The position numbers were made by a program, and so were the translations under genes. A stretch of 64,000 nucleotides of DNA, from the NCBI GenBank assembly GCA_047602475.1, contig JASGHE010000006.1:632051-696050 (forward strand). The letters run 5' to 3'. The notes below the pieces were generated by a model. That model made no database searches and was not told the origin of the DNA. It worked only from the letters and a program-made list of their open reading frames with translations. Below are positions 1 through 64,000 of this stretch, piece by piece (position 1 is the first letter of the stretch; the number at the start of each line of letters is the position of its first letter). The DNA is from Gemmatales bacterium. Lineage in GTDB: Bacteria > Planctomycetota > Planctomycetia > Gemmatales > HRBIN36.

Positions 1-136
1 GTGAGGAAAGCAATGCTTCCTGGTGCTTGGCATGCTCTTGAAACTCCTCCCTTACCTGCTCACGCAGTTGTGTGGTAAGCACGCTGGAAATCTCAATCGG
101 ATAGCTGCATTTCGGGCAGAGGATGGCTTCGGACAT
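1..136 (-). CDS. DUF2130-family protein, 5' part (runs off window)
   Basis: Not in ORF track. AGGAG RBS, then ATG at 136 giving MSEAILCPKCSYPIEISSVLTTQLREQVREEFQEH. The CPxC zinc knuckle followed by coiled coil is typical of the DUF2130 N-terminus. Confidence 0.6.
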   Translation of the reverse strand, partial: MSEAILCPKCSYPIEISSVLTTQLREQVREEFQEHAKHQEALLSS

Positions 137-256
137 GGTTCGTCTCCTGTTGTAATTCGTCGATGTTGCCTAGCAGGCGCTTCTGACAGCGTCTATCAGG
201 CAATTGGCGAATTACATTCGACACGGTGACGAGTATTGTGACAGCACTCTGGAATA

Positions 257-2086
257 TTAATCAACCATCTGCAACATACCACGCCCCGGCTCAAGCTGGA
301 CCAGAAGTGCTGGATCAATTCCCTGGGCTGAGACGATGGCTTGCCCCGGTGGTAAATGTTTGAGCCGCGTCCACATCGATTCCGGAACTCCGCCAACACT
401 TTTTTTCAGTTGATTCAAAGTTGGTTCGTCGGCAATCTTCAGGAGAACCTTATTGTTGCAAAGGGAGTAGAGTTCATTCGGCAAGTGGCCCGGGAACTGT
501 GACGCGAATGTCAGTCCCAACCATCGCTTGCGGCCACGTCGAGCAATTCGCTGGAGTTGCTCCATGACCATGGGAAGCTGCTTAGAGCGACCCGCGCCCA
601 CAAACTCATGGGCTTCTTCAATAATAATGACCGTTTTCGGTTTTTGCCCGACCGGTGCAGCATCGTACAACTGATCCTGCGCTGCTGCCACACCTCGAAG
701 CACATCGGCGATAGCGAGATTACGGTGGGTTGGATTGTCAACTGCTGCGACATCGAAAATGACGACATGACCTGGCTTCAGCATATTCACAAAGTTAAGG
801 GAAGTAATTGTGCGCCCATCGGCAGCAATGCTGTCGTGGCGATCAAAGAGCCGGCTGCGGTAAAGTTTGGCGAGCAAGCTGACAGTTTTGCGCCACGATG
901 CCACATGGGCGTGTTTCTTCTTGACGTCTGCCGCTTTCTGTCGCAGGCGGGTTGCTTCATGCTTGAAACCATCGTCGTGGAGAAAGCGTTCTTGTATTTC
1001 GCCATTCCCCACGACTTCAGCGACAGCTTCGGCCATGTCCAGGACATGCCCCAGCCGCAATCCCGGATAACCGTTTTCTTGATCGTCCCAACTACGCAGT
1101 AGTTCTTCGTGAGCCTTTCTACGGTCATCAGGCAAAGTCTGGACATACAACTCACACGCAGCATCATAAGCAGCTAAGAATCGCTCTGTCTGCGCTTCAT
1201 TTCCCTGCAATAGCTCAGACGCTACATGGGGTGAGATGTTCGCAAACTCTATGCTGAAACGGCGAATGGCGGGGTGAGTTGTATCACTCGGAGTTAAGTC
1301 GGTAGGCACAAGCAAGTAGTTGCTGGGAAGGCCAGCAGGTTCTAGCCCCCACTGCCGTAGTGCCGGCAAGATGTTCGGCGAAGCAGCGGCTCGATGCAAG
1401 CTGGCATATTCTCCTTCCACATCCAAAAGCAGTACGCAAAAACCCGCTTGCGATTGTCGCTCGATCCATCCTGCAAGGAAAGTGGACTTTCCGGCCCCTG
1501 TCGTGCCTACTACCAGGCTGTGGCGGGGAACGTGATGTTTCTCCGTGCTACGCAATCCAACTGAAACGCCGTCGTAGCCTACTGCCTTGCCAAGTCTCAG
1601 ATCGCCGTTACAGGAGAGTGCAGATTGTGTTTCTTCCGTGCTCAGCAGTTTCACTGGGCTGTTCGGTCGGGGACGATAGAGAGGCACAATTTTCTGCCCA
1701 TCTTTAATCTCACCCAAGATCTCCAGCGCTACCCACCCGTGATATGGAGGGGTGAACAATGCGTTTTCAATCTGGCTGATCACCAACGGCTGAGCCTGGG
1801 CCTGAATCCCCACTGGGGCTGCAAACGGTCCTTTCACAACTTGCCCTAAATAGATTCGGTTGTCCGAACTTTCAATATGAACCAGAGCTTGCGTATTCCA
1901 ACGATCAAACGTCTCCTGTGGAAAGACAGCCAGAACCGTACCATCCTCGCTTGTCTGCGGGGAATCAAACAACGTGCGTCCATCCGCATCATCAGGCAGC
2001 GGAGCCAGTCCATCCTGAAACTCCTGAGATTCAAGATGCAACATCACCTGCGGCGGCAATGGATCGGCTATTGATGACTGAGGCAT
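257..2086 (-). CDS. herA: HerA/DUF87-family ATPase (HAS barrel + FtsK-HerA P-loop)
   Basis: Walker A GTTGAGKST, LLLDVEGEY, Walker B IIIEEAHEF, arginine finger region ARRGRKRWLGLTFASQFP, C-terminal LPPGQA. Confidence 0.9.
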   Translation of the reverse strand: MPQSSIADPLPPQVMLHLESQEFQDGLAPLPDDADGRTLFDSPQTSEDGTVLAVFPQETFDRWNTQALVHIESSDNRIYLGQVVKGPFAAPVGIQAQAQPLVISQIENALFTPPYHGWVALEILGEIKDGQKIVPLYRPRPNSPVKLLSTEETQSALSCNGDLRLGKAVGYDGVSVGLRSTEKHHVPRHSLVVGTTGAGKSTFLAGWIERQSQAGFCVLLLDVEGEYASLHRAAASPNILPALRQWGLEPAGLPSNYLLVPTDLTPSDTTHPAIRRFSIEFANISPHVASELLQGNEAQTERFLAAYDAACELYVQTLPDDRRKAHEELLRSWDDQENGYPGLRLGHVLDMAEAVAEVVGNGEIQERFLHDDGFKHEATRLRQKAADVKKKHAHVASWRKTVSLLAKLYRSRLFDRHDSIAADGRTITSLNFVNMLKPGHVVIFDVAAVDNPTHRNLAIADVLRGVAAAQDQLYDAAPVGQKPKTVIIIEEAHEFVGAGRSKQLPMVMEQLQRIARRGRKRWLGLTFASQFPGHLPNELYSLCNNKVLLKIADEPTLNQLKKSVGGVPESMWTRLKHLPPGQAIVSAQGIDPALLVQLEPGRGMLQMVD

Positions 2087-2102
2087 AGCACCCTCGGTAA
2101 AA

Positions 2103-3340
2103 TCAGATCGGTGTCAGAATGCGTCCGGAGCTGAACTGGCTGGCGGCTCGTTCTTTGGAATATGCTGCCTCCACTAACGAGCTGAAGCTTTCAATGCCTA
2201 AGCCGGTCTTCGCTCCCAGGCGAGCGAGTTCCAGAAGGAGTGGGTAGCCTCGATGAGGCTGCAGGGCAGCATCGGCCAAGGCGATTACTCCTGCTTCTAG
2301 AGCATGTTCGGCATGAGCAAAGAACAGTTGCGCCGCGCGGACCGCGTCGCACGAAGTCCACCCACAATCATCGACTCACCCAGTTTCTCAGCAAAAGCCA
2401 GTACTTTAGCTTTGCGAACAGGGTCATAAGTTCCACGTTCCACCATGTCTTGTAGAACAAGCTTCCCTTTTTGAAGTATCGCGATCTGTCCAGGTTCAAG
2501 TGCTCCTGCAATGGTCAGCAGGGCCCGGTTGGCATCTCGTTCCGATACGAATACCCAACGCTTCTCTTGGAGAAGTAATTGCTCGAGGACGGGAAGCATT
2601 TCATCAATCAGTTCCATTGACCCCGAGCCTGTGAGGATTTCCAGAGGAGTGGGGACGCCGTGCCCCAAGCGCCAAGGAGTCGTCGTTCGTTGCAGGAGCG
2701 CCTTTCGTTCCATGGAGGCCATGATGCCGCGACGCAGCAAACTTGTGATTTGATCTCTGTTATTAACCGATCCACGGGCTGCACGTCGATCAAGGAACTG
2801 TCGCAGTCCCTCTACCACATCTTTATGATCGGCACTGTAATCGTGTCGGAGAAAGGTGGTTCGCCACGAGTGCATGGCTCCATCATAACGGGTCAGGCAA
2901 ACGCCCACTGCCACCAGCGTGGCTGTCACGCCATCGTGGCCGGTGTTGGCACCCTCTGCGGCAGTAACTCGACCGGCTAGTAGGATGTTTCGTCGAGCTA
3001 CCTTCTGATGTTTCTCATCGACTGTATAGACACCAACGCCAGGAGGAGCGTCTGGAATACGTTTGAGCTCTTGCAGAATATTGTGACGAATGGCCTGATG
3101 AAGATTTCGCTCTGCCAGCACCGATTTTTTGATAGCTGAGGGGATGCGTTCCAGCATGACTTGGAGTCCGGCGTGATCATCCCATTGTTGTAGATCGAGG
3201 GCTTCACGCAACATTTGTCCAAGAGCTTCTTCAAGAGTGGCGGAAGTTAATATGGGCTCGGGAGGCAGCATCTCTGGGGGTGCATCCGCCCGACGTTCAC
3301 CCACCATAGAGGCAGCTGCATCATGCATCATGATTGCCAC
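2103..3340 (-). CDS. NurA-like nuclease-fold protein; 1-bp frameshift near 2335 (ORF track truncates it at 2297)
   Basis: Lies directly upstream of HerA. The alternate frame continues AQLFFAHAEHALEAGVIALADAALQPHRGYPLLLELARLGA...TPI* to TGA at 2103-2105. GYPxxL is the NurA C-terminal motif; AAEGA sits where NurA has AVDGS. Confidence 0.65.
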
Positions 3341-4070
3341 ATTTGCCGATGGAAGGCAGGAACCATGAGCTGAATGCTCTATCGCGGTAGTTTCGTTGTA
3401 AGAGTGGTAGATAGCCGCGAGCCCAGTTCTCCGGCACGCCGAACGCTTGATGTAATAACTCCAACCACTTCAATTTATCTTCCCGAGCTATGTGCCTTGT
3501 CCTGGCTCGTGCTATGACTTCTTTTCGTGGAGCAATCAAGAGACATGCGAGTGTATTGGCCCTCTGTTCTACCTCGGTTTCCTGTTTCTGTTCTTTGAAT
3601 TGGTAGTGATAGAAAGCTTGAATCGGGGCTCCCATAGCCGTTGACATCAGTACTTCAACAGTTTCTGCTGGGCTTTCCTGATCCAGTAACTGTAGACCTC
3701 TCTCTCCATACCGGAGCTTCATGCGGCGACGTGGTAACTCATAATCAATCCAGAAATGAGCAGTCTCATGCGCAACAATCATACGCCGTTCATCGACAGA
3801 CAAGGCGCTATCGATGAAGAGAACGGCATGTCCCTTCTGAGCGATGATGCAACCATCTAACCTTCGATTATTTGGAGGTTCAGATCTCGCAAAGCCTTTA
3901 GCTGACAACCACTCATAAGCACGTTGTGTCGTTAGTCCTTGCATTGATTCGATGGAAGCTGCGTAATGAATTGGCAGATAGCGTTCGACATCTCGGGGAA
4001 ATGAATTTCTTTCCGGGATTGGCTCCCAGAAAGTTGCTGCACAATGCTCCAGGTCTTCAAGGTTTTTCAT
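3321..4070 (-). CDS. ImmA/IrrE-family metallopeptidase
   Basis: RRMIVAHETAHF (HExxH) and EQRANTLA (ExxANxxA). Start could be 4070 or 4079. Confidence 0.85.
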   Translation of the reverse strand: MKNLEDLEHCAATFWEPIPERNSFPRDVERYLPIHYAASIESMQGLTTQRAYEWLSAKGFARSEPPNNRRLDGCIIAQKGHAVLFIDSALSVDERRMIVAHETAHFWIDYELPRRRMKLRYGERGLQLLDQESPAETVEVLMSTAMGAPIQAFYHYQFKEQKQETEVEQRANTLACLLIAPRKEVIARARTRHIAREDKLKWLELLHQAFGVPENWARGYLPLLQRNYRDRAFSSWFLPSIGKCGNHDA

Positions 4071-4443
4071 CGTCTTCATCTGATAGGAGTGGCGTTTCTG
4101 ACGCAGCCATGAGCCAACCACTTTGATTGGCCTGTGGTTTTGCCTGTCCCTGCCATTGAGCGAGAGCCCATTCCTTGCGTAACAGCCCAGCTAATAGCGT
4201 TGGTGTTACCTTGCAGTGTTGGGAGATAGCCATAAGGTCATCCTGAAAATGCTCCTGGCGGGGTGTCATGCACAAGCTTAGAGAGACCAACTGACTAATA
4301 CTAATGTCAAGTTGCCTGGCTTGTTCTTTCACCTTCAACTTCTCTCGGCGACGTTGCTGATAGAGCCAGTGCCCCACCCAGCTACTATCCTTGCGAGACT
4401 TGCGAAGCGCACTTTTCATCAAGGCTTGCTTATCTGAACTCAT
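4057..4443 (-). CDS. XRE-like HTH protein (probable ImmA/IrrE partner)
   Basis: HTH-like EQARQLDISISQLVSLSLC. ATGA overlap with the sigma gene stop; 3' end overlaps the peptidase start. Confidence 0.6.
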   Translation of the reverse strand: MSSDKQALMKSALRKSRKDSSWVGHWLYQQRRREKLKVKEQARQLDISISQLVSLSLCMTPRQEHFQDDLMAISQHCKVTPTLLAGLLRKEWALAQWQGQAKPQANQSGWLMAASETPLLSDEDDEKP

Positions 4444-5012
4444 GGCTGATCCTCCCTGGCCAGTTGTTTACGCAGCCTGCTCACGCGCTGACGCAGTCGG
4501 TCAGACAATTGCTTCACAAGTGAGGTGGCTTCTGCCCGAGTCTTCTGAGGTGTGCAGAACGTATCAATGATCGATTCATGGGAGCGGTTCTCCATCCAGA
4601 GTTCCAGATATTTTCGTTCGTCGTCGTCTTTAGCCAGTTCGACGGCATATCGTGCCCCCATTTTTTGTGTGGTGACCCAATCATCTATTTCATTCGAGGT
4701 CGGCGACTCATTTGTGACAGGCTCTTTAACCTTTTTTAACTCTCGCAGTTGGCGTCGCTGTCGTTTACGGATTCTATCGATGAGGCGTCTCTGTGCGATT
4801 TTCCTCAGCAGGGATATGAACTTCCCCTTTGTTGCATCCTCTTGTATGCCTTGGGAAGCAGCCGACCAGATCGCATCAATTACTGCATCGCTTATCTCAT
4901 CTTGATCAACCGTGGGATTGGTTTTCTTCAAAATAGCCATCAATCGAAGGGAGTATCGCTCGTAGAGTTCAGCTACCCGGACACGTTCTTGTGATGAAAG
5001 TGGTGAGTACAT
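4440..5012 (-). CDS. ECF-type sigma-70 family RNA polymerase sigma factor
   Basis: Region 2-like LYERYSLRL...DAVIDAIW...FISLLRKIAQRRLIDRIRK; divergent region 4-like C-terminus. Confidence 0.7.
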   Translation of the reverse strand: MYSPLSSQERVRVAELYERYSLRLMAILKKTNPTVDQDEISDAVIDAIWSAASQGIQEDATKGKFISLLRKIAQRRLIDRIRKRQRRQLRELKKVKEPVTNESPTSNEIDDWVTTQKMGARYAVELAKDDDERKYLELWMENRSHESIIDTFCTPQKTRAEATSLVKQLSDRLRQRVSRLRKQLAREDQP

Positions 5013-5617
5013 GGTAAATCATGCCTATCATTGCTTATTTTCAGCATCACTTCTTGAAATCTCCCATGCAACAGAAAACTGCTCAGTTTTAGTTAAATCA
5101 GCGTTGAAAGTGGCTAATTATCGGGGATTAGTAATAAAGGACATGCCCATAATGTTTGTTAATGAACTGAGTGCAACCGAATCGACGGGTGGCCATCGAA
5201 TTGTCCAAAAGGTTAACTCGGTGCCTTGTGAATAGCCGATCCTAACGCCATTTGATCGCGAAACCCAAAACAGCCTCGCTTATGAGCAGAGTCGAATTTC
5301 TAAAAGCTGACTCAACGTGGCCACTAGGTTGTCGCCATTTTGATCTCTCAGCGGGCACAATTTCGAGATCGAAAAACTACAGAAACTCGGGTGATATTCA
5401 CAGTTAATCTGATGACGGGATTCCCTGCATCCTTGTCTGAAGGTATTAGGCAAACCTTTGTGACGTTGTCATTTGAAAAGCATAGAACTCACCAAGTGTG
5501 TAAAGTCTAAATCTGAAGTAAGAGGGTTATGATCAACAAGAATGCTTATTTAACAGCTAGGGTTTCCGGCGTTTATCGCAGTTGTCGATCCTTGCAGTCA
5601 AATTTGGCCCATCTGTT

Positions 5618-6118
5618 TCAGCGAATGCTCTTTGCAAGCATTTTCTTCGCTTTACGAGGCCCTTCACACGAAAGTACTTCGAACTTTTCACCGTCCAGAT
5701 CGTGGTAGCTCACGAAAAAGTGTTCAAGCTGCTCCAGGATTTGAATGGGCAATTCTTGAATTGAATGAATCCTCTTGTGTTCTGCGCTTTTCTCGGAGAT
5801 GCCAAGTAATCGATCATTCCGAATAGACTTTCCCTTTGTCGTCGTTTGTTTTCCTTCAATGACACCGATGAGGCGGACTTCTATGACGCATCCGCAGAAT
5901 GTGGGATCATCGAGTAAGACCAGTACATCGATTGGGTCACCATCTTGGGCTTTGGTACCTGGAACGAAACCGAAGTCGTAAGGGAAGATCATGCCTTTCG
6001 GCAACACCTTGCCAAGACAGTACTCTTTCGACTTCGGGTCATAGTCGTATTTATTCCGGCTGCCTTTCGGCGTTTCAATAATTACCTTCACTGTGTTGGT
6101 CTTAGACGTCTTGCTCAT
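5618..6118 (-). CDS. ppa: Inorganic pyrophosphatase (family I)
   Basis: IETPKGSRNKYDY, FPYDFGFVPGT, DGDPIDV motifs. Confidence 0.93.
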   Translation of the reverse strand: MSKTSKTNTVKVIIETPKGSRNKYDYDPKSKEYCLGKVLPKGMIFPYDFGFVPGTKAQDGDPIDVLVLLDDPTFCGCVIEVRLIGVIEGKQTTTKGKSIRNDRLLGISEKSAEHKRIHSIQELPIQILEQLEHFFVSYHDLDGEKFEVLSCEGPRKAKKMLAKSIR

Positions 6119-6626
6119 CTGCAGCCTTTCTTTGGAGTAGTTTTGGATTAACTGGAGCCGACACATCAGGGGATAGAGATTCAGTTACCTTCCCTTCAAA
6201 TAATCCGCCAACTAGCAAGACTGTCACGGAAATAAGTGCTGCTACGGTAGCCAGTCCGTACATTTCAACGCCACATGTCATACCTATTCCTGCGGAAAGC
6301 CAGATGGTACTAGCGGTGGTAAGACCCTTCACTTCCATTTTGTTGGTCAACTTCAGGATCGTTCCACCACCCAGGAACCCAATCCCCGCAATGATGCCTT
6401 CCATGACATGACCTAAGTCAATTTTCTTCGTGATGCCGATGATCAAAAAAAACGCAACAGTCAGGGAGACCATGACATGGGTCCGGAAGCCCGCCCACCG
6501 GCTTCTGCTTTCCTGTTCCAATCCCACCAAGCCACCCAGGATAAGGGAAAAGCCTAGTGGGATCAGAAGGTGAAAGGTCTCGGTCATATTCCAATGCTTC
6601 CGCATAGAAATCACCGGATAGAACAA
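6102..6626 (-). CDS. MgtC/SapB family membrane protein
   Basis: LVGLEQE...AGFRTH, GIGFLGGGTI, GLTTASTIW. Confidence 0.9.
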   Translation of the reverse strand: MFYPVISMRKHWNMTETFHLLIPLGFSLILGGLVGLEQESRSRWAGFRTHVMVSLTVAFFLIIGITKKIDLGHVMEGIIAGIGFLGGGTILKLTNKMEVKGLTTASTIWLSAGIGMTCGVEMYGLATVAALISVTVLLVGGLFEGKVTESLSPDVSAPVNPKLLQRKAADEQDV

Positions 6627-6657
6627 TATGTTCCATCCGGTGGCAGATGAACAGAGG

Positions 6658-6795
6658 CTAGCTGTGAGTGCTATTGCTTCGCTTTCGCGAGGCCCCCGAT
6701 TTCTTTCCAGTTTTCTTCATGGAACTTCCATTGGCCATTTTGCTGCGGCTCATGTTGCGTTTCTTAGTCGCTTGAGCCTTCATTGCTTGAGGCAT
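6658..6795 (-). CDS. 45-aa Lys/Arg/Ser-rich basic protein
   Basis: Not in ORF track. GGGAG RBS, MPQAMKAQATKKRNMSRSKMANGSSMKKTGKKSGASRKRSNSTHS*, sigma54-type motif at 6881-6896. Confidence 0.6.
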   Translation of the reverse strand: MPQAMKAQATKKRNMSRSKMANGSSMKKTGKKSGASRKRSNSTHS

Positions 6796-6880
6796 GACTG
6801 ACTCCCATTAAAAAGAGGGAATCCATTGGCCAATCATTCCTCAAAGTAAGGAATGACCAGCCATAACCTGAAGGGGGTTA

Positions 6881-6923
6881 GGCAAGATACATGCCAAGCT
6901 CCGGAGCTGGCTCTGTTTTTGCA
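6881..6923. promoter_or_regulatory. Back-to-back sigma54-type -24/-12 promoters
   Basis: Minus strand TGGCATGTATCTTGCC (6881-6896) and plus strand TGGCTCTGTTTTTGCA (6908-6923), between divergent genes. Confidence 0.6.
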
Positions 6924-6958
6924 TCAATTCCAGTCGTCGCAGCAAGAAAGGGATACCC

Positions 6959-7306
6959 ATGAAACGCAAACATCTACGGTTTGGCATTGGATTTCGAGTT
7001 GTTCTTTCGAACAAAGACGGCCAAGCAGCGGAGATGACTCTTGCTCCTGGAGAAACTGAGGGAGGACCCGACAACAATCATCGCGGCGCTTCGCAATGGC
7101 TGTTCGTTCAGAAAGGAATGGGCTTAGCCATAGTTGACAAGAAGAGATGTCCACTGAGGCCAGGAACGCTTCTCCTCATTGAAAAAGGGGAAAATCATAA
7201 GATTACTAATACGGGCCTTGGCCTTCTGAAGACCCTGAACATCTATGTTCCTCCAGCTTACCGTCCGGATGGTACCGCACTGCCGCGCGGCAATTCTAAA
7301 AACTGA
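6959..7306 (+). CDS. Cupin_2 domain protein
   Basis: EGGPDNNHRGASQWLFVQKG...IEKGENHKITNTG...LNIYVPPAY. Confidence 0.85.
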   Translation: MKRKHLRFGIGFRVVLSNKDGQAAEMTLAPGETEGGPDNNHRGASQWLFVQKGMGLAIVDKKRCPLRPGTLLLIEKGENHKITNTGLGLLKTLNIYVPPAYRPDGTALPRGNSKN

Positions 7307-7348
7307 CTAAACAATAGGTTCGATCTTTGATGATAGGTGAGATCAATC

Positions 7349-7810
7349 CTACTTCTGAAGCGCTCTTCCGCAACCCAAACTAATTGCGAGTGCAGTGTAG
7401 ATGGCGAATAGCGAGCGATTGGAGAGTCGCTTCTCAAACCCGGGGGTTAATCTTTTTGGAACGATAAAGTAATCAGTCACAAAAGCTAACGCTGAGACCA
7501 AAGCCCCGTCAGCTAACGCCTTTGCAAAATTACCATCCTGGTTGGTCTGTTCCTCTAATAGCTCATGTAAGGCAGCCCAAGAGGTTACTGCTGCGCCATT
7601 GAGAAATAGGCCCGTTGCTGTGTATTGAAGCGATGCCTGGGGTTGATGGGCTGCTTTATCACCCCACGCAATGTGGCTCACAGCATTAATAGGTTCCACG
7701 CTATTGTTGTTTTGCATCTTGCCGCAGATTGCAGCTACCACCGTGGTAGAGACGGCACTAAGAAGCCCTGTGTGCAGAACTCTCTCAAGAAAAGTTTTAG
7801 CATCAGTCAT
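7349..7810 (-). CDS. Conserved hypothetical membrane protein
   Basis: Hydrophobic helices, PINAVSHIAWG and VPKRLTPGFE motifs, GGAGAG RBS. Confidence 0.75.
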   Translation of the reverse strand: MTDAKTFLERVLHTGLLSAVSTTVVAAICGKMQNNNSVEPINAVSHIAWGDKAAHQPQASLQYTATGLFLNGAAVTSWAALHELLEEQTNQDGNFAKALADGALVSALAFVTDYFIVPKRLTPGFEKRLSNRSLFAIYTALAISLGCGRALQK

Positions 7811-7837
7811 GTTCTCTCCAAATAGGCAAGCTCCGGA

Positions 7838-8365
7838 CTAAGTCTTGAGCCGCCCTTCAATGGAATCATCCATCGTTTTTCCCAGCATGGCTCCAATCAT
7901 CATCTTGATTCCGACAATGATGCTGCCGTGCTTAGTGGCCCAGTAATACCCCTCCTCTGCTTTGAGCTTGAGAATAGTGATTCGCGGATCATCGATGCCT
8001 TCGGTGAACCAAGTCTTGATCAGGGGTTCCCATAATTCCTTGAGCTTGGCTTTATCAATTAGAATCTCGGCGTTGCATTTGAGCACCAGGAAGTCCGTAT
8101 GAGAGGAGCCTTGAAAATAGAGCGTCACGGAGGGGTTCGATGATAATGCTTCGTTCTGACTACTATCCCTGGAACTGAGAAACCAAAGGTTTCCCTGGTC
8201 GTCTGCTTGCCGCACACTCATCGGCCTGCTTTCGATCCTGGCTCCGGGAGTACAGAAGAAACAGGTCGGCACCACTTTGATCAGTTCTTGGATTTTCTGG
8301 ATAGCTTTCTGCCCGGTGAGATGCTCTTCGTTGTGTTCAGGCTGATTTCTGTTGATGGAGTTCAT
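7838..8365 (-). CDS. General stress protein 26 / pyridoxamine 5'-phosphate oxidase-like
   Basis: SRPM...GNLWF...ELWEP...WF...DDPRI pattern. Confidence 0.85.
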   Translation of the reverse strand: MNSINRNQPEHNEEHLTGQKAIQKIQELIKVVPTCFFCTPGARIESRPMSVRQADDQGNLWFLSSRDSSQNEALSSNPSVTLYFQGSSHTDFLVLKCNAEILIDKAKLKELWEPLIKTWFTEGIDDPRITILKLKAEEGYYWATKHGSIIVGIKMMIGAMLGKTMDDSIEGRLKT

Positions 8366-8503
8366 GAAGCACCTCAGCTAAGGTTAAGTATCGATGGAAA
8401 TAGTTTGCTTGTGTTCTCTTTCTGTGCCCGGCCAGACCGAGTTTCTTGTTCAAAAGAAAGCAACGTCACGGCATCGAGACGTTGCTTTGCCTTTACTGTC
8501 GGG

Positions 8504-9022
8504 TTATCGCGTGCCCTTGAGTTTGTTGTCTAACTCCTGGATCATCGTTAAGTGGTGTTTGATCGTTGGCAGAGTTTTCGTGGCAAACGATTTCAGTTCG
8601 GGATCAGAACCTTCTTTGGAGAACTTCTCGAAGAGAGCTACAGCTTCTTCATGTCCTTTTACCTGGCAGGCGACATAAGCCTTGTCAAATTCACGACCGC
8701 TGAGTTGCGATAGCTTTTGCGCGAGCTTCTTATGATCGGCATCCAATTGGGTTTCAACAGCCAGGTTCTTGGATTCCGCAATGCGGCCGAGTTCCATGTT
8801 GGCTTTGCCATGGTCTTCAACCATCTTTTTTCCAAAGTCCTTTACCTCGGCAAGATAACCTCGTTCTGAAGCCAGCTTTCCCAGTTGCACTTCAGCCAGG
8901 CCGGCTCCCGACGCCTTTTTCACGAACTTCTCGTTCGAAAGGACTTTCGTATCGTCATCAGCCCGTAATGACGTGATGCACAAACCGAGTGTGACAGCAA
9001 GGATAACAACACTTCGAGACAT
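8504..9022 (-). CDS. DUF4142 (ferritin-like) secreted protein
   Basis: Signal peptide, AEVQLGKLA, MVEDHGKAN, FDKAYV, LPTIKHHL. Sigma54-type motif at 9076-9091. Confidence 0.88.
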   Translation of the reverse strand: MSRSVVILAVTLGLCITSLRADDDTKVLSNEKFVKKASGAGLAEVQLGKLASERGYLAEVKDFGKKMVEDHGKANMELGRIAESKNLAVETQLDADHKKLAQKLSQLSGREFDKAYVACQVKGHEEAVALFEKFSKEGSDPELKSFATKTLPTIKHHLTMIQELDNKLKGTR

Positions 9023-9120
9023 AGGACTACTCCTAACAAGAGAACAGAGATCAAGTCGATGCTCGAACATCAAAAGGCAAACTGTGTACCCCAGCTTAGA
9101 AAAAGAGTTGGCCACCAAGT

Positions 9121-10653
9121 TTACTTGGCCCCTTTCCCCACTTCTGAAGCAGATCGATACGGTTCCAAAGGCGACTCGGCAGGGCCGGCAAAGACTTCTC
9201 CTCTAGCTCGAAAACGGGAACCATGGCAAGGACAATCCCAGGTCTTTTCACTTTGATTCCAACGAACGATGCAACCCAGATGAGTACAAACAGGGCTGAG
9301 TAAGGTCAACTTTCCCTGCTCGTCTTTGAATGCAGCAACTCGATTGCCTTCCATTTCCAGTATTTTTCCCTGGCCTGACGCAAGATGATCAGGTGATTCC
9401 GCTTCGCTTTTCTTCAAACGATCTTTGATCAGATAGTAGGGGAAGTCGGCATTCTCTTTCATGTAATTCCAGATGGCGCTGAGCTTCTTACGACTGGGAT
9501 CAAAGAGGTCTTTCCATGGATTACTTCGTCCCCGTGCAGCATCACAAGCCATCAAGGCTGCGACTGTGCCGAAGGTCAAGCCGTTTCCCGAATACCCAGT
9601 AGCGATGAATTGCTTGTCCGCAATCTCCCCGATATATGGCAGCCCATCTACCGACTCGACTACCTGCCCAGACCAACGAGCTTTCACATGTGCAGTTGGC
9701 ACATACTTCTGCAACAGCCTCTCCAACTGCTGATAGCGTTCGTTGGCGTTCACTTCCTGCCCGGTCTTATGATCGAGGCCGCCGAAAATGGCATACTCTT
9801 TTCCCTGATCCTTTTCGAGGCGGAGAAAGTAGTAGGGATCGCTGGTATCCCAGAAAAGTGCATCAGGAACTGAGCCGGGGGACACCTCAGCACTGATGAC
9901 GTAGCTGGTGTAAGGGGCAATTTTGGTTTGAAACAGCGTGGCGTCAAAGAGGCTATTGTTCCCCTGAAGAGGGACATCGGTGGCGATCACCAGATAGTCG
10001 AAAGTGACTTTGAAGCCGTTGGCTTTGACATGGAAGGGCTTTTGAGAAAACTCGGTGATCTCGGTGTTTTCAAAGACCTGACATCCATCGCCGGGTATGC
10101 GTTTCAACAACCCTTGCAGATACTTCAGTGGGTGAAAGCGAGCTTGATTGGGAACGCGAATGCCCGGCTTGTGGACCAAGGGCACTGATTGAAGGTAGAC
10201 AGCCTCAATGCCTAATTCTACAGCGGCTTTCAGATCAGCTTCAAGGTCCTTGGATTCCTCCTCGGTCTGAGTCAGCGATGCATGAAGGAATCCCGGAACA
10301 CGGGCAAAATGACATTCAATACTCTCCTTCGCGCAGTTTGCTTCGACAGTATCAATGGCTAAAACCCCGGCATCCATGACGGCCTGCGCATGATCTTTCC
10401 CCAGCTTGTGCAGGAGCTTGCTTAGCCGCAGATCGGTGATGCATGTCAAGTGAGCTGAAGTATGTCCGGTATTGACTGAACCGCAACGGTCTTTTTCGAT
10501 CAATCCAACTCGAAGGCCAGCTTCCTTCATGACATAGGCAGTCGAGATGCCGGTATTGCCGCCTCCGATTACCAGAACATCAAAATGAGCGTTCTTCTGA
10601 AGTGGTGGGAACTCAGCCAATTTCTCGCGTAACCATGGTGATGTAGAAGGCAC
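9121..10653 (-). CDS. FAD-dependent oxidoreductase with C-terminal Rieske 2Fe-2S domain (YhfW-like)
   Basis: IGGGNTG dinucleotide motif; CTHLGC and CPCHGS Rieske motifs. Sigma54-type motif at 10701-10716. Confidence 0.92.
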   Translation of the reverse strand: MPSTSPWLREKLAEFPPLQKNAHFDVLVIGGGNTGISTAYVMKEAGLRVGLIEKDRCGSVNTGHTSAHLTCITDLRLSKLLHKLGKDHAQAVMDAGVLAIDTVEANCAKESIECHFARVPGFLHASLTQTEEESKDLEADLKAAVELGIEAVYLQSVPLVHKPGIRVPNQARFHPLKYLQGLLKRIPGDGCQVFENTEITEFSQKPFHVKANGFKVTFDYLVIATDVPLQGNNSLFDATLFQTKIAPYTSYVISAEVSPGSVPDALFWDTSDPYYFLRLEKDQGKEYAIFGGLDHKTGQEVNANERYQQLERLLQKYVPTAHVKARWSGQVVESVDGLPYIGEIADKQFIATGYSGNGLTFGTVAALMACDAARGRSNPWKDLFDPSRKKLSAIWNYMKENADFPYYLIKDRLKKSEAESPDHLASGQGKILEMEGNRVAAFKDEQGKLTLLSPVCTHLGCIVRWNQSEKTWDCPCHGSRFRARGEVFAGPAESPLEPYRSASEVGKGAK

Positions 10654-10757
10654 GACAGCCTCCCCTGGATAAGGTACATGGGATTGAACCTTCTTGATTT
10701 GGCAAACGAGATGCCTTACCAGCGTAATGCAACACGCTGACGAGATTTTTCATCAGC

Positions 10758-10904
10758 TTACTTGGCTCCAGGAATCTTGATGTTATCTGTAGGTGGAGCA
10801 TTCAGCGTACCACCTCCTGGAACACTCAGTGGTGGATTACTTGGAGTTGGCTTTCCTGAGCATCCCAACAGAGCGGCGCACACGATTAGAAAGAAGATTC
10901 GCAT
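10758..10904 (-). CDS. 48-aa Pro-rich lipoprotein
   Basis: Not in ORF track. MRIFFLIVCAALLG-CSGKPTPSNPP... has a lipobox; TGATG coupling to the mocA stop. Confidence 0.6.
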   Translation of the reverse strand: MRIFFLIVCAALLGCSGKPTPSNPPLSVPGGGTLNAPPTDNIKIPGAK

Positions 10905-11506
10905 CAGACTACTCCTGAGAAGATTCTCGCTTGAGATAACTGAAGAGGATCATCAATATCCAAGGCGGCGTTCACCATGGGAATATTGATCAGTTCATCT
11001 GGTGGGAAAGAGCGAAGAATATGTCGTGCTCCTTCATCGCCTGTGAGTTTCATTGTGTTATGAAAACTGGATCGGGGCAGGATAACGGGTGGGCCATAGT
11101 ACTTTTCAAAGTGAGCACGGCACGCTTTTCTACCACCGCTTCTTATCCAAAATTGATAAACATCTTGAAGATCATCGCTGGTAATGGCGTACTGATCCCC
11201 AAGTACTACGAGTAATCCCGAAGCATCTGAATCCATTGCCACTTGAGTGACGCAGCGCAGGGAAGAGGCCATCCCTTCTTGCCATTGCTCGTTGAAAAAT
11301 ATCGTCAACGGAAGATCAGCAATGGATTGCTCACAGACTTTGGCATGACTGCCTAGAACGACGAAGACAGGGCCTATACTTGCCTCTAAAGCGATCCGGC
11401 ATTGACGGTAGAGCAGGCACTCGTCATTCACGGTGACAAGTTGTTTAGGCTGCCCCAGACGTCGAGAGCCTCCGGCAGCCAGGATGGCGAGAATGATATC
11501 AGGCAT
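10904..11506 (-). CDS. mocA: Molybdenum cofactor cytidylyltransferase-like nucleotidyltransferase
   Basis: LAAGGSRRLGQPKQL, GMASSL, GDQ, GDEGAR, DID; lies in the XDH-type operon. Confidence 0.85.
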   Translation of the reverse strand: MPDIILAILAAGGSRRLGQPKQLVTVNDECLLYRQCRIALEASIGPVFVVLGSHAKVCEQSIADLPLTIFFNEQWQEGMASSLRCVTQVAMDSDASGLLVVLGDQYAITSDDLQDVYQFWIRSGGRKACRAHFEKYYGPPVILPRSSFHNTMKLTGDEGARHILRSFPPDELINIPMVNAALDIDDPLQLSQARIFSGVV

Positions 11507-12620
11507 GAGAAGCGCTCAGCTCAAATCGATGGTGGTCTATGGGGAAGCTATTCATCTCAAGAACAGGGTCGGAGATCTTGTCGTTCATCACGGCCAGGAT
11601 TTCCGAGACGATGGAAACAGCAATACCGGTAGCACTTCGATCACCTAGATCGAAGCCGACGGGGCCGTGAAGCTTCTCCAATAGTTCATAGGGAAGAGGT
11701 TTAATCGTACCCGCTTCTCGGATGAGTTGCTGTTTTCGTTTGACGGGACCCAGCACGCCTACATAGCGACAACACTTGTCAGCAAGCAATGACAGTAACT
11801 CGACATCATCCGGAAAACTATGAGTCATGATCACCACAACTGTCTGTTGGTTAAAAGAGATGAGTTGGAGCGCATGCCACCAATCCGAGGTAATCAGATG
11901 GTTGGCTTCCGGAAATCGTGTTATCGTTGCCAACCCTGCTCTACAATCGGCCACGGTAACGTGCCAATCCAGATCATGAGCCAAACGGCAAAGAGGGATC
12001 GCATCGTCACGGGCCCCAAAAATGACGAGCCTGGTCATCGGCTGTATGTATTCGCACAAAGCACGACATGAGTTAGGCAAAGAATAGACCTTGCTCTGTT
12101 TTCTTTCCATCGTTTGATAAGCCAGCTGATGAAAAGGCCTTTTCAAAACCGACAATGTGTTCGCATCGCCCAGATTTCGCTGAACGGATTGAACCTCGCC
12201 ATTCGTCTCACTGATCAAGCATGATGCAATCGTTGGCTCATCACTTTCATGAGCGGAATAGTATTGATGCAGAAAACTGTAGTGTTCGAACCTGATCGAT
12301 TCACAAAGAATCTCAATCGTTCCACCACATCCGGTTTGAGGATTACCTTCATCTCTATCAAGGCCCGTCGAAAGCGATAACATGGTCGCCGGCACATGGG
12401 TGGTCAGTTGCCATCCTTGTTGGGCAACATATTTTTCAAGACATCCTCCGCTTATCCCGCCAGCACGGTAAGCCGAGCCATATCCGCTTACCATCATGGA
12501 GCCGAGCGGCTTGTAGCTTGATCCGTGAACTGAAAATAGCGTCGACAGTACGGCTCTTTCTCCAATCGAATGAAGTTTGTCAGCTAGTTCAACCATATCT
12601 TTACATTCAAACCTAGTCAT
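11499..12620 (-). CDS. xdhC: XdhC/CoxI Moco insertion chaperone (PaoD-like)
   Basis: GGISGGCLE, GCGG, MTHS, YVGVLGP, GPVGFDLG. Confidence 0.9.
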   Translation of the reverse strand: MTRFECKDMVELADKLHSIGERAVLSTLFSVHGSSYKPLGSMMVSGYGSAYRAGGISGGCLEKYVAQQGWQLTTHVPATMLSLSTGLDRDEGNPQTGCGGTIEILCESIRFEHYSFLHQYYSAHESDEPTIASCLISETNGEVQSVQRNLGDANTLSVLKRPFHQLAYQTMERKQSKVYSLPNSCRALCEYIQPMTRLVIFGARDDAIPLCRLAHDLDWHVTVADCRAGLATITRFPEANHLITSDWWHALQLISFNQQTVVVIMTHSFPDDVELLSLLADKCCRYVGVLGPVKRKQQLIREAGTIKPLPYELLEKLHGPVGFDLGDRSATGIAVSIVSEILAVMNDKISDPVLEMNSFPIDHHRFELSASHA

Positions 12621-12628
12621 GAGGCAGA

Positions 12629-14912
12629 CTACTTTCCGAGTAGATGTTCAATCTTGATGGGAAGCTTGCGAACCCGTACTCCGGTGGCATGATAGACAGC
12701 ATTGGCAATGGCTGCTGCTGTTCCCGCCAGCCCGATCTCGCCAATACCTCGTGCTCCAAACTCGTTTAGATGAGTGTCAGGATAATCCAGGAAATGCACT
12801 TCCAGTTTGGGCACATCAGCATGCGTGGCAACCAGATCATCGGCGAGGTTGGCATTCATGGAAGCGCCTTGACGCTGGTCATATTGTGTTTCTTCCAGCA
12901 ACGCCATTCCGATTCCCATCACGACCGCTCCTTCAATCTGATTACGTCCGGGCAGAGGATTGAGGATTCTGCCGGCATCAATTACTGTGAGAACACGGCT
13001 GACTCTCAGACGCGCGATTTCGGGTTGCCAGGTGACTTCCACAAAGTGTGCTCCGTAGGAATTACTGGAGACCTTGGGTTTCTCTTTCCCCATCGTGGAT
13101 GCTGAAAAACCACGACCAGTAATCAACTTTTGTTTGGCATGTTTAAGCACATCTGCAAACCACATCCCTTTCTGTGCAGGCTCCCCTTTGACATGGACGT
13201 GACCGTTTGTGAATGCTAGCCCATCGGGCTTATGACTGGTATACTTGACCTTCGCAGCAGTGTTGATGAGTGTTTCAACAGCCTTTGCCACAGCTTCGCA
13301 AACCGCAGGGATGACCGAGGCGGTCACCATCGACCCACCCGAGATGGGTCCAGCGGGCAGATTCGTATCTCCTAAATCCACATGAACTTTTTCGACGGTG
13401 ATACCTAGCTTCTCAGCTGCTACTTGGGCCAGGATGGTATAAGTGCCGGTGCCGATATCCTGCGTACCACAGGCGACTCTGGCGGTGCCGTCGTCACGGA
13501 GTTCGACAGCAGCATGGCAAGGAAATCGCTGTGCCTGCCAGGTCGCAGCAGCCATCCCCCAACCGAGAGTCAGTCCACCTCGCTTCATGGAGCCCACCAT
13601 AGGAGTACGCTTTGACCAACCAAACGTGTCCATTCCAGTATTGAAGCATTCCTTCAAATGACGTGAGGAGAAGGGCACATTCAAACCTTCGTCGATCTTG
13701 GGTTCGTTCAGAAGCCGGAGTTGGACCGGATCCATATGCAGTTTGATGGCTAGCTCATCCATCGCCGATTCCAGAGCAAAAAGCCCTGGAACAGCTCCGG
13801 GGCCTCGCATGGCGGTTGGAGTTCCGACATTTCGACGTGCCAGACTGGATGTGATGCGAAGGTTTGGTGTGCTATACATGTGGGCTGTCGCTTCGCCACA
13901 ATCTTCCTTATAGTCGTCCAGGATTGATGTGTGATTAATGTAATCTTGTTGGAGCGATGTCAGTTTGCCTTCTGGTAAGGCACTTAAACGGATTCGTTGC
14001 TGAGTAACCGGCCGATGCCCAACATTGGCAAACATCATCCGTCGGCTGATGACTAGCTTGACCGGCTTGTTCAAATGGCGTGCTGCAGCGGCAGCAAGTA
14101 GGGAGTGAGGCCAGGGCCATAACTACCCCGAAGCCTGAACCGAGAAACTTGGAAATGACTCGTACTTGTTCTTTGGGAACACCCAGGATCTGCGCCATGA
14201 CCGTCTGGTGATTCACTACCGCCTGAGTGGCCTCATACAACGTGAAAGCCTGGCCATCCCAGACCGCTACCGTCGAATGCAATTCGATGGGATTATGTGT
14301 TTCAACAGGGGTCCCATAGGTATAGTCAATCTTGATGTCTGACTCGGCAAACGCTTTGGCGGCATGGCCCCGTTCACTGTCTACTTTCTCCTTCGGGCCG
14401 TTCTTCTTGTCTGCTTCTGCTTTCTGAGGTGATCCGCGCTTCTCGGGAGCTTGTTCTTCAGGGCCCAACTGCTCCGTCACATTGGGCTTTCGTTCCAGGT
14501 ACTTGACTCTTACCGCATGGGCACCAGCCGTTGCCTGTTCCAAGGTATCAGCAACTACTAACGCTATATACTGTCCGTAGTAACGAATAATATTATCTTC
14601 GAAAGGAGGACGCTTTTCGTCGATCAATGCTGTCTCACCAGAGAAATCGGGATTCACGGCGACACGGTAGAGTTTTCCGATGTTCTTGTGATGTAATACC
14701 ACACGAACGCCCGGCATTTTTTCAGCGGTCTGCACCTCCATGGATTGGATTTCGCCGTTCGCCACAGTGCTTCCCACAGGAACGGCGAAGAGCATGCCCG
14801 GGAAATGGTAGTCGGAGGCATACATGGCCTTGCCCGTGACTTTGAGCGGACCATCAATGCGGGAGCGTGCCTTGCCAATCACAGATGGGGTAGCCATTGA
14901 TATCTCTGACAT
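12629..14912 (-). CDS. paoC: Aldehyde oxidoreductase/xanthine dehydrogenase molybdopterin subunit, frameshifted near 14125
   Basis: The two ORFs join at GSGFG(GKLWPW). Motifs RIDGPLKVTG, MRGPG, QDIGTG, GIGEIG. Confidence 0.85.
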
Positions 14913-14933
14913 GTGAAATTCTCCCTCACGGAC

Positions 14934-15938
14934 TTACTCGGTTCGCGATGCCAGAGTCAGGGCTTGAACCAGGCATCGTTTCGCGAGTTCAATCTTGAAG
15001 CCGTTTTCACTTTGAGGCTGAGCGTTTTGTAACGCAGCCTCTGCCGCTTTACGAAAGTTCTCTGCAGACAGTGTTTCACCCAACAAGACCTTTTCAGCTT
15101 CCGTTGATCGCCAGGGTTTGGTGCCCACGCCACCCAGGGCGATTCTTACATGGGTGCATTTGTTTTCTTTGGATGCCAATACTACAGCTGCGGAGGCAAG
15201 GGCAAATTCGTACGATGCACGATCACGCAGTTTCAAATAGACGGAACGGCTGCCAGGGACGGGCGGAGGAAGTGTCACATGAGTAATCAAGTCGCCGGGT
15301 TCCAATATCGTCTCACGTTCTGGAGTATTGCCGGGCAGCAAGTGAAACTCGGCAATCGGCACAACTCTCTTTCCCTGGGAGCCCGTGATATGGATCCTGG
15401 CTTCCAGGGCGGCTAAGGCAACGTTCATGTCAGAAGGATTCGTGGCGATACAGTGATCGCTGGTACCAAGAACGGCCAGGCTTCGATTGTTACCGTGAAT
15501 GGCGTAACATCCAGAACCCGGAACTCGCTTGTTACAAGGCGAGGCTGTATCACGAAAATACATACATCGGGTGCGCTGAAGCAGGTTGCCAGCTGTTGTT
15601 GCTACGTTGCGTATCTGTGCGGATGCACCACTGAGAATAGCCTGGGAAAGCACGGCATAATCTCGACGGACACGCTCATGCCGGGCAAGGGCAGAGTTCC
15701 TAACAGTGGCACCAATTTGCAAGCCCCCGTCTTGGGTAGCTTCGATCTTATCGAGAGGCAAGCGGTTAATATCAACCACCCGGGCAGGTTGCTCGACATT
15801 CAGTTTCATCAAGTCAATTAATGTAGTGCCTCCAGCCAGCAACCGTACGTTTGCTCCCTGTTGCGCAGTTTTCGATTTAGCGGTAGCTGCGATGACAGAG
15901 TTCATGTCAGCAGCTCTTGTAAACTCGAAAGTCTGCAT
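14934..15938 (-). CDS. paoB: FAD-binding subunit of PaoABC
   Basis: AGGTTLIDLMK, QIRNVATTAGN, RCMYFRD...CNKR...GC 4Fe-4S insertion, RDRASYEFA. Confidence 0.9.
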   Translation of the reverse strand: MQTFEFTRAADMNSVIAATAKSKTAQQGANVRLLAGGTTLIDLMKLNVEQPARVVDINRLPLDKIEATQDGGLQIGATVRNSALARHERVRRDYAVLSQAILSGASAQIRNVATTAGNLLQRTRCMYFRDTASPCNKRVPGSGCYAIHGNNRSLAVLGTSDHCIATNPSDMNVALAALEARIHITGSQGKRVVPIAEFHLLPGNTPERETILEPGDLITHVTLPPPVPGSRSVYLKLRDRASYEFALASAAVVLASKENKCTHVRIALGGVGTKPWRSTEAEKVLLGETLSAENFRKAAEAALQNAQPQSENGFKIELAKRCLVQALTLASRTE

Positions 15939-15954
15939 GGGAATGCTCCTCGCC

Positions 15955-16557
15955 CTATGTGTTCTTGCGAATGCTCTGAATGGCTTGCACAATGTTGGGA
16001 TAGGCTCCGCAACGACAAATATTGCCACTCATCTGTTCCTTTACATCTTCATCCGTTGGTCCGCACTGCTCCTTGAGTAGTGCAACTGCAGACATAATCT
16101 GCCCGGAAGTACAATAGCCACATTGATAACCATCGCAGGCAACAAATGCCTCCTGCATCGGATGCATTGCTTCGGAACTTCCTAGGCCTTCGATGGTCGT
16201 TATCTCATCTCCTTCATGAGTCAACGCCAGGCTTAGGCAGGAATTCACCCGTAGCCCATTCACATGAACAGTACAGGCGCCACACTGCCCGTGGTCACAT
16301 CCTTTCTTGGTGCCGATCAATTGCAGGGTTTCTCTAAGACAATCGAGCAAGGTCGTTCTGGGGTCGAGGGCAAGATTGTGATCGTGACCGTTTACGCGCA
16401 ACCGGAGTTGCAGGGTGTTTATGGAATGTGTTTGCTTTGATTGACTAGATGAAGGTGCAGCCCCCATGGCACCGATGACTCCTATTCCCGTTGTTGATAG
16501 GAAACAACGTCTGTCGGGTTCATGAGCGGTATTCTTGTGTTCAAGATCAGAGGCCAT
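15955..16557 (-). CDS. paoA: 2x[2Fe-2S] subunit of PaoABC with Tat-like signal
   Basis: GCDHGQCGAC, QCGYC, CRC; N-terminal DRRCFL. Confidence 0.9.
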   Translation of the reverse strand: MASDLEHKNTAHEPDRRCFLSTTGIGVIGAMGAAPSSSQSKQTHSINTLQLRLRVNGHDHNLALDPRTTLLDCLRETLQLIGTKKGCDHGQCGACTVHVNGLRVNSCLSLALTHEGDEITTIEGLGSSEAMHPMQEAFVACDGYQCGYCTSGQIMSAVALLKEQCGPTDEDVKEQMSGNICRCGAYPNIVQAIQSIRKNT

Positions 16558-16609
16558 GTTCTATCCCCCGACTTAAATGGATAGGCCTGAAATAAGAGGC
16601 TGTTTGCTT

Positions 16610-16625
16610 TGCAAAGGACGTGCCA
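16610..16625 (-). promoter_or_regulatory. sigma54-type promoter of the pao operon
   Basis: TGGCACGTCCTTTGCA matches TGGCAC-N5-TTGC exactly, about 50 bp upstream of paoA. Confidence 0.75.
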
Positions 16626-16746
16626 GTAACAATTAGAGGCACCGAAAAAGAATGACGATGAAGCAGACTTCTTTGGTGCATAGTCGTTAGGCAACGAGCT
16701 TGCCAACTTGAAGCATGAACATGCTCGACCAGACAACAGCCAGTTA

Positions 16747-17217
16747 TCAGAGCTTATCCTTCTCAAACTGTTCCTTGAGATCAGCAAGCATCTGCTCCAG
16801 AAAATGGATCAGCCTTTTCTGCTGATTCCTCAAACTGCTGCTCCATTGCGCATGATCAGCACGTTTATGGGCGAGTTTGAACTTGAGACCTGTCAGATTA
16901 GTTGAGTAATCATTGGCATTAAGCTTTTTGACGTTTTGGTGTGCGAGGATGTACCAATGATACTCGGTTCCTACGGGCACACCTGAACCTTCAGGAGCCC
17001 TGCCGGCCCGGCGCTTTTTAACTGCATACTCGATTCGCCATTCATCTGGAGTCAACTTGGTTTCTTTCCATTCGCCTTTGTCGTAGTACCACTTATGGCT
17101 CCGGCCTATTTTCATTCCTGTGTAACGCTTCCCCTCGTATTCCTTGAATTGATCGTACGGGACGGAGATCGTTTCCCGGGGAATCTTTCGTTTCTTTGCT
17201 GACGTAGCAGTAGGCAT
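16747..17217 (-). CDS. Conserved basic hypothetical protein
   Basis: YTGMKIGRSHKWYY...APEGSGVPVGTEYHWYILAHQ. GGAG RBS and sigma54-type motif at 17251-17266. Confidence 0.8.
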   Translation of the reverse strand: MPTATSAKKRKIPRETISVPYDQFKEYEGKRYTGMKIGRSHKWYYDKGEWKETKLTPDEWRIEYAVKKRRAGRAPEGSGVPVGTEYHWYILAHQNVKKLNANDYSTNLTGLKFKLAHKRADHAQWSSSLRNQQKRLIHFLEQMLADLKEQFEKDKL

Positions 17218-17762
17218 GATAGGCACTCCAGATTTGCTTCCTTTTTGCGGTGCAAAGAATATGCCTGGAGTCCTATAGAAGGAGTTCACCGAAGACGGAA
17301 ATTGACAGGAATCCAGCCAGTTGGACCTTTTAATTAGGATGCTTATATGGTTGTCCGTGATAACCGCCAAATGAGGGCATTATTTGCCCAAGCGGGATTC
17401 TTTAGTCGATAGATGTTGCACGAAGAGACGGCCCGGCTGGGAAGTGGGACTGGTCAGCCCCAGCCGGGCGTTTGGATATCTCATCTCATCCAATATGAGC
17501 TTGATTCAAGCTGACCCATTTCGTCTTTATTGAGAACTAATAGTACGATCGAGACCTTTTTGACGCTGCCCTTCCTCATTTACTTTAATGACGATTTCCA
17601 AATTAACCATTCTCAGGCACAATGCCTTATCAATTACTTTTGACGTATCCATGTCAATAGATACTATTAGTGACTTACCTAAGTCAACATCTGAATAACA
17701 TGGCATAAAAACTGCCTACGAGGGTGGCCAGGCTACGATGTGTTCCTTTTGGAGGTTCTGTT

Positions 17763-18407
17763 ATGCGTTACTTCACCTTGGCCGTCATCGTGGGAACTGC
17801 TGTTCTGTCTATTCCCAGTTCAGCGAGCGCCTGTCACCGGCGCTCCTGTTGTGGAGGTTACCAGCAAGGATGGTCGGGATGCTGCGGCTACTCGGGTGGC
17901 TATGGCTGCTATGGAGGATACGGCTGTTACGGCGGGGGCGGGTGCTACGGTTCAGGTGGATATCGCGCCTGGAATGGTTCTTATTCTGGTGGCTATGCCT
18001 ACAACTACCCTTCAACCTCTTATTACAACGGCTACGCCATGCAAAGCGATCCGAACTATGGAACTGGCAGCCGCACCTCTGCTTATTATGACACTAATGG
18101 GAACGTACTCAATTCTTCTAATGGCAGGCAGGCTTTCGTCGAAGTGATCCTTCCCGATGCCAACTCAGAATTGTTTATTGAAGACCAACGAATGAATGGC
18201 GTAGGCACCATGCGATCTTTCATCTCCCCTGACTTGGAGTCTGGCAAAGACTTTACCTACACAATCAAAACGAAACGCAACGGAGTTGACGAAACAAGAA
18301 AAGTACAAGTACAAGCTGGAAGGAGGGTGACAGTTGATTTCACTAAACCTAAGTCGGACCTTGCTCCTTTGCCAAACATCAAGCAAACAAGCGATGAATC
18401 TAAGTGA
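17763..18407 (+). CDS. TIGR03000-domain secreted protein with Gly/Tyr/Cys-rich N-terminus
   Basis: Signal peptide; C-terminal RSFISPDLESGKDFTYTI...VQAGRRVTVDF. Promoter motif at 17701-17716. Confidence 0.85.
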   Translation: MRYFTLAVIVGTAVLSIPSSASACHRRSCCGGYQQGWSGCCGYSGGYGCYGGYGCYGGGGCYGSGGYRAWNGSYSGGYAYNYPSTSYYNGYAMQSDPNYGTGSRTSAYYDTNGNVLNSSNGRQAFVEVILPDANSELFIEDQRMNGVGTMRSFISPDLESGKDFTYTIKTKRNGVDETRKVQVQAGRRVTVDFTKPKSDLAPLPNIKQTSDESK

Positions 18408-18421
18408 TCGATGGAAAAACT

Positions 18422-18609
18422 AAAACAAGCCACCCAGGAGCCGGGTGGCTTGCTCGCATTCGCCCCGGAAACTGGAGCGACGCATCAGGTTTGACAGATC
18501 TTCTACTTTCTGTCAAATCCCTTCCGGTGATCAGTCACGGGCGATTCGCCCCATCAACTGAACCACTGGCTAATTGAATCGTAGCGCCGTTCTAAGCTGT
18601 CCGGCAAGT
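18422..18609 (-). ncRNA. Putative structured ncRNA, copy B (homolog of 32075-32275)
   Basis: The reverse complement aligns with 32075-32275 over about 190 nt with stem-preserving substitutions and ends in a terminator-like hairpin plus T tract. Confidence 0.6.
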
Positions 18610-18679
18610 ACTGCTTTAGATGATGGAATGAGTCGGCCAGTTGAGACTTGTGGTATCTGTTTTGCTAGACGACTGTGAC

Positions 18680-18859
18680 ATGCGAAAGATCACTGCAACC
18701 CTGTTGATTGTAATGACACTGGTTTGGGCGCTGGTGATTGGCCCCTTGGTCTGGATTTGCCGAACCAATCTCGATTTCATCTACTGGTGGGCGCCTATAC
18801 TCGTACTTTTGGTGCTTACCAGCTATTTGATGGATACGAAGCCCACTCGCTTACCCTGA
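18680..18859 (+). CDS. Small two-helix membrane protein
   Basis: MRKITATLLIVMTLVWALVIGPLVW...WWAPILVLLVLTSY; strongly hydrophobic; start uncertain. Confidence 0.4.
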   Translation: MRKITATLLIVMTLVWALVIGPLVWICRTNLDFIYWWAPILVLLVLTSYLMDTKPTRLP

Positions 18860-19541
18860 TTTTTTTAGCACCTTTCGTGCTCGTTTTGAACGGAGATTCG
18901 TCAAACCTGAGTAGTAGATCAGCTGGACTGTCGTAGATGGCAAGAGCCTTTTGAAGATCAGCATCTCTCCAACCGCCACAACGCAGCGCGACAGCATTCA
19001 ACCCCGCCCGATGGGACGCTTCAATATCGTAAGGCGTGTCTCCCAGCAAAAGAGTCTGGGAAGGCGATGCCTTAAGTTGACGGAGTGCTGCCTGGATAAT
19101 GTCCGGGTCAGGCTTTGAGCGGTTTGCATCATCGACAGATGTGCTGGTTTCGATGAATTCCTCAGCTCCACAGATCCGCAGTAGTGGTTTCAGTTCTTCT
19201 TCTTTTGCTGAACTTGCTACTGCAAGCTTGAGCCCTTCCCTTTTCATTCGATGAAGCAGTTCCTTGACGAAAGGAAACGGCTTCACAGAAGGTAAATACT
19301 CCAGTTCAAATATTTCCCCGCGCCGTTTACTGATGGCCTTTCCCTCAGAAGAGGTAGCACTGATCCCAATAGCCTCGGGAAGAAGTTTATCGCCGCCTTT
19401 CCCGATGAGCTTGCGAATAGTCGGGTAGTCGACCGGGAAACCTGCTTCGTAAATTGCCCGAAACCAAGCCCAGGCATGAGCATCATTACTATCGACTAAG
19501 GTGCCGTCCACATCCAGTAGTACACCAGCTATCTGCTGCAT
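18816..19541 (-). CDS. HAD-family hydrolase
   Basis: DVDGTLVDS, ASS, KPDPD, GDTPYD motifs. Confidence 0.92.
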   Translation of the reverse strand: MQQIAGVLLDVDGTLVDSNDAHAWAWFRAIYEAGFPVDYPTIRKLIGKGGDKLLPEAIGISATSSEGKAISKRRGEIFELEYLPSVKPFPFVKELLHRMKREGLKLAVASSAKEEELKPLLRICGAEEFIETSTSVDDANRSKPDPDIIQAALRQLKASPSQTLLLGDTPYDIEASHRAGLNAVALRCGGWRDADLQKALAIYDSPADLLLRFDESPFKTSTKGAKKIRVSEWASYPSNSW

Positions 19542-19784
19542 CTTATTCTCCCTCTCATCTGACTACGAAAAGCTCATTACCTCATCAGGCAAAATAAATA
19601 CCGATGCTGCGTTTTGTGCTCAGCATTTCTTGTTTGAAGCGGCGGGTCATATATTTTCGCAAGGATATGGCTTCGTTCTTGCTCACTTCACCAGTCTCCC
19701 GCATCTAGGGAGAAAGCAACCCTGTTCTCCGGACGAGCGGCGTTACCTGATCTAGTCCGGCTGGAGTGGCAAAGCATGACACTT

Positions 19785-20444
19785 TCAATCATTGGGTGTT
19801 CGTAGTTTTTCAATCACCACAGCTTCGATCTGACGTATTCGCTCTCTGGTAACTCCCAAAGAGTCTCCAATTGTCAGAAGTTTTTCGCCTAACAACCGCC
19901 GATGAAATACCTCTTTCTCTCGAGGTGAAAGATTCTCTAGCCTCTCTATCAACCCGGCGTATTCTTCAGCCTGCTCCAGGTACGAATCAGGCTTTGCTTC
20001 TCTTGACGTCAATGATTCGCGAAAAGTCAGCTTCGTGTTCTCGTTGTCGTATTCAAGGGGAAAGACCTTTAACCAGTCATTTGTCTGCTGAGGAAGATCA
20101 CTAATAACCTCCTTCTTTCTTTTCTTATAGATGTGCTCGGGTACTCTGATTAGCCGACGTTTCATTTTGAAAACGTGAAGAGAGTCCCTGATCCAATAGA
20201 TGGCGTACGTGGAAAAGCGAACATTGCGTTTTGAATCGAACTTCACATATTTTTCGCACAGGACTGAGATGATAAACTGAACCGCATCCTCGCGATCGGC
20301 TTGTGAATAGCGCATTTGCTTCGAGACCATCCACCGAACAGTAGGATAAAGGTTCATTATTACTTTGTTTCGAGCGTGATGATCCCCTGTATCCGCAGCT
20401 TCAACAAGTTGACGTTCTTCAGCAAAAGTCAGCGGCTGATTCAT
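19785..20444 (-). CDS. Short sigma-70 family factor (RpoD/RpoH-like regions 2 and 4)
   Basis: KFDSKRNVRFSTYAIYWIR and LGVTRERIRQIE. Confidence 0.85.
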   Translation of the reverse strand: MNQPLTFAEERQLVEAADTGDHHARNKVIMNLYPTVRWMVSKQMRYSQADREDAVQFIISVLCEKYVKFDSKRNVRFSTYAIYWIRDSLHVFKMKRRLIRVPEHIYKKRKKEVISDLPQQTNDWLKVFPLEYDNENTKLTFRESLTSREAKPDSYLEQAEEYAGLIERLENLSPREKEVFHRRLLGEKLLTIGDSLGVTRERIRQIEAVVIEKLRTPND

Positions 20445-21006
20445 CCATCTGCCTCCTAAGATCAAAAAGCTCGTGAGGGGGAGCAGATTTTGCGCCCAGG
20501 AAGGGTAATCTCTGCATTACCATGTGTCATTCCGCGAAGGACCGTTATTGCTGTTAGAGATGAGCAAGCATGCACTCACGATTAGGAAGCAAACTTATCA
20601 TTCGATGCGTTTGTCCGTAGTTTCCGCTAATTGTCAAATCCAACTTGCACCTCCGAGACCCCGTGAGTTTACTTTTGATTGGGCAGATAAAAACCATCGT
20701 AAGTCGATCGGAGACTGACAATGGCCTCGCTTAAGAAAGCAGATTGGTCCATCACCAGGCATCATTCCAGAATGGATGGTAAACATCTCTGGGAACAATT
20801 GAACTCGACTATTTTCACTGTGGCCGATCGGGAAGACGAATCACCTGACGGAAAGGTGCGACATCTTCTGGGCATGTACTGGTTGCACGTCAATGCATTC
20901 GGCAGCTATCAGATACTAAGTCAGACTCAATTGGAAGGCCTTTGTCTGAATCGTCTTGGATAAGAGGTTGGGAAATACATCACTCACTCGCTTAGGCACG
21001 GGAGTC

Positions 21007-21276
21007 ATGTCTAACAGCGTCACAAGACAAATGCAAATTGAAGAGTGTACAGAACGGCTGGATGGTCTCGTTTTCTTGATGTCAGCAAGGATGAACTCGA
21101 TCGATCAGGTTCATTTTCTTGCTGAAACGAACTCTTTCTCTATGAATCGCGAGGAAATCCTACATCGATTTACAAACCAGTATCCTGAACACCCATTGAT
21201 TGAGCTTTATCATCATTACGAGGATTTGCTCAGTTCGCTGAAATCGATCAAGAATGATGATCTCAAAAAAATGTAA
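21007..21276 (+). CDS. Hypothetical protein
   Basis: GGGAG RBS, 89-aa helical ORF. Confidence 0.45.
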   Translation: MSNSVTRQMQIEECTERLDGLVFLMSARMNSIDQVHFLAETNSFSMNREEILHRFTNQYPEHPLIELYHHYEDLLSSLKSIKNDDLKKM

Positions 21277-21354
21277 CGCAGCGGAAACTACGGACAGCTT
21301 GGCGTGACAAAAACCTCAAACTGGATCATTCAGAACGCCTCATGGAGAAAAGAA

Positions 21355-21606
21355 ATGCCTGCCCCACTCGATACGAAATCGGAGGAGGCACTGGATCGAC
21401 TGAACAAGGAAGGTTGGACGATACAGGTTGCGAAGAATGGCTATCTCTGGTGCATCAAAGGAACTCGATGCACTTTGATAATTGATGCTGTAGGCAGAAC
21501 GGCAGAAGAGGCTTGGAAGGAAGCTGTTCTTCAAGTGCAAATGGCACGGGAACTCGAGATCGATTTACGGAGCGGGCGGACAATACGTCCTAAGTGTGAC
21601 TGTTGA
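21355..21606 (+). CDS. Small hypothetical protein, paralog of 29042-29266
   Basis: GGAG RBS; shares the LxxxGWx...W...G...AWxxAVxQ pattern. Confidence 0.6.
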   Translation: MPAPLDTKSEEALDRLNKEGWTIQVAKNGYLWCIKGTRCTLIIDAVGRTAEEAWKEAVLQVQMARELEIDLRSGRTIRPKCDC

Positions 21607-21764
21607 GATGTTGTTTACTTTCGACCGGCCAATAACTGGATGTCTTCCGACGTTCTGGTAGCAGTGCCTATTGAAGAAACACCTATGGAAGCGGTGTCAA
21701 GTGTGTTTCCATTGTTTACACTGAACCACGGACACATCAAGAAGATCGAGGGGGAGCAGACACA

Positions 21765-24613
21765 ATGAACAACATTGAAAAAAATGATCGCCCCGACAAA
21801 AGTGAAGAAGGTCTACCAGGGTTTTCTCCTGACTTTATCGAAGAACTTGAAGAATTAGACAATATCATCCCCACCCGTGGTTACCAGATGACCCCCATGG
21901 TGGGGCTGGGAGGATCGGCTGGAAGTATTTCAGCTTTGGAGCAGTTCTTCCGGGCCATGCCGCCTGATAGTGGAATGATCTTTGTGGTGATTCTCCACCT
22001 ATCGCCAACTCACGAATCAACGATGGCGGAACTCTTAAGCCGCTCAACTAAAATGCCGGTAATCCAGGCGGTAGATGGCCAGGACGTAAAGACCAATCAT
22101 GTTTATGTCATTCCTCCAGGAAAGTACCTGACTACAGTCAACGGCCATCTGAAACTGGTGGAGCTCAAGAGTGACCGAGGCAAGAGAGTTGCTGTTGATT
22201 TATTCTTTCGATCGCTGGCTGATACGCATGGGCCCCATGCGGCAGCGGTTGTTCTTTCGGGAGCGGATGGCGATGGTGCCATCGGAATTAAGCGGATCAA
22301 AGAACGTGGTGGGTTGACGATTGCCCAGGATCCAGAGGAAGCAGAACATGCCGGCATGCCCAGGGCTTCCATCGGCACCGGCATGGTCGATTGGGTGTTG
22401 AAAGTCGCGGAGATTCCCAAACGACTTCTGGAATATCAGAGCAATGAAGCACGTGTAAAACTGCCTCCAGAAGATGGTCCTGTTCCGATCCCCGTCCCCA
22501 TTTCCTCTGCTGACGATGGTGAAGCAGCGCTGCGTGATGTGTTGGTATTCTTACGGACAAGGACCGGGTGCGATTTCTCCTACTACAAGCGGGCAACCAT
22601 CGTCCGCCGCATTGCCAGGCGAATGCAGGTAAACAGTGTAGACGATGTTCCTTCGTATTTATCATTCCTGCGAACGCATCCTGGCGAATCAGGTGCACTG
22701 CTTCAAGATTTATTAATCTCAGTCACCAACTTCTTTCGTGACCGTGAAGCATTCACCGCTCTGGAAAAGCACATACCAGAGCTCTTCAAAAACAAATCAT
22801 CCAACGAGATGATACGAGTGTGGGTGCCGGCGTGTGCTACTGGCGAAGAAGCCTATTCACTGGCCATGTTATTACTGGAACATGCCCAGCAATTGGACTC
22901 ACCACCCACTCTTCAGGTATTTGCCTGCGACCTGGATGAAGGGGCTATCAAAATTGCACGTGGCGGTCATTATGCAGATGCTATTTCAGCGGACGTAAGC
23001 GAAGAGAGGTTACGGCGGTTTTTTGTCAAAGATCATAGTGGATATCGCATCCGCCGCGAGTTGCGAGAGATGGTGCTTTTTGCCACGCACGATCTTCTCA
23101 AAGACCCGCCTTTTTCTCGAATGGATCTGATCTCATGCCGCAATCTACTCATTTACCTGAATCGAGATGCCCAAGAACGGGTCTTTGATACCTTTCATTT
23201 TTCACTGAAGACTGATGGCCTGCTTTTCCTGGGGACCTCAGAATCTGTTGAAGATGGTAACAGACAGTTTCGCGTTGTTGATAAGAAACATCGTATTTAC
23301 ATCCGGCATGGAAGTCCCAGGCCGGGTTTGCCTATTCCCACGGGATCCTCAGCTCTGTTGCGTGTAATCGATGCGCAGGAGCGAACCCAAATCGAACCAG
23401 TTGTGCATGGCAGGAGATTCATTCCAGAATCGATTCCATTGGCTCATAGTAATTTTCGACCTCAATTAGATCGCAACTCACTAGCTGATTTGCATCTCAA
23501 GTTAATTGAGAGATTCGCGCAACCATCGGTGATCGTCAATGCTGAGCATGATTTAGTACACATTTCGGAACATGCTGGGCAGTTCCTGCAATTTGGAGGA
23601 GGTGAGCCTACCACCAATTTATTGCGGGTGGTGCATCCTCATCTGCGTGTGGAACTCCGAACCGCACTCTTCAGGGCAACTGAGATCAACGAAGTAGTTG
23701 ATTCCTTGGGCATTCAAGCAGAGATTGAAGGCCAACCATGTACTATCGATCTCCATGTCTCTCCAGCGCATGAAATCGCACCCGGGTTACTACTGGTAGT
23801 TTTCGAGAAACGCACAGCTCATTCAGAGCCGGAAGGCACCGGCAAGCCGAATCAGCCTACTACGCCTGAACCGGCAGTGCGGCACTTGGAAAGAGAATTA
23901 GAACAAGTGAAAGGCCGGCTTCGCGACACCATCGAACAATACGAAGCGTCAACTGAGGAACTCAAAGCAAGTAATGAAGAACTCCAGGCTATGAATGAGG
24001 AGTTGCGATCAGCTACAGAAGAACTGGAAACCAGCCGTGAAGAACTGCAATCAATCAATGAAGAACTGACCACAGTGAATCAGGAAATGAAAGGCAAGAT
24101 GGATGAAATTGCTCATGCTAACTCTGACCTTCAGAATCTGATGGCTTCGACATCAATAGCAACGGTGTTCCTGGATAGGGACTTATCGATCATGCGGTAT
24201 ACGCCCAGCGCGGTAGATTTGTTCCACCTGATTCCAGGAGATTTAGGCAGGCCCTTAGCTCATTTGAAGCATCGTCTCAGCTATCCGGAACTGATCAGCG
24301 ATGCCGAACAAGTACTACGGAAACTGGTTCCCTTGGAACGAGAAGTGCAAGGAGAAGATGATTGGTTTCTGGCTCGGTTGCAACCGTACCGCACCATTGA
24401 AGACCATATTGCCGGCGTTGTGCTGACTTTCGTCAACGTAACTGACCGAAGGAAGGCGACAGAGGCTTTGCATGAGCAATTAGCTGAGCTAGAGAGGTTC
24501 AATAAAGCGGCCGTAGGTCGTGAAACGAGGATGATTGAACTGAAAAAGGAAATCAATGAGCTTTGTGAAAAGGCGAACTGCCTGCCAAGTACAAGCTTGA
24601 TGACATGGAATAG
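21765..24613 (+). CDS. CheB methylesterase-CheR methyltransferase-PAS fusion
   Basis: CheB GGSAG/VILH/GDG; CheR VTNFFRD, CATGEEAYS, CRNLLIY; EELQS coiled coil and PAS. True stop is probably TAG at 24611-24613 after a 1-bp indel near 24578. Confidence 0.9.
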
Positions 24614-24625
24614 GGAGTTTTCCCA

Positions 24626-26032
24626 ATGCAGACCGGAGTGGAGAAATCGGAAAATGGCAGGCCGAACTCAACTCCATTGCTGAGTCAGCAACAGTTTCAT
24701 CCATCCAATGAAGAACTGAAAAGCGAAGTTCATCGCCAGTCTGAAATCATTGCACAGCTTAAGGAGCAGCTTGCCGAGGTAAGAAAAGGAAGCTCCTGGG
24801 AGCGGCAGGGCCGGCAGGCGGCACTCAATTTGATGGAAGATGCAATTACTGCACGCAAGCAGGCACAGTTAGAAGTCAACGTAAGGAAAGCAGCAGAAGA
24901 AGCCCTTCGAGAAGCTGACCGACGGAAGGATGAGTTCCTGGCTACTCTGGCTCATGAGTTGCGTAATCCGCTTGCTCCTATTAGCAATTCCCTCCACATA
25001 TTGCGCGAAAGCATGGGAAGAGAATCGAATCTTACCCGCATGTTCGCCATGCTGGAACGACAAGTCAATCACATGGTACGGCTGGTGAACGATTTGATGG
25101 AAGTCTCCCGCATTACCCGTGGGGTTATTGAATTAGAGATGGCACCTACCAATCTGGCAGCCATCGTTCAAAATGCGGTTGAATTGAGCCGCCCTCAAAT
25201 AGAAGCGGGCCATCATGAGCTAACTGTATCTGTTCCGCAAGAACCCATTTATCTGCATGCGGATATAGTCCGTGTAAGTCAGGCACTGGCGAACTTGCTC
25301 AATAACGCGGCAAAATATACTGACGACAATGGAACGATCTGTTTGAGCGCACAACTTGAAGGTAATGAAATTCTTGTCGCTGTTCGTGACTCAGGAATCG
25401 GCTTAGCAGACTCGATGCTCGATAAGATTTTTGACATGTTCACGCAGGCAGAACCAAACACTCGGCGTGGAAAAGGTGGATTAGGTATCGGACTGACACT
25501 TGTTAAAAAAATCATTGAAATGCACAAAGGTAGCATTCACGCCAGTAGTGAAGGAATCGGACTTGGCAGCCTGTTCTCCATTCGACTACCTTTGGATGAA
25601 GCTCTACAGAAGGCTACTGATCATGTCTCTAATCCGATTGCATCATCAGCCAAAGTTACTCAACACCGTGTACTGGTGGTAGACGACAATGTTGATGCCG
25701 CAGTTAGCCTGGGAATGCTGCTTCGATTACTAGGAATGGACGTGGAAGTTGCTCATGAGGGACAAAAAGCCCTTTTGGTCATGCATAACTATCTTCCTGA
25801 TGTCGTATTTCTGGATATCGGCATGCACGGAATGGATGGATACGAAGTTGCCAGGAGTATTCGTAAAGAAAGTGTCTATGACGATGTGACCCTTATTGCG
25901 TTGACTGGATGGGGACAGGCAGAGGATCGAGATAGAACGCATAAGGCAGGTTTCAATCATCATCTTGTTAAGCCGGGAGACATCGAATCGCTTAAGTCAG
26001 TGCTCTCGTTCAAAACTAAGACGACGTCATGA
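24626..26032 (+). CDS. Hybrid sensor histidine kinase-receiver
   Basis: H box LAHELRNPL, N box NAAKY, DSGIG, GLGIGL; receiver VVDD/LDIG/VKP. Confidence 0.93.
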   Translation: MQTGVEKSENGRPNSTPLLSQQQFHPSNEELKSEVHRQSEIIAQLKEQLAEVRKGSSWERQGRQAALNLMEDAITARKQAQLEVNVRKAAEEALREADRRKDEFLATLAHELRNPLAPISNSLHILRESMGRESNLTRMFAMLERQVNHMVRLVNDLMEVSRITRGVIELEMAPTNLAAIVQNAVELSRPQIEAGHHELTVSVPQEPIYLHADIVRVSQALANLLNNAAKYTDDNGTICLSAQLEGNEILVAVRDSGIGLADSMLDKIFDMFTQAEPNTRRGKGGLGIGLTLVKKIIEMHKGSIHASSEGIGLGSLFSIRLPLDEALQKATDHVSNPIASSAKVTQHRVLVVDDNVDAAVSLGMLLRLLGMDVEVAHEGQKALLVMHNYLPDVVFLDIGMHGMDGYEVARSIRKESVYDDVTLIALTGWGQAEDRDRTHKAGFNHHLVKPGDIESLKSVLSFKTKTTS

Positions 26033-26119
26033 TCAGAGGATATTAGAAATGTTGTCCTTGCAAACAACTATTGACTATTTCAGCTGTTCAGGTGGGGTCA
26101 TCAGCTTGGAAATGAACAC

Positions 26120-27195
26120 ATGAATAGTGCAGCAGATCAGTCACATGGCATGAAAACTCCGAGCAGTTCTGAACCTTTGGTTGGGGACTTACTCCGAAAT
26201 ATCAAAGTCGTCAGACAAGATCTCGATAATGCCCTGAATGACAATGGTGAATTGATATTCCTATTGGAGCAAAGCCGCTCCGGGATGGTAGCGTATCGTC
26301 GCTCCTGGCGAGCTATGCTCAATCTCATGGAAGACGCGGTTGAAGCCCGCAACAAAGTAGAGGCTGTGAATGAATCGCTTAACCAGTCTAAGAAGGAATT
26401 GGAAACCCGTGTCAGGGATCGCACGGCTGAACTGACATCCGCCCTGGCTGAATTGAAACGGGAAGCGGCTGAACGAATAGAGCTCACCAGGAAATTGGTT
26501 TCCGTTCAAGAAGACGAACGAAGCCGCACGGCACGTGACTTACATGACCAAACATCGCAATTACTGGCTGGACTTTCCCTCGTTCTGAAATCAGTTATGG
26601 GTGAAGGTAATCTGTCAGAAACATCCATGCAAAAGCTGCTGTACGTCAAAAGCATCACGGATGAACTCGCTCGGCAGGTTCACTCACTAGCGGTGCGTTT
26701 GCGACCGACCGCGTTGGATGACTTTGGATGGAGACCTGCCTTAGACCAGCTTATCAGTGAATGGAAGCCTCATGTCGGATTCCACATCGACTTTCAGACG
26801 ATAGGCCACGTTCCCGAGCGTTTCTCCAGGGAAACAGACACCGTTATTTATCGAGTGGTACAGGAAGCTCTTACCAACATCGCCAAACATGCACACGCCA
26901 AACAGGTGAATGTGATCATGAGTGCCAATGAGCAGGAAGTCAAAGTTTGTATTGAAGATGATGGAATTGGATTCGACAGATCAATGACATCTCCCTCGAA
27001 CCTTGGACTGAAAGGAATGCACGAACGTGTTTTGCTGGCTGGGGGAAATTTGGAAATTAACTCGCAATCAGGCATGGGAAGTGCGGTAATAGCTATTCTC
27101 CCGCTCAATGAGCGAGTTGATCACAATGCAAAAAGTCCGACTGTTCCTGTCGACGACCATCCCGTGATGCGAAGCGGGCTACGGCTATTGCTTGA
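26120..27195 (+). CDS. NarX-type (HisKA_3) histidine kinase
   Basis: ARDLHD, QEALTN, DDGIG, LGLKGM. End is approximate because an indel near 27149 fuses it to the regulator. Confidence 0.8.
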
Positions 27196-27760
27196 TACTC
27201 AGTCGGATATGGAAGTAGTAGGTGATACTGATAATGGAAAGGAAGCTGTCCAGCAAGTCGCCGACACTTCTCCTGATGTTGTGATCATGGATGTTTCTCT
27301 GCCAGGTCTTAATGGAATCGATGCGACCAAAAACATACATCAGGCATCGCCGGCTATCAAAATCTTAGCTTTGACTGCTTATGAAGATCGAGGATATTAC
27401 CAGCAGATGCGAAAGGCAGGAGCAAGTGGCTTTGTGCTCAAACGTTCGGCAGCGGACGACCTGGTGGATGCAGTGCGGCAAGTAGCGAGAGGAGAAACCT
27501 ATGTGGACCCTGCTCTGTTTCAATCAGAACAACACCTGAGAGATAGCACAGAGACGACTGAATTGCTTAGTAAACGTGAACTGGAAGTGTTGAAACGGAT
27601 TGCCTTGGGCGAAGCTGTCAAGAATGTGGCAGTTGCCTTGGAACTCGGAATGAGGACGGTGGAGACTTACAAAGCAAGAGCTATGGAGAAGTTGGGGCTG
27701 AACAATCGTGCGGATTTGATCCGCTTCGCTCAGCAGAATGGGTGGTTCAGCCAGTCGTAA
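27126..27760 (+). CDS. NarL/LuxR-family response regulator
   Basis: ATG at 27126 gives MQKVRLFL-VDDH if one G is restored near 27149. Receiver domain plus LSKRELEVL...TVETY HTH. Confidence 0.8.
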
Positions 27761-27815
27761 ATAAGATGATTATTCTGGCCTCTGCTTTCATTCGGTGGGG
27801 ATAAACGAATCAGCC

Positions 27816-28004
27816 ATGAGCACACAAGACTTCAAAGACTATATGGACCTCACGAGGCAGGCATGCAACGCTGTGGAGGAGGCGACGAATGCACTAAAAC
27901 GGGGAGATAAGGACGGATACATCATTCTGATTCGAAAAGCCTCACTTTACGGATTCGAGGCTCAGGCGATATTGGATGAACTCAATGCAGCCCATAAGGT
28001 CTAA
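27816..28004 (+). CDS. Small helical hypothetical protein
   Basis: 62-aa ORF co-oriented between the signalling genes. Confidence 0.45.
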   Translation: MSTQDFKDYMDLTRQACNAVEEATNALKRGDKDGYIILIRKASLYGFEAQAILDELNAAHKV

Positions 28005-28022
28005 TATTTGGAGTGCGGCAAC

Positions 28023-28400
28023 ATGAGGATCGCCATTGCAGACGATAACAAAGACCACGCCTACTCACTGGCGACTTTGATACGAGAATGGGGGCATGAT
28101 GCTCACGTGTTTCTTGATGCCCATGCTACGTTAACTTTCTGCGAGCGACATTCGCCCGATGTTCTGCTGCTAGATGTTGGCTTTCCGCTTCGAACAGACG
28201 GCTTAGCAGCGGCAAAGAAAGCCCGGATGTTACTGCAACCCGATCCAGTTACGATCATTGCCATTACTGGTTTCGATGATGAGGCGACGCGGACTCAAGC
28301 CAAAGACGCAGGCTTCGATCATTTCCTGGTTAAACCCATCGATTTGGACAAGTTACGATCTCTTCTTACTGAAGCACAGTCAACGCCACAAACAGCGTAG
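28023..28400 (+). CDS. Single-domain response regulator
   Basis: IADD, LLDVG, AITG, FLVKP. Confidence 0.9.
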   Translation: MRIAIADDNKDHAYSLATLIREWGHDAHVFLDAHATLTFCERHSPDVLLLDVGFPLRTDGLAAAKKARMLLQPDPVTIIAITGFDDEATRTQAKDAGFDHFLVKPIDLDKLRSLLTEAQSTPQTA

Positions 28401-29041
28401 CTGGCTACGTATTGGCGCGTAGTAACAGACTTTACAAGGGGAACGAAGGCACAACCTCATTCGCAAAAGTATTCCTCGTCAAACAAAAAAACATTATCAG
28501 GACTGGATTGAAGCGCTTTGATAGCCTTTCGTACAGACTCCGCTTTCGAGCAATGTGACCCATTTTTGCCAAGGTCTGCCCGGCGTTGAGCGTTGTATGC
28601 GATTCGTAAACGTGATTGGCAGAGTCCGCCCTCAGGGATGTGCCTGAGGTCTTCCGCGACACTCCTCGCAATGCTCATGTATGCTGCAATCATGATGTGT
28701 CCTCGATAGATGTGTAAATACGGTAGCAGTACCCAAGTGTGATCCAAAAGGAATATGGAAGGATGGCGGGAACACCGGACAATAAAGAACACAAGCCCGG
28801 CATTGCTACCGGGCTTGCTTGGCTAATCCGCCCGTTGCCTGTCGTCAGCCATCGACAGCGCAGTCGTCAAGTTCTCAATACTTCACATCCAGCACAGGCG
28901 GCTCACTGCCGGAATGGCCGAAATGGACAAACAGCCGGCACCGGGGCCTATGATTTGTCTATTCTATTCAGCCTTCTGGTGTGTCCGGGATATCCGCCGA
29001 TTGCAAATCGGGTGATTATGTAGTTGTGCACTTCAATTAAC

Positions 29042-29266
29042 ATGTTCCAGATGCTGCCATTCACCTTTGAACTTGATGATCTGGTTACGGAACTCACTGA
29101 AAGAGGTTGGTCAGTAGGTGATGTCGAGATAGGTCGTGTATGGTTAGTAATGGGACACAAAGACGAGCTAATGATTCGTGTCGAAGGTTTTTCCCGGCAA
29201 GCGGCTTGGGAGACAGCTGTAGGCCAGACGAGAATAATAGAGGCAGTGAAAATGATGGGGAACTGA
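29042..29266 (+). CDS. Small hypothetical protein, paralog of 21355-21606
   Basis: LTERGWSVG...VWLVMG...EGFSRQAAWETAVGQ. Confidence 0.6.
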   Translation: MFQMLPFTFELDDLVTELTERGWSVGDVEIGRVWLVMGHKDELMIRVEGFSRQAAWETAVGQTRIIEAVKMMGN

Positions 29267-29563
29267 ACAACACAAAGCACGATCCGAGCGAGCCGTGCTT
29301 GTGAAAAAGTTGTGGGCGTCACGCTTCGCATAGCGTCGAATCAATGAGCATTGTAAGTTCAAGTATTGAGAGGCTATTTGCCTACGATACTACATCAACT
29401 AATGCTACATCAACTAAAGATTTGGATTTGGACCCCGGCTTCGGGCCTGCGTCAACTGCGAGATTAGGTGCCATCACCTCACTATATATCCAGAAATGGT
29501 TGATCAAAAGAAACGCTGGCATCGTCCAGCGATACCAGCACTAGTTTCAATCTGAGATACTGA

Positions 29564-30988
29564 TCACTTCTTATTAGGCGGCGAACCTCCATGAGGGAGA
29601 GCATGCTGCTGAGGTTGCGGATGCACTGGGCGTTGAGGTGGCGCCATGTTCCCCGTAGGTGGTCGATAAATATGCTCCGATTTAGGCATTTCGTAGCGTC
29701 GGGTTACCTCAGCAGGAGGTGTTACTGTTTTTGCAGTTTCCTGCTTACCAGCGACCTTTCCTGCATTATTGTCGGGAGAATACAGGCTCGTCCTATTGCG
29801 ACCTTCGTTCTGACTGCGTTGAGTTCTAACTTGATTGAAGGGATCAGTAATAGGTTTGTCGGTGGGCACAGTATGACGTTCAAGTTTGAACTGCTCCCCC
29901 TTCCATTCGTTGAGAGAAATCAGTGCTTGTTCTTTTGAGTTACTTGCTGTTCCTGCCCCAGGCTGAGTCAGTGTGCGAGCTGGTCTGGTAGAAGCGTTAT
30001 CTCGGCGTGCAGTGAAAGTGTTTTGAATATTCCGTTCCCAATTTGGTTCATTTCGGTGTTGCCAACGATAGTACGTGAACAGTGGGTCGTAGTAGCGATT
30101 GTGGGTGCGGTAGTTGGCCCACGGCGTATAACCCTGGCGGGCATAGCGGCCATCATAATAGTCCCCGAAATAGTAATGATGCCAGCCGGTGTTGATGAAT
30201 AGTGAACCAAGAAGGAAATCCGTTCCAATCACATAGCTCGGCCTGTAATACCAACCGGGCCGTTGAATGATACCGGAATTGAAATACACCGGAGCGAAAG
30301 CAATGCCTCGATAGCCAAGGTCATAATCCCAGTAACCATCGACAAACGCATAGCCACCCGGCGTCCAGCGATAGGAAGCAGGAGTCCACATCCAGTTTGG
30401 TCGCAAGGCCATACGGAAGCCCGGCCGCCACCAATAGCGATTATCTCGATAGACCCAAATGCCCGGCACATAGGTCTGTTCATTGTTTTCTAACTCGGGA
30501 ATAGCTTCTTCGATGGGGTCGGGAGGTGTAGGATACAGATTGACTTGCGCTTCGCCCTGATCCATCCAATATCCGGAGATCCAGCGATAGCCTGCATCTG
30601 CTTCGGTCCAGTATCCCGGCATCCAGCGTTTTTCCGGCGGGATGTTTCTCCAGGTGCCACTGACCCAGAGATAGTCAGTGCGGTCGTCATCCCACATCCA
30701 ATAACCTGGAATCCATTGAACATTTTCACCCTGTGGCTTTTGGTCGGGAGGGAGCTCGTTCACAGCTTCGGGTGGCTTCTTTTTAACGATCGGGTTAGGT
30801 GTCTGCTTTTCCAAAGCCGGCGATGCGTAAGCTTCATGAATCTGACCACGGGCTTGCACTTCTACGCCTTCTTCAGTTTTTGCTTGGTTGCCCTGCTGTT
30901 GACCATTTTGCGTCATCGCCAACAAGGACGGTGTGAATGCCGCTGCCAGCAAGAGAAGCTTTGCTGCCATCCTAATCGAGGTGTGCAT
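29564..30988 (-). CDS. YXWGXW-repeat secreted protein
   Basis: Signal peptide, RGQIHEAYA, repeated WIPGYW/WVSGTW/WMPGYW/WISGYW/FVDGYW. Confidence 0.9.
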   Translation of the reverse strand: MHTSIRMAAKLLLLAAAFTPSLLAMTQNGQQQGNQAKTEEGVEVQARGQIHEAYASPALEKQTPNPIVKKKPPEAVNELPPDQKPQGENVQWIPGYWMWDDDRTDYLWVSGTWRNIPPEKRWMPGYWTEADAGYRWISGYWMDQGEAQVNLYPTPPDPIEEAIPELENNEQTYVPGIWVYRDNRYWWRPGFRMALRPNWMWTPASYRWTPGGYAFVDGYWDYDLGYRGIAFAPVYFNSGIIQRPGWYYRPSYVIGTDFLLGSLFINTGWHHYYFGDYYDGRYARQGYTPWANYRTHNRYYDPLFTYYRWQHRNEPNWERNIQNTFTARRDNASTRPARTLTQPGAGTASNSKEQALISLNEWKGEQFKLERHTVPTDKPITDPFNQVRTQRSQNEGRNRTSLYSPDNNAGKVAGKQETAKTVTPPAEVTRRYEMPKSEHIYRPPTGNMAPPQRPVHPQPQQHALPHGGSPPNKK

Positions 30989-31263
30989 CTGTAACTCCAC
31001 TCAAAATTGCCTGGTGCAAGGAAGGTTATCGGGGAATGGTTTGGAGCGGCAGCCTAGTGCCGATGTTTGAAAAACTGAATAGCCCGCTCATGTTTCTCCG
31101 CTGCTGCGCGTGTAGCAAAGGTTCCAAGGTTTTTGCGTTTACCTGTCTTGCTGTCTGCCTTTCGCGAATAGATGCGAAATTGACGAGACTTAAGCTTACG
31201 AATCATCGGATTCTCCTCGTCGATCAGTTGTGATAAGCAAGCAACATTGCAAATGTTGCACCG

Positions 31264-31410
31264 TTAGCGGGCAGAAATTGTTAGCCCGTACTCCCTCATG
31301 AGGGATATGCCAACGGCAAGCAATGTGCCGCCGATAATTATCGCCCACATTACCCTTTCGATGAACCTGGCGGTGGGGTCGGGCTTGGTGAAATGAAGTT
31401 GCCGGTGCAT
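31264..31410 (-). CDS. 48-aa single-pass membrane peptide
   Basis: Not in ORF track. MHRQLHFTKPDPTARFIERVMWAIIIGGTLLAVGISLMREYGLTISAR*. Confidence 0.55.
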   Translation of the reverse strand: MHRQLHFTKPDPTARFIERVMWAIIIGGTLLAVGISLMREYGLTISAR

Positions 31411-31422
31411 GGTTGTTCCCTG

Positions 31423-31545
31423 CTAAGACAAGTGCGGCATGATCATGGCAATGATCAGCATTGCGTAGATGATGATCGAGAACCAGAATGAGAACTTCGC
31501 CAGGGCTATGCCCGCTTCTGATCGGCTGAGAGTGTGACCGTACAT
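31423..31545 (-). CDS. 40-aa single-pass membrane peptide
   Basis: Not in ORF track. GGGAGAG RBS, MYGHTLSRSEAGIALAKFSFWFSIIIYAMLIIAMIMPHLS*. Confidence 0.55.
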   Translation of the reverse strand: MYGHTLSRSEAGIALAKFSFWFSIIIYAMLIIAMIMPHLS

Positions 31546-31563
31546 GATGACTCTCTCTCCCTT

Positions 31564-31702
31564 TTAACTATGTGGCCCGTACTCGTGAAGCACCACCATG
31601 CCTTATGCGTTACAACGCACCGCCGACAGCCACGAGCCACACAAACCACATCGCCAGCTTTTCTATGAACCGGAATTCATCGAAAGGTTTCTGTTCTAAC
31701 AT
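31564..31702 (-). CDS. Membrane peptide paralogous to 31264-31410, interrupted near 31610
   Basis: MLEQKPFDEFRFIEKLAMWFVWLVAVGGAL*, then GMVVLHEYGPHS* in a shifted frame. Sigma54-type motif at 31734-31749. Confidence 0.5.
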
Positions 31703-31829
31703 GGTTTGGCCCATCTTCTAACAAAGAATGAATTGCATTCGTTGTGCCTAAAGCTTGCGAAAACAGGTGCATGCATCGAAAACCGTGTTCATGAAGGTAG
31801 GACAGGTGGGCAGGAATAGAATTTAGACA

Positions 31830-32275
31830 GGTCGGGTTAAACGCTCGACCACGGACCGAGACCCAACACGCTCGGTCAACAAAGGGGCCTGACAGTGACC
31901 ATCGCGACAATGGTGGGTACTGCCAGGCCTGATTGCTTTATGGGCTGCATGGGAAGTCGAATATGGAAGAACCCGCCCGAAAAGCCGTGAACCAAATGCC
32001 GGGTCTGGTTGCTCTGGAGTTCGGAAGGACATGGATGCCAGCTTTATCACGTCCGGTTCAGGCCAATCATTTTCACTTACCAGACAGCTTGGAGCGGCGC
32101 TAGGATTAAGTAAGGCCGGTGATTCACTCTTTATGGGTCGTCAACGACCAAGACTAAACATCGGCTCAGAGGGCTTGGCAGTTAGTCGTGGAATCTGTTA
32201 AGCCTGAAGGTTCTTTCGGTCTTCGTTTCCGCGATCGAAAGAGAGCAAGCCACCTAGCTCCTAGGTGGCTTGTTT
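31830..32275 (+). ncRNA. Putative large structured ncRNA, copy A
   Basis: TAGAAT -10 box at 31817-31822, a run of successive stems with G-U wobbles, 3' terminator hairpin at 32246-32272; second copy at 18422-18609. Confidence 0.6.
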
Positions 32276-32400
32276 CAATCCAGAAATATTACATTTGACT
32301 GTGCCATTAAGGCCGTTTGTGATCTCCACCCACCCACATAACCCACCCGCCTTGGCATCATATCTGCGTAGTTACTTCTTGAACTACAAGGAGGCTCATC

Positions 32401-32688
32401 ATGCAAACGCTAACCAGCCGGGTGCTGAATGAATATGAACTCAACCGAGCACATTGGGCTATTCTGTCTACAGCAGGATATTACCTCCCGGTCTCGCCTT
32501 CGCTATTAATTGCGCAAATCCAGTCACATCCAGACGAGGACTTCTCGCACGAGGAGATAGGCAAGGCTCTACACGACTGCATTAATGCCGGGCTTCTTGT
32601 TTATGCTCAAGATGGGGTTGTATTGTCAGATCGTGGCAATCATCTGAAAGACCAGATCAACAGCGAGCTGATGGAAACAGTCGAGTAA
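32401..32688 (+). CDS. Small winged-helix-like hypothetical protein
   Basis: AGGAGG RBS, sigma54-type motif at 32353-32368, ...AGLLVY...VVLSDRG pattern. Confidence 0.65.
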   Translation: MQTLTSRVLNEYELNRAHWAILSTAGYYLPVSPSLLIAQIQSHPDEDFSHEEIGKALHDCINAGLLVYAQDGVVLSDRGNHLKDQINSELMETVE

Positions 32689-32758
32689 TCTAAGCAAAAG
32701 GCTCTCGACAAGGTGCTGAAGCTTTGTCTGTGCGAGTTGGTAAACTGAGGCTCGAACC

Positions 32759-33022
32759 ATGAATCGGATCATCAAAAAATTATGCAACCGACAAGACCTT
32801 CTCAGAATCAACCCTTGCATCGGCAAAACGGTTAAGCTTGACGGATCAGCCGCTCGGATACTCGGTGGGCAGGAGGTCATTCCTTCGCCGGTGCCCTGGG
32901 AGTGCTCGTGTGTGGTATCGGTCGAGCTTCTTGAACGTCTTCCGGACGAGTGGGTGGAACCTAGTGAAGAGTGCGGGGAATTGGTCAAGCGAATCTTCGG
33001 CACCGTAATATTGAATCGCTAA
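32759..33022 (+). CDS. Hypothetical protein
   Basis: GAGG RBS, 87-aa ORF. Confidence 0.45.
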   Translation: MNRIIKKLCNRQDLLRINPCIGKTVKLDGSAARILGGQEVIPSPVPWECSCVVSVELLERLPDEWVEPSEECGELVKRIFGTVILNR

Positions 33023-33071
33023 ACCGCTGTTCAGGTTGCCGAGCCAGCCTCATGTTTCGTTGCCTACTGTC

Positions 33072-33275
33072 CTAAATGAGGTGGAAGTTAACGGGATTCT
33101 TGGCATCCCAAATCAAAGCATAAGGCCATGCCGGCCACATAACAAATGAGGCCAGCAGGTAGCCCAGAGATTTCTCGATTGGACGTGGGCTGAAACAGAG
33201 CATAGTAAACGTGATTGCGGCACTGATTATCCCGCAGATGATGTAGGTGTACAGGAAAATGGTGGCGATTTGCAT
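33072..33275 (-). CDS. Small membrane protein
   Basis: AGGAG RBS, two hydrophobic segments, sigma54-type motif at 33307-33322. Confidence 0.6.
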   Translation of the reverse strand: MQIATIFLYTYIICGIISAAITFTMLCFSPRPIEKSLGYLLASFVMWPAWPYALIWDAKNPVNFHLI

Positions 33276-33391
33276 GGCAGAAACTCCTAGAACTAGGGGA
33301 TGTAGTTGCAGGTGTCATGCCATGACATAGTGTTTAAGTGCGTCTGCGATCCCGTCCTCTCACCATCTCGGCTAATGGACCTGGAGGCGCT

Positions 33392-33667
33392 ATGGAACCT
33401 AAACGCTTTGAACTCGAATGTCAGGTTTGTGGCACAACGATGATGTCGTCTAACCCCAAAGAGCAATGCCAGGTATGTGGTGGGGAAATGATCGTTGCAC
33501 CGTTTTTTAGTGTTCAACAAACGATGACATTTGGCCCGAAAGACAATACGGCCCGACACACTTGGATCGCCTTGCTGGCCCTGTTGCTTATCGGGATGGT
33601 TGCCACTGGAGTAATTGTGCTTACTAAAGAACAAAAGACACCGCAAGGAACAAAGAAAGCAAAGTGA
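33392..33667 (+). CDS. Zinc-ribbon protein with C-terminal TM helix
   Basis: GGAGG RBS; CQVC...CQVCGG followed by WIALLALLLIGMVATGVIVL. Confidence 0.6.
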   Translation: MEPKRFELECQVCGTTMMSSNPKEQCQVCGGEMIVAPFFSVQQTMTFGPKDNTARHTWIALLALLLIGMVATGVIVLTKEQKTPQGTKKAK

Positions 33668-33891
33668 GTAACACTAATGTCCAACGAATCCTGCCCAGTT
33701 TGCGGTAATAAGCCAGGCGATCCCGAAGGCAAGCCTGTACCCTGTCGTCGTTGCGAGATGATGGAGTCCTGGGCCATTCCTCGCCGTTCAAGAACGGCAT
33801 AGAGAAAGATCTGAGGCAAGGGGGCGAGAATGGTGTAGTTGGGGAAACAACTTAGTTTGGTTGCGGTGGTCTACACAGTCTCGTCCAAACA

Positions 33892-34806
33892 CTATCCAGG
33901 AGCAAATGGCATCATGGGCTTCGGCATCTCGTTGAGGATGTCCTTGACTACTGTTTGATACTCATGGGAATAAGGAATAAACTTGCTGATCCGCCAGAAA
34001 TTAAGAATCTGCCTGGTGAACGGTCGAGTATGCGCAGTGCAAAGCACGTCACTGACCAATTTGAGGTCAGCTGCAGCCCATGCTTGAGGGTGATAGAGAA
34101 CTGCAGACGTAGGAAAAGAGTCTGACTCATCAATCACTTTCAACTTCTTTGCTCTGCCTGGTTTGCGCTCTTGATACACTTTCCAGGACTCTGAATCGAC
34201 AAGTATCCCAGACGCTTTCTTGTCCACTACCGTTTCAATACCCTCATCCGTGTCATTCGTGAGGAGTATGCGGCTAAAGTAGTTCTTTGGTTCTACTCCC
34301 TGTTCAAGTATCTCTTGTTGCAAATACAGTAACGGGAAATGTTGTAATCGCTTGGGCAAGACGATGCTCTGCCCTTTGAGGTGCGAAAAGGATTCCGCTT
34401 TGCTCTCAGTAGGCACTACGATGCATGCCTTAAGTCTAATATCAGAGGTAAACGCAGTCACTAAAGGTACGAGTTCTGGGAAGCTTGAACTAATCCATGC
34501 ATACTCAATGCCCGTCATGATCGCCAAGTGAATGTCATGTTTTTGTAACCGCCCTCCTAAGACCATTGGCCCACCGAATTGAAATGTAGGCTTGGGCTTG
34601 CCTGGAATTGCGAAGACATCTGCCATTGCTTGAACCACAATGTTTGCAACCTCTGTTTTCATTTGTCCATGCATTACAAAATCTGCTATGCCTATTTCAA
34701 ATAAGGGGGCCTTTCCTTGTGCTGATCCGAGCAAGTTAAGAAAGGGAGTAGCTGCCAGGAAGCTCATGAAGGTTCGTCGAGTCAACAAGCTCATCTCCTT
34801 CGTCAT
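33892..34806 (-). CDS. PhnD/SsuA-family periplasmic substrate-binding protein (Tat)
   Basis: TRRTFM Tat motif, LKGQSI, helix-strand pattern of type II SBPs. Confidence 0.7.
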   Translation of the reverse strand: MTKEMSLLTRRTFMSFLAATPFLNLLGSAQGKAPLFEIGIADFVMHGQMKTEVANIVVQAMADVFAIPGKPKPTFQFGGPMVLGGRLQKHDIHLAIMTGIEYAWISSSFPELVPLVTAFTSDIRLKACIVVPTESKAESFSHLKGQSIVLPKRLQHFPLLYLQQEILEQGVEPKNYFSRILLTNDTDEGIETVVDKKASGILVDSESWKVYQERKPGRAKKLKVIDESDSFPTSAVLYHPQAWAAADLKLVSDVLCTAHTRPFTRQILNFWRISKFIPYSHEYQTVVKDILNEMPKPMMPFAPG

Positions 34807-35286
34807 GCCAGAATACTCGTGTGGCTGAATTAGAAATCAGCTATTCTTATGCCAAAGAGAGTTCAGACTTAGCGCGTGTCAATAAACGAAGCAAGCCACC
34901 GGAACTATTGGGTGGCTTGCTCGTTTTCACCCCTAGTTAGGAGCCAGGAGCTACTGATTCATTTTGGGCGAAGACCAAGTGACAGACTTGGGTTATTCTC
35001 CCCCCGCAACTGCTTGGCGATGACGTACACGGACGTAATTGATGCGATGGTCACAGAGCGGTTAAGCACCATATTTGAGAAGCATCTTGCCTGTAATAGC
35101 AATGTGAACAATATCGAGTTGAAGACCCAGCTTTTACATCTGGTCGATGAAGTGGCGCGAATCGAGTTCATGCAAAGAATCGCATGAGAACCAGAATCCA
35201 TCGGGAAATCTTGAGATCAACCTTTACAGGTACAGCAGTTGCTAGGTAGTCAAAGGGTACGGTTGACTTTGAAGCAAGGATAAGTC

Positions 35287-35646
35287 GTGCGAAAACCTTT
35301 AGATGCTTATGTGGAATTACCTGGAGAAAGTCTGGCATCGCAAGCCATGAAGGCTTTGGCAGGCGAACTGATCAGGCTTCATAACTACTTATCTGAAAAC
35401 GCAGCAAAAACTTGTTCTCTCCATACACTTCAGTTGCTCAGTGATGCTGCGGATGCTGCATACCTCGATAGGAAGACTTCCGTTGCAGGACTGTTGTCAG
35501 AACTCACTCGACCAGGTTTTCAAATGGCTTATGATGCTGCGATCAAGCTGAACCTTAACCTTGTAATTGAAGCCATCAAGGTAGCGGGTGGAAGTGAACT
35601 GCATGACATAACGGTAGGAGTAGCCGGTGGTGAGTTTTCTGGGTAA
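35287..35646 (+). CDS. Hypothetical protein
   Basis: AAGGA RBS, sigma54-type motif at 35228-35243. Confidence 0.5.
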   Translation: MRKPLDAYVELPGESLASQAMKALAGELIRLHNYLSENAAKTCSLHTLQLLSDAADAAYLDRKTSVAGLLSELTRPGFQMAYDAAIKLNLNLVIEAIKVAGGSELHDITVGVAGGEFSG

Positions 35647-35698
35647 GTACATCGCTCATTCATAACTTCCCTACCTCTTTAAATCTGGAGAGCCAATC

Positions 35699-35932
35699 AT
35701 GCCTAAATGCTACACTTGCGGGAACGACTACGACAAGTCATTCATGATCATCAAAGAAGACAAGGAATACATCTTTGATTCCTTCGAATGTGCGATCCAT
35801 GCTCTCTCCCCGCCCTGCAAGCATTGTGGTTGCCGGGTGATTGGTCATGGTGTTGAGAAAGATAATTCCATCTACTGCTGTGCAAATTGCGCAACAATGG
35901 CTGGCGATGATGGTTTGAAAGATCGAGCATGA
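35699..35932 (+). CDS. Cys-rich metallothionein-like protein
   Basis: CYTCGNDYDKSF...FDSFECAIH...CKHCGCRVIGHGVE...YCCANC. Confidence 0.8.
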   Translation: MPKCYTCGNDYDKSFMIIKEDKEYIFDSFECAIHALSPPCKHCGCRVIGHGVEKDNSIYCCANCATMAGDDGLKDRA

Positions 35933-36329
35933 TCTACGAATCGTTATGGGGAAAGTTACCCTATGGTCTACATAGACGAAACCGACTGGCTGGACATCAT
36001 CACCAACAAGGCCACTGATCTCGTCGCCGCAGAGCACATTATCGCTCTGGCAAAACTTCGGACCCTGGTCGTCACGGGGGTCAATGGTTGGGAGTATCTG
36101 CCTGAATTGGATGATGATAGCGTGTGGCGAAAGGTACCCTACGTCCGGAATATCTAAGAGTTGTATCTCAGCTACGCACATATCGGGAATGGATTTGATT
36201 AGCGGCTTCCGAAAAGAAAAATTGATCAGTCTTGAAATTGGCAGCACCTCGAATGAGAGAGTTTGGCACACCATGTGAAGGCTAACGAAGAGTGGAACTG
36301 TTTTCTTACTCTTCTAGGAGTTGAATACC

Positions 36330-36860
36330 ATGGCACAAAGCAAACCCAAAATGATCACGAGCGTCTTTCGGGATCGATACGACGCTATCGAAACTTATGA
36401 TTGGCTGCGAGTTCTGGGGTACACACCCGATCAGATCAGTGTGTTGATGTCAGATCAGACCAGAAGCTACTACGCCAATGAAGTGAAAGAAGGAAAAATC
36501 GAACGTGGCTCGAAGCTGGCGGAAGGAGCCGCGACGGGTGGTGCCCTGGGTACAGCTATTGGAGCCGGCTTGGCAGCGTTTGCTGCCATCGGCACGAGTT
36601 TAGTTTTGCCTGGTCTGGGCTTAGTCATTGCCGGACCTATTGCGGCGGCTTTTGCTGGTGGCGGTGCCGGCGCTGTGGCAGGCGGGCTCATTGGCGGCCT
36701 GGTAGGGTATGGCATTCCTGAGTCGAACGCCAAAGCCTATGAAGAAGCTCTTCGTGAGGGTGGAGTTGCAGTGGGCGTGGTACCACGCAACAGTGAAGAA
36801 GCTTCTCTCATCAGGAAAGAATTTGAAAAACGCCGTGGTGACAACATCATCACAGCTTAA
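36330..36860 (+). CDS. General stress protein with glycine-zipper
   Basis: GAATGGALG...GPIAAA...GLIGGLVGYGIPE...YEE. Confidence 0.85.
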   Translation: MAQSKPKMITSVFRDRYDAIETYDWLRVLGYTPDQISVLMSDQTRSYYANEVKEGKIERGSKLAEGAATGGALGTAIGAGLAAFAAIGTSLVLPGLGLVIAGPIAAAFAGGGAGAVAGGLIGGLVGYGIPESNAKAYEEALREGGVAVGVVPRNSEEASLIRKEFEKRRGDNIITA

Positions 36861-36934
36861 GTACTGTGCATCTCCAGGTTTGACACTGGCGTCAAACCTT
36901 TTTTTCCTTTTCCAACTACTTCGGAGTCTTCACA

Positions 36935-37702
36935 ATGAAGCTTTCTCTTATTCACGTTGTCCAATCATACGTTCTGGTCTGTTGTCTCCTGAACGGCACT
37001 TGGCTTTTTGCTCAGGAAGACAAGTCCAAGCATCCTGACTACCGCCCTGGAGAGGGGGATAGCATTTCTTCCGCCGGCATTATCACTCCTCAAGAAAATG
37101 ATCGTCGTATTGTCAAATGGTTAATGATTGATGTTCGAGGCGTGCTCGAATGCAGTAAGGATGCCCAAGCTCAAACGAAGAACGAGAACGTCAAGCAGTT
37201 TGCTCAGACGATGGTGACTGAGCATCATTCATGCCTCGATCAGATGGAGAATTACCGCAAAGAACGAGGTAAAACGACGAATGATCCCGGGCAAACCGGC
37301 AATCCGCCTGTAGCTCGAGCAGAGAATGTTCAAGTAGATCCCAAGAAGTCGGGAATTCTTGTGAAGGATGAGGCAGGTCGCCAACGAGATGGCAAGATGA
37401 TGTATCACGCCACCGACTTCGTTCAAGTTAAGGAGGACATCTGTAATCAGATGAAAGCCAAGATGTCCAAGGAAATGAAAGCGTTGCCTGCTTCGGAGTT
37501 CGATCGTGCTTACATGATGCACATGGTTGCCAGTCATGAAATGCTGCTGGCCTCCTGCAAATCGGTTCGTAAGACCGCATCCAAGGATTTGCAAGCGATG
37601 TTGGATCAGAACATTGATAAGCTCACTGCACATTTGAAGCAGGCTCAGACGCTTTGCGATCAGGTTTGTGGCAAAACGACTACAGGAAAACTCAGCAAGT
37701 AA
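36935..37702 (+). CDS. DUF4142 secreted protein
   Basis: VKQFAQTMVTEH, FDRAYMMHMVASH, LTAHLKQA. Confidence 0.8.
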   Translation: MKLSLIHVVQSYVLVCCLLNGTWLFAQEDKSKHPDYRPGEGDSISSAGIITPQENDRRIVKWLMIDVRGVLECSKDAQAQTKNENVKQFAQTMVTEHHSCLDQMENYRKERGKTTNDPGQTGNPPVARAENVQVDPKKSGILVKDEAGRQRDGKMMYHATDFVQVKEDICNQMKAKMSKEMKALPASEFDRAYMMHMVASHEMLLASCKSVRKTASKDLQAMLDQNIDKLTAHLKQAQTLCDQVCGKTTTGKLSK

Positions 37703-37850
37703 GTGAGTTAATCCTTGAAGAGGGCGTTGGGAATAAAACCCAAGCCCTCTTTCTTTACTTGGCCTGCACATTACCTCACTATGGCATTGAGCTTGCATTA
37801 AGTAGTGATGTATTGATGTGACCAAATCGAATTCAAATAAGGAGAATCTC

Positions 37851-38468
37851 ATGCGATTCTTAGTGCTGATAGCTTTGTCGATCGGACTGCTTGCCCCAGA
37901 TACTGCCTTTGCCCAACGAGGCGGTCGCGGAGGACATTACTCTGGCGGCGGCTGGTACGGCGGAGGCGGCTACGGGAATAACTGGTATGGAAATGGTTGG
38001 AATAGTGGCCGTTGGTATGGAAACTGGAACCGGGGCTATTACCCCTACTCAACTTTTGGATGGGGTGGCTATATCACGCCGGGGTACACTTATTACAATC
38101 CTGACTACTCAGGCTACATCTACAGCGATAGTTCTCCTCGCATTTCGAGCTACTACGATCCTCTCGTCAACAGTGCTATAGACAACTCTGTAGTATCTCC
38201 TAACAGAGCACGGCTTGACATACGTCTGACAAATCCTGATGCCATCGTGCTCATAGAAGGACAAAAGATGAGCCTGACCGGCGCTCAGCGAGTGTTCGTC
38301 TCACCCGACCTCGAACCGGGAAAGAGTTATACCTACACGATTACTGTGAAAGGAAACAATGAAGACCGAGGCGAAACTCGACAGGTGAATGTGCATGCAG
38401 GGAGCAATGAACGAGTGGATTTCACTCAGCCTCCCGTTCAGAAATTGCCTGACCCGCGATCCAATTAG
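37851..38468 (+). CDS. TIGR03000-domain secreted protein
   Basis: G/Y/W-rich N-terminus; RVFVSPDLEPGKSYTYTI. Promoter motif at 37782-37797. Confidence 0.85.
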   Translation: MRFLVLIALSIGLLAPDTAFAQRGGRGGHYSGGGWYGGGGYGNNWYGNGWNSGRWYGNWNRGYYPYSTFGWGGYITPGYTYYNPDYSGYIYSDSSPRISSYYDPLVNSAIDNSVVSPNRARLDIRLTNPDAIVLIEGQKMSLTGAQRVFVSPDLEPGKSYTYTITVKGNNEDRGETRQVNVHAGSNERVDFTQPPVQKLPDPRSN

Positions 38469-38623
38469 TGAGCTGGACTGAACGCCAATCGAAGCAACTG
38501 TTTGAGGCCGGGGAGTTTCCCCGGTCTCTAGTATTTCTTGTTGAATCAGTAATTGACAGGATCATGGCACATGACATGCATCTTGAACAGCCCATGCAGT
38601 TCCTTTTCTCTCTGGAGAAGCCC

Positions 38624-38884
38624 ATGCGATATTTATGTGTTGCGCTTTTCGCTGCCTGTTTTTTCACACCAGGCACCGCCAACGCTTGTCACCGACGACA
38701 TGGCTGCTGTAGCCAGTCGAGTTGTTCCCAGGTCGTGTCGTACAATTGTGGAGGATGTGGAGGTCAAGTTTATTATCAGACTACTTCCATGAACCGTGAT
38801 GGCAGACCCATGGGAAATGTTCAGTTAGCGCCCATGCCATCGACGGGGAGCACACCGAAGATGCCCGTTCCGCAAAACAAATAG
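38624..38884 (+). CDS. Small secreted Cys-rich protein
   Basis: GGAG RBS, signal peptide, ANA-CHRRHGCC. Promoter motif at 38565-38580. Confidence 0.7.
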   Translation: MRYLCVALFAACFFTPGTANACHRRHGCCSQSSCSQVVSYNCGGCGGQVYYQTTSMNRDGRPMGNVQLAPMPSTGSTPKMPVPQNK

Positions 38885-39127
38885 TCCTCCACTTGCTGCT
38901 GAAATACTCTTAGTCCTGATACTTGTTGTTGTGTCAGGACTTCAAGCTTTAGTGCATCTTGCCTTGAAGCTGAGCCTTTTGATTCCTGACACTGGGCAAG
39001 CAGTTCGCGCACCGGTTGGGCTTCATTACTTAAAGGGCTGAGATGCCTGTAAAGGACTAATCGGGCCTCGGCTGGCACAACGAATGCATGGCATTCTTCA
39101 GGACAAATGTTCTTATGGAGTCGTGTC

Positions 39128-39364
39128 ATGCCCTCGATCAAAGACCATATGGATGTCATCGCGTCATGCGGCAAGAAAATCGGCCGTGTGGATCATGATG
39201 AAGGGGATGCTATCAAACTGACAAAGTCAGACAGCCCTGATGGCCAACACCACTACATCCCAAAGAATTGGGTGGATCATGTAGATAGCCACGTTCATCT
39301 CTCCAGAAACTCAGAAGAGGCGATGAGGGAGTGGAAGCCGGATGCTCGATCGTGTGGGTGTTAG
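39128..39364 (+). CDS. DUF2171 protein
   Basis: IKDHMDVI...GRVDH...IKLTKSD...DGQHHYIP..WV. Confidence 0.88.
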   Translation: MPSIKDHMDVIASCGKKIGRVDHDEGDAIKLTKSDSPDGQHHYIPKNWVDHVDSHVHLSRNSEEAMREWKPDARSCGC

Positions 39365-39478
39365 TCACCATTTATCAACGCCACTCAATCTTTGGGTGGC
39401 GTTGGCTATTACCTCAGACACGATCCATTGTGGCATGATCAATGCTTCCCTTTTGTTCTTTCAAGAGTGAGCGATCCC

Positions 39479-40510
39479 ATGCATCGTCGTTTTTTTCTTC
39501 AATGTAGTTCCGTCGCACTCGTTCCAGGGAACTCGGTCATGGCTATCAATGGCAAACAAACAGATGAATTGCCTCCTCTCTTTGACCAGGTCAATGAAAC
39601 CAAGAAGGGAGACATGCGTTATCGCCGACTGGGAAAGACGGGTGAAGTTGTTTCCTGTGTCGGCATAGGTGGGCATCACATCGGTAAGATCAAGGAGGAA
39701 GCTGAGAGTATTCGTGTGATGCGGGAAGCCATTGATGCCGGTATCAGTTTCATGGACAACTGCTGGGATTATCACGACGGGTTAAGCGAACTAAGAATGG
39801 GAAAAGCACTCCAGGATGGATACAGGAAGAAAGTCTTTCTGATGACCAAGATCGATGGCCGAACGAAAAATGCAGCGACCCGGCAACTTGACGATTCCCT
39901 GCTGCGGCTTCGCACCGAGATGATCGATCTGGTGCAGCATCATGAAATGATTCGGATGGAGGATAGCGATCGCATCTTCCAAAAAGAGGGAGCGCAGGAG
40001 GCCTTGGAAGCAGCCCGCAAGGCCGGCAAGATCCGGTATATCGGATTCACCGGCCACAAAGATCCGGCTGTGCATCTTCGGACGCTGGAGAACGCCGGCA
40101 GGCATAATGTCAGATTTGACACTGTTCAAATGCCGCTCAATTTGATGGACGTGCATTTCCGCAGCTTTACCCGTCAAGTGTTACCACATCTGGTAAAGGA
40201 CAACATCGGTGTGCTCAGCATGAAGCCCCTGGCGAGCGGCGCAATACTCGAATCGAAGACTGTTACCGCTGTCGAATGCCTACAGTTTGCGCTTTCGTTG
40301 CCGACTTCGGTAGTCATCACCGGCATCGATAGTCGGGAACGGCTGAAGCAGGCCCTGTCGGTCGTGAAAGACTTTGCTCCTTCTACACCGGAAGAAATGC
40401 GGAAGCTGATGGATAAGACCGTCAAGTCGGCTGCTTCGGGAGCTTACGAAGGATTCAAAACAGGCGTTGATTTCGACAGCACTGCCAAACATCCGGAATG
40501 GTTGGGATGA
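39479..40510 (+). CDS. Aldo/keto reductase with Tat signal
   Basis: HRRFFL; DNCWDY, MTK, GKIRYIGFTGH. Confidence 0.9.
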   Translation: MHRRFFLQCSSVALVPGNSVMAINGKQTDELPPLFDQVNETKKGDMRYRRLGKTGEVVSCVGIGGHHIGKIKEEAESIRVMREAIDAGISFMDNCWDYHDGLSELRMGKALQDGYRKKVFLMTKIDGRTKNAATRQLDDSLLRLRTEMIDLVQHHEMIRMEDSDRIFQKEGAQEALEAARKAGKIRYIGFTGHKDPAVHLRTLENAGRHNVRFDTVQMPLNLMDVHFRSFTRQVLPHLVKDNIGVLSMKPLASGAILESKTVTAVECLQFALSLPTSVVITGIDSRERLKQALSVVKDFAPSTPEEMRKLMDKTVKSAASGAYEGFKTGVDFDSTAKHPEWLG

Positions 40511-40564
40511 GATTACTCAGCCCTCACCATGTCATTTTCCACTTCCAACCAGGAGATCATTTCG

Positions 40565-41026
40565 ATGTTCACAGTCAGCGCAAATCGGGTTAGCGCGAAC
40601 ACGCCTGAGTTCATCAATGAACGGATCAAGGCTGCCACCGAGGCCAAAATAAGCTGCACGGCAAAGGGAGGCCCGGCGGCCATTGATCGTCGTCTGGTTG
40701 AACTGGATCTAGAATGGGATATTGAACGCTGCTTGGAAACCATGGCTCCGTCCTTAAGCCTGTTTGGCTTAGGTATGGGCATCATCGGTTCGAAAAAATG
40801 GTTGATCGTTCCGCTCGCTGTTCAGGCATTCTTTTTGGAACATGCTTTACAAGGTTGGTGCCCTCCTCTTCCCATGTTGCGCTACCTGGGTGTCCGCACT
40901 GCCGACGAAATTAACGAGGAGAGAAACGCACTCAAGGCATTGCGCGGAGACTACAAGAATGTTCCTCGTAAGGGACGTGATGCTGAGTCCATTCAGAAAG
41001 CGGTCGCAGCTGCTTCTATTTCCTGA
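40565..41026 (+). CDS. DUF2892-like membrane protein
   Basis: EWDIER...HALQGWCPP...GVRT..EI..ER.ALKALRGD. Confidence 0.8.
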   Translation: MFTVSANRVSANTPEFINERIKAATEAKISCTAKGGPAAIDRRLVELDLEWDIERCLETMAPSLSLFGLGMGIIGSKKWLIVPLAVQAFFLEHALQGWCPPLPMLRYLGVRTADEINEERNALKALRGDYKNVPRKGRDAESIQKAVAAASIS

Positions 41027-41057
41027 AAACTGATTTCAACAGACACATCCCAGGAGC

Positions 41058-42451
41058 ATGAACATGATTAACCCAGTTAGAACTCTTGCGTTATTCATTC
41101 TGGCTTCGATCGTTCTGATGGTTACCAGTTCAGCATCGTCGGACGATAAGCCATCGAGCTACATCAATGTGGTAGAAGAGCCATTGCCTAAAGTGATTGA
41201 TCGCATGACAAAAGAGAAGCCGGCCGTCATGGAACGCCAAATGGCGTTGCTCAAGGAGCGGTACATTCTTGAGAATCAGGCTGTTCCTCAAGCCACGATG
41301 TCGAAGGGAAAAGCGGTACAAGGTGGAGTAAGAATAAAACTCGTTGATGGCTCGACCTGGGATTCACTTGCCTCGGCTTCTCCCGTGGAGATCAAGCAAA
41401 AGAAACTCTGGCCGAAGGGCTTTTATCCGCTGCCGCATCCTAACCATGCTGAAGGGGGAATGCTCTTCCCCAAGTTTCACATTGATGAGATCAAAAAGCA
41501 GGAAGCTCGGGACCTGACACGATTCGATCTCGATTTTGATCTTCCTGATCACTTTCTTCCAGAGTTTCCTCCACCGATTTTCCTGACCACTCGCCCCGAC
41601 CTGGGAGATGTGAGCCAGGGAAAGCTCGTCACTATCAATAACTTCTATGAGCTGTTCAATGGAGTGCTGAATCCCAAGCAGATCGAAGGAGTGAGGCTGC
41701 TGGTGACTCCCTTCCCTCAGCAACAGTTCAATCAGACAGCAGATCGGCGTTCTCTTTTGCCCAGCAGGGGTGTGACTTGTTTTGATTGTCATGTGAATGG
41801 CCATACCAATGGGGCTACGCATCTGGTAGGCGACATTCGCCCGCAGCCGTTTCGCCATCGGCTCGATGTTCCTACATTACGGGGCGTTAATATCCAACGG
41901 CTTTTTGGTTCACAACGATGCTGAAAACCGTGGAAGACTTCACCGAGTTCGAGCAACGTGCCGCCTATTTTGATGGCGACCCGGTGATAGCCACGAAGAA
42001 AGGAATCAATGTGCTGGAGCGAGCCAGCCAGGTTCATTTCATGGCTGAGTTTCAGGAGCTGCTGGATTTCCCTCCTGCTCCGAAGCTAACCATCCTGGGA
42101 AAGCTGGATCCGACGAAGGCCTCGGAAGCTGAATTGCGTGGAGAGAAGCTATTTCATGGTAAAGCACAATGCTCCGTCTGCCATCCAGCGCCGTATTACA
42201 CAGATAACCTGATGCATAATCTCAAGACTGAGCGATTCTTTGAGCCCCAGGTAATTAATGGGAGGCAAGCTGCGTCCGATGGTCCCATCAAGACTTTTCC
42301 TCTACGAGGCATCAAGGATTCACCGCCTTACCTGCATGACGGCAGGCTCTTAACCCTTGCTGATACCGTGGAATTTTTCAACCTCGTCCTGGGGATGAAG
42401 CTTACCGAGCAGGAAAAAGCTGACTTAGTCGCATTCTTGTTATGCTTGTGA
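41058..42451 (+). CDS. Diheme cytochrome c (peroxidase/MauG-like), frameshifted near 41918
   Basis: CFDCH and CSVCH heme motifs; PTLRG; PPYLHDGRLLTL. The two ORFs abut at GSQR/LKTVEDF. Confidence 0.85.
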
Positions 42452-42727
42452 TGAAAAGGTAGTTCTACATATGGCCCTTCGGACTATTCTGAAGGGCTTT
42501 TCCATTCCGCGCATTAGATGGAGCCGATTCCCTTCCATTGAGCACCAGGCAACCTTGATTTGTGCAAGCTCTTGCTCAAAGGGGCATGCCGGCAGATGAT
42601 GGTTTGTCTCGTCATGAATAAATGTAGGGCAATCTTTTCCAGATGAGCTGGAACAACATTTGCCAATCTGGACAGACAGGTTTCTAAATGTTTGTTTTCT
42701 TCTGCCGGTTTCCGGAATGAGGAAATC

Positions 42728-43102
42728 ATGTCTGCGTCAATGGCTTGTGATCTATCTCCCTCCCAAGAGTTAGCTCTCACAAAAAGGCCCAAGCTGCCTT
42801 ATACACGGTTGATCTTATTTCTTACGTTCAGCATCACGGATTTCCTACTGACTAAATGGCTGCTGCAAAGAAGCCATGGCGACTTCTATGAAAGCAATCC
42901 TCTTGCCGAGGGCATCCTTCAAAATCTGGGATGGCAGGGCTTAGCGTACTTTAAGTTCTCCTCGGCCCTATGCGTCCTGGCCATTGCCATTTATCTCGGG
43001 GTGTTACGCCCGCTAATAGCACAACGGCTCATCAATTTTGCGTGTCTGGTTCTCGGCTTCGTGGTGACCTACAGCCTGGTGTTAGTGTTCGGCTTTGCGT
43101 AA
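42728..43102 (+). CDS. DUF5658-like membrane protein
   Basis: DFLLT...YESNPLA...FKF pattern. Confidence 0.7.
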   Translation: MSASMACDLSPSQELALTKRPKLPYTRLILFLTFSITDFLLTKWLLQRSHGDFYESNPLAEGILQNLGWQGLAYFKFSSALCVLAIAIYLGVLRPLIAQRLINFACLVLGFVVTYSLVLVFGFA

Positions 43103-43177
43103 GTACTGCGCGATGCGTAACCCTCGTAACTAATGGATGTTAACCAGCAATGATTGCCCAACGCAGGACTCTAATGG

Positions 43178-44200
43178 ATGGAAGAGCCAACAAAAGCAGC
43201 GCGAGCTTCGGGCTTACGTTATTTTTCAGACGCGGAGCCTGGTATTCAGCGAGTATCGTCCGGAAAAAGATTCCGATACCTTCGGAGCAATGGACGTGTA
43301 GTACGCAATCAAGAAGTCTTGAAGCGTATTCAATCGCTGGCGATTCCGCCGGCTTGGACCGATGTGTGGATTTGTGCTTCTCCTAAGGGCCATTTGCAAG
43401 CTACTGGGCGGGACGCTCGTCGTCGAAAACAGTTCAGATATCACCCACGTTGGTGTGCATTTCGCGACGAGTCCAAGTATGAGCGAGTCCCACAGTTTGC
43501 TAAGTGCCTTGCCCAAATGCGGCAAAACATCAAGAAACACCTCCGACTGAAGGGTCTTCCCAAGGAAAAGGTCTTGGCCACGGTCGTTCAGTTGCTTGAA
43601 TCAACCCAGATTCGGGTCGGTAATGAAGAATATGCAGAACAGAATCACTCCTATGGGTTAACTACGTTAAGAGTCAGGCATGTGAAAATCCACGGGGCAC
43701 GCATGAGGTTTCAGTTCAAAGGGAAAAGCGGAGTGAAACACGCCATTCAGTTGAATGATCGCCAACTTGCCCGAATTGTAAAGCAATGTCAGGAGTTGCC
43801 AGGCCAGGAGTTGTTTCAATACCTGGACGAAGAAGGCAGGCGACATGTTATCGGATCGGATGACGTCAATGACTATATCCGTCAGATTTCTGGAGGGGAC
43901 TTCACGGCAAAAGACTATCGCACCTGGGCGGGCACCGTTTACGCAGTCAAGGAGCTTCAGCATTATCAAAAATTTGAATCTGAGCGAGAAGCCAAGGAGA
44001 ATCTCAACCAGGCTATCCAGGCTGTCGCCAAGAGGCTGGGCAATACCAGAGCGGTCTGCAGGAAGTGTTACATCCACACTGCTGTGATCGAGGCCTATGT
44101 GGATGGGCATTTGTTGGATGTGTTTCCATCGAGTACACCAAGAACGAACATCATGGAGAAGAAACTGGTTCGGTTTCTTCAGCGTTATCGTCGGCTATAG
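43178..44200 (+). CDS. Bacterial DNA topoisomerase IB
   Basis: IPPAWTDVW, IRVGN, FKGKSG, AKDYRTW, LGNT..VCRKCYIH (catalytic Tyr). Confidence 0.93.
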   Translation: MEEPTKAARASGLRYFSDAEPGIQRVSSGKRFRYLRSNGRVVRNQEVLKRIQSLAIPPAWTDVWICASPKGHLQATGRDARRRKQFRYHPRWCAFRDESKYERVPQFAKCLAQMRQNIKKHLRLKGLPKEKVLATVVQLLESTQIRVGNEEYAEQNHSYGLTTLRVRHVKIHGARMRFQFKGKSGVKHAIQLNDRQLARIVKQCQELPGQELFQYLDEEGRRHVIGSDDVNDYIRQISGGDFTAKDYRTWAGTVYAVKELQHYQKFESEREAKENLNQAIQAVAKRLGNTRAVCRKCYIHTAVIEAYVDGHLLDVFPSSTPRTNIMEKKLVRFLQRYRRL

Positions 44201-44310
44201 GAGTGCCGCCCAAGCTCCCTCCACCGGCGTGTCTCAATTGGTTCTCTTGGCACTCTCTTTGCAACTCGTTACTAACTGTTACCTGACACCTACTACTGAG
44301 GAATCCGATC

Positions 44311-45015
44311 ATGAAATCGCTATTTGTCTTTACTCTGCTGGGCCTCGACCTTGCAACACCGTTTGCTATTTATGCTCAAGCTCAACAAAATCCCGTAACC
44401 CAAGGGCAGGCAGGGCAAGCCCAGGCACGGATTGATGCCGCGAACCAGGCGATCTTCGGTCGCATCAACCAGAATGCCTTTTACATGGATCCTGCCATCC
44501 AAGCGCAATTGAACGTCAACGCCCAGCAGGCTCAATTACTGAACCGACAGCAAGCACAACTCTGGGATGTCTATATCAAAACGCAATCCCAGTTTAATCC
44601 TGCAGCCAATCTGACTGAAGCACAACGGCTTGCCCTGCTGCAAGCGGGAAATCAATACTACACCAACCTGAATGCGGGTACAGCTAATATTCTTACCCCA
44701 GAACAGAGAACCCGTTTCTGGCAACTGTCGCTTCAGTACCGGGGTTACAACGCCCTGTCCGATCCATACGTGTCACAGCAACTGGTTTTAACGAATGACC
44801 AGCTTGCCAAGATTCAACAATACCAGACTGCTTACGATCAACAACTGATGAAGATTTATCTTCTGCGACAATCTAATCCCAAGGAGTTTGCCTCACAACT
44901 GGGACAACTTCGCAGCAAGATGACCAGTCAAATCAATGGCCTGCTGACCCAAGAACAACAACAAAAGTGGCAAGGTTTCATCGGAAGTACCCATAACTTC
45001 AATTACCTCTACTAG
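44311..45015 (+). CDS. Secreted Gln-rich Spy/CpxP-like helical protein
   Basis: Signal peptide; repeated LTPEQR/LTNDQL/LTQEQQ. Promoter TGGCACTCTCTTTGCA at 44248-44263. Confidence 0.7.
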   Translation: MKSLFVFTLLGLDLATPFAIYAQAQQNPVTQGQAGQAQARIDAANQAIFGRINQNAFYMDPAIQAQLNVNAQQAQLLNRQQAQLWDVYIKTQSQFNPAANLTEAQRLALLQAGNQYYTNLNAGTANILTPEQRTRFWQLSLQYRGYNALSDPYVSQQLVLTNDQLAKIQQYQTAYDQQLMKIYLLRQSNPKEFASQLGQLRSKMTSQINGLLTQEQQQKWQGFIGSTHNFNYLY

Positions 45016-45091
45016 AGGACAATCCATCATGAGTGAAGCCATCTCCATGATGGCTTCTTGCACTGAGTAACTTGTATTTCGAGAAGATGCC

Positions 45092-46664
45092 ATGAGTCTT
45101 GTCGAGTATCAACGTAAACGGAAGTTTGATAAGACCGCTGAGCCTGGCCGGAAAGGTAACTCGTAAGAGCGGGTTTTCTTATGTGGTTCAGAAACATGAT
45201 GCCAGTCATCTTCACTATGACTTCCGATTGGAAATGGATGGTGTCCTAAAGAGCTGGGCTGTTCCTAAGGGGCCGAGCCTTGATCCTGCGATCAAACGAT
45301 TAGCTGTCCAAGTGGAAGATCACCCCGTCGATTATGGTTCCTTTGAAGGAACTATACCACAAGGACAATACGGCGGCGGCACGGTGATGTTATGGGATCG
45401 GGGCACCTGGGAACCATTGGGCGATGCTGAGGAAGGTTTTCGAACTGGAAAATTGAAGTTTAATCTGCATGGAAAGAAGCTTCAGGGCCATTGGATGCTT
45501 TTGCGAACTCATGGTACGAAAGGCAAAAAAGAGGATAACCGCTCGTGGCTCCTCATGAAAGAGCGTGATAGCCAGGCGAAATCCGTGGATGAAGGTGACG
45601 TCCTGGAAGAACTACCCTTGAGCATAAAAACCGGTCGGGACTTGAACGAGATCGCTACCGGAACGAAAGCCAAGAAAACTAGCAAACCACTCCGCCCCAA
45701 GAGAACCGGAGGTCTCGCACCTAAAAAAAAGCATCTCGCTGCGATGGTTAAGGACTACGATGCAGCACAAGAAGAGTATTCAGGCGTCCGTCTCACCAGT
45801 CCGGATAAAGTCCTCTATGCTGAACAGGGAATCACCAAACTGGATCTGGCCGAATATTATCGATCCATGGCGCCTCGGATTCTACCTCACATCAAAGACC
45901 GTCCGTTAGTCCTAGTACGCTGCCCCGAAGGAAGAAGCAAGGAGTGCTTCTTTCAAAAACACCCAGGCATAGGCACGCCGAAGAATCTTCGCCAATTTCC
46001 CATTACCGAAAAGAACAAAAGGGAGAACTATGTACTGGTAGACGACGCCGAAGGGCTAATCTCGCTGGCTCAAATAGGTGCATTGGAGATTCACGCCTGG
46101 GGATCACGAATCGATAAGCTCGAGCAACCTGATCGATTGATCTTTGATCTAGACCCCGATATTACCATTGATTGGAGTGCCGTCGTATCCAGTGCCCGTG
46201 TCATCCGAGACCTTCTTCTCAAACTGGGGCTGGAAAGTTTCGTGAAAACGACCGGTGGCAAAGGCCTTCATTTGGTTGTACCCATTCAACGTGATCTGGA
46301 ATGGGATGAAGCGAAGTCCTTTTGTAAGAAACTGGCTGAGTTTATTGTCTCGTTAGATGCTGATCATTTTACATCCAACATGTCCAAAGCTGCTCGTCAT
46401 AGAAAGATATTCGTCGACTATTTGCGTAATGGGCGAGGAGCCACGGCTATTATCCCTTATTCCCCTCGATCACGGGCTGGAGCCCCGGTTGCTTGCCCAA
46501 TCAACTGGCAGGATCTCAGTCCTCAGGTGACTTCGGAACAATACACGATTACGAATCTACGACTACGTATGTCAAAACTGAAACACGATCCCTGGGCAAA
46601 GTTGTGGACAGTACGGCAATCACTCAAGGCAGCCTCGAAGAAACTCAATGGGATCATGAAGTAA
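45092..46664 (+). CDS. ligD: LigD 3'-phosphoesterase + primase-polymerase (no ligase domain); indel near 45146
   Basis: ATG at 45092 gives MSLVEYQRKRKFDKTAEP; QKHDASHLHYDFRLE; polymerase DLDP, KTTGGKGLH, DYLRN. Confidence 0.9.
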
Positions 46665-46692
46665 AGAGATTTGTGTAATAACTGATCAGGCA

Positions 46693-46708
46693 TGGCACGG
46701 AGCTTGCG
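46693..46708 (+). promoter_or_regulatory. sigma54-type promoter of ku
   Basis: TGGCACGGAGCTTGCG, 60 bp upstream of ku. Confidence 0.75.
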
Positions 46709-46767
46709 TACTACTACATGTTCGGTCTCCTCTAACCGACTTCTAACCAACAAATCCGGGTAATCCA

Positions 46768-47628
46768 ATGCCCTCTTCTCGCAGCCAGTCTGGCTCCTTA
46801 CGTCCCTCCTGGAAAGGATTCCTCAGGTTCAGCCTTGTCACTATTCCCGTGACAGCCTCGAACGCCAAAGCGCCCGGCGAAAAGATTGAATTGAACTGGC
46901 TCCATAAAACGTGTCTCAGTCGTATCCAATATAAGAAAGTATGCCCCATTCATGGCGAAGTAGGAGAGGAGGAAATCATCTCGGGTTACCAACTGGATAA
47001 AGAACATTATGTGCCCATAGAGAAATACGAGATTGCGGAACTACATACCCAGAGAGAAGATTCGATCAACGTCGATGTCATGATCAAAGAAGATGAGCTC
47101 GATCCTCTCTACCTGGGAGAGAATACCTATTATCTGCTTCCGGATGGTAAGGCAGCCGACAAGCCTTACATCGTCTTTCAACGTGCGCTCCACGAAGCAG
47201 GTTGTTTCGGCATCGCCCAAGTAGTGCTTTTCAAAAAGGAGCAGATGGTCTTGATTCGACCCATCGATGAACTTCTGGTCATGTCCACACTTCACTACGA
47301 AAGTGAGTTCCGACTTCCACGAGAAGTACAACATCAACTTCCGAAAGTTAAGCCGACTTCCAAAGAAATGACTTTAGCGAAGAACTTGATTGAATCGTCC
47401 ATCGAGGACAAGTTTGACTATTCAACTTACCACGATCAGTACACCGAGAAGTTGCACCAACTCATTGATGCCAAGAGTAAGGGTAAGAAGCTGAAAGTCC
47501 GACAAGCTGAACCGAAACCTGTCACCATCGATTTTGCCGAAGCTTTGAAAAAAAGCCTGGCTAAAGCAACAGGACGAAAGAGTTTCAATAAGCCAATCTC
47601 CCGAACTCGGCACCGTAAAGTGTCATAA
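46768..47628 (+). CDS. ku: NHEJ Ku protein
   Basis: WKGFLRFSLVTIPV, RIQY, YYLLP, basic C-terminal tail. Confidence 0.93.
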   Translation: MPSSRSQSGSLRPSWKGFLRFSLVTIPVTASNAKAPGEKIELNWLHKTCLSRIQYKKVCPIHGEVGEEEIISGYQLDKEHYVPIEKYEIAELHTQREDSINVDVMIKEDELDPLYLGENTYYLLPDGKAADKPYIVFQRALHEAGCFGIAQVVLFKKEQMVLIRPIDELLVMSTLHYESEFRLPREVQHQLPKVKPTSKEMTLAKNLIESSIEDKFDYSTYHDQYTEKLHQLIDAKSKGKKLKVRQAEPKPVTIDFAEALKKSLAKATGRKSFNKPISRTRHRKVS

Positions 47629-47636
47629 GGCATTCC

Positions 47637-48590
47637 ATGGCTGCCACAGTTCGCAATACACCTTCTCGGGTGAGCTTTATCAAACCGATGTTGGCGACAC
47701 TGGTAGCAGAGCCATTTGATAAAGAAGGATGGCTCTTTGAAATCAAGTGGGATGGATATCGAGCAATTGCAGAAATGCAGAAGCGATTAGTACGTCTCTA
47801 TTCACGAAATCAAAAGTCCTTCGTTGAGGACTATCCGATATTGGTGGAGGCTCTCAAGCATGTTAAAGGGCCGGCGGTACTCGATGGTGAAATAGTAGTT
47901 GTGGATGAAAAAGGACGTCCTAGTTTCCAACTGATGCAGAACTATCGATGCACAGGCCTCGGTGAACTCCGCTATTATGTCTTTGATTTACTCTCGTATC
48001 GCGGAGAGAACTTCAAAAGGAAGCCGCTTTGGATGCGTAAACAACAGTTACGGAAAATGCTCAAAGAGCATAAGCTCCTTTACTACAGCGATCATGTCGA
48101 AACTCAGGGCGTGGAATATTTTAAGGCAGCCTCCGCCATGAATATGGAAGGCATTATCGCTAAGGAGGCCAACAGTTATTACGAAGAAGGCATCCGAAGT
48201 AAGTCGTGGCTGAAGATCAAACTGCAAAAGGTTCAGGAAGCTGTCATAGGAGGGTTCACCAAGCCCACTGGCAATCGACATAGGTTTGGTGCTCTCGTTT
48301 TGGGGTATTATCAAAATGGCAAACTCATCTACGCCGGTCACACAGGCGGCGGTTTTGATGAAGACGAGCTTGAAACGGTGTTCCACAAGCTTAAGCCTTT
48401 AATTCAAAAGGACTGTCCTTTTTCGACTCGACCCAAGACGAACACCCCAGCTACCTGGGTAAGTCCAAAACTCGTTTGCCAGGTTCGTTTTCAAGAGTGG
48501 ACTAGTGATGGTCGTATGCGTCACCCCATCTTCTTGGGATTGCGAATTGACAAGGCACCGACAGACGTGAAACGTGAAGTCCCAGAATAG
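47637..48590 (+). CDS. Stand-alone ATP-dependent NHEJ ligase domain
   Basis: EIKWDGYR adenylation motif, DGE, FDLL, EGIIAK, WLKIK, OB-fold ending RIDK. Confidence 0.92.
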   Translation: MAATVRNTPSRVSFIKPMLATLVAEPFDKEGWLFEIKWDGYRAIAEMQKRLVRLYSRNQKSFVEDYPILVEALKHVKGPAVLDGEIVVVDEKGRPSFQLMQNYRCTGLGELRYYVFDLLSYRGENFKRKPLWMRKQQLRKMLKEHKLLYYSDHVETQGVEYFKAASAMNMEGIIAKEANSYYEEGIRSKSWLKIKLQKVQEAVIGGFTKPTGNRHRFGALVLGYYQNGKLIYAGHTGGGFDEDELETVFHKLKPLIQKDCPFSTRPKTNTPATWVSPKLVCQVRFQEWTSDGRMRHPIFLGLRIDKAPTDVKREVPE

Positions 48591-48961
48591 ATCACGCTCG
48601 TTGGTAATCTAACTGACAAGATGAACCCCCTCCGCTTTCTTTTCAGGTTTGATGCGTGTCCTACTTATTGAAGGTGCAATTGTTATGCGGACTTAGGCAA
48701 GCATAAAATTGATGGAAACAAGCTAAACGAAGCCCAGGTGGTTTCGAGCTTTCTTGTCAAACCGTGAAGGCAAACGGTGGCCCGTCCTCATAGAGATATA
48801 TCGCATCTAACAAAAAGAACATTACTAGAATAGCCGTAGATAACAATGTATCCGAGTACCAGGAACGCTTCATGGATGTCAGCATGTCGTTCATACCGAA
48901 CCCGTAAATCGAGTTTTTACTGGCAGGCGCTAGCAGTACCTTTGCTTAACACAATTGGTAC

Positions 48962-49372
48962 TCAACGCTTTTCCTCTGTAACAGGCGGTAAAACTGGAGA
49001 TGCCGATTCTCTTTTCCGGAATGTGTTGACAAAAAGGCGAACCACATTGGCCAAAACAAACACCAAACAACCTGTCACCAAAGTATCAAGCAGTGCGAGC
49101 AGGTCAAATTGGTTAATAGTTACGACTTTGTAGATGCAGGCGACAGTTGCCAAGAGAAACATGATCCAAAGTTCTTGCGAGCTCGCGCCGCCTCCGCCAA
49201 GTTTGTGAAGCAAGCTTCGTTCAATGGATCGCTTCATGGCCTCCTGCTTGTTGTTAGATCTCACAACGATACCTAAACGCTGCATAGCCAGCCACGACAG
49301 AACAACAGCAAGGAAAATGCCTCCACCAATCAAGATGACTGCGTTCATAGCATCTCCATTATAGTATGTCAC
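48962..49372 (-). CDS. Three-helix membrane protein
   Basis: Hydrophobic segments; GTG start lies inside the C-box copy (alternative ATG at 49348). Confidence 0.6.
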   Translation of the reverse strand: MTYYNGDAMNAVILIGGGIFLAVVLSWLAMQRLGIVVRSNNKQEAMKRSIERSLLHKLGGGGASSQELWIMFLLATVACIYKVVTINQFDLLALLDTLVTGCLVFVLANVVRLFVNTFRKRESASPVLPPVTEEKR

Positions 49373-49400
49373 TTATAGTCGATACTCCTATAGTCTACAT
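49366..49400. promoter_or_regulatory. C-box double operator, copy 1
   Basis: ATGTCACTTATAGTCGATACTCCTATAGTCTACAT; 34/35 identical to 50716-50750. Confidence 0.75.
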
Positions 49401-49757
49401 CGATTTACTGTCAATGCAATGGCTCATCATGATACTGCTGGCAATGAACACGTAAGCTTACTACCTTACCTGGGAAGATCTGGAGGTTAGCCGCGTAATT
49501 ACTTTGCCTATTTAACAACCGTGAAAGCGCCATAGGTAACGGAACTGCTGAACATCAACCGAGCGATCCATAGTAAAATTGGTATTACTGGAAACTGTTC
49601 CAGCAGGTGAATCGAATAGGTTCGTGGCTAAAAAAAGCCGATCTCTGTTGAGGATCGGCTAATGCACAATGCTTGGAGCATTTCGACGACTAGTTTCCCT
49701 GCACGGACAGATTCTGCGCGACAGGTAATTGCAAGCTGCTTCATGAATATCTCAAGT

Positions 49758-50726
49758 CTAAGTTGGAGCTTGCTTTCGTTTCTTCAGGAAGACTGTTGCC
49801 AAGAAACCCACGACAAAGATGACTACAGCAGCCCATCCTCGCCCCGTAGCTCTCGCGGCACTACTCTGCGACTTCCGTAACTCTTCTCGGTAGCGTGGAT
49901 CACTTTGCCACTTGAGTATCTCATTCCCAGAGAAAATGGTCTGCTTCATTTTTGAGTGGCTAGGCACTTCTTTTCCAATGAGTGGCCAATAGTCATGCGC
50001 CATGGACATAGGCTTGTCGAGCACACGATTGTTCATGGAAGTCAGGTAGATGTCTTCGATTTTCCAACTGCCTTGGTCCAGCAGGTGAAATACCCCCTCG
50101 ATCGCAACAGTCCGCTGATTGTCATCCACATCCTCAAAATAGAAGCCGACAAAATGCCCCATGAACTTAGCGGGGGCTGGGGATTGGTCAATGAAACGGA
50201 GGTTCTGCCCCAGGTTATGGACGGGTCCTTGGAACATAGCATTGAAGATCGGATGCAGATTAGGCGTCGAGATGGAACGAAGTTCCACGATATCCTTAGC
50301 CGCAAAGTACCGATAACATGGTTCGACGGGGCTTTGAGAAGCCGGGATGAAGTACCAGATCACTCCTGCCACCAGTGCTATGGCCAGACCAAATAGTACA
50401 TACTTTTTAAGCTCCGGATTCTTCAGGTATTTCTGAAGTTGAGGATAGCCTGACCATAGCGGTCTAGTGTTTGGGGCAACAGGTGTCGGCGACGATGGTT
50501 CAGAGTGCTGTGCTTGTGGTACCAAGGAAGGCGTAAATCGCATGGCCTGCCAGTTAGGCTGCCCGACTTGGCATATCATCGAGTCCCAGTTGATTTCACC
50601 CGTTTTCAATTTCGCATGCAAATCCAAAGCACTGAAAGGGCCTTGAGGAACGTTGTTGACTAACAACCAGTATTGAAGAGAATCTGAAGGTTGCATGGGG
50701 TTACCTGTTGATGGAATGTCACTCAT
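49758..50726 (-). CDS. GYF_2 (DUF4339) domain membrane protein
   Basis: YWL...QGPFS..DL...GEI...WQAM, followed by a TM helix and a C-terminal TM helix. Confidence 0.75.
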   Translation of the reverse strand: MSDIPSTGNPMQPSDSLQYWLLVNNVPQGPFSALDLHAKLKTGEINWDSMICQVGQPNWQAMRFTPSLVPQAQHSEPSSPTPVAPNTRPLWSGYPQLQKYLKNPELKKYVLFGLAIALVAGVIWYFIPASQSPVEPCYRYFAAKDIVELRSISTPNLHPIFNAMFQGPVHNLGQNLRFIDQSPAPAKFMGHFVGFYFEDVDDNQRTVAIEGVFHLLDQGSWKIEDIYLTSMNNRVLDKPMSMAHDYWPLIGKEVPSHSKMKQTIFSGNEILKWQSDPRYREELRKSQSSAARATGRGWAAVVIFVVGFLATVFLKKRKQAPT

Positions 50727-50750
50727 AGTCGATACTCCTATAGTCTACAT
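50716..50750. promoter_or_regulatory. C-box double operator upstream of controller gene
   Basis: ATGTCACTCATAGTCGATACTCCTATAGTCTACAT, ending 18 nt before ATG 50769; same architecture as C.Esp1396I/C.AhdI operators. Confidence 0.8.
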
Positions 50751-50768
50751 TGCAGTAACGTCGATGCA

Positions 50769-51014
50769 ATGGCACGACGTCCTTCTGCAACTGATATTCG
50801 GGTTCGTTTCGGGTTTGTGATCCGGACGTTGCGTGAATCCAGGGAACTCACGCAGGAAGAATTGGCTGATCGGTCGCGGATTCACCGCACCTATCTCAGC
50901 GATATCGAACGGGGCTCACGCAACGTGGCGCTCATCAATATCGAACGGCTGGCCAAGAGCCTTTCGGTCAGTCTGGCAGAACTTTTCAAACAAGTAGATC
51001 GCTCCAGCACATAG
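50769..51014 (+). CDS. XRE-family controller (C protein-like) regulator
   Basis: LTQEELADRSRIHRTYLSDIERGSRNVALINIERLA. Confidence 0.9.
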   Translation: MARRPSATDIRVRFGFVIRTLRESRELTQEELADRSRIHRTYLSDIERGSRNVALINIERLAKSLSVSLAELFKQVDRSST

Positions 51015-51094
51015 CTGATATCTGCCAACACAACAATGCTGCCACGCCGTGAAGTCCTTAGCTGGGCAGCATTTATTCGACGACAACTGTGAAA

Positions 51095-51742
51095 CTACTT
51101 TTGAATATTGAGTTTGAGATGGGTAACATCGAACTGCATTGCAGACACACAGGGCAATCGCCTTAACCATCGTTGGAACTGTTGCACCATAAATGCCGCA
51201 GCAAGATGGACAGCCATGACGTCAGGTTTGCCGCCAGTTTGCCTTGTAGGATTGGGCGTTGGAGAATGCCTAGCGGGTTGATCACTGCAGACGATGTCCA
51301 TGGCTTCAGTGCCTACCTCACACGTAGCTAAGAACTGAGCCGAGGAATGAACCCACAGCCAGTGCATGTTCCTGGTGACAGCCGATTCATTACAGAGGAA
51401 CACCGCATGCCGCAGCCCCGATTTCCATGAATTGAGATGGGAACGCCGGAAGCGAGTGTCATAGGTCAGCAGTTCCATTTGCGGATGATACTGATGGGCA
51501 ATGTTGGCTACGGCATCGACAGCCGGGGTACCCACATCAAAGTCCATAAAGCCGTATGACATGTCTTTTTCCGTCACGATCCGTTGATCGTACAGTGAGA
51601 GGTGCCTGACACGCAATGAGGCTAGAAGGATCGCTACCTGTCTTCCAATGGGACCTGTCCCTATCACCGCGGCGTGACACTTGGCCAAGCGTGCGTTTAC
51701 TTCAGATGGTCGTCTCTGTGGTCGAGACTTTCGGTTCTTCAA
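51095..51742 (-). CDS. Degenerate ThiF/E1-like paralog
   Basis: VIGTGPIG and QQFQRWLRRLP are shared with 53699-54385, but the ATP-binding residues and the catalytic Cys are replaced. Confidence 0.75.
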   Translation of the reverse strand: MKNRKSRPQRRPSEVNARLAKCHAAVIGTGPIGRQVAILLASLRVRHLSLYDQRIVTEKDMSYGFMDFDVGTPAVDAVANIAHQYHPQMELLTYDTRFRRSHLNSWKSGLRHAVFLCNESAVTRNMHWLWVHSSAQFLATCEVGTEAMDIVCSDQPARHSPTPNPTRQTGGKPDVMAVHLAAAFMVQQFQRWLRRLPCVSAMQFDVTHLKLNIQK

Positions 51743-51808
51743 GTCACCTCCATAAAGAATTAGGCCAACAACCCGTCCTTCAGGAAGCCTGAAGGACAGG
51801 ACAGCCGG

Positions 51809-52409
51809 CTACGCAGCCCGCGGAACAGTGATAAAGCGTGCGACCTTATCTCGCTGTTGCTTCAGCAAGTAGATCACACTTCCTCCCAGCATCAGCGTTC
51901 CCAAGGTGCCGAGATAACTCTCCAGGAGCATCGTGGAGAGCATGATGCCCGCTCCCCACCAGATCTTCTTGGAGTCGTTCCGGAATAAGCCCATCGCACA
52001 CGATGCGACCGATCCCAGCAGCATGCCCATGCGGATGAGACGGGATGCGCCAGGGAACCATTGCTGATTGAGCTGCCGATACCGTTGTTCCCGTGCATCG
52101 CCTTAGCTTTTGCATAGCCTTGGCTCCCCAGGTTTGCACTCGATGGAAGGCATTCTTGACCTTGGCCAATAACCGCTTGAGTGGGTTTTCCTTGGGAGTT
52201 TCGGCGTTCGTTGGCTTGGGCAGCACTTCCGCCATCGCCACCTGGACAGCTTCACGAGTTGCTTGCAGCACTGCTTGGCGTACCGCATCAGAGACTGCTC
52301 CGTTGAGGGCGTCAGCCAGACCATCGAGAATGGTATCGAGCCGATCAAGTTGATGGGCCAATGACTTCTTGAAGCGACCATTGAGGCCGTTGTGCATGGC
52401 AACAGACAT
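51809..52409 (-). CDS. Hypothetical coiled-coil protein with C-terminal TM helices, frameshift near 52050
   Basis: KSLAHQLDRLDTILDGLADALNGAV...; hydrophobic C-terminus lies in the 51809-52030 frame. Confidence 0.6.
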
Positions 52410-52540
52410 GGGTTCTCTCCTAAAGTGTGGTGTCATGATTGACATTCTTCTCTCGCTTCACCGGCTCAAGGCCAGGCGACACCTGGCGGCTCACGGGCAA
52501 GGAAAGGTCATGGCAGTCAGATCACCAGGGGAATAGAAAA

Positions 52541-52915
52541 CTAGCTAATGAGCAGGAACAGGCTCACGACGGTCACACCACCAGCCACGATGGCTTCCAG
52601 CCAGGGCTTTTGCAGCCACTGTCGTAACCAGCAAACGGCACGTGAGATCGTAGTTTGCCAAGGTGGTGCGGAAGATTCGTTCTCCGGGTCATAAGCGAGC
52701 CGGGGAACCGTGGTTGTTTCGTAGTCCAAATAGTCCTCCTCATAGGGAGATCCAAAAGGACGGTGCAGCTGGTCTTCGATCGTTTCAGCAACACTGGAAC
52801 TGATCGTTCGAATGAGGTTGTAGCGCAGTTGATCCTGCAAATGAAGCAGCCGCTCGATGACTCGGGCAAGCCAATGAGCAAGGATCCGGCGCAGGGGACG
52901 GTACCAAACAGTCAT
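52541..52915 (-). CDS. Hypothetical protein with C-terminal TM helix
   Basis: ATGA overlap with the GP88 gene stop. Confidence 0.65.
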   Translation of the reverse strand: MTVWYRPLRRILAHWLARVIERLLHLQDQLRYNLIRTISSSVAETIEDQLHRPFGSPYEEDYLDYETTTVPRLAYDPENESSAPPWQTTISRAVCWLRQWLQKPWLEAIVAGGVTVVSLFLLIS

Positions 52916-53625
52916 GTCACGCATGCAATCTCCGGTAAGGCGTAGGTAACTAGGGGTGGGATTCTCAAAGGACGCCAGCAGGTACCGCACGTTTCACAAT
53001 GGGGCGGCTGAGAATAGGCATGGCCATTCTCGTCGGGGCAAACACGCATGCCATCGAGTTGTTGCAACGGGATGCGACGCAATGCCCTGATCCGAAAAAC
53101 CAGATCCACGGGGCGTGATGGCAGATCATCGGGATGCGTCATCAGCCAGCAGAGTCGAACCGAGAAAGGCACTTCAGGGGGGATCCCCGTATCCCGATCA
53201 CACGAGTACCAGAGGCGTATCTGAGGAAACTGGGCCATTTCATCGAGGGCAGGTTTCAGTTTGGGAATCCGCCAGCATCGGGTGTAGGTGAAGAACTGCA
53301 CCTGCGGCAGCCACCTCATCACTTTAAGCCACTGGCGAAGATAGCGCACGCTGTAGAAGTCTCCGCCCGTATGAATTCGTACCACCTTCGCCTCATGATG
53401 AAGAATGAAGTATCGCATCCGTTGGGCAAAATCGGGCAGCTTGGTGAGTTCCAGGTTGCGCTCGTATTTAGCCTGAGCGCTGCTGCGATACTGGCCATAG
53501 CGGATGGCATAACAGTGCGTCCGGCAAGTCGGTGTCATGCCAGGACACGTGTCGCTGGTTCCCGAGGGTAAGGCAAAACCCCAGATCAAATCGCCTCCCA
53601 GTTTGCGGTTGCCAGGGGTCAGCAT
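52912..53625 (-). CDS. GP88-family (radical-SAM-like, phage-associated) protein
   Basis: GNRKLG, TCPG...CRTHCYA, VRIHTGGDFYS, YTR, C-terminal CP...CETCGTC. Confidence 0.75.
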   Translation of the reverse strand: MLTPGNRKLGGDLIWGFALPSGTSDTCPGMTPTCRTHCYAIRYGQYRSSAQAKYERNLELTKLPDFAQRMRYFILHHEAKVVRIHTGGDFYSVRYLRQWLKVMRWLPQVQFFTYTRCWRIPKLKPALDEMAQFPQIRLWYSCDRDTGIPPEVPFSVRLCWLMTHPDDLPSRPVDLVFRIRALRRIPLQQLDGMRVCPDENGHAYSQPPHCETCGTCWRPLRIPPLVTYALPEIACVT

Positions 53626-53698
53626 GAGATTCCCCTTGGTGTAAATGAAAAACGCCCAGGCTAAGATGCCTGGGCACAAGGGATAAACAACCCAAGGC

Positions 53699-54385
53699 TC
53701 AAGAAGCCATGTGCTCCTGAGCCAAGAGATTGAAAATTTGTTCACGGAGAACGGGCAGGCGGCGTAGCCAGCGCGTGAACTGAGACACCATGAGTCCCGC
53801 GGCAATGTTAGCGGTGTAGATTGTCGATTTGGCCGTGCATTCGCCGGCGTACGCTTCCTTGGCAGTGAACAACGTGGCCGGATAATGCTGATCGGCTGAA
53901 GGCGAATCGCTGGCCAGCACTCTCACTACTTCGGCTGCCATGCGGCCGTCGGCAAAGAAATGGCATTTGTCTTTCACCGCATCCCATATCAGTTTGCGAG
54001 CATCGATAGTATCGACACAACAGAACAGCGCGATGGGTCTTGAAGTAGACCAACGCAAGACATGGGACTTTTTGAAGCGTTCGGGAAAGGTGTGAATCTC
54101 CAACTTGGGAAACTGCTGTTTTGCCAGCTTCGCGACGGCAGTTACCTTGTTAGTCCCCACATCCGATTCCCAGAACCCTTGCGGTGCAATGTTCTCCAGC
54201 TTCACTTGATCGGGATCGTACAAGGCCATGCAATGAATTCCCAATGAGGCGAGCTGCAAGGCGGCATTGCGACCGATGGCGCCGGTCCCGATCACGATGG
54301 CATTGCAACTCGCCAAGCGTTCGGGCGGCACCAGGTCACGCTGCCGCTGGTTACGGCGTTTAAGATCAACGGAAACGGTAGTCAA
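53699..54385 (-). CDS. ThiF/E1-like adenylyltransferase
   Basis: RQRDL, GTGAIG, DPDQV..EN..PQ, NKV, CCVD..AR, DGRM, putative catalytic Cys in GECTAKST. Confidence 0.9.
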   Translation of the reverse strand: MTTVSVDLKRRNQRQRDLVPPERLASCNAIVIGTGAIGRNAALQLASLGIHCMALYDPDQVKLENIAPQGFWESDVGTNKVTAVAKLAKQQFPKLEIHTFPERFKKSHVLRWSTSRPIALFCCVDTIDARKLIWDAVKDKCHFFADGRMAAEVVRVLASDSPSADQHYPATLFTAKEAYAGECTAKSTIYTANIAAGLMVSQFTRWLRRLPVLREQIFNLLAQEHMAS

Positions 54386-55010
54386 GAAAGTCTCCCCAGG
54401 TTAAGAGGTCAGGATGGATAGTTTCGGAAAGGACTTCCGTCGGCTCGTCGTCGAGATCCTCCCAGAAGTCGAACGTGCTGGGTTTGACATGGCGCTCATA
54501 TTCCTGACGCCATTGGGCCAAAGCGGAATCGAGCGAAGTAGTATGAGGCCAATTCTGCCAGTCCACCACGATAGGAATCTCGAAAGATCCCCCAGGCCCG
54601 GCGCTGAATTGGATCCGGGCATAGGTTGCCGAGGTCCGGCTAAGAATCGCCATGACCGACCAGTCGCAGCCGATGAAAACCCGTTTGAAGGTAGCTTCAT
54701 CCACAGCGCTGGGATTCGGTGACGCCCCAGGATGCGTATGAAGCCATACTCTGCCGAAGCGATGTGGCGGAATCTTCAGATCGGCCATGCGATCAAAGAG
54801 ATCGGCTACGGCGGCATCCTCGAAGCTCACCGTGGAGGGTGTAGCCCGTTGATCAATGACCAGGACATCTTCCAGATATAAGGGATCAAAGGGGGACGAT
54901 ACTCCGAAACTCGCCACTTCTGTAGGCCCGGCATGACAGAGATATTGCCATTTGAGCCAGGCTAGTGGCGAGCAACGGAGCTTGTGCCCCGCCTGGGAAA
55001 ACTCATTCAT
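54366..55010 (-). CDS. JAB/JAMM metallopeptidase
   Basis: N-terminal Glu (PTEV) and WLHTHPGASPNPSAVD (HxH-x7-S-x2-D). Confidence 0.9.
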   Translation of the reverse strand: MNEFSQAGHKLRCSPLAWLKWQYLCHAGPTEVASFGVSSPFDPLYLEDVLVIDQRATPSTVSFEDAAVADLFDRMADLKIPPHRFGRVWLHTHPGASPNPSAVDEATFKRVFIGCDWSVMAILSRTSATYARIQFSAGPGGSFEIPIVVDWQNWPHTTSLDSALAQWRQEYERHVKPSTFDFWEDLDDEPTEVLSETIHPDLLTWGDFLDYRFR

Positions 55011-56056
55011 GGTGCAAGCACCTCCTTTGGTTGGTTCTCCTCCAGTTCATTGGCTTCAGATTCTGAATCATCCAATTCAGAATCGGCACAGCCTTCGCAG
55101 AGATCGTCCTCGTTGACATCGCTGGTACTCAGCACCTTGTCGCAATGGGCACAACGCGCTCGGCAATCACGGCACAGTGAAACACCGCTGGCATCCGAAG
55201 TCTCAAGGCACGATTCGCAGCAGTCGGTTTTGCACACGGCACAACCTTGAACACAACTCAGACATAGGGTCTCCGAGCAAGAAGTGCAGGAGGTGCTGCA
55301 CTCATCACAAAACGTCGCTTGACAGCAACGGCATTGATAACTGTCGTCGCTATTCACCGAACGTGAACAACTGATGCAGCTAATTCCGCCCCAGGCCTGG
55401 AGCCTGACAAACGCCGAGCTACCGTTGTAATGCTGGAGCACGGACAGCATGAGCAGGAAGGCATCGGCGATGCGTCCCGATTCCAACGCTGTCCGGATGG
55501 GCACCTTGGCGTCGCCGGCACATAACTCCTGGTCTTTGACATGAGGATGAGTCACGCTCGAATCAGTGCTGGCTGGTTCGGGATCCAGAGCTATGAATCG
55601 GAAACAGTTGATCGGTAACTCTTGATCCTGCTTGACCAACTCAATCGCAAAAGCCCCCAGGCATATCTCGCCCAAGGTAATGACCGGGGTCTCCACACGG
55701 AGTTTGCCTTTTTGAGGATCAAAAGAGATCGAAACGAACTCATCTTCCAGTTGAGCGACTTCCTCGTACCAGTGACGAGGCGACAGTTTCTCCTGCTCGA
55801 CTTCGTCATAACAACTGCTCACTACGCCAATTTGCGCCGATAAGTTGCCCAAGGCCGAAAGCAAATCATGCCGAAGCATTGGCATGCAGAGTTGCAACTC
55901 ATGCTCATCGGCAAGGCGATGCTTCTGGAGAACGGTCATCACCGCTTGCCAACGTGATCTAAGTAATTCCCACTGGTAGGACGGATGGGGATTTGAGCGA
56001 CGCTGCCAGAGTTGCTGGAGCCATGCCGCCAACCCGATTCGCTCGCGAATGGTCAT
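55007..56056 (-). CDS. E2/UBC-like protein with C-terminal multi-CxxC zinc-finger array
   Basis: THPHVKDQELCAGD (HPx...C), YNGSSAF, about ten CxxC pairs, acidic tail. Confidence 0.75.
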   Translation of the reverse strand: MTIRERIGLAAWLQQLWQRRSNPHPSYQWELLRSRWQAVMTVLQKHRLADEHELQLCMPMLRHDLLSALGNLSAQIGVVSSCYDEVEQEKLSPRHWYEEVAQLEDEFVSISFDPQKGKLRVETPVITLGEICLGAFAIELVKQDQELPINCFRFIALDPEPASTDSSVTHPHVKDQELCAGDAKVPIRTALESGRIADAFLLMLSVLQHYNGSSAFVRLQAWGGISCISCSRSVNSDDSYQCRCCQATFCDECSTSCTSCSETLCLSCVQGCAVCKTDCCESCLETSDASGVSLCRDCRARCAHCDKVLSTSDVNEDDLCEGCADSELDDSESEANELEENQPKEVLAP

Positions 56057-56076
56057 GGTTTAGACTCTTCAAATAG

Positions 56077-56103
56077 AAAACCCCGGCATCACTGATGCCG
56101 GGG
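56077..56103 (-). terminator. Intrinsic terminator between Ubl and E2
   Basis: CCCCGGCATCA-G-TGATGCCGGGG followed by TTTT on the minus strand. Confidence 0.65.
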
Positions 56104-56125
56104 AGTGATAGGAGAGTTACGTGTG

Positions 56126-56344
56126 TTAGGCCCCTTGGATTTTGGTGGGCGTGATGCTGACGCGATCGTCAGGCTGTAACACCTGGTCCGCATTCGCCGG
56201 CTGCCGGTTTACACGGATCAAGTAATCCTGAGCACTTCGATTAGGGAGTTGCTTCTTGAACAACTCCGAGACCGAGATGCCATCGCTGACTTCGACGTGG
56301 TCAGCAAAGCCGCCGCCGTCGTTATTGATCAGAAGAATCTTCAT
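56126..56344 (-). CDS. Ubiquitin-like beta-grasp (MoaD/ThiS-like) protein ending GA
   Basis: 72 aa; LIRVN...[17 protein letters not shown]; AAGGAG RBS; first gene of the E2-JAB-E1 operon. Confidence 0.88.
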
Positions 56345-56602
56345 GCATGCTCCTTACAAAAGAGGAAGTATTTCCACATGGCAGTGGAGTTTGAAAACTT
56401 GCTGCGAGGGCTAATACCCGCCAGCATCTATTATGACGCGATTTCTTCTGTTCTTTAGTCGCTGGTTCAAATCACGTTCAACAGGCTTCATACTCATTTG
56501 GTCTTCGACTGATCCATTCTGTGACATACTGACACATCTCTTCTGAAATCCCTGATCAAACCTTCTCCTTTTATTGGAATCAGATGGGAAGGAAGTCTGA
56601 GA

Positions 56603-56788
56603 TCATTTTGTCTTGGTATCGGTCGGCTTGCGATGTGTCGGTTTTGCTCGAGAGGGAGATTTTTCAAAAAGCTTCCTGGCCATAACTTGCGTGGTCATCC
56701 GCAAAAGGCGTTGCAGAATGCCTCTCACCTCTTCCTCCCTGCTGGCGCCAGGTGGCCAGGGATTGTGGCCGGATGATGTCTGTTTCAT
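56603..56788 (-). CDS. Small basic hypothetical protein
   Basis: AGGAG RBS, 61 aa, downstream of the recombinase. Confidence 0.5.
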   Translation of the reverse strand: MKQTSSGHNPWPPGASREEEVRGILQRLLRMTTQVMARKLFEKSPSRAKPTHRKPTDTKTK

Positions 56789-56799
56789 CGAGACTCCTG

Positions 56800-56836
56800 A
56801 AAAAACAAAAAGGCGAACCTCATAGTGAGGTTCGCC
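56800..56836 (-). terminator. Terminator of the recombinase gene
   Basis: GGCGAACCTCA-CTA-TGAGGTTCGCC followed by a long T tract on the minus strand. Confidence 0.75.
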
Positions 56837-56861
56837 GGAAAGGGTTGATCATCAGATGAAG

Positions 56862-58804
56862 TTAATCGCCCATCTTTAGGGGAAAGCCTCGCAAGGGCTT
56901 GAACTGAAACCGCACATGCTTATGGCGCACCCATTTGTTGTCGTTGGTTGGCGGCTCCAGAAGAGGAAGCACGGGATCGGTGATTCCCAAAGCGTCCATT
57001 TCCGCTTGCAGTTTGAGGGCCAGGAAAACTGTCTGGGTAAAGGTCCCAAGCCTAGCTGCGATCTGCCTGTGCTGATATCCCTCCTTCTTTAGTCGGACGA
57101 TCTCGGGACGGAGTTTTTCGCGTGCTGGCATATCGAACAAATCAACGACCACCTGCTTTTGAAGCATATGTCCGAACTTCTGCTGATATGCCTTGCAGGG
57201 CAAAAACGTCGTAAGGTCGAGCTTAAAAAAGGCACGCTGAACCGGCTGGCCGTGCTGCAGGAGTCGGTAGGGCTTCACGTGAATGACTGGAATCCACTTC
57301 CGCAGAAGCTGCCCCAGCTCTTGAGATTCTGTCGCCAGCCCCTGAAGCGCGTCTCGCGCCATCGATCTGATCTCGGTCATGCTCGGCAGCGATGGCGTCT
57401 CGGGCAACTCCTGATTCAGGTGCTCGATGACATCCTTGCATAAGGCGATGTCCGATTCGACATTTGCCAGTTCCGCCTTCAGCGCCTCATTCATGCCCAT
57501 ATCAGCGATGGCACGAACGAGGTTGTCTCGCTGGCGTTTGAGCTTGCTAAGGCGTGCTTGTTCCTCCTGTAGCCGCTGATTCTGCTGAAGGGCAAACTCC
57601 TCGACAGCCTTGGCCAGATCACTTACCAACGCTTTGTCAATATCGGGAAGCGATGCAATCGCTTCATAGATGGCGTTGATGATCTTGGTCTTGGCTAGTT
57701 TCCCATTGATGGCCACAGAGTTCCAGCACAGGTAGTCGCGACAACCTGCACAACAAAGATCTGACGTTCGGCCATGTGCCCCGTAGTGGAGCTGTCTACC
57801 GCACACTCCGCAGACGAGGTGCTGTCCTGGCCAAACTGTCCTTTTTCTTGGAACATTGGCCCGGGGATCGATCCCATCCTTTAATGGCCTTTGAAATCGA
57901 GCATTCTGACCCTTCAGCCTGGCAATAAGCCTGTCATAGCGTTTCGGCTCGATGGCTACCAAGTGTGGACAGAATCTTTCTCTCAGCATTTCAGGCGGCG
58001 CTTGACAGACTTGCGCCGTCCTGTTTTGTTGATCCGCTTGCTGTAAGTACGATTCCGTTGACGAATGCCTTTCAGAATGAGATTCTTCGTGATTCGGGCC
58101 ACCATTTCTGGTGTCCAGTAATCAAGTTCACACTCTGGGCCAGTTGGTATGTGATTGGCGTTAAGCCAATCAGCTACTGAGCCGAAGTTTCCGCCCTCTT
58201 CAAGGATTGTCCACCACCGGTCGTAGACTCTCTTGGCCTCTTCCGTTAGTAAAATGTCGTTCTCATGGCTTTTACCATCCGGTTTAAGGTAGCCATAGAT
58301 CGGGTGCTGGAACATAAATCCCTGATCAAAGCGATTCGTGTGAGTTCGTTTGATCCGGCTTGATGTGTCTTAGTTGGAGATCTCATGATGCATCGTGGCA
58401 AAGAACGCATGATTCCGCCAACTTGCATCAAACGTGTCAATGTGATCATTGATTGAGACCAAGCGAGTGTCGTTGTCTTCGGCCAATTCACAGAAATCAA
58501 CTGCCCTTCCACGCCGGCAGATCCTGCCTAAGTCTTCAACAACTACAGCGTCGAGTTTTCGGGATTCGAGGTGGGCTTCAAGCTGCACCAATTCCTCGCG
58601 ATCAAGGTACTCGCCACTGACTTGGCTGGTGATCACGATGTACTCAACGTTATCACCAAAGAGCTTATGTGCCTCACGTTTGCATAGGGCCACTTGGTCG
58701 TTGAGGCTCTCACGATCTTGATTGACTGTGCTGATTCGAGCAACAATCAATACTACCCAGCGTCTGCCGTTACGCGGCTTTGAGGGCTTTTCATAAGCAT
58801 GCAT
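56862..58804 (-). pseudogene. Large serine recombinase, interrupted by in-frame TAA (58370-58372) and a 1-bp deletion near 58000
   Basis: Catalytic ARIST, DLGRICR, recombinase domain YGY...ADWLN, zinc ribbon CGVCG...C...C, coiled coil. Confidence 0.85.
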
Positions 58805-59067
58805 ACGTCAATCTCCAGACCAGGCATTCTGATCTAAAGAGAGGGGGCACAGTGCCCGGCAGGCAAGCGCAAGATCGCTAATCGACTGCAAAGAACTCAT
58901 CTGCTATGAAGTCGATCCGCAGCGCAAATGCCAGATGCAGCAAATTCATGCTGTTTTCGATGTTAGGAAATGTAAAGTGCCTAGTACATCACTTCCATGG
59001 CACCACCTTCTCATCAATCTTCCGGGTACCTGGCCACCTTTATGCGTTAGTTATGCGCCCCCGACCT

Positions 59068-59625
59068 TCAATGGGCCACGGAAAGACCGCGAACAAGCGG
59101 CTTGCGATAATCCGGATCCTTTTCATTCCAGAAGACAAATCCGTTTGGAAGGTCCACGTTGAAAAAGGATTCGTAGTAAGCGTCTTCATCGAAGGGCTCG
59201 CCGTCCTTGCCGAAGATTTTCAGCTTCACGGGTTCGCTGTCCATTTCGAGGCGGCCCAGATGCAACGCGATTGCGGTGAACGTTTCTTCTTTCACCATCT
59301 TTTTTCGCGAGGGCTTTGCACCATACAGTTCGGCAAGAGCCGAAATCAGTCGATCACTCTCGGTGCCCGAACGCAGAAAGCGAACCCCCAACCGATAAAC
59401 GTGCTTCTTCACGAGATTCATTTTCGCATTGAAGCCACCTTGGATACCTTTGACCAGGACAACGTCCATTCCGACGGTCTGTTTCTTATGGGACGCCGTC
59501 AGGTGAAAACGATAGTGTTCACCGTCGTCAGTGAAGTCGCTAATGCGGAAGGTCAGGTCAACAAAGCCGTCCTCGCTATGCTGGTCGAGAATCGGATTGC
59601 CTTGGCTATCGGTTTGAATGTCCAT
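59068..59625 (-). CDS. Hypothetical protein in integron-like gene cassette
   Basis: Bounded on the minus strand by GTTATGC (59646-59652) and GCATAAC (59050-59056). Confidence 0.8.
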   Translation of the reverse strand: MDIQTDSQGNPILDQHSEDGFVDLTFRISDFTDDGEHYRFHLTASHKKQTVGMDVVLVKGIQGGFNAKMNLVKKHVYRLGVRFLRSGTESDRLISALAELYGAKPSRKKMVKEETFTAIALHLGRLEMDSEPVKLKIFGKDGEPFDEDAYYESFFNVDLPNGFVFWNEKDPDYRKPLVRGLSVAH

Positions 59626-59645
59626 GGCGACTCAGCAGCTTGTTC

Positions 59646-59743
59646 GCATAACAACCCCGTTCCTTTGCCGAACCATCCGCAAGAAACCCGAAGTCCCGCG
59701 CGATTGTAACGTCGGCCCGGTCAAGTGCAACGACTTGTTCGGC
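59646..59743 (-). mobile_element. attC-like recombination site
   Basis: 98 bp, GCCGAAC...TTGCACTTGACCGGGCCG...TGGTTCGGC...GTTATGC. Confidence 0.6.
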
Positions 59744-59895
59744 CAGTCATGTACCTTGAATCAAGCCGTGCCATGGAAATGTCGTACTCGACTTTTCCGT
59801 GGAATCATCAGAGCGATTGCACGTCTAACACGGAAGAGATGAGTACATCACTTCCATGGCACCACCTTCTCATCAATCTTCCGGGCACCTGGCGG

Positions 59896-60408
59896 TCAGC
59901 TTGAGCGTTTTGTTTGTCGGCTCCTTGACAACTTCTTGACTACCTTGTCACGGTACTTTTGCCACTCATCGTAGCCCACAAACAAGAGGTTGCCAAGTTG
60001 CTTAGCAGACTCGCATATCGGGCGGTTGGCATACTGAGTGACCACGCCTTCGGGCAACTGACTTTCCTGATCGGGGCTGATTTGTATCAGTACCGGGGAG
60101 TCTTCCGAGTCCTCGCCCTGACAGTTGAAGATAACAAAATTGCCTGCACACGCTACATCGAAAACGAATTGTATAACCGGCAAACTGATTCCACGAATAT
60201 TGAAAGCACAACTGGTGAAAGGCTCTTTAGACTTGAGCCCGTCGGCGTTGAACTCAACATGAACCCCGTCGACAAATTCAACCCGATAGTAGCCAAACTC
60301 ATCCGGTCCTTTGTGCTTTTGCTTCGAGAGAACCTTTAGGACAGGCGCCGTCTTCGTAGCGGCAGAATCGCCAGCGGAAAAATGCTGAAGATGCAAGTCG
60401 AAACTCAT
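59896..60408 (-). CDS. Hypothetical protein in integron-like gene cassette
   Basis: GGAG RBS right after the GTTCTAC core site; MSFDLHLQHF start. Confidence 0.8.
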   Translation of the reverse strand: MSFDLHLQHFSAGDSAATKTAPVLKVLSKQKHKGPDEFGYYRVEFVDGVHVEFNADGLKSKEPFTSCAFNIRGISLPVIQFVFDVACAGNFVIFNCQGEDSEDSPVLIQISPDQESQLPEGVVTQYANRPICESAKQLGNLLFVGYDEWQKYRDKVVKKLSRSRQTKRSS

Positions 60409-60422
60409 CGTTGATCTCCGCT

Positions 60423-60520
60423 GTAGAACGATCCCGTCCACTCGCCAGACCATCCGCAAGAAACCCGAAGTCCCGCGCCATTGTAACGTCGGCCCGGTCA
60501 AGTGCAACGGTTTGTTCGCC
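60423..60520 (-). mobile_element. attC-like recombination site
   Basis: 98 bp, GGCGAAC...GTTCTAC; central 60 bp nearly identical to 59673-59732. Confidence 0.6.
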
Positions 60521-60537
60521 ATCGCCCGCATGTGACA

Positions 60538-60722
60538 TTTAGCCCCCGGCTCTTCAAGCCGGGGGACGATCACGCGCAAATAGTAAAGTGCTACCACCCG
60601 TAACAAAAGGCAATGCCACGGTGACATGGCATAGTCACAACCGGCGGGCCTTGTTATTACATCGTGAATCGAAGCCCTTTCCCGCATGATCGACCCCCGG
60701 CTTAAAGAGCCGGGGGCTAAAT
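60538..60722. repeat. Inverted pair of REP-like hairpins
   Basis: TTTAGCCCCCGGCTCTTCAAGCCGGGGG at 60538-60576 and its near reverse complement at 60683-60722. Confidence 0.8.
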
Positions 60723-60725
60723 AGC

Positions 60726-60815
60726 TCATCTGTTCCCTCCCAACCCAAATAACTTCCTCTCCACCGCCCACCGCTTCCACCCCGAGCACGACGAATCAAT
60801 CCACAACCGCAGTAC
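60726..60815 (-). pseudogene. Diverged duplicate of the 3' end of 62390-63316
   Basis: Encodes LRLWIDSSCS/KRWAVERKLFGLG versus LRLWIDSSCP...KRWVVERRLFGLG. Confidence 0.75.
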
Positions 60816-60862
60816 CTAGGATAGGTCAAACGGTACTCCGCGCCGACCCACCTCTACAGGAT

Positions 60863-62155
60863 TCAAAACACAAACCCCGGCAAACACGAGTTACCCACCA
60901 ACAGATTCTCCCGCCGTATCTCCGCTCCAAGTTCTCGTATCTCATTCACGCTCCGCACACCGACCAGCCTCATGGAGCGTTCCAACTCGGCACGCAGAAT
61001 CTCCATCGCCCGCTTCATTCCGGCGTAACCCCCGGCACCCAGCCCTGCCGCATAAGCACGGCCGATCCCCACCGCCTTCACGCCGTAGGTCAGGGCGATC
61101 AAGATATCCTTGCCGTTTCGGACACCGCCTTCCAGGATGAAGTCCATCTTCGATCCGGCCAGCTTCGGCATCTCTTCAGCGACAATGTGCAACACAGGGG
61201 GCACACGGTCTTCCTGCCTCCCGCCATGGTTTGACCAGACGACCACGGAAGCCCCGGCGTCTTCCGCCCGCTTGGCATCGTCGGCGTGATGCACCCCTTT
61301 CACGATCAGCGGCCCGTCGCCCCACGCTTCCTTGATCCAGCCGAGGTCATCCCACGTCACCGCCGACGAAGCGAGTTGCGTGCCGATGTCAGCAAAGGGC
61401 ATCGGGGTGCCCTTATCGTCGATGTGAATGTTGACAAACTCCATCGTGCCGCCATCGGCCCAATAGCTGGTGAGCCAGGAGAGGTGCGTCAGCATCTGGG
61501 GAGCGAGCCTCAGCTTTTCGGAAAGCAACCCAAATCGCTGACCGAGAGGCATGCCCTTGAACGATTGCAGCGCCGCCGTCGGCCTCATCTTGGCATGGCC
61601 GATTCGGTTGCCTGCGACGGCAGTGTCAATGGTCAGGATCAGCCCGGTGAACCCGGCCTTCCTGGCCCGATGAATGCCTCGAAGGGCGACATCCCGCCCG
61701 CCACACAGGTAGAGCTGGAACCAGCATTTCCCCTTCGACGCTGTAGCGACTTCCTCCATTGGCGTCCCGGTCAGGGTGGAAAGGCCGGCGATGGTTCCGC
61801 ATTCCCCCGCTACCTGTGCCGCAATCGCCTCCGCCTTGGGCCATATTGAACGAAGGCTTCCCACCGGCGAGGCCATCCAGGGTACTTGCAACTCATGCTG
61901 GGCCACGGTGGTAGTCAGATCGAGCGAATCGAACTTGAGTGCCCCCCGTGCGGTGGTCCGTGCCTGCTGAAAGGCCTGCACGTTACCCTTGAGAGTGATC
62001 TCGCCATCGGCTGCGCCGCGAAAATACTCCGCCACCACAGGGGGCACCCGCCGCCTGAACAACCGCCAAAGATCGTCCGTCGTCAACGCCTCCGCCACGC
62101 GCCTGGCCCATTTCTTTTCGCTGCGACGGTGAAGATAATTCAGAAGCTGATTCAT
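60863..62155 (-). CDS. FMN-dependent alpha-hydroxy acid dehydrogenase (LldD-like)
   Basis: WFQLY, LTID, IVKG, SNHGGRQ, EGGVR, GRA. Confidence 0.92.
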   Translation of the reverse strand: MNQLLNYLHRRSEKKWARRVAEALTTDDLWRLFRRRVPPVVAEYFRGAADGEITLKGNVQAFQQARTTARGALKFDSLDLTTTVAQHELQVPWMASPVGSLRSIWPKAEAIAAQVAGECGTIAGLSTLTGTPMEEVATASKGKCWFQLYLCGGRDVALRGIHRARKAGFTGLILTIDTAVAGNRIGHAKMRPTAALQSFKGMPLGQRFGLLSEKLRLAPQMLTHLSWLTSYWADGGTMEFVNIHIDDKGTPMPFADIGTQLASSAVTWDDLGWIKEAWGDGPLIVKGVHHADDAKRAEDAGASVVVWSNHGGRQEDRVPPVLHIVAEEMPKLAGSKMDFILEGGVRNGKDILIALTYGVKAVGIGRAYAAGLGAGGYAGMKRAMEILRAELERSMRLVGVRSVNEIRELGAEIRRENLLVGNSCLPGFVF

Positions 62156-62238
62156 GCCGAGATCCGTTCCATGCTGTGCGCCTTTTGGGTAAGAGGTGCT
62201 ATACGCAATTCTATTGGGTGAAGTGAGGTAGTAGTGAG

Positions 62239-62367
62239 GTAGGGTGGGTCAAGCGGTACTCCGCGCCGACCCACCATAGCGATCACTTATCGTCAAGCCA
62301 AAGGTGGGGCTCGCTAGGTTCAGCTAGTGTGCTAATCACAGCGAGGCGCACGCTCGACCCACCCTAC
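62239..62367. repeat. GTAG-type REP hairpins (direct copy at 60816-60852)
   Basis: GTAGGGTGGGTCAAGCGGTACTCCGCGCCGACCCACC at 62239-62275; inverted CGCTCGACCCACCCTAC ending at 62367. Confidence 0.75.
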
Positions 62368-62389
62368 GGAACTATTGGGAGAAGAGCAC

Positions 62390-63316
62390 TCAAGACTTCC
62401 TCTGTCCCAACCCAAACAACCTCCGCTCCACCACCCACCGCTTGAGACTCGGACACGACGAATCAATCCACAGCCGCAACTCCTTCGCATCCCACAACGA
62501 CCGCCTCCCGATCTTGTGAGGCAACGGGATCTTCGCACCAGCCAGCAACCGATACCAGGTTGCTCGTGAGACACCACACAGCCGAGACGCTTCGCCAGCG
62601 CCAATCAACTCACGGGGCAGGGCATCCTCTTTCACCACCGACCAGCGCTTCCGTCGGCGGTTCTTCGAACCTGCGGTGATCAATCGATCCAGGGCGTACT
62701 TCACCACTACCTGCCCGATGATCTCCGCTTTCTTCGCCGTCGATCGACTGATCATCAGATAATCACCGCGCTGCAACGCCTCCACCTCGACCGGACCCGT
62801 GAGCAGATCAGCATGAGCGAGCCCGTTCAACTCCGCCAGTTGCAGCAATTGAGGGCGGGCGACAAACTCCCGTCCAAAGTCGTGGGCCAGTGACGCATGT
62901 ATGTCAACGAGCCGCTCTTCATTGATATTCAGTGGCACCTTCAGCAGCGTCTGCACCCGGTGCTCCAGTATCGGCCAGCCAAACGTGACATCCCGCATGG
63001 CCCAGTGGAACCACCAGGCATCGGTGTACTTCGTGTTCATGCGGTGCAGGAAGCAGTTGAATTCGTCCAAAAGGGCCTTTTCCAGGGCAATTTTGTGCTG
63101 CTGAATGTCCGTCGCAGCAATCCCTTCCCGTTCAGCCATCAATCCCAGCGAGAAGACTCTGGTCTGATCCAGCCCCAGAATCCGCACCGCAATCGCTGTC
63201 ACCATCGACGTCTGATTCGTCGCCGAAATCAGCGAATTGCAGGCATAATGCACACAAAACAGAGGGGGTTGTCGTCGTTCAACACACTTCCGCACATCCA
63301 CAATCCAGGGGTACAT
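62390..63316 (-). CDS. RNase H/exonuclease-like domain fused to AlpA/excisionase-type HTH
   Basis: EKALLDEF...WFHW.MRD..FG.PILEHR...LVDI; C-terminal EASRLCGVSRATWYRL...IPLPHKIGRRSLW. Confidence 0.65.
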   Translation of the reverse strand: MYPWIVDVRKCVERRQPPLFCVHYACNSLISATNQTSMVTAIAVRILGLDQTRVFSLGLMAEREGIAATDIQQHKIALEKALLDEFNCFLHRMNTKYTDAWWFHWAMRDVTFGWPILEHRVQTLLKVPLNINEERLVDIHASLAHDFGREFVARPQLLQLAELNGLAHADLLTGPVEVEALQRGDYLMISRSTAKKAEIIGQVVVKYALDRLITAGSKNRRRKRWSVVKEDALPRELIGAGEASRLCGVSRATWYRLLAGAKIPLPHKIGRRSLWDAKELRLWIDSSCPSLKRWVVERRLFGLGQRKS

Positions 63317-63652
63317 GGCTGCTCCTTTCGCAGTAAAACGCTTCAAAAGGGCCTTTGGCTAAGCACCCGGCATAATTGGCCACTTACTTAGGGGCCAAAG
63401 TCGCATCTTTTGTCGCATGTTTTCCGCACTGTTACGAAAATAGCCGCAACATTTTCCATGACCTAAGTTCTTTAACATCAACTACTTGTAATCTTCATGA
63501 CCCGTCGAACGGCGAAAACTTTCCCCCGGCACTTGTCGCTTTGCTGGTGGCGTGTAAAGTAGTTGTCCCGCCGCATTGCGACGGGTTTAGTTCTTTGACA
63601 AATTAGGTGATGCTAGGGCGATGCGATTGACATCGACTCCGGTGCAGTTTCT

Positions 63653-63889
63653 GAGCCGGGCGGCGTAAGCCCCCGGAGCGTGAAATCAACCGTAGTTTAA
63701 GACAATCAGTATCAATCGAATGCGAGCAGCTTGAGAATGAAGAGAAGAGTGAGGCAAACGTTACCCTACGTCAGCAGCAGCGAGCCGGGCGGCGTAAGCC
63801 CCCGGAGCAAAGTTGTTGATGTATACGATAGCACTAACGATTGACTAACTTTGAGTGATTAGCGAGCCGGTGGGCGTAAGCCCCCGGAG
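63653..63889 (+). repeat. Three REP-like direct repeats
   Basis: GAGCCGGGCGGCGTAAGCCCCCGGAG at 63653, 63782 and 63864; spacers of about 102 and 55 bp. Confidence 0.85.
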
Positions 63890-64000
63890 TGCTGATAACG
63901 AGATGGTGGTCAATGCGGCCAAGCTATCAAGGGCGCAGGGGGGATGTCTAGGCACCAAACGGCAGAAGGGCGTGGCAAACTGCGAAAAGCTCGGGGAAGT

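Follow-up and report, generated by a model that had tools for sequence, protein, structure and literature searches.

At one end of the window, by which we mean the whole 64,000-nucleotide stretch of Gemmatales bacterium DNA analysed here, five genes form a compact cassette on the minus strand, and a sixth gene, which we regard as a neighbour, begins downstream of them. The features are as follows.

257-5012, minus strand: the cassette in its window copy, comprising genes for a sigma-like protein, orf128, an M78 peptidase, a NurA-fold nuclease and HerA
4440..5012, minus strand: gene for an ECF-like sigma factor of 190 aa, at the head of the cassette (open reading frame, Sigma70_r2, TIGR02937 and family profile)
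4057..4443, minus strand: orf128, a 128-aa helical protein (open reading frame, alignment A2 and AF2 model)
3321..4121, minus strand: M78 (ImmA/IrrE-type) zinc metallopeptidase, 266 aa (PF06114, capP model and HExxH)
2297..3340, minus strand: NurA-fold nuclease gene, 5' part (open reading frame; the frame ends at TAG 2297-2299)
2103..2335, minus strand: NurA-fold nuclease gene, 3' part in a shifted frame, encoding invariant H340 and D354 (stop TGA 2103-2105)
257..2086, minus strand: HerA-type hexameric ATPase/translocase, 609 aa (PF01935, PF05872 and PADLOC HerA models)
1..136, minus strand: beginning of a DUF2130 gene that continues beyond the window (416 aa when complete); a neighbour, not part of the core

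The sequence-only reading held that the first four genes overlap one another and that HerA follows closely, and the open reading frame coordinates confirm both points. The sigma-like gene and orf128 share 4 bp; the peptidase has three candidate starts before its conserved region (4121, 4079 and 4070), each of which falls inside orf128; and the nuclease gene, judging from its homolog P0001, probably begins at 3331, which would give an 11 bp overlap with the peptidase stop. The HerA ATG at 2086 lies 16 bp past the nuclease TGA, and HerA ends at 257, with the DUF2130 start at 136. Recurrence of the same order in other genomes places this arrangement far outside what chance would produce.

Taken alone, the window sigma protein falls below the cut-off for Pfam Sigma70_r2 (E 2.6e-4; 21.2 against 24) and matches TIGR02937 at E 2.1e-5, yet the profile of its family (A3) aligns over its full length to ECF sigma factors in the PDB (6in7_B, E 2.9e-5), and Sigma70_r2 and TIGR02937 matches occur in 25 and 31, respectively, of the 46 family members. 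The assignment of the third product as an ImmA-IrrE protease also holds, with 31.3 bits to PF06114 (cut-off 22) and an HExxH motif; it matches the PADLOC capP model (E 4.4e-6), aligns with IrrE across the HExxH region, and belongs to a family in which H118, H122 and E185 are invariant and E119 nearly so. Between these two, orf128 has no match in Pfam, NCBIfam or PADLOC. Its AF2 model (pLDDT 87) contains six helices followed by a disordered tail (residues 102-128), within which lies a conserved C-terminal LMAA(R/S)(D/E) motif, and C58 and P61 are invariant in the family alignment A2. The earlier description of this protein as HTH-like stands as to the type of its fold matches, which are mostly XRE-type (the CapH N-terminal domain at the top with E 0.55, ImmR with Z 4.0, and DdrO), but not as to their significance. 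We regard orf128 as a candidate partner or substrate, either XRE-like HTH or anti-sigma-like in character; in three Actinomycetota loci (L039, L049 and L054) it is joined with the peptidase in one open reading frame.

The nuclease has no sequence-family match, the Pfam NurA model included, and no sequence match in the PDB. Its 79 homologs are mostly about 400-410 aa in length, and the AF2 model of the closest, P0001 (94% identity, 409 aa; pLDDT 85, pTM 0.81), bears out the NurA-like call, with matches to NurA of S. solfataricus (2ygk_B, Z 17.4 over 274 aligned residues; Foldseek E 1.4e-7 against 2ygk_A), T. kodakarensis (9x1l_G, Z 13.6) and D. radiodurans (7f6d_G, Z 12.6). HerA scores above cut-off against PF01935 (56 bits, E 7e-15) and PF05872 (39.5 bits, E 4e-10) and matches PADLOC HerA models with E down to 4.6e-24; among solved structures, S. 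solfataricus HerA (4d2i, E 1.9e-20) comes nearest to it in sequence, and the window translation shows the P-loop GTTGAGKST as well as the residues IIIEEAH. The DUF2130 product (PF09903, E 1e-60; L001:10886-12136) does follow HerA, as had been noted, but is not a member of the module, being found in only three of the 80 related loci (L003, L010 and L037).

The nuclease gene of the window is short of one C at 2335/2336 in a DNA alignment with L003, and equally so against every intact homolog, and the resulting frameshift cuts off the C-terminal invariant H340 and D354. The open reading frame at 2103-2279, together with the sequence upstream of it, translates to a match of the P0001 C-terminus, and this 3' piece alone matches the family HMM with E 4e-24 and 1.2e-32. 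Given the one-base deletion, the window copy is either inactive or mis-sequenced. That it is a decaying, non-functional remnant whose frameshift is real rather than an assembly error, a question independent of function, seems to us quite possible though a little more doubtful than probable. The missing base and the lost invariant residues speak for it, as does the splitting of the nuclease match in the window genome only, among 20 related genomes with a match; moreover, other states of decay are seen in the same clade, with the nuclease alone in L004, L005 and L008 (the last with a HerA remnant) and HerA missing from L007. Against this, the four other cassette genes are full length with intact motifs, and the good conservation of the 3' piece fits either a mutation of very recent date or an assembly error of one base within the GC-rich CGCCGGCG context.

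Nuclease relatives confirmed in GTDB genomes number 173, the best 80 of which were examined as loci. Among these 80, and as judged by profile HMMs, the sigma-like gene, orf128, the M78 peptidase and HerA are each present in 72; all five genes occur in 65, and in 60 of those 65 they lie in canonical order on one strand. The proposal of a self-contained module had been staked in advance on the trio and the NurA/HerA pair keeping together elsewhere, and synteny was indeed found: where at least 2.3 kb of upstream sequence is available, the trio of sigma, orf128 and peptidase occurs in 67 of 71 loci, and where at least 2 kb is available downstream, HerA occurs in 66 of 72, in each case with order and strand preserved. 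L063 and L067 are further loci from which HerA is absent. At least 14 phylum labels are represented among the 80 loci. A match occurs in 19 of 61 related genomes, one of four others of the same genus among them, and the family profile finds only 501 matches in 1.84 billion representative proteins; plasmid and phage collections gave no match. The combination remains unnamed, as the sequence-only reading had supposed, with no model in PADLOC-DB 2.0.0 and no description in the literature searched.

Two kinds of neighbour recur beside the cassette. A DNA methyltransferase (N6/N4; PF01555) adjoins it in 47 of the best 80 of the 173 relatives, and in 36 of the 49 loci for which both flanks are available; in general, the flanks of methylase-less loci hold mostly housekeeping genes rather than defence islands. 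The 13 fully flanked loci that lack it include the window's whole clade (10 rows), and no orthologous methyltransferase was found elsewhere in the window's genome, so that a restriction-like logic cannot apply to the window copy. Of the 56 loci with enough sequence downstream of HerA, 12 have a same-strand type I cas operon there and 44 have no cas genes; the operons belong to at least three type I subtypes (I-G, I-C and DevR/Csa2-type), and their linkage requires at least nine changes on the nuclease tree. In five of the 10 rows of the window's clade the cassette is linked to cas genes, among which cas4-cas1 comes first. Just outside the window, after DUF2130 and on the same strand as the cassette, is a complete type I-G CRISPR-Cas locus encoding a Cas4-Cas1 fusion, Cas2, a Cas3 whose HD domain is C-terminal, GSU0053 and GSU0054, with an array of about 45 repeats. 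We note that the methyltransferase linkage and this I-G locus are the two strongest clues from context, and that both lie beyond the sequence-only reading.

Several known systems resemble parts of the cassette. It shares with the archaeal and Deinococcus HerA-NurA resection complex the adjacency of nurA and herA, the NurA fold, and a HerA with DUF87/HerA_C domains whose nearest solved sequence is that of S. solfataricus; it differs in that its nuclease has diverged so far that neither the Pfam NurA model nor any PDB sequence matches it, in that no mre11/rad50 partners lie beside it (save SbcCD-like genes in L043), and in that the pair is preceded by the trio (67/71), usually accompanied by a methyltransferase, and patchily distributed. 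A precedent for pairing a modification gene with a motor and a NurA-like nuclease is tdpABC, described in excerpts of PMC12914056 as a phosphorothioate-based restriction-like system of extremophiles, and our nuclease model matches TdpB (chain G of the TdpAB complex, 8wet_G) with Z 12.4; the cassette's partner, however, is an N6/N4 methyltransferase (PF01555) rather than a phosphorothioation enzyme, and its sigma/peptidase switch has no counterpart named for Tdp in those excerpts. The eight-gene MADS system (mad1-mad8), which as summarised in PMC13662399 is methylation-linked, works together with CRISPR-Cas and includes an ATPase-nuclease module (MAD7/MAD8), likewise shares with the cassette a methylation link and an ATPase-nuclease pair. 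Cassette HerA matches PADLOC mad8 (E 6e-20) and a clade-B methyltransferase weakly matches mad2 (E 1.7e-9), with no match to the remaining PADLOC mad models; unlike MADS, the cassette comprises five or six genes rather than eight, and neither a kinase nor an OLD-like MAD3/MAD4 pair is among them.

The head of the operon, where an M78 peptidase lies beside a small helical protein, recalls CapH/CapP, ImmR/ImmA and DdrO/IrrE, both in the peptidase (the capP match and the alignment with IrrE) and in orf128 (the weak fold matches to CapH, ImmR and DdrO, and the natural fusions to the peptidase). Unlike these pairs, the cassette has a third, sigma-like component (72/80 loci), and orf128 is not a recognisable HTH_3 member and has conserved motifs of its own. 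In type III-E CRISPR (Craspase), a CHAT caspase-like protease frees an ECF-type sigma factor (RpoE) from a small partner, Csx30, and the cassette similarly combines a protease, a small partner and an ECF-type sigma near CRISPR genes; here, however, the protease is an M78 zinc peptidase, the CRISPR neighbour is of type I, and NCBIfam's type III-E RpoE-like sigma model matches the window sigma insignificantly (E 0.031).

In archaea and Deinococcus, HerA-NurA resects DNA ends for recombination, and the cassette could accordingly be a damage-inducible operon for double-strand-break repair, in which an ImmA/IrrE-type switch induces resection with no role in immunity. The closest structural and sequence relatives of the nuclease and HerA are indeed repair enzymes, a SbcD-like phosphoesterase and a SbcC/SMC-like ATPase downstream of HerA in L043 recall the archaeal herA-mre11-rad50-nurA grouping, and many of the methylase-less loci lie amid housekeeping genes; the response of IrrE-type M78 peptidases to DNA damage, covered in part of PMC10904395, points the same way. 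We nevertheless think this unlikely: a repair operon would have no use for a dedicated methyltransferase, such as adjoins 36 of the 49 fully flanked cassettes; linkage to cas operons recurs; and patchiness within the genus, scatter over many phyla and repeated decay are not what is expected of a core repair function.

It is similarly improbable, in our estimation, that the cassette is an accessory module serving the neighbouring type I system of the window lineage, whether by HerA-NurA trimming DNA, foreign or broken, to supply Cas4-Cas1 with material for spacer capture, or by the sigma/protease switch activating the cas operon upon infection. The same-strand run from cassette through DUF2130 to the I-G genes and array, the five cas-linked rows of the clade with cas4-cas1 foremost, and the recurrence across subtypes are all consistent with such a role. 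Neighbouring defence systems are, however, often without functional coupling; the 44 of 56 loci without cas genes indicate that the module stands alone in most genomes, the methyltransferase is its commonest partner, and a search for a shared promoter motif found none. On the supporting side, HerA and NurA appear among type III-coevolved accessory genes in portions of PMC6546367, and among putative CRISPR auxiliary genes in portions of PMC10910872.

The explanation towards which we lean, with a little more confidence than doubt, is that the cassette is a restriction-like defence module built on HerA and NurA, spread by horizontal transfer and governed by a switch made up of protease, partner and sigma. 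It draws on the conserved gene order, the coupling of the genes (four overlapping upstream genes and the orf128-peptidase fusions), the identity of the effectors, a defence-type context in which one methyltransferase family adjoins the cassette and type I cas operons follow HerA, the patchy distribution, and the tdpABC precedent. Weighing against it are the 13 fully flanked loci without a methyltransferase, the mostly housekeeping flanks of methylase-less loci, searches that found neither plasmid or phage matches nor a conserved promoter or operator, the non-significant fold assignment of orf128, the DNA-repair affinities of HerA and the nuclease, and the broken nuclease gene in the window with decay in its relatives.

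The five-gene block has the look of an inducible defence module that degrades DNA and has so far gone undescribed. From their folds and families, HerA and the nuclease would form a motor-nuclease complex through which DNA is threaded and degraded, and in most lineages the linked PF01555 methyltransferase presumably marks self DNA, making the system restriction-like. The three upstream genes would act as its switch, with orf128 at rest keeping the system off by binding either sigma or DNA. By analogy with ImmA, IrrE and CapP, a signal such as single-stranded DNA or infection-made damage would activate the peptidase, which would cleave orf128, perhaps at the conserved LMAARD-type tail, whereupon sigma would boost transcription of the operon. 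In the lineage of the window, where the cassette lies head-to-tail with the I-G locus, the module may cooperate with CRISPR immunity or share its regulation.

Five minus-strand genes at the start of the window constitute a real and conserved cassette, next to which lies the beginning of a sixth gene that is only a neighbour.

Genes of the cassette and its downstream neighbour (window coordinates)
4440-5012, minus strand: sigma-like gene, 190 aa
4057-4443, minus strand: ORF for a small protein of 128 aa, overlapping the sigma gene by 4 bp
3321-4121, minus strand: M78 peptidase gene, 266 aa
2297-3340, minus strand: nuclease ORF, 347 aa, overlapping the peptidase stop
257-2086, minus strand: HerA gene, 609 aa
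2-136, minus strand: first 45 codons of a further gene, the start of a DUF2130 gene

The peptidase gene has three possible starts before its conserved region, each overlapping the 128-aa ORF, and the HerA ATG lies 16 bp after a nuclease TGA at 2103-2105. The gene block described in the sequence-only reading (window 1-5012), including its ORFs, its overlaps and the 16-bp spacing ahead of HerA, is thereby confirmed. HerA scores above the curated Pfam cut-offs for both DUF87 (PF01935; 56.1 bits vs 23.2) and HerA_C (PF05872; 39.5 vs 22), and its translation contains GTTGAGKST, a P-loop, and IIIEEAH, which we take to be the Walker A and Walker B motifs respectively. To these assignments the NCBIfam and PADLOC models add just generic ECF-sigma, capP-like (E 4.4e-6) and HerA matches. 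With the view extended past the window (C6:632051-696050) into the genome, the DUF2130 gene is 416 aa in full (PF09903, E 1e-60). On the other side of the cassette, directly upstream and on the same strand, an inorganic pyrophosphatase gene (PF00719, E 2e-36) and an MgtC-family gene occupy window 5618-6626, separated from the sigma gene by a 605-bp gap of lower G+C (0.43-0.45).

Conservation was assessed through relatives of the nuclease, of which at least 173 were confirmed with one genome per GTDB species; the best 80 loci of these were analysed. Single-sequence searches find the peptidase and HerA in 72 of the best 80, and iterated profile HMMs find the sigma, the small protein, the peptidase and HerA each in 72 of the same 80. 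All five genes are present in 65 of the best 80 of at least 173 loci, and 60 of these are canonical, their genes lying in the same order and on one strand over no more than 8 kb; the remaining five show ORF mergers or fusions (L033, L039, L049, L054) or insertions (L071). The sequence-only reading had staked its module on synteny between the regulatory trio (sigma, small protein and peptidase) and the NurA/HerA pair in other genomes, and this is what we see: among the best 80 of at least 173 loci the trio is present in 67 of the 71 with at least 2.3 kb upstream (the exceptions being L004, L005, L008 and L075), and HerA lies directly downstream in 66 of the 72 with at least 2 kb downstream, being missing despite room in L004, L005, L007, L008, L063 and L067. 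DUF2130, which the same reading had noted after HerA, follows it in just three of the best 80 of at least 173 loci and is ruled out as a core component. We note that L008 (the Limnoglobus roseus chromosome), L004 and L005, all of the window's clade, are decayed loci in which the NurA-like gene is solitary, with housekeeping genes around it; all that L008 keeps of HerA is a HerA-like fragment of 81 aa, 4 kb off and on the opposite strand. PF02577 bifunctional-nuclease proteins occur near the cassette at L022:8527-9744 and L005:9169-10233, the former fused to a complete ECF sigma (Sigma70_r2 + r4_2) directly after HerA.

The 347-aa nuclease product has 79 homologs in a large protein collection, nearly all of about 400-410 aa; the closest, P0001, is intact at 409 aa and 94% identical. 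Neither piece of the window's nuclease has a Pfam match at E <= 0.1, NCBIfam and PADLOC are also blank, and a family profile of 41 sequences (A1) retrieves zero PDB sequences at E <= 10; with no match in any of these searches, assignment to NurA (PF09376) at the sequence level was dropped. The fold was compared using an AlphaFold2 model of P0001 (pLDDT 85, pTM 0.81), which aligns with NurA of S. solfataricus (2ygk_B; Z 17.4, rmsd 4.3, 274 residues aligned), T. kodakarensis (9x1l_G; Z 13.6) and D. radiodurans (7f6d_G; Z 12.6), and with chain G of the TdpAB complex (Z 12.4), all ranking above the rows for endonuclease V and Argonaute PIWI (Z <= 10). Foldseek returns 2ygk_A at E 1.4e-7, and the nearest ESM Atlas clusters (score 0.97) carry PF09376 on 21-30% of their members, a lead only. 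As candidates for the catalytic acidic and histidine residues, family columns are occupied in all 41 rows by D/E133 (at the end of strand 1), E208, H340 and D354, with D243 in 38 of the 41; among 1.84 billion representative proteins the family numbers 501 at E <= 1e-3 and 157 at E <= 1e-30. The predicted structure thus points to a NurA-type RNase H-like fold, though one not recognisable by sequence, so that the earlier NurA-like call is upheld by the fold (2ygk_B, Z 17.4) and not by sequence models. The cassette's effectors are a true HerA-NurA pair, of the kind that resects DNA ends.

The window's copy of the nuclease gene differs from its relatives in one base. Comparison with P0001 and a DNA alignment with L003, the locus of the nearest genomic relative, both show a single C to be absent at window 2335/2336, the break site reading TCCGCG-CGGCGC in the window and TCCGCGCCGGCGC in L003. 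Past this point the homologous reading runs in another frame to the TGA at 2103-2105, which agrees with the stop that the sequence-only reading had restored. The detached tail is still recognised by the family HMM (E 4e-24 and 1.2e-32) and carries two of the invariant family residues, H340 and D354, so the product as assembled would be without both. A programmed frameshift is rejected because the match, split in two only in the window's genome among the 20 genomes with one, is single and uninterrupted in all 19 others and likewise in the 409-aa homologs. The gene is either broken by a real mutation or mis-assembled by one base.

The sigma-like protein of the window lies under the model cut-offs (Sigma70_r2, 21.2 bits vs 24; TIGR02937, 24.2 vs 42.9); 25 of the 46 family members match Sigma70_r2 and 31 of the 46 match TIGR02937, the ECF superfamily model, and none of the 46 matches a region-4 Pfam model at E <= 0.01. 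A profile of these 46 sequences aligns over the whole length of solved ECF sigmas (6in7_B, positions 6-195, E 2.9e-5). Judged by its sequence, the protein is probably a divergent ECF-type sigma with a putative sigma function. The peptidase matches PF06114 (Peptidase_M78) at 31.3 bits vs a cut-off of 22, its family of 43 sequences aligns to IrrE around HExxH, and H118, H122 and E185 are invariant in that family with E119 nearly so; the proposed ImmA-IrrE type of HExxH peptidase is therefore sound, its match being above cut-off and its zinc-binding motif kept.

The small 128-aa protein matches no Pfam family. Across its alignment one Cys and one Pro are invariant within an 'LALCRRP'-type stretch, and an 'LMAARDR'-type motif (LMAASE in the window) is conserved before an acidic tail; the model of the protein (pLDDT 87) has six helices with a disordered tail from residue 102. 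Profile search of the PDB reaches HipB at just E ~0.7, and the fold searches return nothing significant (best Z 4.7; best Foldseek E 0.55, to the CapH N-terminal domain). The weak fold lists consist mostly of XRE-type DNA-binding domains, with the CapH N-terminal domain first, followed by ImmR, DdrO, SinR and restriction-modification controllers. The earlier description of this protein as HTH-like has these XRE-dominated lists on its side, but it finds no significant match in either fold or Pfam searches and must be treated as a lead rather than a result. In a sample of 401 genomes of the phylum, a search of limited sensitivity with 10 candidates scored per genome gave two matches to the small-protein family, one of them the window's own.

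In three Actinomycetota loci (L039:8747-9856, L049:8664-9911 and L054:8787-9971) the small protein and the M78 peptidase are fused as one ORF of 369-415 aa, and these natural fusions argue that the two proteins work together. As neighbouring genes, the two occur in 72 of the best 80 of at least 173 loci. Complex prediction for sigma, peptidase and small protein gave 0.80, 0.81 and 0.80, falling to 0.00 and 0.00 when the small protein was replaced; replacing the peptidase by an unrelated protein gave 0.81, so the prediction falls short of the specificity mark and we count it as evidence neither for nor against. Searches for a shared promoter or operator were negative: a sigma-70 promoter scan found 3 sites vs 4.4 expected, gapped-dyad and k-mer counts over 67 upstream regions reached a maximum of 5 vs 3-4 in shuffles, and six upstream regions from clade A, when aligned, share no conserved block. 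These results speak neither for nor against a promoter directed by the sigma.

Clustering of flanking ORFs identifies one dominant family, a PF01555 N6/N4 DNA methyltransferase of about 430 aa. By family HMM it adjoins the cassette in 47 of the best 80 of at least 173 loci, and in 36 of the 49 of these best 80 that have at least 1.5 kb on both sides; in most cases it immediately precedes the sigma gene on the same strand, and in the others it comes just after HerA on the opposite strand. The neighbours in the 33 loci without it (again among the best 80 of at least 173) are mostly housekeeping genes. Of the 169 flanking proteins listed, the 79 that were scanned include no substitute DNA methylase, the only methyltransferase domains among them being of small-molecule type, for example in L012. 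The window's genome has no orthologous methyltransferase; its best match has 51 bits and E 2e-13, compared with E 1e-106 to 1e-164 for the cassette-linked enzymes.

A second recurrent neighbour is CRISPR-Cas. In 13 of the best 80 of at least 173 loci a type I cas operon comes after HerA in the same orientation, as it does in 12 of the 56 among those 80 with at least 1.5 kb downstream. At least three subtypes are represented: a GSU0053/GSU0054 type, presumably subtype I-G; Csd1 + Cas7 in L051, presumably I-C; and DevR/Csa2 in L028, L046 and L080. The window's own genome (loci L001 and L002) contains one such locus just outside the window.

CRISPR-Cas features of the window's genome
L001:1251-9286 (C6:621301-629336), strand of the cassette: CRISPR-Cas locus, outside the window, located by Pfam matches on L001 ORFs
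L002:15619 to L001:906: CRISPR array, 37-nt repeat ACTTCAATTCGGCCCCGGCTCGTGAGCCGGGGAAAAC, about 45 units with a period of about 73 nt

This locus is complete and type I-G-like, with a Cas4-Cas1 fusion, Cas2, Cas3 with a C-terminal HD domain, a 325-aa protein without a Pfam family, GSU0053 and GSU0054, and then the array. Between DUF2130 and cas4-cas1 lies a stretch of about 1.6 kb (L001:9554-10635) for which L003, the closest relative, has no counterpart. Its contents are a 172-aa protein bearing Sigma70_r4_2 (E 1e-9) and a 108-aa ORF in which the match to HTH_3 is truncated by the end of the ORF; the stretch may be another small pair of regulators or an insertion that has decayed. Tandem repeats lie upstream of the CRISPR locus at L002:9109-9492 (131 bp, 2.9 copies, 94% matches) and L002:1643-1828 (91 bp, 2.0 copies, 95%), a 19-bp piece of the latter unit recurring at L002:10265-10304. 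Elsewhere, in L043 (8200-12560), an SbcD-like phosphoesterase and an 891-aa SbcC/SMC-like ATPase are situated between HerA and a Cas4 gene, an arrangement that recalls the archaeal herA-mre11-rad50-nurA grouping. In a Thermogemmatispora contig that ends shortly afterwards, a short array resembling CRISPR (L021:5179-5436; period 73, 3.5 copies) lies about 200 bp after HerA.

A maximum-likelihood tree of the nuclease (81 rows; quick search with SH-aLRT support only) resolves two clades with 100% support, one of 10 rows that includes the window and one of 71 rows. The methyltransferase is in none of the 10 rows of the window's clade, five of which are cas-linked and several decayed; the 71-row clade spans many phyla and has the methyltransferase in most rows. 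For this analysis 15 rows were labelled cas-linked, including L072, in which the Cas3-like match is weak and not adjacent. The label needs 12 changes on the tree, at least nine of these changes being forced by well-supported branches, and 29 of 500 shuffles are as low; with or without the L072 label, cas linkage was gained or lost on many occasions. Going by record titles, the best 80 of at least 173 loci fall under at least 14 phylum labels, some of the metagenome-bin labels being doubtful. Among the window's relatives a nuclease match is found in 19 of 61 genomes, the window's own counted. Within the genus 1 of 4 other genomes has it, within the family 1 of 14, and in a sister family 17 of 46. 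The cassette is single-copy in the window's genome, and plasmid and phage collections yielded no nuclease relative.

Four features speak for defence over housekeeping repair, namely the dedicated methyltransferase, the patchy spread across phyla, the repeated decay and the repeated joining to CRISPR-Cas. The trio is most like the CapH/CapP, ImmR/ImmA and DdrO/IrrE switches, with the sigma as an extra component here, and a further parallel is the sigma that a protease releases in type III-E CRISPR systems. By analogy, a signal would activate the M78 peptidase, the activated peptidase would cut the small protein, and the sigma would then raise transcription of the operon. The logic of the majority form, with its methyltransferase, would be restriction-like; the window's clade is without the enzyme, so this logic cannot hold there, and the most interesting reading left open is a role alongside the I-G system, either in regulation or in supplying DNA fragments to Cas4-Cas1. 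Taken as a whole, it is possible, and we propose it only tentatively, that the cassette is a widely dispersed and undescribed immune system, with six genes in its full form (methyltransferase, ECF-like sigma, small partner, M78 protease, NurA and HerA), in which a protease-gated sigma would license a HerA-NurA DNA shredder, and which has repeatedly joined type I CRISPR-Cas, where it may share its sigma switch with the cas operon or supply fragments for spacer capture.

Precedents exist for parts of this arrangement. The system tdpABC is described as joining a modification gene to a motor-nuclease pair (PMC12914056); its nuclease resembles NurA, chain G of TdpAB aligning with the P0001 model (Z 12.4). 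MADS is described as pairing methylation with a module of ATPase and nuclease and as cooperating with CRISPR-Cas (PMC13662399), features that the cassette recalls; membership in MADS is ruled out, the mad1-mad8 set being absent, with matches just to mad8 (by HerA) and mad2 (by a clade-B methyltransferase) and none by the other cassette proteins. Earlier papers place HerA and NurA among accessory genes associated with CRISPR (PMC6546367) and among putative CRISPR auxiliary genes (PMC10910872), and the consulted parts of these two papers make no mention of the regulatory trio or of a type I context. No PADLOC model covers the cassette, and a search of the openly available literature found no paper on this gene combination. 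The interpretation given in the sequence-only reading is supported in part: the self-contained module without a name is real once DUF2130 is dropped, and its mechanism is predicted.

What is new is how known kinds of system are combined: HerA-based defence, M78 protease-repressor switches and protease-released sigmas are each known separately, and here they form one tightly conserved cassette. The window's copy is methylase-less, with a nuclease gene that is broken or mis-assembled, and for this genome the practical import is the smaller. If the cassette is a defence system, it would add a restriction-like mechanism built on an archaeal-type end-resection machine, and it would show how a dangerous nuclease can be kept silent by a three-part switch. 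Its repeated joining to type I CRISPR-Cas makes it a testable question whether end-resection enzymes other than RecBCD and AddAB feed or regulate CRISPR adaptation.

Follow-up and report, generated by a model that had tools for sequence, protein, structure and literature searches.

A 459-nt interval (positions 31817 to 32275) in a 64 000-nt stretch of the genome of a Gemmatales bacterium, hereafter the window (C6:632051–696050 of a 6.28 Mb genome in 8 contigs), had been proposed from its sequence to encode one multi-stem RNA of ~450 nt, running from a TAGAAT box to a terminator and representing an undescribed family of large non-coding RNAs. The question raised by this locus is whether the interval is a single RNA or a set of adjacent elements of different origin, and what the conserved part of it may encode.

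Composition of the interval 31817 to 32275

The box and the local stems of the original prediction were all located in the sequence: the TAGAAT box (31817–31822), the stems GGTCGGG/CTCGACC (31830–31850), GACCGAG/CTCGGTC (31854–31877) and GGCCTG..ACCAT/ATGGT..CAGGCC (31886–31929), the stem GCCGGTG/CATCGGC with GGTCG/CGACC inside it, and the stems GGCTTGGCAG/CTGTTAAGCC and TCTTTCGGTC/GATCGAAAGA. There is no long ORF in between, and the minimum-energy fold of the 459 nt links the two halves by the predicted long-range GTCTGGT/ACCAGAC helix, all of which would favour a single RNA. However, one strand of this helix is unique sequence and the other lies in the conserved 5′ motif of a 205-nt unit that recurs in the genome. 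The helix is absent from the centroid structure of the 459 nt, and it cannot form in the three other copies of the unit (B, C and D), from which its upstream partner is missing.

The whole interval was found to fold better than shuffled sequences on both the plus strand (z −3.46) and the minus strand (z −4.40), and energy alone therefore does not select a strand. When parts of the interval were treated separately, the three hairpins in 31823–31945 gave a z of −4.18, and 32112–32278 gave a z of −5.78, with 0 of 200 shuffles as good and a minimum-energy structure identical to the centroid structure. For 31942–32073, the z was +0.91 and 161 of 200 shuffles folded equally well.

A BLAST search of the genome with the interval revealed two independent repeat families, one of hairpins and one corresponding to the 205-nt unit. 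Elsewhere in the genome the two are found apart, 4.5 kb from each other on contig C7 and otherwise on separate contigs, with unrelated positions on C3 and C2. As homology starts sharply at 32074, the 5′ 125 nt belong to the other repeat family and the linker is both unconserved and unstructured, the interval is composite. It consists of a hairpin module, a spacer and the conserved 205-nt unit (Table 1), and a single ~450-nt multi-stem RNA is not supported. The best explanation is that three unrelated things are present, with 32074–32278 as the sole conserved functional unit.

The large non-coding RNAs OLE, GOLLD, ROOL and HEARO are, like this locus, intergenic and multi-stem and without an ORF. 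However, a large RNA of this kind would exceed 300 nt and be conserved in sequence and structure over its whole length, whereas the copies found here share only 32074–32278, a conserved unit of 165–205 nt, the remainder being repeat and spacer, and no Rfam match was obtained. The original prediction was thus right in recognising an undescribed structured non-coding element but not in its length of ~450 nt, and its term 'family' needs to be qualified, as one MAG copy and one metagenome locus were all that was found outside this genome. It is exceedingly improbable that one multi-domain RNA extends from the TAGAAT box to the terminator. Adjacent hairpin-rich elements of unlike origin can mimic one large RNA, which is a trap in the reading of raw sequence.

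Table 1. Positions of the elements in and around the interval and of the copies of the 205-nt unit (positions without a contig prefix refer to the window)
Feature	Position	Strand	Remarks
TAGAAT box and two small hairpins (31830–31850, 31854–31877)	31817–31877	+	Separate repeat module, outside the conserved RNA unit
62-nt GC-rich hairpin repeat	31880–31941		Terminator-like in both directions; three further copies in the genome
Unconserved spacer	31942–32073		No paralogue or match anywhere in the genome
Copy A	32074–32278	+	205-nt unit
Conserved 38-nt 5′ motif, predicted promoter	32074–32111	+	Homology among copies starts here
Predicted −35 element of copy A, TTACCA	32077–32082	+	Followed by 18-nt spacer
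Predicted −10 element of copy A, TAGGAT	32101–32106	+	Predicted start near 32112
P2, long hairpin with internal loops	32114–32166	+	Same fold in each copy alone
P3, 11-bp hairpin, 12–13-nt loop with common AGU	32171–32205	+	98.5% of cells paired
P4, 10-bp hairpin, pyrimidine-rich loop	32212–32242	+	Folds in every copy
Terminator-like hairpin, 15 bp, GC-rich	32243–32275	+	Weak U-tract in copy A
Copy B	18420–18610	−	Promoter-like motif, P2, P3, P4 and terminator; 70% identity to A
Copy C	C3:1054078–1054279		86% identity to A
Copy D	C7:66632–66834		82% identity to A

The module containing the TAGAAT box has a paralogue on contig C2 (L004), where the box reads TAAAAT, the position of hairpin 1 is taken by a stem of another sequence (GTAAGGC/GCCTTAC) and hairpin 2 is missing. 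A small hydrophobic ORF on the minus strand (31610–31702) is a 30-codon remnant of one that has 45 codons on C2 (L004 4782–4919), the shortening to 30 aa being caused by a 1-nt difference. The hydrophobic ORF, the TAGAAT/TAAAAT box and hairpin 1 together form a second conserved module, and a second copy of 31561–31748 adjoins the C2 copy of the 62-nt hairpin.

The other copies of the 62-nt hairpin were found by genome BLAST at C3:509090 (97%), C7:71386 (88%) and C2:1799654 (84%). All three adjoin gene ends, the C7 copy lying between two convergent ORFs, and all are abutted by a common sequence; the sequence that flanks the hairpin on one side in these copies is missing at the window locus. In the C2 copy, the inner stem has changed from ACCAT/ATGGT to CCGG/CCGG. 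The 62-nt hairpin may be read as a repeated bidirectional terminator. REP/BIME-like elements are repeated extragenic hairpins used as terminators, and 31880–31941 resembles them as a short GC-rich hairpin with a compensated stem found beyond gene ends at four loci. It differs from them in having four copies only and not hundreds, and its sequence is unrelated to that of described REPs as far as Rfam shows.

Further repeats were seen elsewhere in the window. Short dispersed repeats that have many copies across the genome are clustered at 58983–62478; they include a pair of 47-nt inverted arms (60530–60576 and 60683–60729) and a 60–90-nt element that is repeated about ten times at C6:587–612 kb, and the GC content reaches 62% at 61–62 kb of the window. 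In 49361–56424, a 78-nt direct repeat (49361 and 50711) is followed by a region that has paralogues on C2 and C3 (64–78%), and a 3.7-kb stretch matches the end of contig C4 at 90% identity.

Copies of the 205-nt unit within and outside the genome

A homologue of the 3′ half of the interval had been noticed 13.5 kb away and is real (copy B, 70% identity over 201 nt). BLAST searches identified four full copies of the unit in the genome, at 70–86% identity; one rearranged variant (E) is also present. Model R1, for which the four copies themselves were the training set, scored them at 159–222 bits, with 158.9 bits for copy B. Both ends of the homology are sharp, running from a 5′ edge at CACTTGCC... 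to just beyond the terminator hairpin.

The surroundings of the copies were compared. Copies A and C have downstream genes in common, an orphan 95-aa gene and then a paralogous block that extends to about 45175 in the window, while C and D have in common a divergent receiver-only response regulator gene upstream, truncated in D. An opposite-strand ORF is located downstream of copy D. Copy B shares its flanks with none of the others, and converges on a gene for a TIGR03000 protein (ORF 17724–18407). As the flanks differ among the four copies, the unit itself is what is retained, and it is a discrete intergenic element, confined to one strand and conserved in secondary structure.

Variant E (C2:1038965–1039148; L009 1501–1684) is located directly after the stop codon of a 108-aa paralogue of the 95-aa gene, and comprises a partial 5′ motif, a stem resembling P2, a P3 with good compensation and a terminator of its own. 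Model R1 gave it 25 bits, and model R2, which was built with E included, gave it 72 bits.

Several features of the neighbouring genes were also observed. The block downstream of copy A (32074–45175) is paralogous to C3:1045900–1054279 (81–89% identity, with indels), and starts exactly at the RNA unit. It includes genes for a DUF4142 protein and topoisomerase IB, genes for LigD and Ku are found just beyond (45099–47628), and this gene set has a stress- and repair-related look. The 95-aa ORF (32401–32688) has three paralogues in the genome (100%, 96% and 40% identity). Its product had no match in Pfam or NCBIfam and no homologue but itself in a set of 5.8 billion proteins, and gives the impression of a small winged-helix protein. 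A sigma-54-type promoter-like element (TGGCAT-N5-CTGC, 32353–32368), with GG and GC 12 nt apart, was seen by eye ~35 nt upstream of this ORF; it is kept in the C3 paralogue, and appears as AGGCAC-N5-CTGC in the third paralogue, on C2. A functional link between the RNA and the 95-aa protein was considered and rejected, as the two adjoin at three of five genome loci and the protein gene is missing at the B, D, MAG and metagenome loci. At copy B, a plus-strand ORF (18641–18859) of 72 aa, or 59 aa when counted from its ATG, encodes two hydrophobic stretches, is divergent from the unit and overlaps the end of a HAD hydrolase gene. Two proteins encoded in the window scored above the cut-off for the TIGR03000 'plancto_dom_1' domain.

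Outside the genome, an exact 21-mer from P2 led to one copy in a MAG labelled Pirellulales (L019/G301) and to one locus on two metagenome contigs (L016 and L017) that are 99% identical over 3.8 kb. Two of the four metagenome contigs with the 21-mer (L015 and L018) were discarded as chance matches inside a GC-rich coding region. The unit in the MAG, a single copy (155 bits), adjoins the same truncated response regulator gene as copy D but is without P3, indicating that P3 is dispensable there or that the copy is dead. In the metagenome homologue (68.6 bits), P2-P3 has 82–83% nucleotide identity over 83–93 nt and the 3′ hairpins are different. Matching neighbour proteins at this locus are 30–68% identical and the intergenic flanks do not align. 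The core is thus conserved beyond its surroundings.

Searches with R1 returned no match in 60 relatives and, with lax filters, no full-length copy in four congeners, where just a 32-nt terminator match (E 0.6) was seen; in 150 genomes of the order, R1 gave just a 31-nt terminator match. R2 gave one partial match (model positions 131–198, E 0.004) in 150 genomes of the phylum, and BLAST with the 105-nt core gave two matches of 22–26 nt (E 0.004–0.008) in 400 genomes of the phylum. With up to two mismatches, the 21-mer had 4 matches in 266 other genomes of the order versus 6 for a reversed-pattern control, none of them full-length to R2 (best 13 bits), and a pattern for the 5′ motif had no match in the collections of genome contigs and of metagenome contigs. 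These searches used overlapping genome sets, with 16–150 candidates scored per genome, and were of limited sensitivity. The lack of a full-length copy in the four congeners would be surprising if the unit were a housekeeping regulator, and is in keeping with a young or mobile element.

No match to a known Rfam family was found at the gathering score when the 64-kb window was examined using Rfam 15, consistent with the original prediction, which had seen no hallmark of RNase P, SRP or a group II intron. The same holds for tmRNA, as ARAGORN identified no tRNA or tmRNA genes. A lax Rfam scan of 31000–33000 gave just ZEB2_AS1_3 (14.1 bits; gathering score 55), outside the unit, and that of four other copies gave just the CPEB3 ribozyme (18.1 bits; gathering score 35; E 0.97), both at the level of chance.

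Fold, strand and coding potential of the unit

The four copies, each folded alone, gave the same P2, P3, P4 and terminator hairpin. The 21-mer that contains the apex of P2 (GGGUCG-UCAA-CGACC) does not vary among copies A, C and D, the copy in the MAG and the metagenome homologue, and a compensatory change of U-A to G-C is found in P2 of copy B. In P3, 4 of 11 pairs are changed on both sides among the six sequences having this hairpin, and P4 of copy B is formed by almost wholly different sequence. The terminator stem is 14–15 bp long in all four copies, with the hairpin of A being an inverted match to that of B. However, a consensus scan called an RNA-strand terminator in only one of the four (copy B, 18455–18423, minus strand), and U-tracts are short or poor in A and D. 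The terminator claimed at the end of the interval is therefore present as a GC-rich hairpin, but none was called on the plus strand in copy A, because just three U follow the stem.

When the four copies were aligned with the model, 95% of cells were paired and 8 pairs were changed on both sides; shuffles gave 2.7±1.2 such pairs, with 0 of 500 reaching 8, and slid controls gave 0–3. For the P2-P3 core in seven sequences (the four copies, the MAG copy, the metagenome homologue and variant E), 93.1% of cells are paired and 10 of 29 pairs are changed on both sides, compared with 3.1±1.3 when shuffled (0 of 500 as high) and 0–3 when slid; both counts come from 4–7 sequences, mostly paralogues from one genome, in alignments fitted to the tested structure.

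The plus strand had been proposed from G-U wobbles, and is favoured by the 22 G·U versus 5 A·C cells counted from P2 to the terminator in the four copies, a ratio biased by the prediction of the structure on that strand. The same strand folds better than its complement in three of the four copies. The interval includes ORFs of 56 aa on the plus strand and 75–77 aa on the minus strand. The open frame extends over 41 residues in A, 12 in B, 51 in C and 31 in D, and substitutions among A, C and D are spread 10/9/9 over the codon positions. With no third-position bias and a frame length that varies among copies, a small protein gene was rejected, in agreement with the earlier view that no credible ORF is present. 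Tandem repeats were looked for and none was found. A CsrB-like sponge was rejected, as only A and C have GGA in the loop of P3, as was a type I toxin-antitoxin system, as the hydrophobic ORFs are divergent from A (31610–31702) and B (18641–18859) and a response regulator gene is found at C and D.

The compensatory changes and the 22:5 bias would be unexpected for a dispersed repeat that acts only as DNA, such as a mobile-element remnant or end or a recombination site, in which the hairpins would be incidental and have no RNA function. A repeat of this type would account for the uneven copy number (four here, one in the MAG and none in the four congeners), and for the unit being the exact start of the ~13-kb block common with contig C3. 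The MAG and this genome also have patches of 96% identity in common, one of 583 nt at the D locus and another of 2 kb at C3:107920–109948, but the flanks of A and B are unmatched in the MAG at the DNA level. Such patches around the unit suggest DNA exchange, and hint that mosaic or exchanged DNA may be shared by the MAG and this genome. However, apart from the terminator there is no inverted repeat, and neither terminal inverted repeats nor a target-site duplication was seen by eye at the four copies. No transposase or integrase Pfam family was present among the neighbours scanned, and the unit has no match in plasmid, phage or viral collections. The original prediction had named a mobile-element end as one finding that would count against it; the features of such an end were looked for at the copies, and none was found. 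A purely DNA-level repeat is improbable.

The unit could also be a cis-acting leader, riboswitch-like or an attenuator, that controls a downstream gene via its terminator. It resembles such leaders as a structured element ending in a terminator hairpin, its P2-P3 core is highly conserved, which would be expected of an aptamer, and at three loci (A, C and the metagenome locus) a gene on the same strand starts about 60–125 nt after the element. However, ORFs on the opposite strand follow B and D, such that two of the four full copies are not upstream of a gene on the same strand, and variant E sits after a gene rather than before one. In addition, the downstream genes are unlike and unrelated, encoding the orphan 95-aa protein (A and C) and a 96-aa secreted-looking protein (metagenome locus), and in A and C a sigma-54-like promoter of their own, recognised by eye, is located between the terminator and the next gene. 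It is therefore very improbable that the unit is a leader.

The 5′ motif and the proposed small RNA

The extent of any transcript depends on how the first 38 nt of the unit are read. A scan called a sigma-70-like promoter, TTGCCA-18-TAGGAT, in C and D with 9 of 12 matches, which is a weak match as 0.4–0.7 such sites are expected per 600-nt region. The corresponding sequences in A (TTACCA) and B (TTGCCG and TACGAT) have 8 of 12 matches and, being one match short, were not called. The invariant columns in six sequences, the metagenome homologue included, include TTGC of the −35 element and A2, A5 and T6 of the −10 element, and the remainder of the 38-nt motif is not kept in the metagenome homologue. 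The edge of homology is 3 nt upstream of the first hexamer, and in the genome the motif is found only at the four copies, with a next best match of 25/38. A sigma-54 reading of the motif (TGGCAC-N5-TAGGA in C and D) was rejected, as the −12 GC is missing, B is without GG and the metagenome homologue contains no element of this type. From these features we infer that the first 38 nt are a sigma-70-like promoter, perhaps with a regulator site in the conserved spacer, and a transcript of ~165 nt is probable on this basis. Conservation of the 18-nt spacer exceeds what a promoter alone would require, and would also be in keeping with a 5′ seed or a site for a regulator.

Alternatively, within the same small RNA family, the whole 205-nt unit may be transcribed, from promoters in the non-homologous DNA upstream, with the 38 nt forming a conserved 5′ seed or a helix (P1) of the RNA. 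The 38 nt are the best conserved part of the unit, with 31/38 identical between B and C as compared with ~70% overall, and in many enterobacterial small RNAs conservation is likewise highest in a 5′-terminal seed. RNAalifold predicts a P1 hairpin here with 94% of cells paired, and a portion of the motif (CTTGCCAGACAG) is found again in variant E, within a 3′ UTR. However, none of the 13 pairs of P1 is changed on both sides, and copy B breaks three of them yet compensates the other helices. The 38-nt region folds differently in each copy, and no common −10/−35 elements are visible upstream of the boundary, where C and D have only about 60–75 nt before a divergent start codon. The distant homologue keeps only the promoter-critical positions. 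Transcription of the full 205 nt is thus unlikely, though it deserves some weight.

Our preferred reading, held with moderate confidence, is that the four paralogous copies of the unit are self-contained small-RNA genes, which would encode sibling trans-acting regulatory small RNAs in the ~165-nt form. With the 205-nt form included, a sibling small-RNA gene of either length is the likely reading. The first 38 nt would be the sigma-70-like promoter (−35 TTACCA/TTGCCA, 18 nt, −10 TAGGAT/TACGAT), and the predicted transcript (roughly 32112–32275) would fold into P2, P3 and P4 and end in the GC-rich terminator hairpin. The copies would reside in variable islands with many genes for signalling and stress functions, and the RNAs may act via their conserved P2-P3 core, either by pairing of exposed loop nucleotides with mRNAs or by protein binding. 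Seeds of 7–9 nt are expected to have many chance occurrences in a 6.3-Mb genome. Transcription of the unit, its start site and promoter, and a trans-acting mode are all predicted here from sequence.

Sibling trans-acting small RNAs are exemplified by Qrr1-5, OmrA/B and PrrF1/2. The unit resembles these in being a dispersed paralogous gene of 100–200 nt with its own promoter-like element, several compensated stem-loops and a terminator hairpin, and with homology that begins at this element. It differs from them in having no similarity in sequence or structure to any Rfam family and a very narrow distribution, and its promoter-like motif is sigma-70-like and not sigma-54. It is therefore plausible that the unit defines a new, narrowly distributed family of sibling small RNAs, and not a large non-coding RNA.

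A further, distinctly unlikely proposal is that the unit is a horizontally exchangeable small-RNA cassette, made up of promoter, RNA and terminator, that moves among planctomycete signalling and stress islands, and that its core is a specific protein- or ligand-binding module and not a simple antisense seed. If true, this would represent a new class of RNA regulator in a phylum with almost no described small RNAs.

A table in one review gives 8 annotated small RNA families for the PVC group, as against 345 for the Proteobacteria (PMC9029176). A literature search found nothing on planctomycete small RNAs, which is no proof that none is in print. The interest of the unit stems mainly from this scant knowledge of RNA regulators in the phylum, and the claim made here is a modest one: a family of four copies whose fold is clear and whose ends are defined, and which has a candidate promoter, would provide an entry into RNA regulation in the Planctomycetota.
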